A stretch of DNA of 64,000 bases from Mytilus trossulus (taxonomy: Eukaryota). The position numbers were made by a program, and so were the translations under genes. The notes below the pieces were generated by a model. That model had not been told where the DNA came from, searched no databases, and saw only the letters and a program-made list of their open reading frames with translations. Shown in pieces: positions 1 to 64,000 of this stretch. How positions within the stretch are numbered: the stretch's first letter is position 1; every line of letters starts with the position of its first letter. The stretch lies in NCBI RefSeq assembly GCF_036588685.1, contig NC_086379.1, forward strand, positions 35,650,001 to 35,714,000. Direction: 5' to 3'.

Positions 1-1365
1 TGCATTTTATCACCTCTTTTGTTCATTATTTTTATCAATGATCTTATTGATGAGGTCTAGAGGTTAAATGTTGGCATAAAACTTGATGATGATATTGTTT
101 ATGTAATTGTATATGCAGATGACATTGTATTTATCTGTGATAATGAAAAAGATTTACAAAAAATATTAGCCATTTTAGGTCAGTGGTATAACACTAATGA
201 TCTTGTTGTATATTTAAGTAAAGCATGTCAAAAATTGTTCATTTTAGACCCCAGTCAGTACAGAGATCTAGGTTTCCATTTATGTTAAATGATTATAGCA
301 TAGATATTGTAGGAAATTATATATATCTGGGACTAGTGTTGAATGAATATTTGAATTATATGGATACACAAAACTTTTTGATACACTGGTTATGTCAGTT
401 ATCGATTATGGTGCCTCAATATGGTGAGCTAGGGAATTAACAGGTATAAATGCAATTAAAAATAGAGCCATGCATTTTTTTATGGGTGTCGAAAATTATA
501 CCCAAAATATAACTTTATATGGAGATACGGGCTGGATGCCATATATAATTAAACAATGGTCATGTATTTTTAGGAATTGAACAAGATTTTTGAAAATGAA
601 TTATACCTGACTTACTAAAAAAGTGTTTTTATGGGCAAATACAATTTGTAATAGTGAAATCAAAAACAGAGAACTTGATATTGAAAATGTTTGTAATATA
701 AACTGTACTTTTAGTAAAAATTATATTAAGAATATTGAGAGTAGTGTATTTGAATTGTACAAGAGAAAATGGTCACTGTAAACCGTGTACCTATAGATGA
801 TTCAAACAAGAATATAATAAAGACCATTATCTAAGTGTTATTATGCCCTGATATAAAAGTGCCTTTGCTAAATTTCGATGTGGTGTGCTGCCGATTAGAA
901 TTGAAACAGGCAGATATGAAGGGGTTTTATGTGAAAGTAGACTTTGTTTTAATGATTCCTCTAAGAAACAGAAACTCATTGAAGATGAGAAACATGTTTT
1001 ACTCAAGTGCCCCTTTATATATTCACATGAAAGAAAAAAGTTTTTAACGGAGCAGTTTCTATTAATAGTGATTTTTAGACTTAAATGATAATTAAAAACT
1101 CATATTCTTATTTACAAATTAAAATTTGTGCTTTCATTGTGCCAAAATCTGCCATGATATTTTAATTCAAAGGAAACATGTTTCATATAGATGATAAAAA
1201 ATGTTTTGTATTTTTATCGATTTGTCTATTTTTATGTCTCTCACAACTCTTTTGAGAGTGGCTCTGGAATGTTTTCAAGATTGTTTTGTACTTTTAATTT
1301 AAAATTTGTTGTATATATTGTATTCATGTTTGTATTGTACATGTATAGAGGTGGAACTACAATAA
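1..1365 (+). mobile_element. Degenerate 3' portion of an RTE-X-like non-LTR retrotransposon (RT C-terminal half, CCHC region, 3' UTR); older relative of the element at 29706-33800
   Basis: Broken frames read LSPLLFIIFINDL..VYADDIVFI, SKIVHFR, YLGL, IRIETGRY..RLCF..EDEKHVLLKCP, colinear with ORF 31108..33630. The 3' UTR shares GTCTCTCA(C/T)AACTCT-loop-AGAGTGGCTCT with that element. Many stops and frameshifts. Confidence 0.9.
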
Positions 1366-1670
1366 TTTATTTGATTTATATAAATCTTTTAATGTATATA
1401 ATATATGTAAACTTCATAAAATACTTTAATGGATGACTCTTATCACAAAGCTAGAGGTAACTTATGTTAAGCAGATATATTCAAAATGTTTTTACCAGAA
1501 AACGCTGGGGAAAAAAAACAACATTTGTCGTCCATTAGATGGAAGTGATAATCTTGAGTGAGTAGGTTAATTATGTATCAGTTTAATAATTTATAATTTG
1601 ACTTGATATAATATTTTTTATCAGAAATCACTATAAAGTTTGCCTTATAACATGTATAATATTTGTTCAG

Positions 1671-4600
1671 TTAAACATGTAATTCAACAACTGTATTTAC
1701 AAGTAAGCAGTCATCACACTTACAATCTTTTTCACAAATATTACAACACGAACAACCATGTGGGCTGTTCATAGATTTACTAAACGAAAAGATGTTCAGC
1801 AAACATTCCCTTAAACATAAATTGGATTGACAGTAGTTAATGATATCATCCTGAATTCCAGGAAGATTTCTTGAAATATCAGAATTGCTAAAATGCAGAG
1901 TTGCTTTTGCAGACTGTCCCCTCCTACCTGCACGACCAATTTCTTGCAAATAATTAGTTAAATTTCTAGGTGGTTTACAATGAATGACATGGGTGACTGA
2001 AGGAGGGTCGAATCCCATGCCAACTACACTAGTTGTAAAAATTAATCTAAATCTGGGGCAGATAGTCTGCAAATCAGATAGTATACAAGACATGACCTCT
2101 TCATCTTGGTTTGAATATAAGCAACCAAATAAAGCATTATTAAGGTTGACAATTTCTCTTCCACCAAAAACAAAATATGCATATGACATTGCATGGGAAA
2201 TATATTGCAATGGCATAAACATAAGAGTAACAGAAAATTCTTCTCTGCATTTATAGAGATTATCTACCTGTTCTTTGAATATATTTTCTATAACAGTTAA
2301 AGAGTCCCCTTTGTCTTTTTTCAAACAATGTAACAATAAATTTGGTTTGTCAGGGTTGACTGATATGTATTCCACATCTGCAAGATGTAAACATTTTGAC
2401 AAACTCTTTATATGGTGTTTGGTCAGTGTCCCACTCAGACATGCAAAAGGTGCCTTGGGGAAAAAAGATCTCAGTATATATAATTCTGAAAAGCTTTTTC
2501 TGAAGTCCTTTCCCCTGAAAAGAAATAGGCAAAATGTAAGCTTCAGCATCACATGTTAATTATTTTGAATTTACACATACATGTACACATGTAGTAAATG
2601 TAGTAATATCTGAATATGTTCATCAAATTTAAACTGTTTGCTTTAAAAATGATTTGTTCACAATCTGTTAGATATGAAATGTCTTAATAGCATTTCTAGG
2701 AAATAAAACAAAAAAAATCCTTTTACATGTATATGAAAGCTGAAATATTTAGTTTGAATAATATTCTAAATAGAATTTTTATTCATAGTAATACAAAGAG
2801 ACTCCAACACTTGTCCAAATAGCCTGAAATATTATCCATCAACTGATTCTATGTACATTATCATAATAATGGACAATACTATAAATAAGGATTTAGAATT
2901 TTCTGCTCATATGAATTGCCAACCTGGTTCTGGTGTGGTAAATCATTCTATAAAAAAAACAAATATTTAATTCATACATGTACATCTTAAGAGTTTTGGT
3001 CCAAAGGGAAATAACTCAATCATATGAGAATTCTATATATTTGAAAAATCAAAAAATGAGAGAACATTATAACATCATAAAAAGTGAAATTGATGTGCAA
3101 GAAAACAGGACATCAAAATTTGAAAAATAAATAAAAATTCAAACCCTGAAACTGTCCGGCAAACACCCTCCCTGCATGCATCATCAACAAATTATATGAA
3201 TTCCGAATAAACATAAAACAAATGCAACAAATAAACATTTAGTCATAGAACAAAAACACATCTGTTTGAAAAAAAAATAAGAAATTCAGAAGCAAAACTT
3301 TTTGAATTACCAATCATCTATTTTATGGCATTCATCTACAACTATGGCCCCAATTTTCCCATCTAAAGATGTTAGAATCTCAACACCTTTTTCTGCATTT
3401 AAAACCGCCTCAGGATGGGCTAATATAACACTGCTTTTCAACACTGCTTCTGATACTAAACATATTAAAAAATACAATTTCATTAATAAAAATCAGTTTT
3501 AGGAGGAAGGGCTTATCCTCTTAAAGGGATTCGATCCCAGGCATCTCGCCACCCTTCAAATTTCTCAATATCTGATTCAACACAAAACTTTAATATTAAG
3601 TATGATTAATGAAAAGATTCACTCTATTTTAATTAAAACTTGAATCAGATTATGAGCATAATGAAGTATAAAGAGAATCTCGAAAAACTGACTTTTATAA
3701 CTGAATAATACATTTTCTGAACCAAATGTTATCATGTAAATGAATGTAGAAATGTATGTTGTTTACACCACTTTTTTAAACGAATTTTAATTAGTAGAAT
3801 TTTAGTTATTAACTAAAAGCATTCAAATGACTTAAACCTATGTAATGAGAACAATATACTCACCATCAGCTTCCTCTTCTGTTAATAGAGTACATTTTTG
3901 ACTCAATGCCACTGCTTTAACTCCTATTTTGTCAAGTTTTTCCTTTTGCTCTTTGATGATGGATGTTAAGGGCAATATGACCAGAACTTTGTTAGGTCTT
4001 TTATACAGATTCAGTACACCTATAAAACATGAATCTGCAACCATCAATTTATGAACACAATACAAATTCATTTTTTTAATTCAGAGATATTTGATATACA
4101 TGTACATGGTATACAAAGTCCATATTATGGTGCAGAAGTGTATGTCAAATGACAATTTAATAAATTGAGAACAAAATAAGCACATCAAAATTCAAATACA
4201 TTTTGTAAATTTGTATGTTGTGACATTTGAAAGTAATCAAAATGGTCATCAGGATGGTTTTGTAAAATAATGTTTTTAAAAATGTATATTATTTTAGTAA
4301 TGTATTTTTTCTTTTAATTTCTTTAGTTGTATTAAATTACAAAACACTAACATTTTGGTATATCATGTATATACTCATGCTACTCATGTGAATTTTGTTG
4401 TGAAATTGTGGTAATATATTTTTATGAACTGAAACTGACAAAGTATATAATCAAGTGATTCATTTGTAAATATTGGGAACATTTCATCAAAAATATACAA
4501 CACTTGAAAACTGAATGATTATAAGTAAAAAAAATCCATTTCAATAATGATGAATCTATTTTAACTGCCAACAAAAAATAATAACTTTGAGTACCCCTTC

Positions 4601-6578
4601 ATGTGTTTTTTTTTCTCAATTATATTGAAATTAATGGCATACTTGAAAATTGTATCATCATGATCATATGGTGGTCAAGTTATAAGATTGAACTCACTTT
4701 TTTAACTAGATTTTCACAACATGTTATTTATATTTCGAGATTCTTTGATTAAACTTACTTGCCTTTAATATTTTAGGAATAAGATAAGTTAATATTTTTG
4801 AAAACTATTAATCTGACAGAAGTATATGTTGTATTGTATTTTTTTGCTTTGATTATTTATTCGTTTTATTTCATTCTTGACATTCAAGATGAGAATAATG
4901 CAATATAAAGATGTTTCAAATTGAAAATTGTTATTAAAATTAATGCAGTGGTTGTCATTGGTTCATGTGTCTGACATACTTGTTTTTCAATAATTGTGTT
5001 CTTATCATATTAAAAGAAGTTTTCATAGTGTAATTTTGGTCATGGTGTCAATTGAAAAAGGTCGTACAGTTTGTATTTTGCTCATAGTTGAAGATTGTAT
5101 GGTTACCTATTGTTGGTAACATATACATGTATGTCAAATTTGAAATCTGGTTGATAGCTGTCTTGGTGGCATTTATTACAGGGTTCTCACTTCAATTTTT
5201 TGCCAAGATAATTCTAACTGTTACATTGAAGGCTTTAAGCAATGTCAAAACTATAGTTCATTTCATAGATACAGGAAGATGTGGTATGAGTGCCAATGAG
5301 ACAACTCTCCATCCAAGATACAATTTTTAAAAGTAAAACCATTATAGGTCAATGTACAGACTTTAAGACTTCATGACAAATAGAGGATTGAACTGACATC
5401 ATATAAGCATTTAACTGAATGTACATGTATAGAATGAAGATCCAAGGCAATTGGAATCAGCTGCTACAACATTGCACAATCCTAATGCATTGTCGACCTA
5501 TGTAGTTGAAATTGTTGACTCAGATAATAGGTATTTATTAGTTTAGATCGGAATTTAAGTATGAAGGTGACAGAAGTGCCTTTTTCTAGTTGTTTAAATA
5601 TTCCGATGACATCAGTTGTCAATTATTGTGAAGTATAAAAAGTGGAATTGCAAATTTTTCATCTTTAAACTACATTTGTTATGAAATGGAACAGCGTATT
5701 TACGAAAAGAATATAGAAAATGGATTATCAGTGAAAAATCAAATAACAAAGTCACTGTTTTGCTAGGATACCTAAGACTAAGTGATACATAGCATCATTA
5801 ACGTCTCATCTGAGAGATTATTTAGAATTGAACGAATCTGCAGGCTGAATGCTTCTTACTGCCCAAAAGGAAGGCATTACTGAGGCATGAATAATTAAAA
5901 TGTCTTTGAATCAGATTTGAACTCTATAGTCACAATTAAAAACCACAAAAAAACTTTTATGATGAGAAAAAGAATTGTTTTGACCACATGTACAGACACT
6001 AGATTTTCTTCCTATTGCCAATATTTTCATGCTATTGACAGAACGTCTACTGCCTGTGTTTTGACAAACAAAGCTTTACAACCATGTTTGAAGGATCAGT
6101 ATCATCGATAAGGACCTTATTTGACACACAACATTAAACATATTAAAGGGCTTATTTAAGTGTGTGATAAAATTTTAGAGTATGCAAGGCTAATTTCTGA
6201 ATGAATTATCTATGCAGCGAGAACACTTTCCACTATTATCAGTGGAAAGACGGCTATATTTTCTCGGAAAGATATAATTCTACTTGTACTGCAATGTAAA
6301 TGTTACAAGGTGGATAGAATGACACAAAGTATCACAGAACTTCTAGTATAAGTTTATATCCCGAGATAGTTTAGATAAAATAATTTTCTTCGTCTCCGTT
6401 TTTCACTTTGACATTTACCTGGAAGAGCATGGAAAATAACACTCTTCCCGAAACCAACAGGAAGATTAACCACAACATCTTTCTCATTTAATATCGCTGC
6501 AATTCCAGCCATCTGTTCTCCTTTTAATGAAAAATCTGGATAGATTTCATGACACACCTTCTTAATTTTATCATCCAT
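1671..6578 (-). CDS. RecQ-family SF2 helicase, compact form (helicase core plus Zn-binding RQC cysteines), about 434 aa; join(6419..6578, 3864..4019, 3311..3455, 1671..2514)
   Basis: Four exons with GT-AG introns and phases 1,1,2 join to an open 1305-nt CDS. Motifs: I LPVGFGKS; Ia VILPLTSIIKEQ; HPE; II VVDECH followed by the aromatic loop DDWGKDFR; III LSGT; V TSVVGMGFD; VI YLQEIGRAGRRG; RQC CLR...CSCCNIC. Confidence 0.9.
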
Positions 6579-6854
6579 TTGTAACCGGGAATAATGAAGT
6601 AGTGCGATTTGAGTCACTACACCCCTAAAAAAAAGTTCCAAACAATTCGCTTTAATTCATTGCTATATACCGCATTGTTATAAAAATTATTATGCATTTT
6701 TGATCGATTAATAAAAATGAAAATTCTATGAATATCTGGAATCATTTCGTTGATAATCAAGCGCAACCACAAGAATCTTGTGATTTTGAAAAGGGCTGAT
6801 GGCAGTGGTGTAAAGAAGCGTAGCCAGATGTCACCACTGTTTCGGAGTTTGTAC

Positions 6855-7539
6855 GAATCCGGGTCCGTTCGCGCCCATTCACGTTCGCACCCACTCATGT
6901 TCGCCCCCTTTCACTTTCGCACCCTACATGTTCGCGCCCAATTTTAATCGGTTTTGTGTTTAATAACTTTGTAATCAAGTTTTGGCAAGTGTATTCTTAT
7001 AAGTATATTTGTTGTCATAGTCTCAAAATGAAATGAGACAGCATTTTGTGTGTGTTGAATAAATCTTTGTCATGTTTTGGATAGTGTATTGTTAAAAAAA
7101 ATAATCCTTTTTCAAATAAAGTGAGATTCTTTCAACATTTTATTTTGTGTTGAATAACTCTTTTATCATATTTTGGTTAGTGTATTGCTAAAACTTTGTT
7201 AAATTGACTTGTTTCAAAATAAAGTGAATTTCTGACTACGTTTTTTTTTCTGTGTTGATATTTTTTTAATCATGTTTGGATTATTATAGTGTATTGCTAT
7301 ATTTTATTGTTTCATTGTTTCAGATCAACTGGACCAAGCTGTTAAAAACAATTATCTAATTTGTGTTTTTCATTTAAAATCTTCAATGTTTTACTCATCG
7401 TACCAAGCCAAATACATGCAGTTAAAGCAATTTAAAACAACAATCATGATTTTCCAATTATTCTACTGCAATTTGAATTAAAATTGGGCGCGAACGTGTA
7501 GAGTGTGAACGGACCTCGGGTGCGAACGCACCTGATACC
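6855..7539. mobile_element. Non-autonomous TIR element (MITE-like) with subterminal GTTCGC(A/G)CCC repeats
   Basis: Left end gtccgttcgcgccc...gttcgcgcccaattttaat is mirrored by attaaaattgggcgcgaac...gggtgcgaacgcacctgatacc on the right. No convincing TSD found. Confidence 0.7.
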
Positions 7540-7682
7540 CAAAAATACTGAACTCAGAGGAAAATCAATTAGGAAAGTCCATCAGAATCACATGGCAAAA
7601 TCAAATAACAAAACTCATCAAAAACGAATGGACCAGAACTGTCATACTCCTGACTTGGTACAGGCATTTTCAAATGTAGAAT
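7540..7682. repeat. Interspersed repeat, near-identical to 55676-55812
   Basis: caaaaatactgaactcagaggaaaatcaatt...cacatggcaaaatcaaa...gacttggtacaggcattttcaaatgtaga occurs at both positions. Confidence 0.8.
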
Positions 7683-10600
7683 ATTTATGATACTCACACT
7701 CACAACCACAGTATGTCAGTAACACTTTAATAACATTAACAGGTTAGGAACAACATCCAAATGAGGGATATCTCTTAAATGACGGATTGTCCCCAGACAA
7801 AGAGGCTATTTGCTATTATAAAAGAAAAAAGAAAAACAATTTAGCTTTTTGAATTTAAAAGGGGAAAATTCATTATTGTATGTCATATGTTTTCCTACGT
7901 CATATTCGTATCATACTTTAGGGGCCTAGGTTGGTCAAAGTTGTCCCCTGCTTTGACCTGGAGATTAATCAGCTAATGATATCTCTTTGGTTTGTCTGTT
8001 TCTGCAGAGTTTCTCAGTGGTTCTCTCTGAGTACTTTGGCTTCCTGCACCATAATAACAGATATCCCAGTGTCCTAGCACTCCCTTTGTGTTGGGCCTAA
8101 AAAAAAAATGTTGTGTTTCCGGTCACCCGACCGACCGTCCTTCAGACCCCCGACTCAAAAGTTTTTAAAGCTGATGTGGGAAAAATTAATTTTTATACCT
8201 ACCGACCGTTTTTTCTGAAAGAAAATTAAAAATTCTAAGTCCCTCGATCTTTTTATCGCCCCAAAAGAAAACAACCGCTAATTTTAAACTTGAGGCTTGT
8301 TTTTAGAATGTACAGTAGATTACGGTTATTTGCATTGCCTATTTGTCAGACAAAATTATGCAATAAAATAGAGTATTCTTATATCCGAAATGCCAAATGA
8401 CAGAGTCAAATAACATCGATAGAACAGATCAGGAAATCCCTGAAGAAAGATGAACGTCTGTAATCCACATACAACATACTGAATTTTGATTTATTCTAAT
8501 AAAAATTATTTGTCTAGTGTCATATGTGTTATTTTATTTTGTTTCTTTTAATAAAGATGATAAACACATTTTGTTTTAGTTTATTTGAATTCCGACCTTT
8601 CCTTTACCTGGGATACGAAAATAAACTGTTCTAAAAATAGATTTGTTTCTATGACATAATATGTACACTGTACATTGCTATGCTTTGCTTAAAATAAGCT
8701 TTTAAACAATACTTCACAATTTATGGGGCCCTGTACGGGTTATTTGCTGGACACAAGTGTTGAAAGTGAGAAAATATAATAATTAAGAGTAAATACTCTT
8801 TTCATAAATTATCAAAACAAAATGATTCATGTATAAAATTCTTTAACCATATATGGACCATAATTTGGTATTCAGCCTTGGTTTCTTTTGGTTTCCTTTT
8901 TTATAAGTTCTAAAACTTTAACTTTTATTCTGTGGGTTGTGTTGGTGTTAGAATAGTATTGATGGAACAATTCAGAAAAAAATAATACATTTTGATTCAC
9001 CGTTTACCATGTTTACATGACAGGAAACCAAACAGAAAACCAATCTTTATTTTCTTTATTTTGCACAATATATTGCATAAGACATAAATGAACACAATTA
9101 CTAGTGTTACTTGCTTCATGTTAATATTTAAAATCTATTTTCAATGTTAAATTAAAGTTTTTTTTAAACGCGACAGGAAACCATAAGAAACTGAAAGCAT
9201 TTTTTAAGTTTTATTTTATTGCAAAATCTGCTTAAAATAATCTGAACAGTATACTTTTTCTTAAAATCCATCTTTAATGTAACAGTATTATAAAACTCCT
9301 AAATATGTGCTTGTTTTGAAAACAATTAGTACAATTTATTCAGAAATTTCCATTTTTTCTTCATTGATACAGGATACCATAATCGTTGTATCTTGATGTT
9401 TAAGCCAAAAAAATGTATTTATATTTGGTTTTGAAATTCCCGTTATATACAATTTATTCCAAATCATTGGCAATGTAACATTCTTTAAATCCAATAAAGA
9501 AAAAAACTTTTAACTTGGAATTAAAATCTTTAAAATAGGCACAATGTGATACTTGTGACCTGTACACCATCTACATGGATTCTACATTTTAACCTACTTT
9601 AGTGGGCTAAAATCAATAAAGTACTTCCTTTCAGGTCATGCATGGTAAAAGTTTACTTCTCCTTTGACAAGTTTATTGCGTTTCTGATAAGTGTTTGCAG
9701 ACAATGAATAAAAAATAAGAATTAAAAATTGTGACAAAGATTCCAACTTTGTACATTCCAAGTGTAACGGCATATTAACATGTATTTTTTATTAAATTAT
9801 ATTTATTCACCTAAAATATCCAGTAATATTTACTGCTGAAGTTAAATCAATCCAACGAGCATTGGTACAATGATAAGAGACGTAATTTCGATTGATTTTT
9901 CCAAGGACTCGACACGTCATTATCGGGAGACGAAGTGTGTTCTAACGTCTGTCAAATCTGAAATCGATTTTGTCAAGTCATTGGGCATTTATTTTCACAC
10001 AGGATCGTATGTAGCATTATGCACATACACAATGTAGGAAAAATGGTGACATCCCATTAGTCCGACAACCATTATTCCGACAGCCCATTACTCCGACAGC
10101 CAACTATTCCGACAGCCCATTATTCCGACAACCCATTACTCCGACAGCCCATTATTCCGACAATGCGTTTTTCTTATGGTATTGGTAAATTTTCTCTAAA
10201 AAGACCAACTCCGTCCTCTATGGTATGTGTGGTTGTCCGTCTTGATTAGAAATATTCTTTCCATGCGGGATATGTGTCTCAGTATATTGAGTTGATACAC
10301 ATGCTTATAGGAACTGCTCAGTCCTTATCCTCATCCAATATTCGTTTTAAAAATCTTCTGCTCTGAAACTATTGTGCCTAATACTTCTTAACTTTAAAAT
10401 ATAAAAAAGAAGATGTGGTATGATTGCCAAAAAACACAGAAATTAACAACTATGGGTCACCGTACGGCCTCAAACAATGAGCAAAGCCCATACCGCATAG
10501 TCAATTATAAAAGGCCCCGATATGAAAATGTAAAAAGTACCTTATTTGTATTAAAATATGAACGAAAAACAAAAATGTAACACATAAACAAACAACAACC

Positions 10601-11219
10601 ACTGAATTACAGGCTCCTGACTTGTGACCGGCACATACATAAATAATGTGGCGGGGTTTAACATGTTAGCCGGATCTCAACCCTTCCCCTAACCTGCGAC
10701 AGTGGTATAACAGTACAACATAAGAACGAACTATAAAAATCTGTTGAAAAAGGTATAACTCATCAGATGGACAAAAATACAAGTGGACGTGGCCGGGTAC
10801 TTGTACATCCCGACAAAAAAAAGACACTAGGAACAGATCTGAGAGTTCTCGCCGTTATAGCTATTTCAAAGCCACTAACAACTAATAAAAAAAGTCATGC
10901 ATCTAAGACTTAACTAGATCTTCGGTCCCCCCTTTCGCGTATCAGGGGAGTGAGGTTTCCCCTACTATTAACTACATAAATAAATATATCGGAGTTGAAT
11001 AACACTACCCACCCTCTTTGGTCGCAACACTTTCTCTCCTTGTATCAATCATCTGAGTTTTATTTAAATTAGTTTTGTCGCAGAAATATACAGTAAACGC
11101 ATTTTGACTGCTCAAATAGAATGACTGCAGTATGAAAGCCAATAGCAAACTAGTAAAAAACCTAAGACAATGTGTGACATTCTTGTCCTGCTTATGTTAT
11201 TGTCAAATTGTCTAATTTT

Positions 11220-11390
11220 AAAAAACTTGGTACATTATGTGTTTTGTTGGAAATTTGACACTTTTTTTTCATTTAAAGAAACTTGGTACATTAGGTGTTT
11301 TGTTGGAAATTTGACACTTATTTTTCATTTAAAGAAACTTGGTACATTATGTGTTTTGTTGGAAATTTGTCACTTATTTTTCATTTAAAG
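11220..11390. repeat. 57-bp tandem repeat, about 3 copies
   Basis: aaacttggtacattatgtgttttgttggaaatttgacactt..tttcatttaaag repeats at about 11223, 11279 and 11336. Confidence 0.85.
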
Positions 11391-11499
11391 ATTGTTTTCA
11401 AGAAGAAGAAAAATATTTAGATATTATTGATTTTAAGAAAGGTAGTTCATATGTTAATTCACAATCGGTGCTCTTCCATTACATTTTAAAAGAATTGAA

Positions 11500-11680
11500 A
11501 ATGCTAGATACTTGTACAGCTGATAAAGTTGAGGATGAGAGTCATTTTTTAATCGAATGCTCACTTCATAATAATTTGAGGGAGGAACTCTTTCACCATA
11601 TTTCTAGCACATGTAAGAACTTTAAAAAGTAAGATAAATATGATAAATTTTCGATGTTAACACAAGAAAACTTTACTATT
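11500..11680 (+). mobile_element. Short relic of the 3' end of an RTE-X-like LINE ORF2
   Basis: Translates CTADKVEDESHFLIECSLHNNLREELF, matching the C..C....EDE.H.LL.C motif at the end of ORF 31108..33630. Confidence 0.6.
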
Positions 11681-14147
11681 ATGGGGGGGGGGGGGGGGGG
11701 GGGGGGAGGGGGATGATGATTACACTGTTAGATCTTTTGAATTATATAGTACATGTCTTGATACCGACTATTATTTGATATCAATGTGTTAGTTGCTTTT
11801 TTGTATTTTGTCTTGGTAACTGAGGCTTATAGTGCTTTAAAGATAATTATATCAAGTATTGTAATGTCTAAATGTCAGGAATATTGACCCAATCATTGTC
11901 CGCCGCTTTGAAAAAGTGGGGGTATACTGTTTTATCTCTGTCTGTCCATCCGTCAGTTCGTCCGCCCGTCCCATAAATATTTTCGTTGCATCTTTTTCAG
12001 GAACTACATAACAAGGATTTCTGAAAGGTTTATTGAAGTTGGCTATGTCGTGTGATGCGTTTTCAAATTCATTACTCATTACATGACAGCCAAGTTGAAA
12101 ATTGTCGTCACATTTTTCTCAGAAACTACAATTCAATGATTCACAACTCATACATTTCCCGTTTACCGAAATGTTTGGGCGGGGGTATCATCAGCAGCTC
12201 GTACCCTCAATGGTTGTTTTTGATTTATATGTTCTTTAAAGAGCCTTATACGGAATTATTTCTTAAAATATGTTACTACATATCTAGACGTAATATAATA
12301 CAGACAGACACATTTTATTTTCACCTGATACCCTGGTACTGACTTGTTAAATTTCGGACTTATGGGTTGTCCGAGTATTGGGCTGTCGGATCAATGGGTT
12401 GTCGGACTATTGGGTTGTCGGACTAATGGGTTGTCGGACCAATGGGCTGTCGGACTAATGGGCTGTCGGAATAATGGCGTGTAACCGGAAAAATAACAGA
12501 CCACCGGCGCAATCTCTTTGACAATTGTATTTTCCTCTTTTAAACAAGACGAAACAAGTCTACAGATTATGTTTGCTAACATCCCGTTGGAAACAAAAAC
12601 AATGTTTAGACCTAGTATTTCGTACATCCGGCCATAATGGTGTGATCACATGTTAGTCACATGTTTCACGTATGATCGGAAATGAATAGACAAACAATTT
12701 TTATTAAAAAAAAGGAAATAACTGGACTTCTGTTTCGTGTGAAATGTAACGCATAATGATAACGTCATTTTCTAACTTAATTATTACGAAGATCAAAACA
12801 AGAATGTAAATCATCTCTGATTTACCTGTTTGAACATCTCGCGAGAGTTCATATTTGCATATTGTTTTTAAGAATTCTATTACAACAAAGCAGATTACAT
12901 CATCTAAAATTTGCGTTACGAAATCGGACACAAAAGTCACGCCACTGTTCTTACATCTGCTACATAAATATTTATAGTTCTCAGCATTTTCTTCTCACTA
13001 TTCTTATTGGTCGATGTTCTTTGTTATTTGAAAGCAAAAGTTACGAATTTGCCGGTGACGATTATCTATAAATCAGTCAGCGTTATGCTCTTCGGAAGCA
13101 AAAAGTAACGCGAGAAACGACACAAAAATACGGTTGTAGAATCTTTGAAATTCGTATATTTCATTTTTTTTTCTAGGGAAGAGTAGCATACATGTACACT
13201 TGTATGTTGATAAAAATAATGGCATCTTTAGATGTAGTTACAACTTTTCTTACAGTTATTCACATTTTATCACTTTTCTATCATTGTCTATAGTTATAGG
13301 AAACGGAGCCCAATTTATGGTCCATATAAATGCCCTACAATATTTAACATTAATACAGATCACCCCAAGCCCAATTTCTAGAGTTCACATTGGTTATGTC
13401 ATGATCGATAATGAGCAGGAGTTATTGTTTTTAAAATTAACCCCAAATGTTACAAATCTGACATTCCCAAACTTTTGGTCCTGAAATAGGGGAATCAGGT
13501 TTAAAATTTTTTTTTAGGTTTGGACTTCGTTTTTTTTTCAGGGGTATTTTAAAAGGGGTAAACTACTATACAAGTTATCATATATAAAATACAAAAGAAA
13601 ATGAATGGATAAGGCTGATAAAAACTCACACAATAATCTTGAAAATTGTCAAATGGTCTTAAGTAATGAACAAAGTGCCCATGCTTTTAAAACAAAACCG
13701 AGACAGCAATGAAGCATAATCTTATATAAAAAAAAAATCCCTACCTACCGTCCCTTAAAAATTTCAAGGGGGTGATCGGAAACGCAACATTATTTTTTTT
13801 AGGCCTTGGGGTTGGGATTGTTCTGGTAAATATTGCACATTGTTAATATGTTAGTGACACATCTCCATAAATCCTGAAATGGAGTGTACATAGATTCCGT
13901 TGTACCCAAGCTTGCGGCTCTCGAAGGGTGCTCCGAATAACGGGGGAATCTACCAGTACATACATACATTATCCATATTTCATTGATATTGGCTTCGATT
14001 GCACATGCGCATATATTGGCATGTTTTTCAGTTTCTATATTTGGAACAACAACAACCCCACAACTGGACCTATTTATAACATATTCAAAGTCACTTTGAA
14101 CAATGTTGAAAGACTCTAGAAAAAAATTGATAAAACTGAGCAAATTA

Positions 14148-14398
14148 GGCAGCAACCATTTGATTTTCTTGGGGGCTATGGGTTTTTTTTCGGCTCGGCG
14201 CAGAAAAATCTATTTTTTTCTTTCAATTTTAGCATTACATATACATGATATCATGGATATAGTGGCAGCTGAGGGTGAAACAATTTTTTTTTTTCTCAGG
14301 GTCCAAAACAAATTATTTTTTTCACCAAAACCCGCAAACAAACTTTTTTTTCCAAAAAAACACAATCCCCCCCCTTAGAAAATCAAATGGTTGCTGCT
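14148..14398. mobile_element. MITE with ~22-bp TIRs in a TTA/TAA context
   Basis: ggcagcaaccatttgattttct ... agaaaatcaaatggttgctgct, flanked by tta and taa. Confidence 0.75.
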
Positions 14399-15131
14399 TA
14401 AGTCATTTGTATTTAACGTCCAAAATATGCATCACTAGAATAGTTGTTCAGAAAAAATTCTGTCAAGGGTTACATGAAGTATAGATATGTTGTTTGCCTG
14501 TTTGGCACTAAATCTTCAAGACATGTGACTGTAATGTGTATTTTTGGTTGATTTTATTACAAACCATCAAGTTAAAATTAACAGGGTTCTTTTATATAAT
14601 GGTGGTTAAAACTCCATTCCTTCAATATTCTATTGTCAATTTGTTTATACATCTTTACATATATACAGTCTTATTCTTCTACCATTTCATCACAAATTTT
14701 GAAAACTGCATTTTAAAATTTAAAAAAGTCATGAAAGTATTGTCTTTTGTAAAAATTCAGTGCCAATCTGAAAAAAAATCACAATGTTAAAATTTCAGCA
14801 GTTCAAACATCAATCAAAAAATATTTACTAGTATGTTTCAGTACTGAAAAGAATTAAATATTTTTTTTTATGATTCAATCAATTACAAAACCATCACTTT
14901 AGGAAATACTCATTACCAGATTTTATAGTCATTTCCTGTCCATGTGCTGATTCATTTTTTAGTTCATTCGAAAACACTAACTACCTATAAACATTCAGGT
15001 TTTGACCACTATGGTGGTATAAAGCTGAGCCCTGCGGAGCACCTGGTTAAATTTTATGATTTAAGAATTTACTTCTTCTCTTTGAAGGTTTTACACACAC
15101 AATGGTTTGACAGAATGTCCAGTTGGTTTAA

Positions 15132-18100
15132 ATGGCAAGGAAGAATTTTGCCTGTGAATGGACACCCAAATCTATCATATTGACGATAATAATTGGTACT
15201 GTCTTGTTCAATGAATGTTTTATATACATCATACAGAGTTTTAGATGGCCAGACATAGGCTTAGATGATTACAGGTATATATGAATAATACTATCAACTA
15301 ATCGCTGATAAACTGATACATCATGTACATTTATGATTGATTGATGTTGATTTACACCACTTTAATCACTTTTGGTTAAATATCAAGGTGGCCACTTTTT
15401 ATTTGTTTAGGAAGACAGAGAGACCGACAAACTTCAGCAGGAAATTGGCAATCCTAGTTGATTACAATCAGAGGTTGCATACACCTGCCCTAGGGTTTAA
15501 CTCACAACTACAGAGTTGACCATTAGAATTAATGTCTCTTATTTACCTGTACGCATGTTTAGCAAGGATTTCACTGTTACAAATGTCCTTGTTTAACTGG
15601 AAATTCTTTTGTACTTCATGTTAACCTATCATAGGTTATACATGTTATGTATACTTAGCATTATACATGTAGTTATACAGTAGTTGTCGTTTGTTTATGT
15701 AATATATACGTTTTTCTCGTTTCTAGTTTTGTTTATATAGATTAGACTGTTGGTTTTCCCATTTGAATGGTTTTACACTAGTAATTTTGGGGCCCTTTAT
15801 AGCTTGTTGTTCGGTGTGAGCCAAGGCTCCGTGTTGAAGGCCGTACTTTAACCTATAATGGTTTACTTTTTAAATTGTTATTTGGATGTAGAGTTGTCTC
15901 ATTGGCACTCACACCACATCTTCCTATATCTATTAGCATGCTTAGTCGTCAGTCATTTCAAGGAATTTTGTATAAGTCAAAAAAAGTAAATTCACAGTTA
16001 TGTCATTTATATAATAGTCAAGTAAGGAAATATTACTTGCTGCACAATCTAGTCACCCAGATTGAATCTCCCAAGTTGTCAGACTTCTGAAATTTCAGAT
16101 TGATAAATGAGGTGATCTGACTGCAAGAAAACATACACATTTTTTACTGAAGTTCCATGAAGCCTTATAAACTTTCAGTTTTGAAAAAACATTTTATCCC
16201 ACCTAACAGAGTTGGTAATATACCGCAATCACTTGGTCCATCCCTCCCTTTGCAACTCCTTGTTTTAACATGTTTAATTTTTACACCATATCTCTCAGAA
16301 TTTTAGAATTTGAAAATGTTATGAAATTATTCTCTCCAGAAATTATGAAGAAGAGCAAGTTATATTACTGGTATCTGATCCACAGTTACAAGGGTACCAG
16401 ATGGAACCACGGTTTCCTGTAGGAGCATTTTCTAGATGGGACATAGATAGGTACTTAACATATATTTGTATGTAGAGTACTTGTAATAAAGTTATACATC
16501 AAGTGGTCAGGTTGCAAAGAGTTGATAAGTCTAGGTGTGTTTCAACCTTTGGTTAGCTCATAGTACATGTTTATGATAAACAGATTAAAATATGGCCATT
16601 CGGTATTGACCTGATTATCATTCCAAAGCCCCTTGGATATTTTGAAAAAACTGACAGGTATTGCTAAAGATCCATTCATAGTAAACATAAATCATTCAGT
16701 AAACTATTCAGATCCTTTTACACAGTACAATAATGCTAGATATTTAGATACATTAACAGATCTTCATGCAGCTTCAATCAGAGAGACATTATTAGATTTG
16801 TAAAAAAAATATACACCACAATGATTCTGAAGTAGTAATATGATAAAATCCTAACAATAATCAACTGCAGAAAAGTTAAGATTAACATGCAACTTACTTT
16901 TCTAGCACAAACATTTGTAATTAAAAACATAAAAAATAAACACATGTATTAAAGACAAAAAAAAAAGATGAAAATGAAAAAATTGTACTTGCATCTTCAA
17001 TCATTCCAAAAACCAATTCAAAGTTTGTAAAAATTTATGATTATGAAGAAAACCAATGACTACTGTTATATAAATAATGCATCATCAATTTTTTCTACGG
17101 ATCAATTTAACCAGAATATTATGAAATTTGTATGTTAGTATTTTTTGTAGATATTTAACCAGAACTTTTGGCTTAGCCTATCATCATGTAAAACCTGATA
17201 TTATATTATTCCTTGGTGATTTGATTGATGAGGGCAGTACAGCTTCAGATGACGAGTTTTATTATGCTTACCAAAGATTTAATGATGTGTTCTCACCAGC
17301 TCAGTATACTAAAGTAAATATAAAATACAACTAATTGGCTAGTGCTCATATCTTTTTATGCCCCTTTTTATGGGCATTATGTTTTCTGGTCTGTGCCCCC
17401 TTCCGTCCCGCTTCAATTTAAAGTTTTTGGTGGAGGAAGTTTTGATGAATTTGAAGTCCAATCAATTTGAAACTTAGTAATGTTCCCTATGATATGATCT
17501 GTCTAATTTTAAAGACAAATTTGTGATTTTATTTCATTTTCATGGTCCACTGAACATAGAAAATGATAGTGCAGATGGGGCATCTGTGTACTTGGGACAC
17601 ATTGTGGTTTGTCCTTAAGCTGTTATTTAATTTGATAAATGGTGTTTAAAGACAGAAATGAAATGTATTTGCCTGGAAATATTTTTATGCTCCATCTACG
17701 ATAGTAGAGGGGCATTATGTTTTTGTGGCCTGTGCGTTTCGTTTGTCTGTTTGTCCCTATGTCCGTCCGTCTGTCCCGCTTCAGGTTAAAGTTTGTGGTC
17801 AAGGTAGTTTTTGAGGAAGTTGAAGATCAATCAACCTGAAACTTCGTATACATGTTACTATTTTTAATGCCAAATTAGAGTTCTGACTCCAATTTCATGG
17901 TCCACTGAACATAGAAATGATAGTGCAAGTGGGGCATCCATGTACGGGGGACACATTCTTGTTTGACTATGTAAAGGAAAAAAAATATAAATAAATTTCA
18001 GTATGTAACATGTGTAATGGTAGTACATGTAGTCTTTTTTATATTTTTTATTACACTTTACAAATGATCAACATAGTTGACATGATTGATATAGATAAAT

Positions 18101-21100
18101 CTGAACATTGTGTATTTTTCTTTTGTAATTAGAAGATATATATTCCCGGTGACAATGATATAGGTGGCGAAGGCAGAGACTTCAGAACACAGAAAAAAGA
18201 GGAAAGATTTGTTAAAAATTTTGAAAATATGACTGGTGTGTCTACATTTGGGTTCATAGATTACATAAAGGTATGGTTGTATGATAACTGTTTTTCTTTG
18301 GTCATTATCATTTAAACTGGTTGTTATTGTGTTGTCATGCTCAGAATAACAAATAAGATATATAAGACCTTTACAACATGATTAAAGGGGGAATACTCAT
18401 TCTTCCTTTTAAATTATCTCCCCTTCAAGAAAGTACTGTGTAAATACATGTACATTATTTCAGTGTATTTAAGTTTTTTAATGTTTTGTTATATATTAAT
18501 TTGTCATGTCAAAATAAGCACCTATTAAGTAAATTGAAAATAATCATTTCATTGGGCATGAAATTCTTTTAATTCATGAATTTTGTTTTTAATAGTTTGT
18601 AAAATATAAGGACTCAAAATATTAATGATATTGATATGATTCTGAGAAAATGAAATTTACCCCTTTCAATGATTTGTTATCCCCTGATTCCTAGGTCTAA
18701 TATTACCTTTTTCTTCTGAGCAAGTACATAGTTCATACCATTTTGAAAAATCTTACAAACTCTTTGATGAAATTAAGTTCACATAATTCGTAGCAAATAC
18801 TCTTTAAATACATATTTGTACTTTGCAGTTAGATATGCAGTTTCCTGAGCCAAGATTTCTTGAGAAAAGAATGCTTGCTACATCATTTGGAAACAAACTT
18901 GGTCCTGGTATTCATATTTTCCTCACACACTACACTATTTTACCAAGAGACAAACCTTTTGTTATTTCTGTAGGTTTCATGTCTTTGTGTACTTTTTAAA
19001 TCTATATGTTATGTGTACAGAGACCAATTTTCACACCTTTGAATACTGTGTATAGGACATATTTTCATAGATTGAGGGAAAATTGTATTTTCTCAGATGT
19101 TTATTTTCATGATTTTGAAATACTCTGCAAAAAAGCAAAAAGGAAAATTTTTCATTATTTCACCAATAAAATTTTGGTAAATCTTAACCTATGGAATCCT
19201 AAAAAAAAAAAGTTTGCAATGAATAATAATGAATCCACAGTGAAAATAGTTTTGACCATATTGAAAGAAAATCTTTGTGACTTTCACTTTCTCCAAAATG
19301 TTCATTGGTAATTGAATATAATGCAAAAAACAATGTTCAGATGTGTGAAAATTGTTAATGTAAACAATTATAATTAACTGGTGGCTTTAAAAACAAATCT
19401 AATTATCTTACTTATATTATATTCTAAACTTGTCTAATATATTCATGCTTTTTGTAGCATAAAGCAGCAAGGAGAATTCTGCTTGTATTTTACATTAATT
19501 AATATAAAAATATAAAAAATCAAAAAGATTAATTTGACTATCACAATTTGTATATAGTTTATGCATTTATATTGTGTCAATATACAAAAATCATTTGGTT
19601 CTTTATATGTCAGTTGATTAGATATTTAAAAATCGTGTAAAATACATGCAGAGGTAATACAATTGTTCAGTGACATATTTCTAATGCAACAGTGATATTT
19701 CAGGTTGATTTAGCTTTTTATTTAATATTATTTTATAAGAATACATTCATGAATATGTTTGACTTTTATAAACAATTAAATAATACTGCCTAAAAGTTAG
19801 AAGAAAGAAATCATCTTAATTTGCAGTATACCACATCAATTTTACATAAAAATAGTTTTATGACTGAACCTGTTGCATAAGAAGTATATCTACAACCATG
19901 TTCATAAAAGGCCTCTTATTAATTGTTTTAACATGAACCAATATAATTACAGAATCCAGAAGATATGGTGTGGGTTGTACGGCCAAGAAAAGCCTCCCCT
20001 GTCCATGTTTTAGTCAGCCATTTATCTGTTCTACTCAGAGACAAAATGAGAGTTAATCCTGTAGGTTTTTCTCAACAATAAAAAGCATGATAGAGTGTTG
20101 CTACATCATAACACATTGTTGATTTTGGTCAGATCTATTTTATTTATTTACTTTAATTTTTTAGGAGGAACCCATTAGTAGACTGTAAATATAAAGTCTT
20201 ACTGTCAATATAGACATTTACTTTAGAGGTTATCTTTGATTAATCTGCAGGAAATCATCCCTTGCAGGAATAATTTTAAAAAGGAAAAAAAAATGATATG
20301 AAGTGCAAGTTTACTGTTAATGTGCAGATTTTTTTACCCTGCTTTAAAAAGTTGAGGTATTGAAACAGTATTTGGATTCTCTGAATATAACTTGCATTTG
20401 TAGTACAACATGAAAATGGAAAAACTAAGTTTTGCAACTGAAAATACACTTTCTGGTATCTACATATCTTCCATTAATTACCTTACTTTATTTATTATTT
20501 ACATTTTTGCTGCTTTATGTTATTTTAGCATATCACATGTCACTCAAGTTGAAATTATTTATGCTTCAATGATAATTATTGCAATCTGTAATTTTTCTAA
20601 TGTTTGACATAGAAATATACATGTGTTTCTAATTTTTTATGGATAAATATATTGAAATTATTTATGCTTTCTAACTGCTGCAATTCTTTTTACTTTACTT
20701 TGCAATGGAAATTATTTGTTATTTATCTAATTTCTAACATAACAATATACCTGTGTTTCTAGGAGTACCTAGTTTTTGTTGATAACCAAACGTTTTTCAC
20801 TTTTTTATTCAATATGTGAACTGATCCAAATTTGTGACAGATAAAAAAATGATTTCTTCCTATTTTCAATACTTTATTGCTAGAACAGAACTCTGACTTT
20901 TTCTGTCAATATTAGATTTTAACTTTGTTAATATAGTCTGATATGTTTTACCTATTTGTGTTTTAAAATATTTAATTATTTTGTTTCTTTTATTTTTATA
21001 CGCCCGGGACGGGACGTATTATGGTATACCGTTGTCCGTCCGTCCGTCGTCCTAACTTCGGACAATAACTCAAAAACACTTTCACCAATTCCCATGCAAC

Positions 21101-24100
21101 TTAAGTGAATTGTTTATATCTATTGACGTAAGCTCCCTTTCATTTTTTTTTAAATTTCAGATTTTAAGTTTTGGATTTATGGGGCTTTATTCATAAAAAA
21201 GGGGGGATTTTCAACACTTCGGACAATAACTCAAAAAGGATTTCACCAATGTCCTTGAAACTTTGGTGAATTGTTTATATCTATTGACCTAAGCTCCCTT
21301 TTGTTATTCTTTATTTTTTTTTAATTTCAGATTTAAAGTTTTGAATTTATGGGGCTTTATTCATAAAAAAAGGGGGATTTTTAACACTGGACAATAACTC
21401 AAAAAGGCTTTCACCAATGTCCATGAAACTTTGGTGAATTGTTTATATCTATTGATGTAAGCTCCCTTTCAATTTTTATAAATTTCAGATTTTACATTTC
21501 CGTGTTATGAATTTTTATGCTTAAAAAAGGGGGGATTTTCCAATTTTGGGACAATAACTAACACTTTCACAAAATTTTATGCAACTTTGATAAATTGTTT
21601 ATATCTATTGACCTTAATAGTGCCAATTTTTTTGTGCATTTTTATTTATTATATGGGTGGGGGGGGGGGGGGGTATTTGACAGGGCTCACACTGTTTCTA
21701 GTTGATCATATAAATTCATTTAAAGCATAAAAGACAAGTTAAAAGAGCAACGGGCGTATCATGCGCTAAAGCGCAGCCTCTATTAACCTTATATTACATA
21801 TTTAACAAATTTTAAGTTTAATTATTTAAATAGTTGAAAAAGAATTGAATATCAAATATTTTACAAATAAAATTTAATAGATGGAGAATTTTTATTATAG
21901 TTTCTAAAACATACCTGATTCAAATTAATTATGTTAGTAGATAGATTCTTTTTGTAATACATGTATATTATTAATTCTTTACTTAATTTTGAAGATCCTG
22001 CAACAAGTCCGTCCTCACCTGATATTCTCAGGACACTGGCATAAGGTAAGTTGTTGAAAAGTATTTTCAATTCCAATACTGCTTTACAAACATAAACTTA
22101 ACATGATCAAATAGGTGTCATACTTAAAGGCAAACTCTTGCCACAGCTGCAGTCTCTAAGATAAAAAAAAAGGTTTATAAAATTCATATGGTAGAAAAGC
22201 ATGCTATTTTAGAAAGACCTATTGGCATCTATTTCTGTTTTCTGGTATTATTGGTCATTGTATAGTTGACATAAACCTCACATCTCCTTTTGCATATAAT
22301 TTGGAATTTCCTGCTAGGTTTTATTTAAGAAGTGAATGCTTCCTTTTTGTAATTTTATAGGGTTGTAAAGTGTTGAGGGTGCACACATTTCTAGTATGAA
22401 GCGTGGAAGCACTTCAAGCAAAGTGTGCTTCATATAATTATATTTTATGACAGGGTAGTGAAAAATAGATTTCTATCATTTACATCTTTAATTAAACTGT
22501 GCACTTTATTGTGATGGCACGTGTGATCATGAATGTTACACTCATTGGGATATGAAGGTTGATTTTAGAATGAAGCGCAAGTTTTGAAAAGGTATTTACT
22601 CCAATAATAGACAGCTATTATAGCTCAGCTTTAATACACTGCTAAAATCATGAGGAAAGGAATTAATTTTTTTATTGTTTATTGTCTAGTTCAATAGTGA
22701 TTTTCTTTCATTCCAACTTGAGATTAGGAAATGTTTGGTTGGTACAGAAATAAAGTTTTCAACATTAAACTTCTTCTAATGATCAAGACTGACAGAAAAA
22801 GACTATGATAAACAATTTAGCCTATACTATATCTTTTAAGTATCTAAGGAAAAGCACTCAATTGCACTCCTATTATTGTTTAAAACATAATGATCCTGTT
22901 TTCATCCTGTCTGTCAGTCCTACTGTCATAACTTTATGAATGCCATGCTGGAGCTTTCAATATTTTGGTCAAATACCTTTGATTTTGAAGAAAGTTTATA
23001 AAAAACATCATAATGACTGAAATGCCAAAAAATTAATACTGTGGATTTCCTTTATTTTTATTGCTTTAAATTTTTATGGATTCAGATAAACTTGCATTTT
23101 CATAGATACTTGATTACATCGTTTTAGCAATACAAGCCTATAGGGCATTAGTTATTCCTTGAACTTTTACATTTATGATTCACCTGTACCCGCTAAAACC
23201 CAGGAAAATTAGTATTCAATGAATAATGGTTAATCCACAGTATTCCACATTAATTGTATTCGACAAGGGGAATATGAGTTTTCACTTAGATTTTTCATTT
23301 AAAAACCTACTCATTTAAACTAAAATTGCAGGCCACTGTATTTCTGTGCAATGATTGTATGAAAGATGATGACTCATCATGGAGTGTAAAACAGAGAAAC
23401 ATAGAAGACATGACAGGATGGATGGTTACAAATCTGACAGAGAAACCATTCTCCATCACAGAAATCATGATACCTACATGTAGTTATAGAATGGGAGTGC
23501 CAAGTATGGGATATGGTGTGGCTATAATTAGTAAGTAGACACAGAAATCATGGTACCTACATGTAGTTATAGAATGGGAGTGCCAAGTATGGGATATGGT
23601 GTGGCTTTAATTAGTAAGTAGACACAGAAATCATGGTACCTACATGTAGTTATAGAATGGGAGTGCCAAGTATGGGATATGGTGAGGCTATAATTAGTAA
23701 GTTGATACAGAAATCATGGTACCTACGTGTAGTTATAGAATGGGAGTGCCAAGTATGGGATATGGTGTGGCTATAATTAGTTAGTAGACACAGAAATCAT
23801 GGTACCTACATGTAGTTATAGAATGGGAGTGCCAAGTATGGGATATGGTGAGGCTATAATTAGTAAGTAGACACAGAAATCATGGTACCTACATGTAGTT
23901 ATAGAATGGGAGTGCCAAGTATGGGATATGGTGAGGCTATAATTAGTAAGTAGATACAGAAATCATGGTACCTACGTGTAGTTATAGAATGGGAGTGCCA
24001 AGTATGGGATATGGTGTGGCTATAATTAGTAAGTAGACACAGAAATCATGGTACCTACGTGTAGTTATAGAATGGGAGTGCCAAGTATGGGATATGGTGA

Positions 24101-27100
24101 GGCTATAATTAGTAAGTAGACACAGAAATCATGGTACCTACGTGTAGTTATAGAATGGGAGTGCCAAGTATGGGATATGGTGAGGCTATAATTAGTAAGT
24201 AGACACAGAAATCATGGTACCTACGTGTAGTTATAGAATGGGAGTGCCAAGTATGGGATATGGTGTGGCTATAATTAGTAAGTAGACACAGAAATCATGG
24301 TACCTACATGTAGTTATAGAATGGGAGTGCCAAGTATGGGATATGGTGTGGCTTTAATTAGTAAGTAGACACAGAAATCATGGTACCTACATGTAGTTAT
24401 AGAATGGGAGTGCCAAGTATGGGATATGGTGAGGCTATAATTAGTAAGTTGATACAGAAATCATGGTACCTACGTGTAGTTATAGAATGGGAGTGCCAAG
24501 TATGGGATATGGTGTGGCTATAATTAGTAAGTAGACACAGAAATCATGGTACCTACATGTAGTTATAGAATGGGAGTGCCAAGTATGGGATATGGTGAGG
24601 CTATAATTAGTAAGTAGACACAGAAATCATGGTACCTACATGTAGTTATAGAATGGGAGTGCCAAGTATGGGATATGGTGAGGCTATAATTAGTAAGTAG
24701 ATACAGAAATCATGGTACCTACGTGTAGTTATAGAATGGGAGTGCCAAGTATGGGATATGGTGTGGCTATAATTAGTAAGTAGACACAGAAATCATGGTA
24801 CCTACATGTAGTTATAGAATGGGAGTGTCAAGTATGGGATATGGTGTGGCTATAATTAGTAAGTAGACACAGAAATCATGGTACCTACCTACATGTAGTT
24901 ATAGAATGGGAGTGCCAAGTATGGGATATGGTGTGGCTATAATTAGTAAGTAGACACAGAAATCATGGTACCTACGTGTAGTTATAGAATGGGAGTGCCA
25001 AGTATGGGATATGGTGAGGCTATAATTAGTAAGTAGACACAGAAATCATGGTACCTACGTGTAGTTATAGAATGGGAGTGCCAAGTATGGGATATGGTGA
25101 GGCTATAATTAGTAAGTAGATACAGAAATCATGGTACCTACATGTAGTTATAGAATGGGAGTGCCAAGTATGGGATATGGTGTGGCTATAATTAGTAAGT
25201 AGACACAGAAATCATGGTACCTACATGTAGTTATAGAATGGGAGTGCCAAGTATGGGATATGGTGTGGCTATAATTAGTAAGTAGACACAGAAATCATGG
25301 TACCTACATGTAGTTATAGAATGGGAGTGCCAAGTATGGGATATGGTGAGGCTATAATTAGTAAGTAGACACAGAAATCATGGTACCTACATGTAGTTAT
25401 AGAATGGGAGTGCCAAGTATGGGATATGGTGTGGCTTTAATTAGTAAGTAGACACAGAAATCATGGTACCTACGTGTAGTTATAGAATGGGAGTGCCAAG
25501 TATGGGATATGGTGTGGCTATAATTAGTAAGTAGATACAGAAATCATGGTACCTACGTGTAGTTATAGAATGGGAGTGCCAAGTATGGGATATGGTGAGG
25601 CTATAATAAGAAGTAGACACAGAAATCATGGTACCTACATGTAGTTATAGAATGGGAGTGCCAAGTATGGATATGGTGTGGCTATAATTAGTAAGTAGAC
25701 ACAGAAATCATGGTACCTACATGTAGTTATAGAATGGGAGTGCCAAGTATGGGATATGGTGTGGCTATAATAAGAAGTAGACACAGAAATGATGGTACCT
25801 ACATGTAGTTATAGAATGGGAGTGCCAAGTATGGGATATGGTGTGGCTATAATTAGTAAGTAGACACAGAAATCATGGTACCTACATGTAGTTATAGAAT
25901 GGGAGTGCCAAGTATGGGATATGGTGAGGCTATAATTAGTAAGTAGACACAGAAATCATGGTACCTACATGTAGTTATAGAATGGGAGTGCCAAGTATGG
26001 GATATGGTGTGGCTATAATTAGTAAGTAGATACAGAAATCATGGTACCTACATGTAGTTATAGAATGGGAGTGCCAAGTATGGGATATGGTGTGGCTATA
26101 ATAAGAAGTAGACACAGAAATCATGGTACCTACATGTAGTTATAGAATGGGAGTGCCAAGTATGGGATATGGTGAGGCTATAATTAGTAAGTAGACACAG
26201 AAATCATGGTACCTACATGTAGTTATAGAATGGGAGTGCCAAGTATGGGAAATGGTGAGGCTATAATTAGTAAGTAGACACAGAAATCATGGTACCTACG
26301 TGTAGTTATAGAATGGGAGTGCCAAGTATGGGATATGGTGTGGCTATAATTAGTAAGTAGACACAGAAATCATGGTACCTACATGTAGTTATAGAATGGG
26401 AGTGCCAAGTATGGGATATGGTGTGGCTATAATTAGTAAGTAGACACAGAAATCATGGTACCTACGTGTAGTTATAGAATGGGAGTGCCAAGTATGGGAT
26501 ATGGTGTGGCTATAATTAGTAAGTAGACACAGAAATCATGGTACCTACATGTAGTTATAGAATGGGAGTGCCAAGTATGGGATATGGTGAGGCTATAATT
26601 AGTAAGTAGATACAGAAATCATGGTACCTATGTGTAGTTATAGAATGGGATTGCCAAGTATGGGATATGGTGTGGCTATAATTAGTAAGTAGACACAGAA
26701 ATCATGGTACCTACGTGTAGTTATAGAATGGGAGTGCCAAGTATGGGATATGGTGTGGCTATAATTAGTAAGTAGACACAGAAATCAAGGTACCTACCTA
26801 CATGTAGTTATAGAATGGGAGTGCCAAGTATGGGATATGGTGTGGCTATAATTAGTAAGTAGACACAGAAATCATGGTACCTACATGTAGTTATAGAATG
26901 GGAGTGCCAAGTATGGGATATGGTGAGGCTATAATTAGTAAGTAGACACAGAAATCATGGTACCTACGTGTAGTTATAGAATGGGAGTGCCAAGTATGGG
27001 ATATGGTGAGGCTATAATTAGTAAGTAGACACAGAAATCATGGTACCTACGTGTAGTTATAGAATGGGAGTGCCAAGTATGGGATATGGTGTGGCTATAA

Positions 27101-30100
27101 TTAGTAAGTAGATACAGAAATCATGGTACCTACATGTAGTTATAGAATGGGAGTGCCAAGTATGGGATATGGTGTGGCTATAATTAGTAAGTAGATACAG
27201 AAATCATGGTACCTACATGTAGTTATAGAATGGGAGTGCCAAGTATGGGATATGGTGTGGCTATAATTAGTAAGTAGACACAGAAATCATGGTACCTACG
27301 TGTAGTTATAGAATGGGAGTGCCAAGTATGGGATATGGTGTGGCTATAATTAGTAAGTAGATACAGAAATCATGGTACCTACATGTAGTTATAGAATGGG
27401 AGTGCCAAGTATGGGATATGGTGTGGCTATAATTAGTAAGTAGACACAGAAATCATGGTACCTACATGTAGTTATAGAATGGGAGTGCCAAGTATGGGAT
27501 ATGGTGTGGCTATAATAAGAAGTAGACACAGAAATGATGGTACCTACATGTAGTTATAGAATGGGAGTGCCAAGTATGGGATATGGTGTGGCTATAATTA
27601 GTAAGTAGACACAGAAATCATGGTACCTACATGTAGTTATAGAATGGGAGTGCCAAGTATGGGATATGGTGAGGCTATAATTAGTAAGTAGACACAGAAA
27701 TCATGGTACCTACATGTAGTTATAGAATGGGAGTGCCAAGTATGGGATATGGTGTGGCTATAATTAATAAGTAGATACAGAAATCATGGTACCTACATGT
27801 AGTTATAGAATGGGAGTGCCAAGTATGGGATATGGTGTGGCTATAATAAGAAGTAGACACAGAAATCATGGTACCTACATGTAGTTATAGAATGGGAGTG
27901 CCAAGTATGGGATATGGTGAGGCTATAATTAGTAAGTAGACACAGAAATTATGGTACCTACATGTAGTTATAGAATGGGAGTGCCAAGTATGGGAAATGG
28001 TGAGGCTATAATTAGTAAGTAGACACAGAAATCATGGTACCTACGTGTAGTTATAGAATGGGAGTGCCAAGTATGGGATATGGTGTGGCTATAATTAGTA
28101 AGTAGACACAGAAATCATGGTACCTACATGTAGTTATAGAATGGGAGTGCCAAGTATGGGATATGGTGAGGCTATAATTAGTAAGAAGACACAGAAATCA
28201 TGGTACCTACGTGTAGTTATAGAATGGGAGTGCCAAGTATGGGATATGGTGTGGCTATAATTAGTAAGTAGACACAGAAATCATGGTACCTACATGTAGT
28301 TATAGAATGGGAGTGCCAAGTATGGGATATGGTGAGGCTATAATTAGTAAGTAGACACAGAAATCATGGTACCTACATGTAGTTATAGAATGGGAGTGCC
28401 AAGTATGGGATATGGTGTGGCTATAATTAGTAAGTAGATACAGAAATCATGGTACCTACATGTAGTTATAGAATGGGAGTGCCAAGTATGGGATATGGTG
28501 TGGCTATAATTAGTAAGTAGACACAGAAATCATGGTACCTACATGTAGTTATAGAATGGGAGTGCCAAGTATGGGATATGGTGTGGCTATAATTAGTAAG
28601 TAGACACAGAAATCATGGTACCTACATGTAGTTATAGAATGGGAGTGCCAAGTATGGGATATGGTGAGGCTATAATTAGTAAGTAGACACAGAAATCATG
28701 GTACCTACATGTAGTTATAGAATGGGAGTGCCAAGTATGGGAAATGGTGAGGCTATAATTAGTAAGTAGACACAGAAATCATGGTACCTACGTGTAGTTA
28801 TAGAATGGGAGTGCCAAGTATGGGATATGGTGTGGCTATAATTAGTAAGTAGACACAGAAATCATGGTACCTACATGTAGTTATAGAATGGGAGTGCCAA
28901 GTATGGGATATGGTGAGGCTATAATTAGTAAGTAGACACAGAAATCATGGTACCTACGTGTAGTTATAGAATGGGAGTGCCAAGTATGGGATATGGTGAG
29001 GCTATAATTAGTAAGTAGACACAGAAATCATGGTACCTACGTGTAGTTATAGAATGGGAGTGCCAAGTATGGGATATGGTGTGGCTATAATTAGTAAGTA
29101 GACACAGATTTCATGGTACCTACGTGTAGTTATAGAACGGGAGTGCCAAGTATGGGATATGGTGTGGCTATAATTAGTAAGTAGACACAGAAATCATGAT
29201 ACCTACATGTAGTTATAGAATGGGAGTGCCAAGTATGGGATATGGTGTGGCTATAATTAGTAAGTAGACACAGAAATCATGGTACCTACATGTAGTTATA
29301 GAATGGGAGTGTCAAGTATGGGATATGGTGTGGCTATAATTAGTAAGTAGACACAGAAATCATGGTACCTACATGTAGTTATAGAATGGGAGTGCCAAGT
29401 ATGGGATATGGTGTGGCTATAATTAGTTAGTAGACACAGAAATCATGGTACCTACATGTAGTTATAGAATGGGAGTGCCAAGTATGGGATATGGTGTGGC
29501 TATAATTAGTAAGTAGACACAGAAATCATGGTACCTACGTGTAGTTATAGAATGGGAGTGCCAAGTATGGGATATGGTGAGGCTATAATTAGTAAGTAGA
29601 CACAGAAATCATGGTACCTACGTGTAGTTATAGAATGGGAGTGCCAAGTATGGGATATGGTGTGGCTATAATTAGTAAGTAGACACAGAAATCATGGTAC
29701 CTACGCTCGTATCTATAAAGATGTCTGTATTAACAATGCCATTCCAAGCGCACAACGCCTATTGAACTCTAATTTGAGAAGTATTGTCAACGCAATTGGT
29801 AACGACAAGCTTGAGATCAGAGGATCAGTGGTAAGGGCTAGACACGATAAAAGTACACGTGACACCTACACCAATACACAAAGACGTGGAGACCGAGACG
29901 ATACGATAGTCAATAATGTGAGTGGTAATCGTGGCTATTACAGACGAAATGATCGTGGGCGTGGAAACACTAGAGGTGGAAATAGCCATAACACGGATCA
30001 AAGGTCAACCTATAGAAATGGACAATCTACCAATGATAACCATAATCAGTCAGAAAGGAATTTGAACGGTCGGGGACGAGGAAATTACAGAGGTCAGAAC

Positions 30101-33100
30101 GGAGGTCATAATCAGAATAGCCGTGATGGGCATAAATAGGTAAACTGCGGATTTTGGAATATTAATGGTTGGAAGTCTGATGTAAATAGCGATAAATATA
30201 TGTTTTTAATCTCATGTGTAAAACATTATGATTTAGATATACTTGGACTAGCGAAGACGCATCTTACTGGGGATAACGTTATTAGCGTTGAAGGTTATCA
30301 GTGGTTTGGTCTTAATCGTAAACATATTCATGTCAGAGCAAAATCCGGATCGGGTGGTGTTGGAATTTTAATACGAAATAGCATATGCAATGAATTTGAT
30401 GTTACAATTGCAGATAATGACACTGAGGGAATTTTATGGATTAAACTTGAGAACAAAACCAATGCCAATAACGTTCTTTATGTCTGTGTTGTTTATCTTC
30501 CTCCCGAAAATTCCACACGTGCAGTTAACGTTCATGAATTCTTTGACAACTTAATGACTAAAGTATACACTGTTCCTCAAGGAAACCCCTTCTATATGTG
30601 TGGTGACTGGAATAGCCGATGTTCGGACTTCGTTGATTCAATCACTGGTATTGATAATCTTCCTGACAGACATGTTGTAGACTTTCAGTGTAACAGTTAT
30701 GGGAAGGTCTTTTGTGAATTTCTTACAGATATTAGCTGTTGTATTTTAAATGGAAGAAATACCCTACTAAATGACTACACCTATGTATCTACCCGCGGTC
30801 TGAGCGTTGTGGATTACTGCGTAGTACCGTACGAAATGCTGGATATTTTCAACAAATTTAAAGTTACAAGAACTAGTTTAATTATAGAGCAAATATGTGC
30901 TAATGGTAAATTTGATCTTCAGAAAATTATTCCAGATCATTCTCTACTGACTTGGGAAATAACGTTGAAATTTAGTCAAAGTAATAAAAATGCTGCGCAA
31001 CCAAAAAACAATCGTAAAACTAAAACCAAATATGACATCAAAATATACCAGAAGACTGGCTCAGTTCCGAATCTGCTCTGAATGATATTGATATTATTAT
31101 TCAAAATTTGGAATTTTCAAATGTAACGCAAGACAAGATTAACAATATGTATGATGCATTTGTGAATGTTATTAAAACGGAAATGTCTACAAAATTATCA
31201 TCTAAAGTGATTGTCTTATCCGACGGCGTAAATAACAAAAGAAGGAGATGTAAGAAACCTTGGTGGAGTGAGGAGTTAACTGAATTATGGAACGACGTTT
31301 GTGCATCCGAAAAAATATGGATAAAGTGTAAAATTCAAAATCAGAAAAAGTTTTTTCAACAAGTATTTGTGAATAAAAGGAAACTATTTGATAAAGCGGT
31401 TCAAAAGGCAAAATGCCAATATTGGTACTCCATGCAGGAAGAATTGAGTAATTCGTGTGGAAACCCAAAAGAGTTTTGGCGAAAAATTGGAAAAATTGGT
31501 GTAGGTAGTGAGCGCCAAAATTATATTCCTATGGAAGTAAAATTAGATAATGGTCAAATTTCTAGTGATAAAGATGAAGTTTTAAATAAATGGAAGTGTG
31601 ATTTCTCTAATATGTTTAATAGAAATGATGATAGTGATGTAAATATATGTGAAAATGATGTAGATGTTATATATGATGATATGTTAGATTGTGAAATATT
31701 TGTGGAAGAAGTATTTAATGTTTTAAAAAGTTCCAAAAATGGTAAATCACCAGGATATGACGAAATACCAGTTGAATTGTATAAGAACCAAACTATGTTA
31801 AATGCACTAACTAGAGTATTCAATATTTGTTTTGACTCTGGTAAAGTTCCAGCAATGTGGTCAAAAGGGATTATAATGCCTATTCCAAAAAGCTCAACAT
31901 CAGATCCGAGAGATCCCTTGTCGTACCGTGGTATAACTTTGGCACCAGTTTCCTACAAATTGTATTGTGGAGTATTGAACTCTCGACTAACATATAAGCT
32001 TGATGATATTGACTTCTTATGTGACGAGCAAAATGGTTTTAGAAAAGGACGTAGTACTGTTGACCATTTAAGTACATTGGCTACTATTATAGAAACTAGA
32101 AAACTTCGTAAACAATCAACAGATGTGGCATTCATTGATTTCAAAAAAGCTTACGATTGGATAAATAGAAATTTATTATTTTGTAAATTAAAAACACTTG
32201 GTATTAGTTCAAAAATGTTAAAATCACTTTATTCTCTTTATAACAATGTACAGGCTTGTGTTAAAGTAAATGGTAACTTAACCGATTGGTTTGACGTAAA
32301 TTGTGGTCTAAAACAAGGGTGTATCCTTTCGCCTTTATTATTTAATATTTATATTAATGATCTTGTTGATGAGGTCAAGAAATTGAACATAGGTATAGAC
32401 ATTGAAAATGATAAAGTTAGCATGTTGTTATATGCAGATGATCTTGTTTTTATCACTGAGAATGAGAGTGATTTACAAAAAATATTAGATGTTTTGAATA
32501 TATGGTGTTGTACTAATGACCTAACTGTTAACTTAGAAAAATCTAAAATAGTACATTTTAGAACACAGTCTGTATCTAAATCAAATTTTTCATTTTTGTT
32601 TAATGGTAACAATGTAGATATTGTTTCCCAATACACATATTTAGGTTTATTGTTTACTGAGCATTTAAGCTATGATAATATGGCAAAAGCAGTTGCTAAA
32701 GCCGCCAGTAGATCGTTGGGTCTGTTAATATCCAAATGTAAAGCTAATGGTGGATTTCAATATTGTACATTTACAAAATTATTTGATACACTTGTATGGT
32801 CTGTAATAGATTATGGTGCCTCTATATGGGGAACACGTGATTTTTCATGTATAAATAGTATTAAAAATAGAGCCATGCGTTTTGTCATGGGTGTAGGAAA
32901 ATACACGCCTAATATGTCTTTGTATGGTGACATGGGCTGGATGCCATGTAAAATCAAACAGTGGACTAGTGTTTTTAGAAACTGGACACGTTTTAATAAA
33001 ATGAATGATGATAGAGTAAATAAAAAAGTGTTTATATGGGGTAACACATGTAAAAAAGTAAAAAATTGGCATTTTAGAGTCAAAAATAAGTTTAAAGAAC

Positions 33101-35022
33101 TTGATATGGAATATTTGTGTAATGGTGCTATTTTGAACAAGGATTTAATTAAGAATATTGAAAATGTATGTTTTGAAAAATTTAAGGGAGAATGGTATGA
33201 CAAGATTATGTCAGATGATAAAAATAAATTACGTACATATAGAATGTTTAAAAATGTATATGGCGTAGAAAATTATTTAATTTTTAATATACCAGGTAGA
33301 TACAGGAGTGCTTTAGCAAAATTTAGATGCGGTGTAGCACCCATCAGAATTGAAACTGGTCGTTATGAGAATATTGATATTGAAAATAGATTATGTTTTA
33401 ACTGTACTGATGACGTTGAAGATGAAAAACATGTTTTGTTAAACTGTCCTGTATATTCAGAGATTCGTAATGTTATTTTTAACCATGCTAGTATTGTTGA
33501 TGAGAATTTTTTACATATGTCTGATAATGAGAAATTTATATTTCTTTTTACAAATGAAAATATGGTATTTTATACTGCCAAAATCTGCTATGAAATTTTA
33601 ATAAAGCGAAAATGTATTTTATATTCGTGATAGTTGACTTAAGTTGTATTTGTATTATAATTTAAAAAAATTGTTTTATAGTCTCTCATAACTCTTTATA
33701 GAGTGGCTCTTGTTGTTAATTTGTGTTTTAAAAAGCTGTATATTTTATATGTAACAAGTGGTGAGACTTTAATAAAGTATTTGTCTTGTCTTGTCTTGTC
33801 TGTAGTTATAGAATGGGAGTGCCAAGTATGGGATATGGTGAGGCTATAATTAGTAAGTAGACAGGAAAAGAGACACTCTAATTAGTAGGTAATTATCAGG
33901 AAAAACCACATGTCCCCATTCAAAAGTGTTGATTTTTTAAATAGAAAATAAGGGAGGGGGGGGGGGGGTTCAAACCCCTCAGAACTCCATCTGCCACTGA
34001 ATGTTCCTTAGCATATAAGGAATTAATGACATTCATGACATTACACTGAATAGTGTAAATCAAGAACTTGTGGGATATTTTTTTTTCCGTGGGATTCACT
34101 CCAATAATAGTGATTTAATTTATCAATGGTTCTTTCGACAGTTTTAAATCACTGTTTCATAGCTAGGCACTACTAAATAGAAGGATGACTGATGCACTAT
34201 ATACTAAATATCTCTTTAATTGAATAATTTCAATATGAAAAATAAATATAGTTTTGACACCTGGCATTAAAACAGATGGTAGACCAATTAGAGTTACATG
34301 TTTAAACTTGCATTTAAATAATAGGATTGGAAACTGTTACTTCTTTTAATGTGTTGACCTTAATAACTACATATAATTAGTGCTATTGTTTTTTTCTTCA
34401 AATTGAATTGCATTTGATTGAATTGAATTTTTTCATTTCCTTGAACTGAATTTTGTTTTGGTAGATTCATCTTAAGCTCTTATTAAACCAAATTAGATCA
34501 CAGCCCAAATTACTCAATTTATGTTATCATGGTGATAAATTAATGAAATGTAAAGTACAAGTTTTAAAAGAATCTAGTGTCTTAAGACATACCTGCCAGT
34601 GGTCACTGTTTAATTGAGGGATTAAAGTTGTTGATTTACAAACCAACGAATCTGTTTTTCTAAATTTTTTCATGAAAAATTTATGTTGAAATTATTTTTT
34701 TTCCCACTGCTAATCAAAGGGGACAATAAGTGTCACTCTTGACTGAACATCTGTCTTTCCAACTGTCCTTCTCTTTGTCCCATTTTATTAGCAAAATGTT
34801 TTTTGTTTAATGTATAAGATGAACTATTTACAGTGATGTGTTTTTGTCCTCAAAATTTGCCAAAGATACATTTTTATTTGAAATTTTTCAGGAAAGAATG
34901 GTGAATTGTCATATACAATTTTATGGACACCAGCGAGATACAAAATGTTATATGGATATCTGGTGGCAATATGTGTGTGTTTACTAGTCTGTCTGACCTC
35001 CAGGTTGTTTAGAAAGAGATGA
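15132..35022 (+). CDS. MPPE1/PGAP5/Cdc1-like calcineurin-type metallophosphoesterase with N- and C-terminal TM helices, about 358 aa; join(15132..15274, 16340..16450, 17151..17313, 18133..18270, 18829..18969, 21995..22045, 23332..23530, 34892..35022)
   Basis: Eight exons with GT-AG introns and consistent phases give a 1077-nt CDS. N-terminal anchor IILTIIIGTVLFNECFIYII..WP; motifs SDPQLQG, RWDIDRYL, FLGDLIDEG, PGDNDIGGE, LTH, RPHLIFSGHWH, PTCSYRMG; C-terminal TM YGYLVAICVCLLVCL. Orthology to MPPE1 itself versus a paralogue is not established. Confidence 0.9.
15680..15930 (-). repeat. Abundant interspersed repeat, related to copies at about 5275-5360 and 10410-10630
   Basis: Reverse complement contains agatgtggtgtgagtgccaatgagacaactct...ccattataggttaaagtacggccttcaacacggagcc, similar to the 5277 and 10410 copies. 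Confidence 0.65.
17354..17962 (+). mobile_element. Two adjacent short Helentron/HINE-like non-autonomous elements (about 17354-17610 and 17682-17962)
   Basis: Both begin tttttatgc(c/t)cc..gggcattatgttt, carry GTCC-rich simple repeats and share the 3' end catggtccactgaacataga..gtgc..tggggcatc..gggacacatt. Confidence 0.65.
20992..21784 (+). mobile_element. Helentron/HINE (DINE-1/Pearl-like) non-autonomous element with an internal ~165-bp tandem repeat
   Basis: 5' tttttatacgcccg with its inverted partner cgggcgtat near the 3' end; (GTCC)n microsatellite; internal units starting ggacaataact at about 21060, 21221, 21389 and 21549; 3' hairpin tgcgctaaagcgca. Confidence 0.75.
23457..29705 (+). repeat. 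83-bp tandem array, about 75 units, made of the last ~74 nt of coding exon 7 plus its GTAAGTAGA donor region; continues at 33801-33863 after the LINE
   Basis: Unit CACAGAAATCATGGTACCTACATGTAGTTATAGAATGGGAGTGCCAAGTATGGGATATGGTGTGGCTATAATTA|GTAAGTAGA, period 83 (23458 to 23541). The first unit is the real exon end (TEIMIPTCSYRMGVPSMGYGVAII). Confidence 0.97.
29706..30139 (+). CDS. C-terminal fragment of LINE ORF1 with an RG/N-rich low-complexity tail
   Basis: Open frame ..RIYKDVCINNAIPSAQRLLNSNLRSIVNAIG...RGRGNTRGGNSH...RGRGNYRGQNGGH, ending at TAG 30137-30139. Confidence 0.65.
30140..33630 (+). pseudogene. LINE ORF2 (apurinic endonuclease + reverse transcriptase + C-terminal CCHC), one frameshift near 31040
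   Basis: EN motifs FWNING, GGVGIL, VYLPP, GDWNSR, VDY, PDH; RT motifs KSPGYDEI, YRGITL, QNGFRKGRST, FIDFKKAYD, GLKQGCILSPLLF, YADDLV, YLG; C-terminal CFNC..EDEKHVLLNC. Confidence 0.93.
33801..33863 (+). repeat. Final partial 83-bp unit of the exon-7/donor array
   Basis: tgtagttatagaatgggagtgccaagtatgggatatggtgaggctataattagtaagtagaca, followed by unique intron sequence. Confidence 0.95.
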
Positions 35023-35590
35023 CATCAGAAGAAACTCTAAAAGTATGGGTGATTTCAGCCAGCATTATATACTACAATGACAAAACCAATCTAATATCAA
35101 ATTTGTTAAAATTGAACCAGTATTATGATACATGTATATGAACATTTTCCCAATTTTTTGGAAAATATGACAATATTATATATTTTTACATCCTAGCCAA
35201 GATTTCTGCTGGCTTTATATTTATATTTTGTACCTTTGATCATATTATTAAAATATTATTTGAATATACAGTACATTAATATTGTACCAAAACAGCTGCT
35301 TGGTATAAAATGTTTATTATTGACATGAAATTTTTTTTTAAATTGGAATATAAGCTGGTATCTTTAGACTGGTAGTATATTTTTGCTATGGTTTAGAATT
35401 TTTACAAAAATAATGACATTTTAAAGGACCAAAATTGCTCATACAAAATATACATGACAAGTCCATTCTCAATTTAAAGACAAGAGCTTAGATATTATTT
35501 TTTTGTATAGAACATGCATATCCAATATATTTCAATGCAGTATGGAAATGGTTTTTGTTCTCCTAATTGATTGCTTTGTTATAAATACCA

Positions 35591-36885
35591 TTTTTAGCTC
35601 ACCTGGCCCAAAGGGCCAAGTGAGCTTTTCCCATCACTTTGCGTCCGTTGTCCGTCCTCGACCGTCGTCCGTCGTCATTGTTAATTTTTGCAAAAATCTT
35701 CTCCTCTGAAACTACTGGGCCAAATTGAACCAAACTTGGCCATAATCATTATTAGGGTATCTAGTTTAAAAAATGTGTGGCGTGACCTGGTCAACCAACC
35801 AAGATGGCCGCCACAGTTAAAAATAGAACATAGCGGTAAAATGCAGTTTTTGGCTTATAACTCAAAAACCAAAGCATTTAGAGGAAATCTGACATGGGGT
35901 AAAAATGTTTATCAGGTCAAGATCTATCTGTCCTGAAATTTTCAGATGAATTGGCCAACCAGTTGTTGGGTTGCTGCCCCTGAATTGGTAAAATTTTGCT
36001 GTTTTTGGTTATTATCTTGAATATTGTTATAGTTAGAGATAAACTGTAAACAGCAATTATGTTCAGCAAAGTAAGATTTACAAATAAGTCAGCATGACTG
36101 AAATGGTCAGTTGACCCCTTTAGGAGTTATTGCCCTTTATAGTCAATTTTTAACCATTTTTTCGTAAATCTTAGCTATCTTTTACAAAAATCTTCTCCTC
36201 TGAAACTACTGGGTTAAATTCAATCAAACTTGGCCACAATTATTATTGGGGTATTTAGTTTAAAAAGTGTGTCCGGTGACCCAGTCCACCAACCAAGATG
36301 GCCGCCACGGCCGAAAATAGAACATAGGGGTAAAATGCAGCTTTTGGCTTATAATTCAAAAACCAAAACATTTAGAGCAATTCTGACATGGTGTGAAATT
36401 GTTTATCTGATCAAGATCTATCTGCCCTCTAATTTTCAGATGAATCTGACAACCCATTGTTGGGTTACTGCCCCTGAATCGGTAATTTAAAGGAAATTTT
36501 GCTGTTTTTGGTTATTATCTCAAATATTATTATAGATAGAGATAAACTGTAAACAGCAATTATGTTCAGCAAAGTAAGATTTACAAATAAGTCAACATGA
36601 CTGAAATGGTCAATTGACCCCCTAAGGAGTTATTGTCCTTTATAGTCAATTTTTAACAATTTTCATCAAATTTGTAAATTTTTATTAACATTTTCCACTG
36701 AAACTACTGGGCCAAGTTCATAATAGATAGAGATAAATGTAAGCAGCAAGACTGTTTAGTAAAGTAAGATTTACAAACACATCACCATCACCAAAACACA
36801 ATTTTGTCATGAATCCATCTGCTTCCTTTGTTTAATATTCACATAGACCAAGGTGAGCGACACAGGCTCTTTAGAGCCTCTAGTT
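35591..36885 (+). mobile_element. Helentron/HINE (Pearl/CvA-like) non-autonomous element with ~490-bp internal tandem units
   Basis: 5' tttttagctcacctggcccaaagggccaagtgagc; GTCC/GTC microsatellite; units starting aaaatcttctcctctgaaactactggg at about 35693 and 36187; 3' aggtgagc plus hairpin gaggctct/agagcctc (aggctctttagagcct). Confidence 0.85.
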
Positions 36886-37109
36886 ATATACTGCAACTGT
36901 CCTATTTGATCAGTCAAATTGGATTGACTATATTATATGTGATATACAGTTACTGACCGTATATCATCTTGTTTAAGACTTTGACAATGCGTTTCTGTAG
37001 AGTTTTATTTATGACATCAATAAAACATACAAGTTTTCGCAGAAAATTAAAAAATGATTGTTTTTACCCAAAACATTTCATTTAGAAAACTTATAAGAGT
37101 TGCAGTTTA

Positions 37110-37262
37110 TAAAGAATAACCATACATTGTCTCGAAATATCAATCAGTTATTTGAACTCGGCTTGAAACTGGTAGAAATGCTCTGCACAGCCTCGCTTTC
37201 TACCTGTTTCTAAGCCTCGTACAAATTACATTGATATTTAAGACAATATATGATTATTCTAT
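37110..37262. repeat. Imperfect long inverted repeat (fold-back element)
   Basis: agaataaccatacattgtctcgaaatatcaat...ggcttgaaactggtagaaa pairs with tttctacctgtttctaagcc...attgatatttaagacaatatatgattattct. Confidence 0.65.
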
Positions 37263-37649
37263 ATATATATAAACTTGTCCTTAAACAGTGACATGATTCC
37301 CTTAGTTAAACATTGATATTACCATCTACAGATGAAAGGTATTAAGAGTTTGGATCAAATGCTTACTAAATATTTATACAGAATTTACATGAAAATTATT
37401 TTTTAGCAAGAAGTTTAGGCTAGATTTAAAAATTATATATTTTAGTATAAAATGTTTGTTTGTTTGTTTTGATAAAAATGTGCAATTTTGAAATGCTGCC
37501 TTAGTAGTTAAAACTGTTTGACTGTTTCAACCATGCATTTAATTTAAATTTTAGTCATTCCTATTAATAGTTGACAATTGTATGCTTTTTGTTATTAGCT
37601 CCAATTCAAATGCACTTATATTGTAAATATTAAGGATTGTATATGTTAA

Positions 37650-37906
37650 GGTGGTACCAAACATCTGGATTAAAATTATTTTGGCTCGTTTCATCTTCAT
37701 AAATTTTGACCCTTTGACAACAATATAAAAATTTCAACAAACTTGAACCAATCACTCAAGAAATTTTTTCATTGAATATATAGCAGTTTGACAAACTCTA
37801 ATTTTGATCTGACATTGAGAAGCTCAATATTTCCTTAACAATACAACATGATTCAAATGTTTACCTGATTTTACAGAGTTATCTCCCTGTAGTTTTAGGT
37901 ACCAAC
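37650..37906. mobile_element. Short non-autonomous TIR element with TTAA TSD (Kolobok-like)
   Basis: TTAA|GGTGGTACCAAACA ... TTTTAGGTACCAAC|TTAA. Confidence 0.7.
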
Positions 37907-39167
37907 TTAAATACATTTTAATATATACATTTAAATTATATATTTAGCAACACTATTTTATTGCTTGCACATGACATTTTTTTACCAATGATTCCTAGCC
38001 ATAGACCAATTTTGAGTTCTTTTTTTGTGAATTAGTTTTTCTGATTGACAATAGGTCAGTTGGCATAATTGAACATTTATCTCTAGCTGTGAAATAATAA
38101 GAGATGAATAATTTGACATACGAAATGTGTTAAGAACATACTTGAATATGAAAGTTGTCTCTAAGACCTAAATCGCAGAATGGTAAAAAAGATATGTGAG
38201 CTTGTGGAAGAATCACACCATTACTAATGGTGTGATTCTGAATTTACAACTAAAAAACACTTTTATAATATAAAACGAAAATGTAAAAAATATTTATACA
38301 ATGAAATGAAAAATATCTAAGATATTATTTTAATATTTTCTATTTTAATATCTGATCTCTTAGTACACATGGTACAAGTACAGGACAATCATATATTATA
38401 GTTTCAAATATTGTATTCTAGCTTCTGACATTGTATTCTAGTTTCAAATATTGTATTCTTGTTTTGATTATATTGTATTCTAGTTTCAATATGTCTGCAA
38501 CCCTTATATTAGATATTTTTATAAAAAGAGATTGTTACACAGGGCATTTTTTTGGAATAGTAAAAGATTATTTTTCCTTATATATGTACTATTTGTGATG
38601 TTGCTGTATGAAATCCTCTATGCAGTACTGCAGCTGATAGTTGAATGTAAGCATGCATATTTATACTGTTTACATAGAAATATTTATCGTCTTTTATAAG
38701 ACAGTATATTCTAGTCTTATTTTGTATTTATCTTTTAGTTGGATGCTCACCTCAAGTTTTGGAGATCTTTGGTTCAATTTCCAGCAGGGGTTTTCCAAAA
38801 ACTTTTATTTGCTGCTTATCTGCTAAGCTTTTTGTGTTCTAGGATTAACAGTAAAGAATGAGTAGAGTTTGGTTTACAAATCTTCTCGTCACTTTCTGAG
38901 CTTTAATGTGAAAAATATTCAACCCAGCATATCATTTTTTTACAAAACAGGGGTCAAACTCATATCACATGTTGGAAAGATAACTCTCTTATCCATCCAC
39001 CCATTACAATGAATGTTGTGTATATTGCCTTAAGTCTTCTACTAAGGTAAAAAGTAAATTAGAATTTTGCAGTAAAGAATAAACCATTTTATTTGCCTGC
39101 AAAATATAATTTCTTGACTGAGACTGACAGTTTTGAATATTTCTGGATTCCTTCATAAGTAGTAATT

Positions 39168-39420
39168 ATAGATTATCGTTGATCATCTCAACGAGATTGA
39201 TTTTCTCGCTTGAGCTGGTACAGCCAAAGTGAGAAAAGCAATCGAGTTGAGATGACCAATGATAATCTGTTTATCGCTATTTTACCTATGACGACGTTGT
39301 CAATTTCAATGTCAATTTCGTTAGTAACGCCACATGGCTTCCTTAGTTTCTAGCGAGAAGCATGATATGAAAATTATCACAAAAAAAGATCAAAGGAAAA
39401 ATGCACAAAATAGCGATAAT
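39168..39420. repeat. Palindromic-ended interspersed repeat; an inverted partial copy lies at about 54425-54515
   Basis: gattatcgttgatcatctcaacg..ttttctcgct...gtgagaaaagcaatcgagttgagatgaccaatgataatc; related sequence at 54425-54515. Confidence 0.65.
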
Positions 39421-40942
39421 GTTTGTTATATACATGTAATAGTATAGACCAACCTTACGCCAGATCCTTAAGGGTAGAAGATCCTTAAACACCCAAGCCA
39501 TTGCCATCTGACATTATATCCAAACACTGACAAAAAACATCAAATTCAAATTGATTAATGGAATCCAGGCCTTAATTGTTGTAGAAAATGTATAGGGTTG
39601 TTTCATTTTACAAAATATATGTGCAGTTATATGTATACATTAAATGTATGTATGTTTTTCTTAGTGTGTGATCTGTTTCTGATTGCAATATTGTAAGCAA
39701 AACATTCCAATATTTTTTATAATATTATCTTTTTTAACCTGACAAATTTTAAAATGCTTAAATGCTTATGATGCTTGCATTGTGATACTTAAGCTCTTTT
39801 CTTACCTTGTACCAATATATATGAATATTTTTTATGGTTGTGTTGATTATGTATATTTATAATTTTGTGCAGTTTATATGATATATGATATAAAATGTCA
39901 AATGATGTATTTAATACAAAATGTCAAATGATGTATTTAATACAAAATCAATTTATATATAGTTGTTGAGTCTTTTTATATGAAAATGTATTCTTTTTTA
40001 AACTATTATCAAGATAATCAGAATTTAAAATGAATTGAGGATAAAAACAATAAAAGAGACAGAAAACACCGAAGAGTCTGTCAAAAATGATTGGTCAGAA
40101 AAAAACCAACACAGTAGTGTTACAAGTAAACACAAAAACAGATGTTCACCAGGCCTTGAAGGCATAACACTTTGCTCAGTCCTCTACTCTAAGCATAAAA
40201 ATCATCTTGGAAACATGAAATCCAGCAATTTGATTGGTTGATTTCGATTCTGAGTACAAAAATCATGCTAGAAAGTTTTATTACCATGAGGGCAGACAGG
40301 TTTAAATTTTACTTGATATCCACCTCATTTCAAGGATAAGTGATCAAGGTTGAAGTTTCATGATTATGTATATTTCTCAGATACTGTAAGCTGTGTGTCT
40401 TCTATATTTGGTGTATGGAATGATTGCAAGATGTACATGTCAGTCCAGAAGGTTTCATCTGACCTTGCACTTAATTTATATGCATGGTTCATTGGTCAAT
40501 ACTAAGTTTGTGTTTTTGTCCATTTAACTAACACTATAAGCAAAAGGTAATTATAATACTTAATATTATACCTTGCATATTATTTGATAAGCAATTATAT
40601 TGGATGATACAGTATCATTTGACATGGAATAATTGAAGAACACATCACCTTAAGAATGTTATTTAATTTCTTACATCATTGTTACATTGAATCACCAGTG
40701 TAATGATAATGATATGAAGTCATATAATCGTTGTGTTGTTTTAGAAATATTCTAACTCTCTTTTTGTCAAGAAACATATGCATATATATTTGTACGTTCA
40801 TTTAAAAGATTTTCAGTAACATTTCTAATTGACATTATATGTATACATAGATATTTGAACTGTAAAACTGAGTTTCACCAAAAACTTATTTATAAATAAA
40901 AAATAAATTCTTTCACAAATGCAATAAAACAATTTTTTTTTG

Positions 40943-43900
40943 TTAATATCCTTTTGCAATGAGCTCGGTGATTGTTGCCACTAAAGGGTTATAATCTTTT
41001 GCATTTCCTGCTGATAGTTGTCCCGATTCAAATATTTTCCACCTTCCATAAGATTTAGAAACCGAACACATGATAACAGCTTGTGAATTACCAGCATCGG
41101 AAAAAGAAGTTTTACATAGATTATTTTGACGATTCGATGCTTTAAAAAACTTTAAACTTGGATTTGGATACTTTGAAATGCTTGGAGAGTTCCATGCACT
41201 TAATGTAAAAAACAAATGTGTTACATCATGTGGAATTTTACTGATATGAACGTCAATAGTATGATGGCCAGTTTTGTTTGCATAATCATTTCGGTCACCT
41301 GAATGTTCAACACCAGCTTCAGAGATTTTTTTTCTGTAATCAATTGTTTGGTAATGGTCAGGACCACAGAACATCAAGCAGGAAGCATCAAGAAAATCAA
41401 GCTGATATTCCTTGTTTCCTAAACCAAAAAACGACAACAAACTGCTGGTTTCCTTCATTGGAAATCCCCAATACAGATCGAAAACGACATGATCGAAATA
41501 TTCTGGAATGGCATAGAGGCATACAACCAGGCAAATCTTCGAATTCGATGTCACTCCAAAACTTGACAGTTGAGCTTCCTCATTCTGAAAAATAAAATAA
41601 AACGTGTAGATAAGACAAACTTGATTAACCATACTTTGCTTTAGAATTAGAGGCTCTCAAGATCCTGTTTCGCCCACCTTGGTCTATTTGCATATTAAAC
41701 AATGGACACAGATAAATTCATGACAAAATTGTGTTTTGTGATGGTGATGTGTTTTAGATCTTTCTATACTGAACATTCTTGTTGCTACAATTATCTCTAT
41801 CTATAACGAACTTTGCCCAGTAATAAAAGTTGAAAATATTTCTTAAAAAATTTACAAAGATATACAAAAATTGATGAAAACTTAAAAATTGACCTAAAAG
41901 GGCAAACACTCTTTAAAGAGTCAATTGACAATTTTGGTCATGTTGACTTATTTGTAGATCTTATTTTGTTGAACATTATTGCTGTTTACAGTTTATCTTT
42001 ATCTATAATAACATTCAAGATAATAACCAAAATTTCCTTAAAATTTCTAATTTGGGGGGCAGCAACCCAACAACTAGTTGTCAGATTTGTCTGAAAATGT
42101 CAGGTCAGATAGTAATAAACAATTTTACCCCTCGTCAGATTTGCTCGTAATGCTTTTGTTTCAAAGATATAAGCCAAAATCTACATTTCATCCCATGTAC
42201 TATTTTTAGCAATGGGGGCCATCTTGGTTGATTGGCCGGGTCACTCCACACATTTTTTAAACTAGATACCCCAATGATGATTGTGGCCAAGTTTGGGTTA
42301 ATATAGCCTAGTAGTTTCAGAGGAGATTTTTTTTAAAAGAATACTAAAATTTTAAAAAAATGGTTAAAACTTGACTATAAATGGCAAAAACTCCTTCAGG
42401 GGTCAACTGTCAATTTTAGTAATGTGAACATTATTACTGTTTACAGTTTATCTCTATCTTAATAACATTCAAGATAATAACCAAAATCTGCAATATTTCC
42501 TTAAAATTACTAATTTGGGGGCAGCAACCCACCAACGGGTTCTCAGATTTGTCTGAAAATTTCAGGGCAGCTAGATCTTGACCTAAGTAACAAATTTTCC
42601 CCATGTCAGATTTTCTCTTAATGCTTTGGTTTCAGAGTTAAAGGCCAAAATCTACATTTTACCCCTATGTTCTATTTTTAGCCATGGCGGCCATCTTGGT
42701 TCGTTGGCCGGGTCACGCCACACATTTTTTAAAACTAGATACCGTATAGCGGGTTATTTTCGCGGGTGTAAAATTTCGCGTTTTTCATTGAATAAGGTAT
42801 ACGAAAAATTTTGGCGGTTATTATTTTGGCGGACTCAACATTTTTAACATTACCTTTGCATGTACACTTTAATATTGGCGGAATTTATTTTGGCGATTTT
42901 GTTCTATCCGCGAAAATAAGCGAAAATTTACACCCCGCGAAAATAACCCGCTATACGGTATTCCAATGATGATTGGACAATATGACAAATTAAATGAAAT
43001 ATAGGGGGAGACCCTGGTGTCATCCCGTCCCTCCTGTTTGAGAACTTAAAAACAGTCGAGATCCCCACCCCTAAACCATATATATCTGCATGTATGGGAC
43101 AATAAAAAAAAATATAGGGGTTGTCCTAGGGTTACACCCCCCTCCTGTGTGTGTTCGAGAACTAAACCATATTTATTGAATTTCCTGTTCGTCATTTCAA
43201 AAAGATTTTAATGACCTACAAGTTCATTCTCCTAGGCCTCGCATATACATGTCACAATATGTACTAGACTTTGTCCGATATCAGGCGACCATGGGAATGA
43301 ATAATTATGGGAGCTTTGTTTGGGAGACTATGTAACAGCATCTTGTAACAATTATTTCATGTTTATTATACAATTTTATTGATGCAAAAAATGAGTAGGT
43401 TCATGGCTCATTTTAAAGAAAATATATAAACCTTCCAAGCCCAAGAATGTTTGACCAACTGTTTTATAATCACCTGTCATTTCATTCCAAATTTAGGACT
43501 TAGGGTGAATGTGAGGGTAATTTACATTTACTATGGGCAGGTAAGTCAGACCTCACCTTTGATCCCTATAGTAGTAAACATTTGTCTAATTTGTGTCTCA
43601 TTACTTTTGTACTGTAGAACACACACGCAGTTTTCTTTCCAGAGAAGGCAGTCCATTCATACTATTACAAGCTCGTACTATGTCAACTTGTACTACTAAC
43701 AGTCAAATAAAACCAACGTTATAACTACCAACTAGAACAACTGCAATCATGCGAACCTATACCAATGCAGACTCACCATTAACAATATATATTGATATAT
43801 GCGCTGCTTTTGAAAACCTTGATAAAATATAAACTATTTGCCTTAAGAATTAATTCATTAAATAAACATAAATGTACAATATATGAATGTTCAATGTTTG

Positions 43901-46900
43901 TTCTTTTAAATCATTAAACAAAATTGAAGCAATATTGCCACAGTTTTTATTATTACGTTTGCATTGGTTTTTGGTTAACTGCCTACAGCGCTTACAGTGC
44001 TTTGGTTTGGTTGATAAAAACAAATAGTGTAATAAATAAAATTTGGAATGAATTTTTTTTTTAAATTTGCTGAAATTTTTGTACCCTCGAGACTCCTTAA
44101 ATTTCTTCGTATAGTTGGGACCGTTATTAATTTTTTGCAAGTGACAAGCTGTTATTTCATATATTCACTAAGTGTCACCTAACGTTGTAACAAACTAAAA
44201 CAAATAGGGGAAGTCAGGAAATCAAGGACGGACGATGGTGGACGGAAAGTCAAACATTCGAACGGTTAATGATGACAAATTGCCTAAAATGAGTAATATA
44301 GAATACTTCTAATAATAATGTAGCAACGTAGGTACAATAACGAGAATAATTAAATTAACACTGATTATTGTTTTAAATGTTCATATTGAACTCTATGCTG
44401 TTCTAAACTGTGATCGACAAAGCAAATAGCAATATAAGACAACACATATATTTTGAAGAAAGTTATTAATTTGAAAAAAATCTTTTAAATTTGCCGAGTT
44501 TTCTGTACAAATTACACCTAAAATAAAGAATTAATTATTAATTTTATTTATTTACCTGCATGTCTTTTCCCTCAAACACAAGTTTCTGTTTATTTTGTTC
44601 GTGACCCAGACGTTCTTTTATTATATCTTTCAACTGATTAATGGTCATGGACTGGGATAATGGAATTCTGATGGATTCCCCAGTCAGGTCTGTGATAATA
44701 ACATGCTCATCCTCACCAGATGCGCTGTGGTCTTTTTGTTGATAGGAAGCCTCGTATACTGTAAACATTTGGGAAAGAATCTTCTCAAACAATGCAACAC
44801 TATCAGATTCTGTTTCAATGTCTACAGCACATTTAGGGTAAGGGCATTTTCCATTTTTTGTTGCATTGTCAACCAAACACTGAAAGAAAGAAATGTCTCT
44901 TAGTTTGATAGTAAGAAAACTCATGTATTTGTCCAGATAACAATAAATTACGGAAATAGTTAATACAGTAAATGCAATAGAAAGGCACCGAACTAGGCAG
45001 TTAAAGTCGCTTGTCCTTATTCAACATAAATAGAATAATATTCACCATGTCTTAAAACAGAAAAGAGATGGATACACTGCAATCACAATGTACGAAATAT
45101 TTATTGCCACTGGGAGTTGGACAAAAACAAAATCATGTATCATGAAAAAGTTGACGTCTTTCCCTCGCTCTGTAACACTGTAAATGCAAGGAAATGTTTT
45201 CTGCAGTCCGATAAATTCAAATAAAATTGAGAATGGAAATGGGAATGTGACAAAGAGACAACAACCCGACCATATAGCAGACAATAAAACTTGTTTATGT
45301 ATATATATGTAGGACTCTAAAATGCGATGGGGACGCTAAAGTACGATGGTCACGCTAAAGTGCGATGGTCTACGCTAAAGTGCGATGCCAACACACGCTA
45401 AAGTGCGATGCCAACACACGCTAAAGTGCGATGCCAACACACGCTAAAGTGCGATGGTTCGCGAAAACTATCGACGCAAAAAGCGTACTGACGTTACGCA
45501 CGATGGTGCGTCGCAAGACGTAAAATATATAATTGACAAATTTGACGCCATATACTAACTTTGACATTTTGTTATCAAGAGCGGAGTACCTATACTCGAT
45601 CAACTTTTATCAAGTAAATACCATAAGCTGGAGAAATGTTTCAAAATTTATCACTTATAAGGCAATTGATTACGTAAGGATCGATTTTTGAAAGATTAGA
45701 ACTTGTTCTAAATCTTTACTAAGGCACTGGCCTCCCTAACAACATGATAGGGTAGCTACTGTTACTAAATGTATTCACACTGAAATGTAGTTCCCTATAT
45801 TTCTCATGTATGTGCACATAATACACATATAAACTGAAAAAAATGGTATATTTTTGGAGTAGTTCATCCAAGAATGTATGTAACTAAGATGTGTTGATGT
45901 GTAGGCTTTTTTCGATAACATTTTGATTAGGTAATTGGGTATTGATACAATACTATAATGATTGGCAACTGTCATTATCGCCAAACAATCAGAGACAAGG
46001 TGGACCTTTACTTACAATGCCCCACCCTCGGCCCCACCTCATAAACTGTTAATCAAATTGACCACATTACTTATCAACCTCAGTCTTACATAATTAGAAC
46101 CTTCAAATTACAACTTCAATATACACACATTTGACCTCATAATTGAATACACAAATGTATATATTACATGTTTGATATAAATAAGGATGATAGATTTAAT
46201 TATTGCCTATTACTTTTGATCGACAATACATAAAGTGATTCTGTAAAATTTAAAGATAAATGATCAATTTGATTAACAAGATCTTTAAAAAAAAATGAAA
46301 TATGAATATAAATATGAATTTATAAAAGCTATTCAAGTAAGGCCTATAATTTACTTGATAAATTTCCATGTTACTCAACTTTTTTTGATTTTTAGACAAA
46401 GGCAGATAACTGTAATCTTAATTATTTCCTTTCACAGTGACGTTATGGTTATTTTTAGAAAATAAACTCATGCACCATCCTCAACTTAATAATTTCTCTT
46501 GACAAATATCTTTATAAAGTGGACATACACATCATTCTAAAACCTGAATATCTGAGTTATATCTAATAAATAAAACAAGGTTTAACCCAAAACAATAATT
46601 ATCTGTAATTAATCAACAATTAAGATTAGTTCACTTATTTTTTTATCATCAGGAATTGGCTTGAAACAGTTATAAAATTTTAAAACTTTTAATTAAAATA
46701 AACCATAATGATTGTTTATTAATTTATCCCCCCATTAATCATTATGTATATTTTAGTTACTTGAATTTTTATGAAAAGTGAAAATATATTTTTGCAATCA
46801 AGAAAGAATCCAAATTTTAATAAAATAAGTTTTTTTCAAATTTGTTAACGTTGAAAAAGTACATTTTCAATGACCTTTTTTTTTTTAAAATACTTTGAAA

Positions 46901-49900
46901 ATTGACCAAAAGACACTCTGCAACTGTTAATCTTCAATGTCGTATAACCTATGTTTCAACTTACAAAATGCTCCAAAACAACATATCTAGATTATGTTTG
47001 TTGACACTTTACAGTTCTTAGCTGTTGGTCTAGATTTTATTGTCTTACAATGACAGATGTAAGCATTTACAAGGAGAATGTTTGGTTTGCAATTGTTTTG
47101 TCTTTTTAAACATGTTTAGAATAGGCAACATTATTTGGATAAGATATAAACTGCAATTTAAATATAATTGTGCAAATTAAGAGACTCATATTATTTAATT
47201 AAATGAGCTCATTTATTCTCAGAAAAGCACTTTTCCTTCTTAAGACCTGTGGTTAATGCTAATTTCAGCAATAGTGCTCTATTAATGTTCATTTTCCTCC
47301 AACATATATCAATATGAATTTTTTAAAACTACTGGACTTCTAATCTTTTCATGAGTGATTTCCATCACTTTGATTATTTTCTGATCTGTGATGAGATGAA
47401 AACAAATGCAACTGTTTCCAAATTTAATTGAGATAGAATACATTGCAATCTATAAAAAAAAATCTTGCTCCCGGAGGGACACATGAGAAATTAGATCTAG
47501 CCTTGACAATTTTTTGACAAATTTCACATAAAAATCGGTCATTCAGCAATATTTCTTTTGATAATGATTTTAGTTGAAATGATTTTTTTATTAGATTGAA
47601 ATCACTTTTGTCCAATATCTGTATGTGTCTGTGCGAGTTTTTTTACAAATACGTACTTATATAATTGTTAAAAAATTATAAGACCATTGTACCTCTGGTT
47701 CTAATCGATTTCTAATCTATAAAGGTGTTTTAGATTTGCGTGAAAACTTCTGTCCAAAAGAAATTATCCCTCGGCCCAACCCCTCTTTTCCCTGTGTCTT
47801 TAAAGGGTTTATTCTTTATGTGTGTGTGTGTTTCTCATCTGTGTGTTATTTTGATTCAGTAGACCATTTTGGAATGAATATTTCCCGGCATCATTTTAAC
47901 TGCCTAAACAGTTCGTAAATAGTGTGTATTTGTACAAAAGACGCCACTGCGCAGAAACGTCCAAATGACTTCCTTGGACATAATGGATAGACAAAGGGAA
48001 TGCTTTCCGAAAAAAATTTGAAAGGTCATAATGTTTGTGAAAACAACCGACTCATTTGTATGAACTTATAGTTTGTATCTTATAAATATGTTAGTTTTGT
48101 ATTATAAATGCTCATTTAGTATTTATACAACATGTTTCACCTAAGGAATGGACAAAAATTACGTTTGAACATTCGTTTTTTTAAGACACTTCTTGAAGAT
48201 TTTTTTTTTTTACATTGAAACTTTGAAAATGTTGATCTTTTTTAGAACTTTCTACTGAGTATTGATTAGATATGATTCGATTATTTTATAGGGATGATAA
48301 TAAAACTGAAATTTTGATAAACTTTCCTCATATTAACACATTGAGACAGGTTCCTCTCCTGAATATTTATTTAGCTGAAGGCTTGCTTCAAATTTAAGCC
48401 AATACCAAAAAAACGGGTATGATGTTAAAATTCAAATCTAGTAGGAAGCTGATATATACTAAATTTCGATTTAATGTGCAAAATTACAACGGAACATAGA
48501 CAAATGCATTTTATTTAATCTGAAATGTTACGCTGGACATGCAATTTTTAACGCAAAAGTAAGATTTGTGTGTTTAATAAAATAGATGTATGGTGCAAAA
48601 ATTTATAGAATTAACTTAAAATACAAAAAATATGTCCGGCTTTTCTATAGATATATAATATGGGTGTTGGTGATTTTAATTTGTATAGGCAAATGATTGC
48701 TGTTCTAAAATCATATAATAACGTTTTACCGTGCGTAACGTCACTATAAATAATGACGTGAACAGTCTTTTATACAGACAACAAATGAAATGCCGAAAGA
48801 TAAATGTAGAATATTTGATTAACAACTTTACAGCAAATGTCCATGACTTACTCAATTTAAACATGATAACCGTGTTTTGTCGGCTAAAGCAAATGTGGAT
48901 TTTTTTCGGTGCTTGAAGAAGGACTTTTGTCCTGCAGTCGACTATCTTACTATACATATACAAAAGTATACGCATAAGTATCCTTTATTCTGTTTCTATT
49001 TGAAGCTAACGGTTACATTGAAATCATTGTTTATGTTGCAGTTTGCTTTGCCGTTCCCGTTCAAATATTGTCAATTTTAATGAAAAATCAAGTTGGTTAA
49101 ATAAAGTTTAATTAGCAATTATTACGTGGTCGTTCTTCTTAATTTAGAACAATGATCACTTAAGTCTACCGGTAATTATAAAGCCTATCAAATATGTCAT
49201 AAAACCTTGTACTAGCTTTCGCAAAAAGACTCTTTTTTTAAAATCTGTGATCTTAAATACCTTAAGCGCGTTAACATTACCCTTTTAGTCCATCGCACTT
49301 TAGCGTGATAAACCATCGTACTTTAGCGAACAAACAGCCATCGCACTTTAGCGTGATACACCATTGTACTTAAGCATAGACCATCGCATTTTAGCGTGAC
49401 CATCGCACTTTAGAGTACCATCACACTTTAGAGTACCATCACACTTAAGAGTACCATCAAACTTTAGAGTCCTAAATATATATTTATATAGATAATTTAG
49501 TTGATCTGTAACAATAACATCTTCATGCCTTATATATCATGTACTGTAGTACGCCGCTAGATTAAAACTGACGTGGAAAGGTAACACATGGCCAGCGAAA
49601 GCTCTTTTTTTGAGAGCCCAGGTGGTCGTGTGGTCTAGCGGGACGGCTGCAGTGCAGGCGATTTGGTGTCACGATATCACATTAGCATGGGTTCGAATCC
49701 CGGCGTGGGTAGAACCAAAAATTTGCGAAAGCAAATTTACAGATCTAACATTGTTGGGTTGATGTTTAGAGGGGTTATATATATATATATATATATAAAC
49801 GAGTCTAAATTGAAAACTACGTTCATTCCTATGATTGCGTTGGATAAAAACCTCAATTTTTATACGTGTGCATGTAAAACAAATTTCGTAGAAGAGTCTA

Positions 49901-52900
49901 AATGTAGAAGAGTCTAAATACAGCACAAACAACATTTTCCAAAAGACCAAAAAAGTATATTCAAACAAAACGCATTTGACTAACAGGTCGAACAACTGAT
50001 GTTCTTTAACCCTGCTGACTGCCATTGCCGATTGCCAAATAAAATGTCGCAAGATGTAACAAAATAAATCTTAATACAAATTAAATACTAAACATAAACC
50101 AAAAAACTTGTGGTCAAGATGTTATGCCACAAACATAAGGTGCCATTATTTTTTCAGGAGAACTTCCTTTATAACCGACTATACGGTATAGATTTTCCTC
50201 ATTTTTGAATGCCGTACATTTGATTTTGATGATTGCTGACATCCACTTCATTTAAATTTTAGTGGGTAGTTGTCTCATTGGTCACCATATAACATCTACA
50301 AATTTCTATATGTGAGAAAATACAACAAAAACACAGTTGGAATGCCATCTAATGCATTCGGCAAACAAAGGACTATGTTCACTAAGCACCCTGTCCCCCC
50401 CCCCCCCAAAAAAAAAATCATCTGTAATAATTGACTATCTGCAAGCTTCAAAATTCAATATTTCACTAATTCTGCATTTTTCAATTTTGGGTTCTCAATG
50501 CTCTTCAACTTTTTACTTGTTTGGCTTTATAACTATCTGAGCGTCACTAATGAGTCGCATGAAGACGAAACGCACTTCTGGCGTACTAAATCATAATCCT
50601 GGTACTAGTACCTTTGATAAATATTTCCACCACTGGGTTGATGCCACTGCTGGTGGACGTTTCATCCCCGAGGGTACCACCAGCCCAGTAGTTAGCACTT
50701 TTGTGTTGATATGAATATCAATTATATGGTCATTTTTTCCTGTTACAAAATTTTGAATTTTTCGAAAAAAAACTAAGGATTTTCTTATCCCAGGAATAGC
50801 TTACCTTAGCCGTATTTGGCACAACTCGTGTCAAGTGTACTGTGATTAAAACAGTGCAATTTCTGATTTGAATGACTGATAATTTATGGTCAACTACTTT
50901 CACACTAAATGTACAGAGAAATGATTACAAAAGAATACAGAAAAATTGTCGCCGATGCCATCTAGAAAACATTAAAAAAAAAAAAAAAAAAAGGGATTGT
51001 GAGGGTTTTTGTCAACGAATTGTACAGGGATAAATTTAAAACGAGCAACGAACTCAAAACATTTGTCGAAACGAACGGTGCAGTACGAGAAAACTTATTT
51101 ATTTAGTCACAGCTATTTCGTTTATTCTGAGTTCTAGACAGGATTTGAAGTCATGCAGTTATTCAACGTATAGTTATCTAGGTATTGATACGCAAAAAAC
51201 GTTTATGTATGAAAACATATTCAGCATTGTTTACCTAACAAAACGTAGGAAATCACATCATGCCTGCGTTTTTGGCGCATCTAGCAGTTGTATCAAATGT
51301 TTTATACAATATCTAAGACTTGCAACAATTGAATAAATAAACATGCACATTGACATATTGACATGTACTAAAATAAGTTGAATTATAAATTATTGTCATC
51401 CCTAATGTTGTCCTGATTAATGATTCGAACGCGTCAACGTCCGAATTCATTCGTATCGGGGTTAAACGGAATGATTTACTATGCAAATGATAGGAAGCTA
51501 TTGAATTATTCGATTGTAGAATCTTGTCAATTCGCAATACAGCTTTTATAGTTTTTCAACCACTCGCGATCGCTCAACATGGAAGCGGAAGTGACGACGC
51601 ACCTAAATGCACGAGTGACGTTCACTTAAACCAAAGTTTTTTACGGAAATGCATCGAACTCGAAAGTTATCTATTGTAACAGGATGCTGTTACGAATTAT
51701 CACAAGCAAAAATTCAATAATTCGGCATTCCCATGGTCGCCTGACATTAACTTTGCCGCAAACCGGTACAGTATAAATGGGTTTAATCTAGTCAAGTCAA
51801 AATTACAGTTCCTAAAGAACGAAAAAAAAACAAAAAATGTATATAAATGAATACATCTATGTCAGTACTACAAAAAATTACTTTTTACAGCAATTTTCAT
51901 AATTAGGCCAAACATTGAAAAACATTCGTGTATCTGCTTCTCCATAATTACAAGGAGTGGTTGGGATATATCCTTAATAAGATTTAAAATAATATTTCAT
52001 CATGAGTTACATTCACATTTTTATTAGTCTCTAAAGAAGCACTTCTGTCGGTAAGAAATTTCGTTTCGTTTTTATCGTCACAGAAAAAACTACTCCAAAT
52101 CCTTGGTGTTCTATCAGAACCAAATTATTTCCGTCTAGCACAAGAAATGTGCCTTTGTCTTGTCACAGCCTTTAAATTATTAATTTGGTAAAAACCAAAT
52201 ACAATATCTACTATTGATTACTTATCGATGCAAGAGTTTATTACACCATTTGCATGATCATAAAACATAGTTCCCCAACTTGTTGGCATGGTATTAGCTC
52301 AACCAACGATAAATGCGTCAAAAATTGAATCAGCAAATCGCAGAATGTTTTAAGTATATCCATTTGCATCGACTTTTAATACCACTGTTTTATGTCAATT
52401 TGGTTTTTATGGATACAGAAATATTCCAAATACAACTGTCTACTGTGACAAGAAATGAATAGTTTTGAAAAGATATCGCAATCATTGTAAAGGTTCTTTT
52501 GGTTTTGACAAGACGCTTCCAGTTTTATTTTACGACCATGATAGGAATCTGTTGTTTTTCACCTGGTTATAAAAACAGGTTCTCCTTCGTTTCGAATTTG
52601 CTGCAAAAGATCTTCGTATTTTAGAGTTGATATAAATATCTTACCTGCTTCCGAATCAACAGTTTCCTTAATAGTTATCAAAAGTACCAGGATTATAATT
52701 TAGTACGCTTGACGCGCGTTTCGTCTACATAAGACTCATCAGTGACGCTCATATCAAAATATTTATTAAGCCAAACAAATAAAAAGTTGAAAAGCATTGA
52801 GATTTTTTTTTACAAATCTGACGACTCTTCTAGAAATGGATTTCCAAACTAGTTCATCACTTTTCAAAGCCTTTGGAAATTTTTAAAGAAATCCTTTGTG

Positions 52901-55900
52901 TTTTCGTAGATTTGTCATGATGTCATTCATCTCTTGTATTTTCTACGTACAAAACAGACCATTCCCTCTGAATTTTTATAAGCCAGCTGATCTGCAGTTA
53001 CAATTGATGTTTCTTCGGTATTAACCAAACTGTCGCCTTATCCATCGAATACATGATCATTGCAACTGAATAGACGTGTTTTAGTGGCATCATAGAAGTT
53101 ACATCACTGAAGTTACACTTACTTAAACAGCTCTAGAAGAGCCTCGATTTTTTAAGAGTAATGAAAAGAACTACGATGTTTACCAGTATACTCTGGTAGT
53201 ACATGCACATCGCTTTTGATATCTAAATATAGTTTGCATACGCGCAAAATTGTTCGCATCATCCATGTGTATCTTTACCATGAACAATTTTATCATACCA
53301 ATTCATAATTATATCATTAAAAATAGAAAAGCACAAACAAATATAGTAAATAGTTTAAATGTTTTTGAATGAATTTTGTTACATTTTTACGAATGCGCAT
53401 ACCCTTGATATGTCAAATATTCATTTCTAGTAAATACGTCACATGTAAGGAAGGTAGCCACCAAAAGAAGAACAAAGAAAGTCTTCTAGAAAAAAACAGT
53501 ATTTTCAAGCCTAAAACAACCATTTTAGAAAAAGGCCGTGGCCCTCTTGATTTTTTTATTTTAATGGCTAGCAGTTTCTAAAAGGAATATGATAATATCA
53601 GATTATTACATGGCATTATTCATATCGCATGTATTATCAGCCCGAGGTTCAATATCAGCCCAAGAGCCGCATGGCTCGAGGGCTGATATTGACTGAGGCT
53701 GATAATACATGCGATATGAAAAATGACATGTTATGATCTTTTTATCATATGCTTCAACGATGGAGAAAAATCACAGATTCATATATTGATCCTTTTACGT
53801 GGTTCCCAAATAGATGTTCAAAGGGTGAAAAGTTCATGTTCATTCAATATGATATCTTTTTATCATATGCCTCAACAGAGAAGAAAAACATTAAAATTTT
53901 GACGAAACGACAAAAAAAATATATTCAGAAATATACATAATAAACACTGTTTGGAAAAGTCAACTTTTTTGTAAAGTAACTTTCTAAATTATGTTGGAAA
54001 CTTTTAAACGCATTATTTTATAATTTGATTTTTTTTTTGCTTTTGTTTTTTTTAAATTATTTTACAAAAAATACTTTTAAGTATGCAAATAGTTGTTTTG
54101 TACACTACTTTGTAATGTTTTTCAGTGAAAACGTAGCATTGAGTTGTATTTTCCGGAATTTGCCGAGTTTTACCGGAATGCCATGCGATAACATTACAGA
54201 AAGGCATGTGAAAACACTTGAAGCATGTGATAAACTTTTCATATCAGCCCGCTAAGCACCAGTTCGAAAAATATGGAATTCACGTTAATCTAATGCTATT
54301 ATCATACAGTAAAAATAATATGTTATTTAGTCTAAGTATATGATAATGATGCTTTGTGCTTATGCTCATGTTTGTATCATTATTTGCACAATTCCCTCGA
54401 TTTTGCTTGCTTATATCTTCCACTATTGGTAAAATAGCGATAAACAGATTACTTATGGTCTTCTCAATCGATTGCTTTTCTCGCAATCGCCGTTGAGATG
54501 ATCAACGATAATCTATAAATATCAAATAAATAGTTTGTAGTATCATGGAAGTATCACATTATACATCCATGGTAGTATCAAATTGATAATCTGTAATATC
54601 AAATATAAAATCCGTAATATCAAATTGATAATTGTTATATCAAATTGATAATCTGTTATATCTAATTGACAATGTGTTATATAAAATCAACAATTTGTTA
54701 TATCAAATTGGAAAAAGAAAACTAAAAGAGGGACGAAAAAAGATGGACGAAAGACACCAAAGGGACAGTCAAACTTATAAATCTAAAAGAAACTGACAAC
54801 GCCAAGGCTAAAAATAAAAAAAGACAAGCATACAAACAATAGTTCACATGACACAATATAGAAAACTATAGAAAACAACACGAACCCCACCAAAATTAGG
54901 GGGGGATCTCAGGTGCTCCGGAAGGGTAAGCAGATCCTGGCTCCACATGTGGCACCCGTCGTGTTGTTTATGTGACAAAAAACTCCGGTAAATAGTCTAA
55001 TTCAGTAGGTCAAATTCTTGAAAGGGAAGGGAATGTAGTTACGACGTAAGAGACATATCCGATATCATTTGAGAAACGGTTATTCCATAACGGTCAACCA
55101 ACTCGTGATGGCGTCCGTAAAATTTACGAAAGGATGATATCAACTTCACCACTTGGAACGCTTGGTTTAATAGCTTCCTTGTGAGCAGCAACCCTTTATC
55201 AAGAAAATCATGATAGGAAATACAAGCACGGGAATATCGTATCAATTGGGAGATATATACCCCGTATGCAGGTGCTCCTGGAATGTTGCTACTTAGAAAT
55301 GGAAAGTTTACAATTGGAAAGCTGAAATCGTCTCTATGGTCGTAAAGTTTTGTTTTCAACCGACCCTCATTGTCAATTTGCCGACTTAACTGTATCTGTA
55401 GTATCCTTTATCTCTAGTTTGATGGGATAGATGTGTTCCACATAGTCACCAAATTTTGAATTATTTAGTGAAAGAATATCATTAAATAGCGGAAAGTAGA
55501 GTTAAAGGATATTGCTAACTTCTTGTCTTTCTTCCGAAGAAGTTCCTGCATGAAGTCTGCCTCATAATAATACAGAAACAAGTCGGCAAGAAGGGAGGCA
55601 CAGTTTGTTCCCATTGGAATGCCGACAATCTGTTGAAAAACACGTCCTCCGAATGTTACAAAAAGTAAAATCACAAAAATACTGAACTCAGAGGAAAATC
55701 AATTTGGAAAGTCCATAGTCACATGGCAAAATCAAAAAACAAAACGCATCAAAAACGAATGGACAAGAACTGTCATATTCCAGACTTGGTACAGGCATTT
55801 TCAAATGTAGAAAATGGTGGATTAAACCTGGTTCTATAGCGCTTACCCTATCAAATTCCGCTACATTTAAATGATGTGTTAAATAAACAGTCACAATTAA

Positions 55901-56464
55901 CAAAATAGTCAAAATATGGGTACATCAGTCATCATCGTATAACAATTTTAAAAGGAACAATTTAATTGTCGTTCAATGTGCATACAAACAATTTTAAAAT
56001 TTACATAGGCAATGTACGCATACAGGGTTAAAAAATCAAAAGTATGTAAGAATAATTTACAGCAATAGACCGAGATTCAAACTAGTCCAAAAGTTATCCA
56101 TAAAATTTATGAGAATCCAAAACTTTTAAAAGGAACAATTTAACAGGACACAAAAACATCTACTATCTACAAACACATGGATTGATTTGAGTGTCTGACG
56201 TCAGAAATAAATATGTTGTCATTTGTTTGCCGTCCTATTCGGTTATGGAGTGTGCACATATTCTTTTAACCAAAGGAATACAGATAAAAAAAACCTGTAA
56301 GAAAACAACTGTTGATAAAGAAAAATGAAAAATACACAAGTATCTAGAAATTTGGACAAACTCACCCTGAGACATACTAAGCAGGGGTGATCACATTTTG
56401 TAGATGCATTCTCTGGACAAAACTCCTCAGACAATTTTTCCAAGTTACATATAACGCACGTCAT
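40943..56464 (-). CDS. RING-like Zn finger + ubiquitin-like domain + TerD domain protein, about 354 aa; join(56366..56464, 44556..44879, 40943..41584)
   Basis: Three phase-0 exons with GT-AG boundaries give a 1065-nt CDS. CVIC..CDHPCLVCLRC..KCPYPKC (RING-like); IITDLTGESIRIPL..MTINQLKDIIKERLGHEQNKQKLVFEGKDMQ|NEEAQLSSFGVTSNSKICLVV (Ubl); LYW..DFLDASCLMF..HSGD..TIDVHISKIPHDVTHLFFTLS..AVIMC..WK..G (TerD-like). Confidence 0.85.
41648..42975 (-). mobile_element. Inverted, more degraded copy of the 35591-36885 Helentron/HINE family (intronic in the TerD gene)
   Basis: Starts agaggctctcaagatcctgtttcgcccaccttggtctat, the reverse complement of 36843-36881; two internal units with gcagcaacccaa..ccatcttggtt. 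Confidence 0.85.
42742..42958. mobile_element. Tc1/mariner-type MITE with TA TSD, nested in the HINE
   Basis: TA|CCGTATAGCGGGTTATTTTCGCGGG ... CCCGCGAAAATAACCCGCTATACGG|TA; the host motif aactagata/..ccaatgatgatt is split by it. Confidence 0.9.
45312..49472. mobile_element. 4.2-kb non-autonomous TIR transposon with subterminal CGCTAAAGTGCGATG repeats
   Basis: TA|GGACTCTAAA(A)TGCGATGG...(acgctaaagtgcgatg)n on the left; (ccatcgcactttagcgt)n...TTTAGAGTCC|TA on the right. No transposase ORF seen. Confidence 0.85.
49616..49797 (+). mobile_element. tRNA-derived SINE-like element with a (TA)n tail
   Basis: A-box-like GGTGGTCGTGTGGTCTAGC, B-box GGGTTCGAATCCC, acceptor-like pairing GCCCA..TGGGT, followed by a body and (TA)n. 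Confidence 0.55.
50500..50825 (+). repeat. Hammerhead-bearing repeat with a degenerate core at 50541-50584; inverted copy at 52672-52800
   Basis: gcgtca-CTAATGA-gtcgcatgaagac-GAAA-cgcact-TC-tggcg; flanks match the reverse complement of 52672-52800. Confidence 0.7.
52705..52749 (-). ncRNA. Minimal type-I hammerhead ribozyme motif
   Basis: Minus strand cgtca-CTGATGA-gtc ttatgta gac-GAAA-cgcgc-GTC-aagcg. Core intact, stem III is the palindrome ACGCGCGT, and stem I has mismatches next to the cleavage site. Confidence 0.75.
53600..53740. repeat. Long hairpin-forming inverted repeat (Crypton-like non-autonomous end, tentative)
   Basis: tcatatcgcatgtattatcagcc..caatatcagccc..gagcc gcat ggctc..gggctgatattg..ggctgataatacatgcgatatga. 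Confidence 0.7.
54720..55665 (-). mobile_element. 3' fragment of a Penelope-like retroelement (Naiad-type; RT C-terminus with no downstream GIY-YIG) plus 3' UTR
   Basis: FGGRVFQQIVGIPMGTNCASLLADLFL..FRY; KTKLYDHRDDFSFPIVNFPFLSSNIP..AYGVYISQLIRYSRAC..KFYGRHHELV..; the ORF ends without an endonuclease. Confidence 0.85.
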
Positions 56465-57204
56465 GGTTTACTGATTCAAACCTGAAAATAAATAAATACT
56501 TTATAAGTTAAAGTTACATCTTGAATTGTAAAAATAATGAAGTAAATGATAAATAAATAGGCTAATATAATAATAATACTTTAGCGTATAAGGACCATTC
56601 TCAATGCATTATTAAGACATTTTTAGTTACATTTTTTGGTTGATCAGTTGTTATGAATTTTAACTAGTTATCAGTAATAGCGAGTATTTCATATTTATAC
56701 TTTCTGTAACTGTTGTTTTTGTTATTGCAGGAAAGTATGAAGAATGGATAAACACCCGCCACATCCGGTGTGTTTTTTGTTTGATTGGTGTTTTTCTTCT
56801 TGAATCAGTCTGATGAGTAAGGCATTTTTCAAATGATTTTTAGAGTTTGTTCTTATGTTGTGCTGTTACACCACTGCCCAAGAACGGGTGAGTTTATTTT
56901 TGTCCCACTTACAAACATGTTAATTCCACATTATTTTAGTGTCTGTCACAAGTTAGGAGCCTGTGGTTCAGTGGTGTTCGTTTGTTTAGATCTGTCATGC
57001 TATTTGTTTTTCGTAAATTGTTATGCTATATAATTAGGCTGTTAGTTTTCACAATCATATAACTGGAGAAATTTTTAATAGCCGACTATATGATATGTGT
57101 GTTCCTGATTGTTGAAAGTCATAAGGTTGCCTATAATAACTTAAATCCACTTGTTTGTAAATTTGGTAGATAGTTGTCATCATTTGCAAGCATACCATAT
57201 TTTC

Positions 57205-57993
57205 TAAATTGAAAACTACATTCCAACCTATGACTGCGTTGGATAAAAACTGCAATTTTTGTACGTTTGCATGTAAAACAATTTCGTTGTAGACGGGTCT
57301 AAAAACAGCACAAATAACATTTTTTAAACGATTAGTAAAAGTGAAAAAGTATATTTTTAACAAAACGCATTTGACTAACCGGTCGAACAACTGATGTTAT
57401 TAAACCTTGCTGACTGCCATTGGCGATTGCCAGCTAAAATTGAGAAAGGAAATGGGGAATGTGTCAAAGCGACAACAACCCGACCATAGAGCAGACAAAA
57501 GGTTACATCTGGGTCTTCAAATAAATTGATCACAAGATGCAACAAAATGGATCTTAATATAAATTTAATACTAAACAGAAAATAATAAACTTGCGGCAAA
57601 AATGTTTTACAACAAACATGAGGTGCAAAAATTTTTGCACACAAGATCCGGATTTCGACAATAAATGTCTCTTCAGTGATGTTCAGAATCGAAACGATAT
57701 TTAGATGGCCATATAATTTACCTCAATTTAGGATAGACTCTTGAATTCAAAGAGTCAAAATAGGATGACCGAATCATATAAACCGCAGGGAGAATATAAT
57801 ACAAGTCCAAACGAAAAAATGTAAACAAGTCTAAATTGAGACTACGTTCAAACCTATGATTAAGTTGGATAAAAACCGCGATTTTTATACGTGCGCATGT
57901 AAAACAAATTCATTTGTAGATGGGTCTTAATACAGCACATTGAAAAAGGGTAAAAGTATAATTTAACAAAACGTATTTGACTATTAGGTCGAA
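57205..57993 (-). repeat. ~550-bp tandem unit with one hammerhead per unit (retrozyme-like); continues at 61936-62325, further partial copy at about 49800-50145
   Basis: actacgttcaaacctatgattgcgttggataaa recurs at about 49815, 57213, 57841 and 62291; ctgccattggcgattgcc recurs at about 50019, 57414 and 61950. Confidence 0.75.
57639..57682 (-). ncRNA. Minimal type-I hammerhead ribozyme motif, near-intact
   Basis: Minus strand acatca-CTGAAGA-gaca tttat tgtc-GAAA-tccgg-ATC-ttgtgt; stem III is the palindrome ATCCGGAT. A degenerate sibling lies at 62088-62131. Confidence 0.8.
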
Positions 57994-60900
57994 ATATAAA
58001 GGCAACAGTACTATACCTCGGTTTCAAAATTCATAAATCGATTGAGGAAAAATAAAACAAATCAGGATTACGAAATGAAACTGAGGGAAATGCATCAAAT
58101 ATAAGAGGAAAATAACTACACAACAGAAACAAAACATTAAAATGTAACACAAACAGAAACGAACTATAATATAACAATGGCCATTTTCCTGACTTGTACA
58201 AGACATTTGAAAAAAAACCAATGCTGGGTTGGACCTGGTTTTGTGACATGCCAAACCTCCCGCTTTAATGGCAATGTTATATATAACAATAACATGACAA
58301 CATTACATGACAGGATTACAATACAAATACATAGGAAAAATATATAGGACAGAATAACATAGGAATAACAGCTAACAAAAGGTAACCTGGTTATAATTTA
58401 ATACACCAGATGTGCGTTTCGTGCACACAAGACTTACCAGTTACGCTCAGATAAAAAGATTCGAAAGCCAAAACAACTTCAAAGTTGAAGAGCACTGAAG
58501 ATCGAAAGTTTCCAAAAATTGTGTGACCAATACGGCTAAGACTTTTTGCCTGAAATAATTCATCTTTTTTTAAAACATTTTTTTTAAAATGACTATATGA
58601 TAGATGCACTTGATAAAACCGAAGTGGTGACTAACTGCAGAATAAAAACGAATACATTACATGAAACAACTTAAACTAGCACATAAAGTTAGCCAAGGTC
58701 ATCAACGAACTTGGTGACGTCACATTTGAATTTCTAAAAAGATTTCCCAAAAATAAGATAGAATAAGGATAGAATTCAAGATTAGATTTTTAAGACTGAA
58801 TAACTATTTATCAATAACTAAAATTACAATACTTATTTATATCAAATTGTGGTAGTTATTAGATAATTAAATATATCATCTAATATTGATAAATGAACTA
58901 AATGATTACTAGTTATTATATTTACCATAACACACAAATACAACAGAAAAAAATAAGATTTATAACTACAAACGTTAAGACATTTGACAAAATCCGATGA
59001 GAATAAATAATATAACATCAAAACTGAATACATGAATTTGGGATGGAAAAAGTACTGTCGCACGTCTTATAGCAATGCGATTTCACACTCAGCAAAACAG
59101 TCACAATCAGGAATTATTTACGTTCGGTAATTAAAAGATCAGACGACGTAATGACAAACCATAATCTAATACGTGGAAAAAATGTCCATAGTAAGTTTGG
59201 ACAAGGACACATAATATGGATCAACCAATTCGTGATGGTGTCCGTAAAATTCAGGAGTGTCATTTTTAACTGTGCTCTTCATAACTTTGTAGGAGCAGTT
59301 TCTGCGTTAGGAGCATAGAGTGTGAACATGCTTAAGAATAACGTATCAATTAAGATATGTAAACACCACACGAAAGGACAGAGGGTATGTTAAAACTAAT
59401 AAGTAGGAAATTGATAATTAGGAAGTTGAAATTGTCCTGTTTATCATAAATTGTCATGTGAAGTCGTCCATCTGTGTCAATATTAAGGAAAATATAAAGG
59501 TATGAAACAGTCCTTCTGGTATCTGTAGTATCTTTAATTTCAAGTTCACTGGGATATATATGAGATGAAAGTATTGGCTGATATATGGCTTGTTCAATGT
59601 TTAAAGAATTGCGTAAGGTGCTTTGAAATTCCCTCTTTGTCTTTTAGAAGGTTTTGAATGAACTCTACTTTATACGAGGACAATAACAAATCGGCCAGTA
59701 AGGATGCACTTTAGTACATATTAGTATCCATATGAATACAGACTGTCTGTTGAAATAAGAATCCTCCAAGCTGAACAAACATATTATCGATCAAACAGTT
59801 CGTCATTTTGATAACATCAAACATTCATGTGTTTTTTCACAACTTATGAATTATTGTAACTCAAAACAAGAAATTTGTATCTACGAGTACAATTTTTTTT
59901 TTATAGAAAAAGCTCTGTTTGATGAGATGATGACGTCGCGCTTTCAAGTGAGCATTGGGGAATAGTAGTGTAAAGCGTAGAAAAATCAGAAGTCTATATG
60001 TTAGTGCAAATTGCAAAGATTGTGCAGTATATCTTTCGAATTTTTGAGAATCCACATCCGGTAAATACCACTGGTAGAATATATCTCATCAAAATATTTT
60101 TGAAGCCCATCTTTAACTTTAGAAAGAATTATAGTCAGTATTTTTGAAATTTGTTTAGTCGAACATTTTATGATCCAGCTACATATCGTTCTTTATATGG
60201 AGTTTTGTGTAGTAACGATGGTCAATTTTCTTCACGCTATTTATTCCAAGCTCTGAGTGTGTGAGCCATTGCAAATAATGGTTTTTAGAGGCTTTATCTG
60301 CTTGAACAACGACAAAGAGGACAAAGCATCAACAACATCCGGATTCTCGAAAGGGTCAGTAACTCTTCTGCTAATAGTACAGCACAGTTTTTGAATGCGC
60401 TTCTTAATGCATTTTCGAATAGCTTTGATCCATTCATACAAAGTGTTCAGTTCTAGTGCGTCTGGTTCGCGCTTTACACATTTTCTTGCATAGTCCTCAA
60501 CTGCATCCATCGGTAGCTTGAAGTTCTTTTCCAGTTGATGGGCTGGGGAATTCTATATTTTGGTCCCTTGGCTAACAACTCTCGTAGCTGTTCATTGGTA
60601 ACAATGCCAAGGTCACCAGTGGTAGTATGACCAACTGGACTATAATTGTATTGTGACGATGTACATGAGCAATCCAGAGGCTTGGATTGCACATTTTTGA
60701 GTTTAAAGGCCTCTAAAACCTTCTTGTGGTTGAAAATCTTGGTTTCAAAAAACTTTGTGTAAGTATGAGAAATAACAGGTGTAGCTTTAATTTGGAAATA
60801 ATCAGGTATAGTTTTTTTGTACAATTTTTTTTATGGAAAATATTGCTAATAGTTATCGCATCTAAAACTTTATTGGCGAATTCTACCTTAAAAATACGCT

Positions 60901-61935
60901 TTAAATCATTTTTTATGCAGCCGATACAGATTTGAATAGTCTATGGTTAGCAATGTTTATGATTAATCTATCAATCTGAAAACAGAACGAAAATCAGTAA
61001 CGGAAGTATTTTAGGCCTCTTGAATTAATAAAAAAAAGTTTTGACAATAGAATGGAATATAATTTAGGTCTGATATGATGAATGTCTTAAGGTTTTTGAA
61101 CAGACGGTAACAGACTACCCATTGTCACGATGTGCGCAGTAGGCGGTATATATTTTCTTTGAACACGACTTCAATTTCGTCGAGCAGAAATATTTAACAA
61201 TTGTAATGTAATGAGTGTACTTCACCTGGGACTAGACCAAATACATCCACCATAAACTTTGTCATTGCATCCATAGAAAATGGATGTTCCCAACTCTCTT
61301 ATCCAAAATTCGTCTCTTTGTAAACGATATGATGGATTATTTGTTGAATAAGATATTTTTTCTTTAATCTGGACTTTCATTGAAACAATAGAATGGTCGT
61401 GCTATTTGAAATGTTTACAGAGAAATTTGTTGTTACTAGGATAATTAAAATTAGACTGATGATCATTCATTCTGAAATTGAGTCTTTGTCGAGTTTCCAC
61501 AACGTAGACCAATTCTCAAAGAGTATATTCAATACCGTACACACTATTGGAAGCAGTGCAATTCAAATCCTCATGTATTGTAACTTTTGGTGGTTAAATT
61601 ACTGTGAAAGTGGGTATTAGTATATCACATACAGGTTTTAAATTTTATACGGTGACATTAAGTAATAGAGCAATATTAGTGGTTGTCATTGCAATCTAAA
61701 ATATCTGAAAGTTGAACAGTACCTGAACTTTTATAGTACAATGAGGATACAGAAAACTGAAGGAAATGCATCAAATATAAGAGGGAAACTACGACACAAC
61801 AGAAACATAACATTAAAATGCAACACACACAAAAACGAACTATAATATAACAATGGCAATTTCCCTGACTTGGAACAAGACACTTTAAGATAGAAATGGT
61901 GGGTTGAGCTTGGTTTCGTGACATGCAAAACCTTC
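57994..61935 (-). mobile_element. Degraded, near-full-length Naiad-type Penelope-like retroelement (N-terminal GIY-YIG then RT), bounded by direct repeats (58070-58260 and 61740-61932)
   Basis: Minus-strand relic ORF about 61640 to 59200: LNCTASNSVYGIEYTL*ELVYVVETRQRLNFRMNDH..HF..DHSI..FWIRELGT..YGCND (GIY-YIG); CSCTSSQYNYSPVGHTTTGDL..LAKGPKYRIP; RT relics IDNMFVQLGGFLFQQTV..LLADLLL, ELEIKDTTDT, FYGHHHELVD. Degenerate hammerhead at 58403-58446. Confidence 0.8.
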
Positions 61936-64000
61936 TTAAACCCTGCTAACTTCCATTGGCGATTGCCAAATAAATTGATCACAAGATGTAACAAAATGGA
62001 TCATAATATAAATTTGATACAAAATGGAAAACAATAAACTTGCGGCAATGATGTTAAACCACAAATATGAAGTGCAAACAAATTTGTACACCAGACCCGG
62101 ATTTCGACAATAAATGGTTATTTCGTGATGTTAGGAATCGAAACGGTATTTGGAAGGCCATATAATTTACCATAATTTAGGATATACTCTTGAATTGGCA
62201 GAAATAAAGTAGGATGAACGGATCATATAAACCGCAGCGCAAATAAGATACAAGCCCAAACGAAAAAATATAAACAAGTCTAAATTGACAACTACGTTCA
62301 AACCTATGATTGCGTTGGATAAACTTGGATGTCTAGCGAATAGTTATTAATTTCAGCTTTTAGTAGGCGACTTTATTTGTCTGTTCACTATATTGAGTGA
62401 GTGTTCAATGTATCAAATTATTTCTTTGTATAATCATTATAGTGGTAAAATGTGAATTAATATATGTTTTGAATGACGGAATGCTTTTAAAATGATTTCA
62501 TTTGAATCAAAGTTATACCATTGAAAATCGGTGAATAGTATAAGCTGACGTCATTCTTGAAAGGGTAAAGTAACCTGCGTATAATTACCCCTTACCGTAT
62601 TAAATTATCAATGGTTGCTAGGTTTTCAAAATCAACATATATCATGTTGTATCATGATAGCCGTACTTTGGTCCTCATATCAGTTAGCTAGTTATGTCTG
62701 ATGACACATGATGATCTAGATAATTGTTTCAGACCATTTACTTCAATTCCATTTTCTGCATATATTTTTTGTTGTTTTGCAAATAATTCTTGAATAAAGC
62801 ATCTCATAAAAATGTTATTATAATAGAATAATTTTGTTTACATTTATTCATTATTATCTAATTCATTAATCTTACCCTACCGAGACCCTCACATATCCTT
62901 TATCTTTTTGAGTATCAATTGTTCTTGACTGATAATACGGTCAAGAATAAAGCCTAAAAAATCAACCTTTTGTACTTCTCTCGTTGAAATGGGAACATTC
63001 TTAGGTATTGATTATTATTAATATAGGTTACTTATTTCAAGTTATGACCAAGTTTTTTTCAAATTTTTAACATTTTATTACACCAGGGCTTATAAGCCAC
63101 GCACAGTTTCTGTAATAATAGGTATGGTCATTGTGGAAAGTCGTTATGTGATTTTGTTATAAATTTGTTTACATTTTTATTGTTTGTTCTTCATGAAGAA
63201 TTGTTTAGTTTTCGACAATAATTAGTCTACAGTACACCTTAATTGTTTTGTGATTTAACTAATCATAGAAATTCTTGGAATCCTATGCTGACTATGAGGT
63301 GTTAATATTTCCTTATTTCTGAAGTTTTTATGGTGATCTATTATTGTGATAGGGGTCATAACATAATATATTTATTTTTGAAATCAATAAATATATGTCT
63401 AAAAATATGTGTTTTTTTTAAATTTTGCTTGAGTCAAGTCCTGGTAAATTGGCATTTTTAGGTCAAATAATCAAGACATAGTGTTTGTTACATCTAATTA
63501 ATAATCATACCACATCTTCTTATTTTCAAAAGGCATCGATAGCAGAGTGAAATAAACGAACAACTATATCACTTACCAATAAATCCGAAATGCCTTTCCC
63601 AGGGAAAAGTTGAGAATACATTAAAATAATTCTTTATAAGTTTTAGCTTTCTAAAAAGCTATGGACTGCTACGCTGACTACAATAATCTAAGGTCATATG
63701 TGTGCATGTGATTGTTAAATTAGTATTGGAAATGTGGCATTTTTAGATATTGATTGATATAAAATGGACCTACTTAAGAGTGTGCGTTATTCACCCATAC
63801 TTCTAAATTTCTAGTTGAAAATTAAAACAATTAGATAAATTTAAACACGACTCTCGATGTGTGCCTTTCTGGAGGTGTGCCTATATTGTCAGAAGTTGTA
63901 AAAAACGGTTTATGCATTTTTATAAACATTGTATGAAACAAATCGTGCAAATTGCAGAGTAACAAAGCAATTAAATACGTATTAATAATTAAGAAATAAT

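Follow-up and report, generated by a model that had tools for sequence, protein, structure and literature searches.

A tandem array of 76 exon-end and splice-donor units in an intron of a single-copy MPPE1-like gene of Mytilus trossulus

Boundary minisatellites that reiterate a splice donor are already known from the human F7, IFI6, CBS, LMNB2 and PDGF genes, and most of the additional donors there are silent. In intron 7 of F7, a 37-bp minisatellite starts with a monomer lying across the exon 7-IVS7 boundary; its 5-9 copies each comprise 4 nt of exon and 33 nt of intron and have the weak site TGG/GTGGGT (slashes mark splice sites; PMC1557585). Of these identical sites, the most upstream alone is used, and F7 serves as a model of first-donor choice (PMC1557585). 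Intron 2 of IFI6 (6-16) holds 25 pseudo-sites and intron 13 of CBS holds 15-20 repeats, and in both genes the two nearest pseudo-sites are constitutively used (PMC1557585). LMNB2 carries 10-15 copies of a 100-bp unit and PDGF intron 4 carries 16-18 copies of an 81-bp unit, with the authentic donor alone reported to be used (PMC1557585).

We analysed a window of 64,000 nt of M. trossulus DNA, which holds a tandem array of 76 head-to-tail units of 83 bp at 23457-33863, directly adjoining an exon on its intron side. Each unit consists of the terminal 74 nt of the exon plus GTAAGTAGA, and unit 1 is the authentic exon end ..TEIMIPTCSYRMGVPSMGYGVAII followed by A/GTAAGTAGA, where the donor GT lies at 23531 (Table 1). 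Tandem Repeats Finder reports the stretch 23457-29704 with a period of 83, 75.3 copies, 97% matches and a score of 11703; anchored splitting gives 75 full units and a 76th in two parts, 5' at 29682-29705 and 3' at 33801-33863, with a LINE between them. Motif counts show GTAAGT intact at 67 of the 76 donor positions, the 12-mer ATTAGTAAGTAG in 65 of the 76 units, 74 KpnI sites (GGTACC) and no AATAAA within the array. The original prediction of about 76 copies of an exon end (~74 nt) with its donor, 65-70 of them perfect GTAAGT and almost all with GGTACC, agrees with these counts, with the sequence and with the homologues of the exon. The units show a mean pairwise difference of 3.8% and indels, nine donors are already lost, and block duplications show up at two lags, 9 and 21 units. 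The array was also predicted to be a satellite; it is a tandem array, but not satellite DNA in the strict sense of arrays at several loci, because all 32 matches to the unit in the 1.3-Gb assembly fall at this one locus. The donors do not have the form of recursive splice (ratchet) sites, their context being TTA/GTAAGT without a pyrimidine tract and AG before GTAAGT. The AGs within the units have a pyrimidine fraction of 0.35-0.53, which overlaps that of the real acceptors of the gene, so pyrimidine content is no ground for dismissing pseudo-exons.

Table 1. Features of the MPPE1-like gene, the array and the inserted element (window coordinates)
Feature	Position	Strand	Evidence or remark
MPPE1-like coding exon 1, ATG at 15132	15132..15275	+	tblastn P0165/P0091, 98-100% identity; 3' boundary approximate
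Middle coding exons, whole range	16338..22045	+	tblastn of Mytilus isoforms P0088, P0091, P0100, P0165; boundaries approximate
Middle coding exons	~16338-16460, 17152-17313, 18133-18270	+	tblastn, boundaries approximate
Alternative cassettes	~18829-18969, 19953-20063	+	tblastn, boundaries approximate
Middle coding exon, GHWH motif	~22001-22045	+	tblastn, boundaries approximate
Exon 7 acceptor AG; authentic donor GT	23330-23331; 23531	+	sequence
'Exon 7' (199 nt), 66 codons + one base	23332..23530	+	sequence; homologues align to end
83-bp array, units 1-75 + 5' 24 nt of unit 76	23457..29705	+	unit 1 = real exon end + donor
Intron with array, 11,361 nt	23531-34891	+	
RefSeq false acceptor AG	29674-29675	+	last exon-like base + G of donor 75
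RefSeq terminal 'exon', through LINE ORF1	29676-30139	+	translation of 29678-30139 = P0165 tail
Non-LTR retrotransposon, sense, inside unit 76, 4.1 kb	29706..33800	+	
LINE ORF1	29762-30139	+	
LINE endonuclease ORF	30200-31081	+	
LINE reverse-transcriptase ORF	31108-33630	+	
Unit 76, 3' part with last donor (GT at 33853)	33801..33863	+	original intron follows
Unique rest of array-bearing intron	33864..34891	+	
Last coding exon (R)KNGELSYTILW...RLFRKR + TGA, acceptor tttttcag	34892..35022	+	intact

Like the human examples, the array abuts an exon and its first monomer is the authentic exon end plus donor. F7 and the mussel locus both have an authentic donor followed by identical pseudo-donors in the same intron, facing one acceptor. 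The mussel array differs from that of F7 in its size (76 x 83 bp), its composition (74 exon and 9 intron nt), its perfect GTAAGT, its interruption by a LINE and its occurrence in a mollusc. IFI6 and CBS share with it the many reiterated donors after the authentic one, whereas in the mussel the use of a later donor, whichever it is, would keep a TAG in frame. The units of LMNB2 and PDGF (81-100 bp) are near the mussel unit in size, but their copies are fewer and they lie in vertebrate genes without a TE insertion. The original statement that no description was known holds for the mussel locus but not for its kind, and the structure fits the proposed natural test of first-donor selection, but F7 has already been used for that test (PMC1557585).

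The host of the array is a single-copy MPPE1/PGAP5-like gene, and a search of the assembly found no second MPPE1 gene in the genome. Full-length homology to named MPPE1 proteins places it among the MPPE1/PGAP5 (Cdc1/Ted1) metallophosphoesterases; it is a conserved housekeeping gene. Exons 1-7 are 100% identical to M. trossulus XP_063446840.1, and identity to M. edulis 'MPPE1' is 94%. Its homologues carry PF00149 (Metallophos), exon 3 alone scores under the Pfam cut-off for this domain, and the motifs DPQ, GDLIDEG, GDNDIG and GHWH are legible in the exons. Because the gene has two additional alternative cassette exons, its longest isoform has nine coding exons, and the one called exon 7 in the original prediction, though correctly located, is number eight among them; we keep the labels exon 7 and, for the last coding exon, exon 8. 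The end of exon 7 is fixed by the homologues and by the protein junction AII-R-KNGE of M. edulis and M. galloprovincialis, and exon 8, which encodes a hydrophobic C-terminal helix, is 95% identical to the end of the proteins of these two species. The analysis took the exons singly and compared the RefSeq tail with the window part by part. All exons are open, and the gene looks intact around the array, as had been claimed.

Reading through the junctions supports the predicted consequences of donor choice. From the first donor alone does the reading frame continue into the last exon, where A/GA encodes Arg and KNGELSY.. follows as in the M. edulis and M. galloprovincialis proteins. Past this donor, the sequence reads ATT AGT AAG TAG, so any later donor retains an in-frame stop. 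In an RNA contig of 695 nt from run X9 (depth 32.6), 74 nt, precisely one unit length, stand between unique exon-7 sequence and exon 8, with the joint at the predicted sites; this joint maps 29674 to 34893 on the window. The exon-8 part has 17 differences from the window in 208 letters (92% like), so the contig represents another allele, with or without an array. The window itself is marked by ATA (Ile; ATA/GTA at 23470) in exon 7 and by ATT (Ile) and ACC (Thr) in exon 8. First-donor-type mRNA therefore exists in M. trossulus, and because of the divergent exon 8 it is not tied to the array haplotype. No RNA contig in X8 or X9 matches the window's own exon 8, contigs showing presence and not absence, and among the protein matches to the open frame of exon 7 there were no transcript-derived fragments from M. 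trossulus. Run X8, labelled 'RNA?', holds a contig across a unit-unit junction; since it consists of repeats only, without exon 8, it may be DNA and was not counted as array RNA.

DNA reads show that the array is high-copy, and the assembly has it at a single locus. In run X1, the word depth of the unit contig is 1250 against 28-34 in the unique flanks (~40-fold), and in run X2, from another study, it is 1015 against 5-10 (>100-fold); these ratios come from contigs, are rough, and compare copy number between individuals only approximately. A variable site of the unit has A:G = 698:317 in X2 and 47:24 in the assembly. Contigs with intact units bridge 29704 to 33801, across the position of the LINE. 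The LINE itself has an ORF2 split in two (endonuclease and reverse transcriptase) and a (CTTGT)n tail, and its apurinic-type endonuclease (PF03372, E=1.8e-6) and reverse transcriptase (PF00078, E=1.7e-36) identify it as a non-LTR retrotransposon, of which about 10 further genomic copies have 95-99% identity. A motif count finds eight AATAAA on its + strand, where the original prediction had placed this motif.

The RefSeq model of the gene is a chimera, which skips 74 units, terminates in LINE ORF1 and does not extend to exon 8. Its acceptor AG is formed by the donor itself, the end of its 'intron' has a weak pyrimidine tract, and it opens a frame into ORF1; the acceptor therefore looks computational. 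The array shows how such repeats break automatic annotation, here into a chimera with a LINE protein.

The position of the whole array on the intron side of the exon's authentic donor makes a tolerated passenger the likeliest reading, namely a young, lineage-specific minisatellite of which the first donor is used and the others are silent; we give this reading as a whole a probability of about 0.65. A tandem duplication of an 83-bp segment of the exon-intron boundary, bounded by short direct repeats (CA/ACAG), may have started the array; the microhomology predicted at the array ends is present, but it is merely 2-4 nt long. Unequal exchange, also of multi-unit blocks, would then have raised the count to 76 units, and the LINE would have inserted afterwards. 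The units combine the trossulus-type Ser codon with the ancestral Val (GTA), and the true exon now has Ile (ATA), so the array was born within the lineage, before the Val-to-Ile change. We infer that the array-bearing haplotype is spliced by its first donor, which would be picked by exon definition or 5'-to-3' scanning as the sole one paired with the real acceptor across a normal 199-nt exon. The other 75 pseudo-donors would be removed with the 11.4-kb intron and thus presumably stay silent. Against this reading stand the use of the two nearest pseudo-sites in IFI6 and CBS (PMC1557585), a RefSeq model that stops short of exon 8, and the AATAAA motifs that the sense LINE adds to the intron.

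The same observations could point to a haplotype in which the array and LINE make a hypomorphic or broken allele, with normal protein coming mainly from array-free or shorter alleles, which we consider unlikely. Later donors, a cryptic acceptor or polyadenylation in the LINE would then turn a large part of the transcript into forms with a TAG soon after exon 7 and without the C-terminal helix. The end of the NCBI model for this assembly in LINE ORF1, the divergent exon 8 of the sole exon 7-exon 8 RNA contig, the window's own exon 8 without a matching contig in X8 or X9, and the eight AATAAA within the LINE are consistent with such an allele. However, the RefSeq acceptor appears to be computational, the contigs prove presence and not absence, exon 8 and its acceptor are intact in a genome with no second MPPE1 gene, and the high-copy array is also carried by an individual of a second study.

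Still less probable is a functional array of the kinds put forward in the original prediction, acting as a copy-number-tunable regulator of MPPE1 output, a local U1 snRNP platform against premature cleavage and polyadenylation in the long, TE-bearing intron, or a U1 sink. In U1 snRNP telescripting, intronic U1 sites lie upstream of cryptic poly(A) signals in long introns, and the sites used are scattered natural pseudo-sites; in the mussel array, U1 binding and a need for the sites are only putative. The 67 perfect GTAAGT lie within 6.3 kb 5' of the sense, AATAAA-bearing LINE, with one directly 3' of it, the depth ratios of X1 and X2 hint at unequal copy number, and similar arrays recur in the genome. 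Yet the LINE sits inside unit 76, making the array older than the LINE, the units drift like neutral sequence in their lost donors and indels, and the human precedents are regarded as silent pseudo-sites (PMC1557585). An artefact behind the array or behind its copy number, assembly being prone to error on long near-identical arrays and here possibly based on X1 itself, is very improbable given the unit depths in X1 and in X2 from a different study, the A:G ratio in X2, and structured variants and block duplications unlike collapse or expansion.

Further junction-spanning arrays, for which the original prediction had proposed a genome scan, were confirmed at three loci in the M. trossulus genome. 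Symplekin has six arrays within 50 kb; five span a donor, and one of these has 153 copies. It is conceivable, though rather doubtful, that a process in Mytilus preferentially amplifies splice junctions genome-wide into tandem arrays and that the MPPE1-like locus is one instance of it; the mutational mechanism, rather than random minisatellite birth, would then be one that 'sees' the boundaries of exons. Arrays of donor junctions would grow into the intron downstream and arrays of acceptor junctions into the intron upstream, in many cases at several boundaries per gene, and candidate routes are aborted cDNA-templated repair or instability from polymerase pausing at splice sites. An array end at a fixed short distance past the donor would have suggested a splice-site-anchored mechanism; this was rejected, since the intron parts of six arrays are 9, ~12, 18, 21, 24 and 31 nt. 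An exon-8-like match on chromosome C6 was also considered as a retrocopy recording the splice junction and rejected, because it is a duplicate of 418 nt of genomic DNA, with 85% identity and a 7-nt deletion, and includes some 100 nt of flanking intron.

The mussel locus sets 76 identical strong donors against one acceptor, compared with 5-26 in the human examples. A stop codon flags every wrong choice of donor, the host is a conserved single-copy gene, and individuals may differ in copy number, so the locus is usable for testing first-donor selection outside vertebrates. The recurrence of splice-junction arrays is a more interesting lead than the single locus, and a genuine excess of splice junctions among the young tandem arrays of this genome, if there is one, would mean a new mechanism.

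Tandem Repeats Finder places a single array at 23457-29704 (period 83 bp, 75.3 copies, 97% matches, score 11703), and anchor-based splitting gives 75 full units plus a 76th that lies in two pieces: the 5' 24 nt occupy 29682-29705 and the remainder 33801-33863, with an insert of 4.1 kb between them. Unit 1 is the authentic end of exon 7, ..TEIMIPTCSYRMGVPSMGYGVAII followed by A/GTAAGTAGA, with the donor GT at 23531 (slashes mark splice junctions). GTAAGT is kept in 67 of the 76 donor positions, and the 12-mer ATTAGTAAGTAG is common to 65 of them. The original prediction of an exon end and its donor amplified about 76-fold is thereby borne out in extent and structure, as is its expectation of GGTACC in almost every unit, the motif being found 74 times in the array. 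With a unit of 83 nt the frame rotates from unit to unit, and no long ORF crosses the array. A three-unit query against the whole 1.3-Gb assembly finds the 83-bp unit confined to this locus; strictly speaking, the array is therefore no satellite family. Nor are the repeated donors recursive splice sites, since the GT is not directly preceded by a pyrimidine tract and AG.

A search with the exon translation returns full-length homologues from molluscs, annotated as metallophosphoesterase 1 or cell division control protein 1, and homologues mapped back onto the window define nine coding exons from 15132 to 35022. The assembly holds no second MPPE1 gene, only a partial duplicate of exon 8 on another chromosome, which also covers 3' UTR and about 100 nt of flanking intron and has lost 7 nt close to the stop. 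The array-bearing intron spans 23531-34891 (11,361 nt). The M. edulis/galloprovincialis protein reads ..GVAII-R-KNGELSY.., and the first donor (A/) together with the acceptor at 34892 (/GA AAG AAT..) would yield exactly this junction. With any donor beyond the first, the mRNA would keep ATT AGT AAG TAG and so meet an in-frame stop right after exon 7; because every later donor retains this stretch, the predicted frame argument holds, with only the first donor joining exon 8 in frame. From CACAG/ to the next /GTAAGT, each unit (23540-29705) also contains 69 nt, or 23 codons, that are stop-free and in phase with exons 7 and 8, and a one-unit pseudo-exon would therefore insert KIMVPTCSYRMGVPSMGYGVAII in frame; the sequence around its acceptor is rich in purines, and no sign of such a pseudo-exon was seen in RNA. 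A separate tandem repeat of 168 bp x 3.4 (80% matches, 21055-21612), probably TE-related, lies in the intron preceding the GHWH exon.

Features of the MPPE1-like locus and of donor-spanning arrays elsewhere (plain coordinates, window positions; G000, M. trossulus assembly, with C3, C6 and C7 its chromosomes; L0xx, stretches of the assembly outside the window)
Feature	Location	Strand	Description
MPPE1-like gene, two alternative cassette exons	18829-18969, 19953-20063		Match M. galloprovincialis RefSeq isoforms X1, X3, X4
Last coding exon (exon 8)	34892-35022		Open; stop same as in M. edulis/galloprovincialis protein; encodes hydrophobic C-terminal stretch
Exon 8 partial duplicate, 418 nt	L009 (G000:C6:9833600-9835800), around 9834616-9834729	minus	85% identical
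LINE	29706-33800	sense	Inside unit 76
Survivin-like locus, 63 bp x 31	L010:4559-6559 (G000:C7)		1.16 Mb downstream; starts inside exon, includes GTAAGT
Symplekin arrays	L013-L016 (G000:C3:91855000-91894999)		Of 6 arrays within 50 kb, 5 are donor-spanning
TRAPPC1-like gene, 57 bp x ~115	L018-L019 (G000:C3:75995000-76014999)	minus

The M. trossulus RefSeq protein XP_063446840.1 (P0165, 505 aa) was compared with the window piece by piece, by reference, and exons 1-7 of the window match it with 100% identity. After ..GVAII, the protein runs on as I-SRHRNHGTYARIYKD.. to a C-terminal end ..SRDGHK. This tail is exactly the translation of 29678-30139, and the "intron" of the model therefore extends from the GT at 23531 to the AG at 29674-29675. 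The false acceptor takes its A from the last exon-like base and its G from the 75th donor, and it has a weak pyrimidine tract; the false intron of 6.1 kb excises 74 units and differs from the unspliced sequence by one G at the junction. Past this point, the protein contains the start of unit 76 and then ORF1 of the inserted LINE, an ORF that elsewhere carries the annotation GATA zinc finger-like protein (P0166, a second database protein). The true last exon is absent from XP_063446840.1, which is a chimera of MPPE1-like exons and LINE ORF1, and we take its false intron for a computational artefact arising from the repeats and from protein similarity to LINE ORF1.

Logan contigs from two DNA runs (X1 and X2) and two presumed RNA runs (X8 and X9) were compared with 29590-35100, which comprises unit 75, the LINE, the last unit and exon 8. 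Unit contigs of X1 reach a word depth of 1250 versus 28-34 for perfectly matching unique-flank contigs, and those of X2, from another study and under another organism label, reach 1015 versus 5-10. These contig depths, which are rough, support tens to more than 100 unit copies in two DNA data sets, and such an excess over the flanks makes it unlikely that the array is an assembly artefact; the unit copy number may differ between individuals. A and G at the variable unit position 29622 stand at 698:317 in X2 and at 47:24 in the assembly. X9 contains one contig of 695 nt (depth 32.6). The loose end of this contig, ahead of 29601, corresponds to the unique part of exon 7 that precedes the array (compare 23427-23456); next come exactly 74 nt of unit, and then the contig passes from 29674 to 34893, into exon 8. 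This contig is a first-donor (single-unit) product at the predicted sites; it represents another allele than that of the window, which may or may not carry the array, because 17 of the 208 letters of its exon-8 part differ, the first base of the exon among them. Over 29590-35100, X9 gave no contig with a unit-unit junction. Several variants are common to exon 8 of this contig and the duplicate on C6. X8 yields one unit-unit contig (depth 15) together with contigs of the LINE, and none of exon 8; this signal may be DNA or repeat-only.

The same architecture has been described in human genes (Borensztajn et al., 2006; PMC1557585), namely in F7 IVS7 (37 bp, 5-9 copies), where the first monomer spans the boundary, IFI6 intron 2 (25 pseudo-sites), CBS IVS13 (15-20 repeats), LMNB2 (100 bp x 10-15) and PDGF intron 4 (81 bp x 16-18). 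The authentic, most upstream site is the only one used in F7, LMNB2 and PDGF; in IFI6 and CBS, the next two sites are used besides the authentic one; and the F7 pseudo-sites are functional and are outcompeted by the upstream site through position (PMC1557585). The mussel array has the structural characteristics of this class; on donor usage and polymorphism there are no more than hints. The array is real, of striking size and a very large addition to an already known class, and we regard it as most likely a tolerated intronic passenger (probability about 0.65). Two other readings are less probable: that the haplotype is a hypomorphic allele, which seems rather unlikely, and that the array has a regulatory role, which is very doubtful.

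At its exon edge the array reads ..TCCAT/CACAGAAATC.. and at its intron edge ..GTAAGTAGA/CAGGAAAAG.. (slashes here mark the edges), and the breakpoints have only CA in common (ACAG if shifted). The predicted microhomology origin is compatible with these edges, and birth by slippage or microhomology-mediated duplication would fit them, such short shared letters being weak evidence. Pairs of units differ by 3.8% on average. There is an excess of identical units at lags of 9 and 21 units, and one stretch of 249 bp has a perfect second copy 747 bp downstream; these lags and this copy indicate that multi-unit unequal exchange contributed to the growth of the array. Every unit has AGT (Ser), the codon that sets M. 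trossulus apart: M. edulis/galloprovincialis has His at this position, and M. californianus has Asn. At position 23470, the true exon has ATA (Ile), a state common only to unit 70, and GTA (Val) is present in 73 of the 75 scored units and in all related species, so that the array keeps the older state of the exon. The AGT and GTA codons of the units and the ATA of the true exon thus place the birth of the array within the trossulus lineage, before the change from GTA to ATA. The LINE sits within unit 76 and was therefore inserted later than the array. Its second ORF is divided by a frame change into an endonuclease ORF and a reverse-transcriptase ORF, and no clear target-site duplication is visible at 29706-33800. 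The LINE family is young, because about 10 copies elsewhere in the genome are 95-99% identical.

Three further loci of the same genome (survivin-like, symplekin and TRAPPC1-like) were tested for donor-spanning arrays. All three carry them, the kind of array that the original prediction proposed to look for by a genome scan; for an LRRC14-like gene, a 94-bp tandem array is confirmed and its acceptor junction is putative. One of the donor-spanning symplekin arrays has 153 copies of 93 bp and a length of 14 kb; the first of its units is the end of an exon that matches Pfam Symplekin_C (E=3e-16). The intron share per unit is 9, ~12, 18, 21, 24 or 31 nt, and because it varies from 9 to 31 nt, there is no fixed anchor just past the donor. 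By a rough estimate, a randomly placed 50-bp unit is expected to span a donor in ~3% of cases, and five donor-spanning arrays in one gene, symplekin, are, on the same rough footing, far above this expectation, even with 632 windows searched. The excess may reflect a junction-directed mutational process or selective survival, and recurrent splice-junction amplification across the mussel genome is the lead most worth following.

Follow-up and report, generated by a model that had tools for sequence, protein, structure and literature searches.

A three-exon Mytilus trossulus gene encoding a RING-like finger, a ubiquitin-like domain and a TerD domain, probable member of an ancient and patchily retained eukaryotic family

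The stretch of Mytilus trossulus DNA analysed here (64,000 nucleotides, hereafter the window) carries on its minus strand a gene of three exons that encodes 354 amino acids, with all junctions in phase 0, GT-AG introns, and zero N letters across the gene span. The exon translations are residues 1–33, 34–141, and 142–354 of the NCBI protein P0001 (‘uncharacterized protein LOC134726371’, M. trossulus). Exons were searched individually, and whole-protein work used this public protein, which is identical to the translations slice by slice. In window positions, the features are:

56366–56464, minus: exon 1 (33 aa, residues 1–33; ATG at 56464–56462; donor AGG|GTGAGT; translation equal to P0001 1–33), with finger ligands C3, C6, C24, H26, and C31 and a conserved K-L-S-x-E-F motif
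44880–56365, minus: intron 1 (11,486 nt, GT..AG), containing repeat debris; R33 and C34 of the finger lie on either side of it
44556–44879, minus: exon 2 (108 aa, residues 34–141; acceptor TTTCAG|TGT; donor CAG|GTAAAT), with a helix (residues 59–71) and a low-confidence linker (74–87) in the predicted structure
44829–44879, minus: finger ligands C34, C45, and C50, in exon 2
44556–44708, minus: first two thirds of the ubiquitin-like domain (Ubl), in exon 2
41585–44555, minus: intron 2 (2,971 nt, GT..AG), inside the Ubl; the part at 41.6–43.1 kb is highly repeated DNA
40943–41584, minus: exon 3 (213 aa, residues 142–354; coding 41584..40946, TAA at 40945–40943; acceptor TTTTCAG|AAT)
41516–41584, minus: last Ubl strand, in exon 3, with the whole TerD domain 3' of it
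40952–41509, minus: TerD beta-sandwich (residues about 167–352)
41402–41449, minus: 16-residue insert (residues 187–202) between two TerD strands, with lower model confidence there
41261–41305, minus: H235-S-G-D ... G247-H-H249 loop, corresponding to the calcium loop HTGDN..GDGDDE of TerD, except that Gly-His-His takes the place of the last acids
40758–40942, minus: 3' UTR, at least that far, as an RNA contig (X1) extends to 40758
40667–40662, minus: ATTAAA signal, farther downstream than the 3' UTR covered by that contig

The first-pass annotation, made from the sequence alone, had joined three phase-0 exons and placed one intron within the finger and the other within the Ubl, and this gene model held. 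The splice sites are consensus GT-AG, and the slices of the NCBI protein are equal to the translations. X1, a 1349-nt contig from an RNA-Seq library, contains the exact exon 2–exon 3 joint (41584->44556), skipping 2971 nt bounded by GT..AG on the minus strand; it aligns on 44556–44880, with 116 unplaced letters upstream of exon 2. The predicted exon 1–exon 2 joint rests on consensus splice sites, the NCBI model, an intron place common to paralogue L002, and contiguous homologues: of 29 on contigs of 1.1–2.7 kb, 27 have all eight finger ligands in one piece with Ubl-TerD. A candidate acceptor lies 17 nt upstream of the ATG, so a 5' UTR exon may precede exon 1. The intron 1 boundary falls between C31-L-R and C34, and the PF00240 score rises from 27.2 bits for exon 2 by itself to 37.5 bits for the whole protein, which places intron 2 inside the Ubl. 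The gene is monocistronic and lies on an 85-Mb chromosome flanked by mussel genes and retroelements, one neighbour being a mussel gene that bears a minisatellite; Rfam gave no match in 38–60 kb of the window. The locus is an intact, transcribed, three-exon nuclear gene, and its product is a cytosolic-type protein of three modules.

The C-terminal module has the TerD beta-sandwich fold. Exon 3 alone reaches 33.2 bits on PF02342 (cut-off 25.3), the same profile is matched by 55/55 family members, and the family profile aligns with nearly the entire domain of PDB TerD chains (E 7e-10 to 1e-9). In the 2KXT paper, the acidic calcium-binding loop motif is said to be GDN(R/L)TG(E/A)GDGDDE. The mussel domain retains the D-x-x-D strand and HSGD, and G247-H248-H249 aligns to the bacterial D-D-E. 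HSGD and GHH are invariant in all 55 members of our alignment A1, and H249 is conserved at 90% or more in a wide homologue set. Both the TerD assignment and the earlier reading that GHH(T) stands in place of the acidic GDDE segment were upheld, the latter by two HMMER alignments that agree. Given this replacement of the terminal acids, the protein is, as judged from sequence, homologous to TerD and not a canonical calcium-site TerD. Whether the Mytilus domain binds metal is an even bet, the His-substituted loop being a putative site.

The Ubl occupies residues 96–162 of the whole protein (the extent of the PF00240 match), and the 20 residues with which exon 3 opens align with the last strand of ubiquitin. 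Its predicted beta-grasp fold matches ubiquitin at an rmsd of 0.9 A, equivalents of L8, I44, K48, and V70 are retained, and the domain called from the letters alone is very ubiquitin-like. The end of the Ubl, ...ICLVVCLYAIPE, continues directly into TerD and the C-terminal GG is absent. We therefore rejected a conjugatable ubiquitin-like modifier, since there is no exposed or cleavable di-glycine; the Ubl is an integral domain.

The N-terminal finger is less easily placed. Its eight conserved ligands form a binuclear Cys/His pattern, C-x2-C-x17-C-x-H-x4-C-x2-C-x10-C-x4-C, in which H-x4-C and C-x4-C depart from the canonical RING C-x2-C...C-x-H-x2-3-C-x2-C...C-x2-C; the last pair is spaced C-x2-C in some lineages. 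Pfam RING profiles stayed below cut-off on the 55 members (zf-RING_2 in 5/55, E 0.12 or worse; zf-C3HC4_2 in 1/55, E 0.018), and a fungal member, P0151, scored 20.6 bits on zf-C3HC4 against a cut-off of 21. Using hhalign, the finger gave 45–61% against RING profiles, where a positive control (RBR RING1 vs TRIM RING) gave 96% and a negative control 0.1%. Fold searches (Foldseek, VIA-align) with the whole model and with a 142-residue model of the N-terminal part (Stylophora P0268, using alignment A4) returned PDB lists filled with ubiquitin-like matches. Canonical RINGs hold the E2 by means of a hydrophobic residue that follows the first two cysteines, and this position, as read off the alignment, is variable across the family. 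The RING-like identity of the finger is thus a likelihood rather than a demonstration, and that it is a working E3 RING seems to us somewhat doubtful.

The close known systems include the RBR and Ubl-bearing E3s (parkin, HOIL-1, RNF144, ARIH), which likewise combine a Ubl and a RING1-like finger in a single chain. The last ligand pair of the mussel finger, C-P-x3-C, is similar to that of RBR RING1, hhalign against mussel RBR RING1 gave 46–47%, and in an Atlas structure search with the modelled residues 1–72 RBR clusters were among the nearest (TM 0.57–0.71). However, the order in the mussel protein is finger-Ubl rather than Ubl-finger, only 72 residues lie ahead of the linker, and neither IBR nor RING2 (with its catalytic Cys) is among the 25 listed of 40 Pfam families matched by the 55 members. 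On the families listed and this order, an RBR ligase was rejected, as a protein lacking these modules could not work as one. Bacterial TerD/TerE/TerZ (PF02342; Klebsiella TerD 2KXT; Streptomyces 3IBZ, 2QZ7, 2QNG) are single-domain proteins encoded in ter operons, whereas the mussel TerD forms the C-terminal part of a fusion protein from a spliced eukaryotic gene; the bacterial calcium loop ends GDGDDE and the mussel loop G-H-H, with 10–20% identity. Dictyostelium CABP1-type proteins are eukaryotic cytosolic TerD-domain proteins with tandem TerD domains and are not known to carry a finger or Ubl. Other eukaryotic fusions include F-box-TerD (P0257), UBC+F-box+TerD (an Ascomycota cluster), vWA-Ubl-TerD (Potamilus P0136), and SDR-Ubl-TerD (Funneliformis P0158). 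Their TerD domains belong to the subfamily of the mussel protein (phmmer against exon 3, E 1e-17 to 1e-40) and are joined to ubiquitin-system partners, but the N-terminal modules differ; these proteins are likewise uncharacterised.

The finger-Ubl-TerD order recurs in molluscs, a brachiopod, amphioxus, lamprey, echinoderms, and corals, and also in choanoflagellates, glomeromycote fungi, Naegleria, and Paulinella. Insect, nematode, and jawed-vertebrate proteins were absent from every homologue list we obtained (lamprey being present), in line with the earlier remark that TerD lies outside the usual model-animal repertoire. The branching of the family tree agrees with taxonomy (Fungi 97, Mollusca 97, Mytilus 97). 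Because the same three-part protein spans animals, fungi, and protists in a tree of this shape, the sequences indicate an ancient, patchily retained eukaryotic family rather than a horizontal acquisition; we regard the architecture together with its ancient vertical origin as highly probable. The first-pass annotation had left both origins open, and only patchy retention stands. A bacterial TerD gene recently gained by molluscs, or an assembly contaminated with bacterial DNA, would fit a domain that is mostly bacterial and patchy among animals. Yet the gene has two spliceosomal introns, both within domains and one of them shared with L002, it sits between mussel genes and retroelements on a chromosome, the nearest bacterial TerD proteins share only 16–20% identity (10–20% for bacterial TerD structures), and the full fusion is common to fungi, choanoflagellates, and protists; contamination and recent transfer are ruled out on these grounds, and we give them next to no probability. 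The architecture is not new to databases, where this gene is already annotated and uncharacterised; in dozens of species, members are labelled ‘uncharacterized’ or ‘Ubiquitin-like domain-containing protein’, and already come with precomputed Ubl and TerD Pfam matches.

Within Mytilus, three further copies are clustered 34 Mb from the window copy, which is solitary. In the tree, a duplication in the Mytilus lineage is followed by a long stem leading to the window copy (0.71 changes per column), which is the fast-evolving copy of that duplication. Five residues are deleted where its exons 2 and 3 meet, H304D changes a column that is 98% conserved, and the 16-residue insert is unique to this copy within the 55 rows of A1, which do not include the M. 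coruscus orthologue P0002. The stem, these changes, and the solitary position could suggest a decaying or neutral duplicate without a function of its own. Against this, the frame is open with every invariant residue retained, the departures at 7/114 conserved columns are within the family range, P0002 is 87% identical, the gene is transcribed and spliced, and X1 differs from the window more in the 3' UTR than in the coding part (a rough count). A pseudogene is ruled out by the open frame, the invariant residues, and the spliced transcript, and a neutral duplicate is very unlikely.

Overall, the best explanation is a ubiquitin-system protein with a TerD input module, to which we assign a probability of roughly 0.6. 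TerD would bind a metal ion, at a site shifted from all-carboxylate towards His/Asp, or a small ligand, the finger would recruit an E2 or other partner, and the Ubl would dock the protein to ubiquitin receptors or gate the finger. A role as sensor-coupled E3 or adaptor, as first proposed for this gene, is plausible. The sub-threshold RING matches, the off-pattern spacings, and the variable E2-contact position weigh against this explanation, and the weak RING membership and that same position would favour a non-catalytic adaptor or shuttle. There, the finger would be a structural or partner-binding zinc module, TerD would hold a cargo or ligand, and the Ubl would bring the protein to ubiquitin-binding receptors or the proteasome, by analogy with Rad23/Dsk2/BAG6-type Ubl proteins. 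The close resemblance of the Ubl to ubiquitin agrees with this, and relatives retain Ubl-TerD while replacing the N-terminal module by vWA or a dehydrogenase, which argues that the conserved core is Ubl-TerD and not finger-TerD. On the other hand, the finger ligands and their spacing persist from Paulinella (8/8) and, in part, Naegleria (5/8, three lost) to lamprey, and the F-box-TerD and UBC-F-box-TerD relatives indicate ligase chemistry; we consider the adaptor rather unlikely.

A bolder form of the ubiquitin-system explanation, which we offer tentatively and with less confidence than the general one, is that finger-Ubl-TerD proteins are ancient eukaryotic ligand- or metal-gated single-chain ubiquitin ligases, in which a divergent RING is under the control of a His-substituted TerD. 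With the F-box-TerD and UBC-TerD proteins, they might form an undescribed ‘Ter-to-ubiquitin’ branch of stress or immune signalling, which would have disappeared from jawed vertebrates, insects, and nematodes and for that reason been overlooked.

To our knowledge, work on TerD has dealt almost exclusively with bacteria, where the subjects were calcium binding and resistance to tellurite, colicins, and phages. Full-text searching turned up no article about Ubl-TerD proteins of animals or other eukaryotes, although eukaryotic TerD fusions may already be mentioned in comparative Ter-system literature; where PMC7159879 and PMC3710099 mention TerD, they refer to bacteria. The family is a TerD subfamily hard-wired to ubiquitin-system modules, conserved in protists and fungi as well as in corals, molluscs, amphioxus, and lamprey, and its absence from standard model animals may explain the lack of a description in the accessible literature. 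If TerD does sense a metal or metabolite and control ubiquitination, the ubiquitin system would have a new kind of input, and the domain would be another bacterial-type stress domain retained in marine invertebrate biology. The window alone has a more modest meaning, as the gene was already annotated, though uncharacterised, and the horizontal-transfer idea was wrong. As a separate observation on the mussel ubiquitin system, its UBE2D-type E2 (L036) is intronless.

The gene in the window is composed of three exons on the minus strand, all in phase 0, over a span that holds no N:

Exon 1, 56464-56366, minus strand: begins with ATG; donor AGG/GTGAGT; 33 residues, P0001 1-33
Exon 2, 44879-44556, minus strand: acceptor TCTTTCTTTCAG/TGT; donor CAG/GTAAAT; 108 residues, P0001 34-141
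Exon 3, 41584-40946, then TAA, minus strand: acceptor TTTATTTTTCAG/AAT; 213 residues, P0001 142-354

Slice by slice, the translations are identical to P0001, a public protein that the searches retrieved and that is annotated as "uncharacterized protein LOC134726371 [Mytilus trossulus]"; exons were queried singly, and P0001 was the query for whole-protein analyses. In the RNA-Seq run X1, a single 1349-nt contig aligns to 40758-41584 and 44556-44880 and omits exactly 41584 to 44556 (2971 nt, GT..AG on the minus strand). About 5% of its letters differ from the window, which makes it the product of an allele or of a sister species. Contigs from run X19 are 100% identical to the window and confined to exons, one stopping exactly at 44556, and depth is practically zero in all runs over the unique stretches within intron 2 (44134-44555). 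Given the consensus splice sites, the identity to P0001, and the X1 contig across exons 2 and 3, the first-pass annotation was right that three phase-0 exons join cleanly; overall, its observation is confirmed and its interpretation partly supported. The joint between exons 1 and 2 is predicted, rather than read directly from a transcript, on the basis of the consensus splice sites that flank it, the NCBI gene model, which contains the same joint, the paralogue L002, which has an intron at the same place (its exon-2 frame starts ...Q/CLVDHV), and homologue contigs. In 27 of 29 homologues, on contigs of 1.1-2.7 kb, the eight finger ligands are all present and contiguous with the ubiquitin-like (Ubl) and TerD parts, and contigs this short must be spliced mRNAs. 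Upstream of exon 2, the X1 contig carries 116 unplaced letters, the length of exon 1 plus a 17-nt leader, and the sequence TATTTTCAG/G, 17 nt before the ATG (56465-56483, minus strand), resembles a good acceptor; an additional 5' UTR exon upstream of exon 1 is therefore possible.

The TerD assignment is borne out by exon 3, which scores 33.2 bits on PF02342 (cut-off 25.3), and by a profile of 40 TerD-part sequences (A3) that matches the structure chains 3ibz (E 7.2e-10) and 2kxt (E 9.6e-10) across almost the full domain. The D-x-x-D strand (D204, D207) and H235-S-G-D238 are in register with the bacterial TerD motifs. However, where the acidic loop of bacterial TerD ends in D-D-E, the window protein has G247-H248-H249 at the aligned positions, as had been noted from the sequence ("GHHT instead of GDDE"). 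Both HSGD and GHH are invariant among the 55 close members of alignment A1, so GHH is a trait of the whole family and not a peculiarity of this gene; in a wider set, H249 is at least 90% conserved, and H248 is variable outside animals.

The N-terminal finger is likely a divergent RING-type finger. Its eight ligands (C3, C6, C24, H26, C31, C34, C45, C50) are invariant or almost invariant, both among the 55 close members and across 15 that range from lamprey to Paulinella; two additional cysteines, C16 and C28, occur in the window copy. In the predicted model of the finger (pLDDT 91-96), a helix directly follows ligands 5-6, a RING-like placement. No Pfam RING model reached its cut-off for the family finger, the strongest scores being zf-C3HC4_2 at E 0.018 (one member) and zf-C3HC4 at 20.6 bits versus 21 (a fungal member). 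Using hhalign, family N-terminal profiles were compared with 30 TRIM-type RINGs and 9 RBR RING1 fingers taken from the mussel genome; the matches reached 45-61% probability (E 8e-5 to 2e-4), and ligands 3-8 lined up; as controls, the TRIM and RBR sets matched each other at 96%, and the remainder of the family protein matched RINGs at 0.1%. Fold searches meant for the finger gave match lists dominated by ubiquitin folds, and an Atlas structure search with residues 1-72 returned RBR-type E3 clusters (TM 0.57-0.71) and RING clusters, as a lead only. An RBR ligase identity was rejected because no IBR or RING2 match appears among the Pfam families listed for the 55 members (25 of 40 matched).

Homologues of ~340 aa, labelled "uncharacterized" or "Ubiquitin-like domain-containing protein", occur across many taxa: molluscs (many bivalves, Haliotis), the brachiopod Lingula, the amphioxus Branchiostoma, the lamprey Petromyzon marinus, echinoderms (Patiria, Asterias, Amphiura, Anneissia), anthozoans (Nematostella, Exaiptasia, Acropora, Stylophora, Xenia, Dendronephthya, and others), choanoflagellates (Choanoeca, Salpingoeca), Glomeromycota (Rhizophagus, Gigaspora, Ambispora, Entrophospora, and others), and the protists Naegleria and Paulinella. 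In an alignment, all three modules are present in these lineages. Insect, nematode, and jawed-vertebrate proteins were not among the matches listed, a provisional absence as the lists are word-indexed; the closest named relatives of the lamprey protein, among the matches listed, are all invertebrate. In a maximum-likelihood tree of 44 members, the branching agrees with taxonomy (Fungi 97; 26 of 27 molluscs 97; Mytilus 97), with gastropods beside bivalves and group labels needing 8 changes against a minimum of 7. Together with the introns and an identity of 10-20% to bacterial TerD structures, this excludes recent horizontal acquisition, one of two origins suggested at first; the other, patchy retention, fits a taxonomy-tracking fusion common to animals, choanoflagellates, Glomeromycota, Naegleria, and Paulinella. 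The evidence favours a fusion that is old within eukaryotes and has been lost many times. A coral gene model (P0268, Stylophora pistillata XP_022802179, 142 aa) ends ...GKEIRMN inside the Ubl at the place of mussel intron 2, hinting that this intron position is common to cnidarians and molluscs.

The mussel genome holds four intact family copies and one fragment:

C7:35.69 Mb: window copy, isolated from the three-copy cluster
G000:C7:69.80-69.92 Mb (L002, L003, L004, L005): three intact paralogues, 58-60% identical, and a fragment with two stops

L002 has both introns positioned as in the window gene. The tree places the window gene with its M. coruscus orthologue P0002, to which it is 87% identical, on a long stem (0.71), and the pair adjoins an M. 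californianus copy within the Mytilus clade; the window gene is therefore a rapidly evolving duplicate that originated in the Mytilus lineage. The window copy has a 16-residue insert (187-202) absent from every other A1 row, is 5 residues shorter where exons 2 and 3 meet, and differs from the family at 7 of the 114 columns that are highly conserved, H304D among them (family median 4, maximum 13); it is diverged, not decayed.

Literature searches on the finger-Ubl-TerD family returned nothing. The window gene itself is ordinary in that it is already annotated and its orthologues are numerous. As a family, these proteins are unstudied, and their linking of a bacterial-type stress domain with ubiquitin modules is fairly surprising. 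The analysis shows three modules, with their order and conservation, and a changed TerD loop, and from these we infer the further steps. TerD would be the sensing or binding module, its kept Asp residues and new His pair suggesting an altered metal preference; alternatively, it may bind a small ligand, given the proposal that TerD recognises nucleotide-like molecules (PMC7159879). The finger would recruit an E2 or other partner, and the Ubl would dock to ubiquitin receptors or gate the finger. Searched exhaustively with phmmer, 1.84 billion representatives yielded just 608 clusters at E <=0.001. Among representatives checked for domains or source, the same TerD subfamily occurs in vWA-Ubl-TerD, short-chain dehydrogenase-Ubl-TerD, and F-box-TerD fusions, in multi-TerD proteins, and in very large FN3/EF-hand proteins, and in the Atlas, UBC, F-box, and TerD occur together in a cluster from Ascomycota. 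The F-box, UBC, and Ubl fusions indicate that TerD has repeatedly been joined to ubiquitin-system modules. Because the invariant core among the fusion variants is Ubl-TerD and not finger-TerD, the main rival reading is that the protein may act as a non-catalytic Ubl adaptor.

Several other elements were observed in the window:

31108-33630, plus strand: 840-aa ORF, intact, encoding a reverse-transcriptase domain (PF00078, 126 bits), directly downstream of a minisatellite; looks like a non-LTR retrotransposon
41596-43146, intron 2: summed contig depth from thousands to ~116,000 in each of the four runs, with skips or backward jumps in many contigs
35688-35936, 36230-36490, 42135-42290: short ORFs resembling the intron 2 repeat part, sharing the peptide type ...IIIGVSSLKNVW.DP.NQPRWPP....
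55039-55674, minus strand, intron 1: two short ORFs, by eye resembling reverse-transcriptase debris (...IPMGTNCASLLADLFL...), with no Pfam match below E 0.001

The extreme depth and skipping contigs at 41596-43146 indicate a very abundant repeat family. Elsewhere in the mussel genome, an intact intronless UBE2D-type E2 gene (L036:1483-1923, minus strand; G000:C1:71286938-71287348; E 1e-89 to human UBE2D1-3 chains) may be a retrogene. At L045-L057 (e.g., G000:C10:59.47-59.55 Mb, C1:80.70 and 91.14 Mb, C9:3.83-3.85 Mb), single open frames of 766-3015 aa contain several RBR-type (RING1-IBR) domains. The mussel thus has a group of RBR genes that are very large and apparently poor in introns, and some of them are arranged in tandem.
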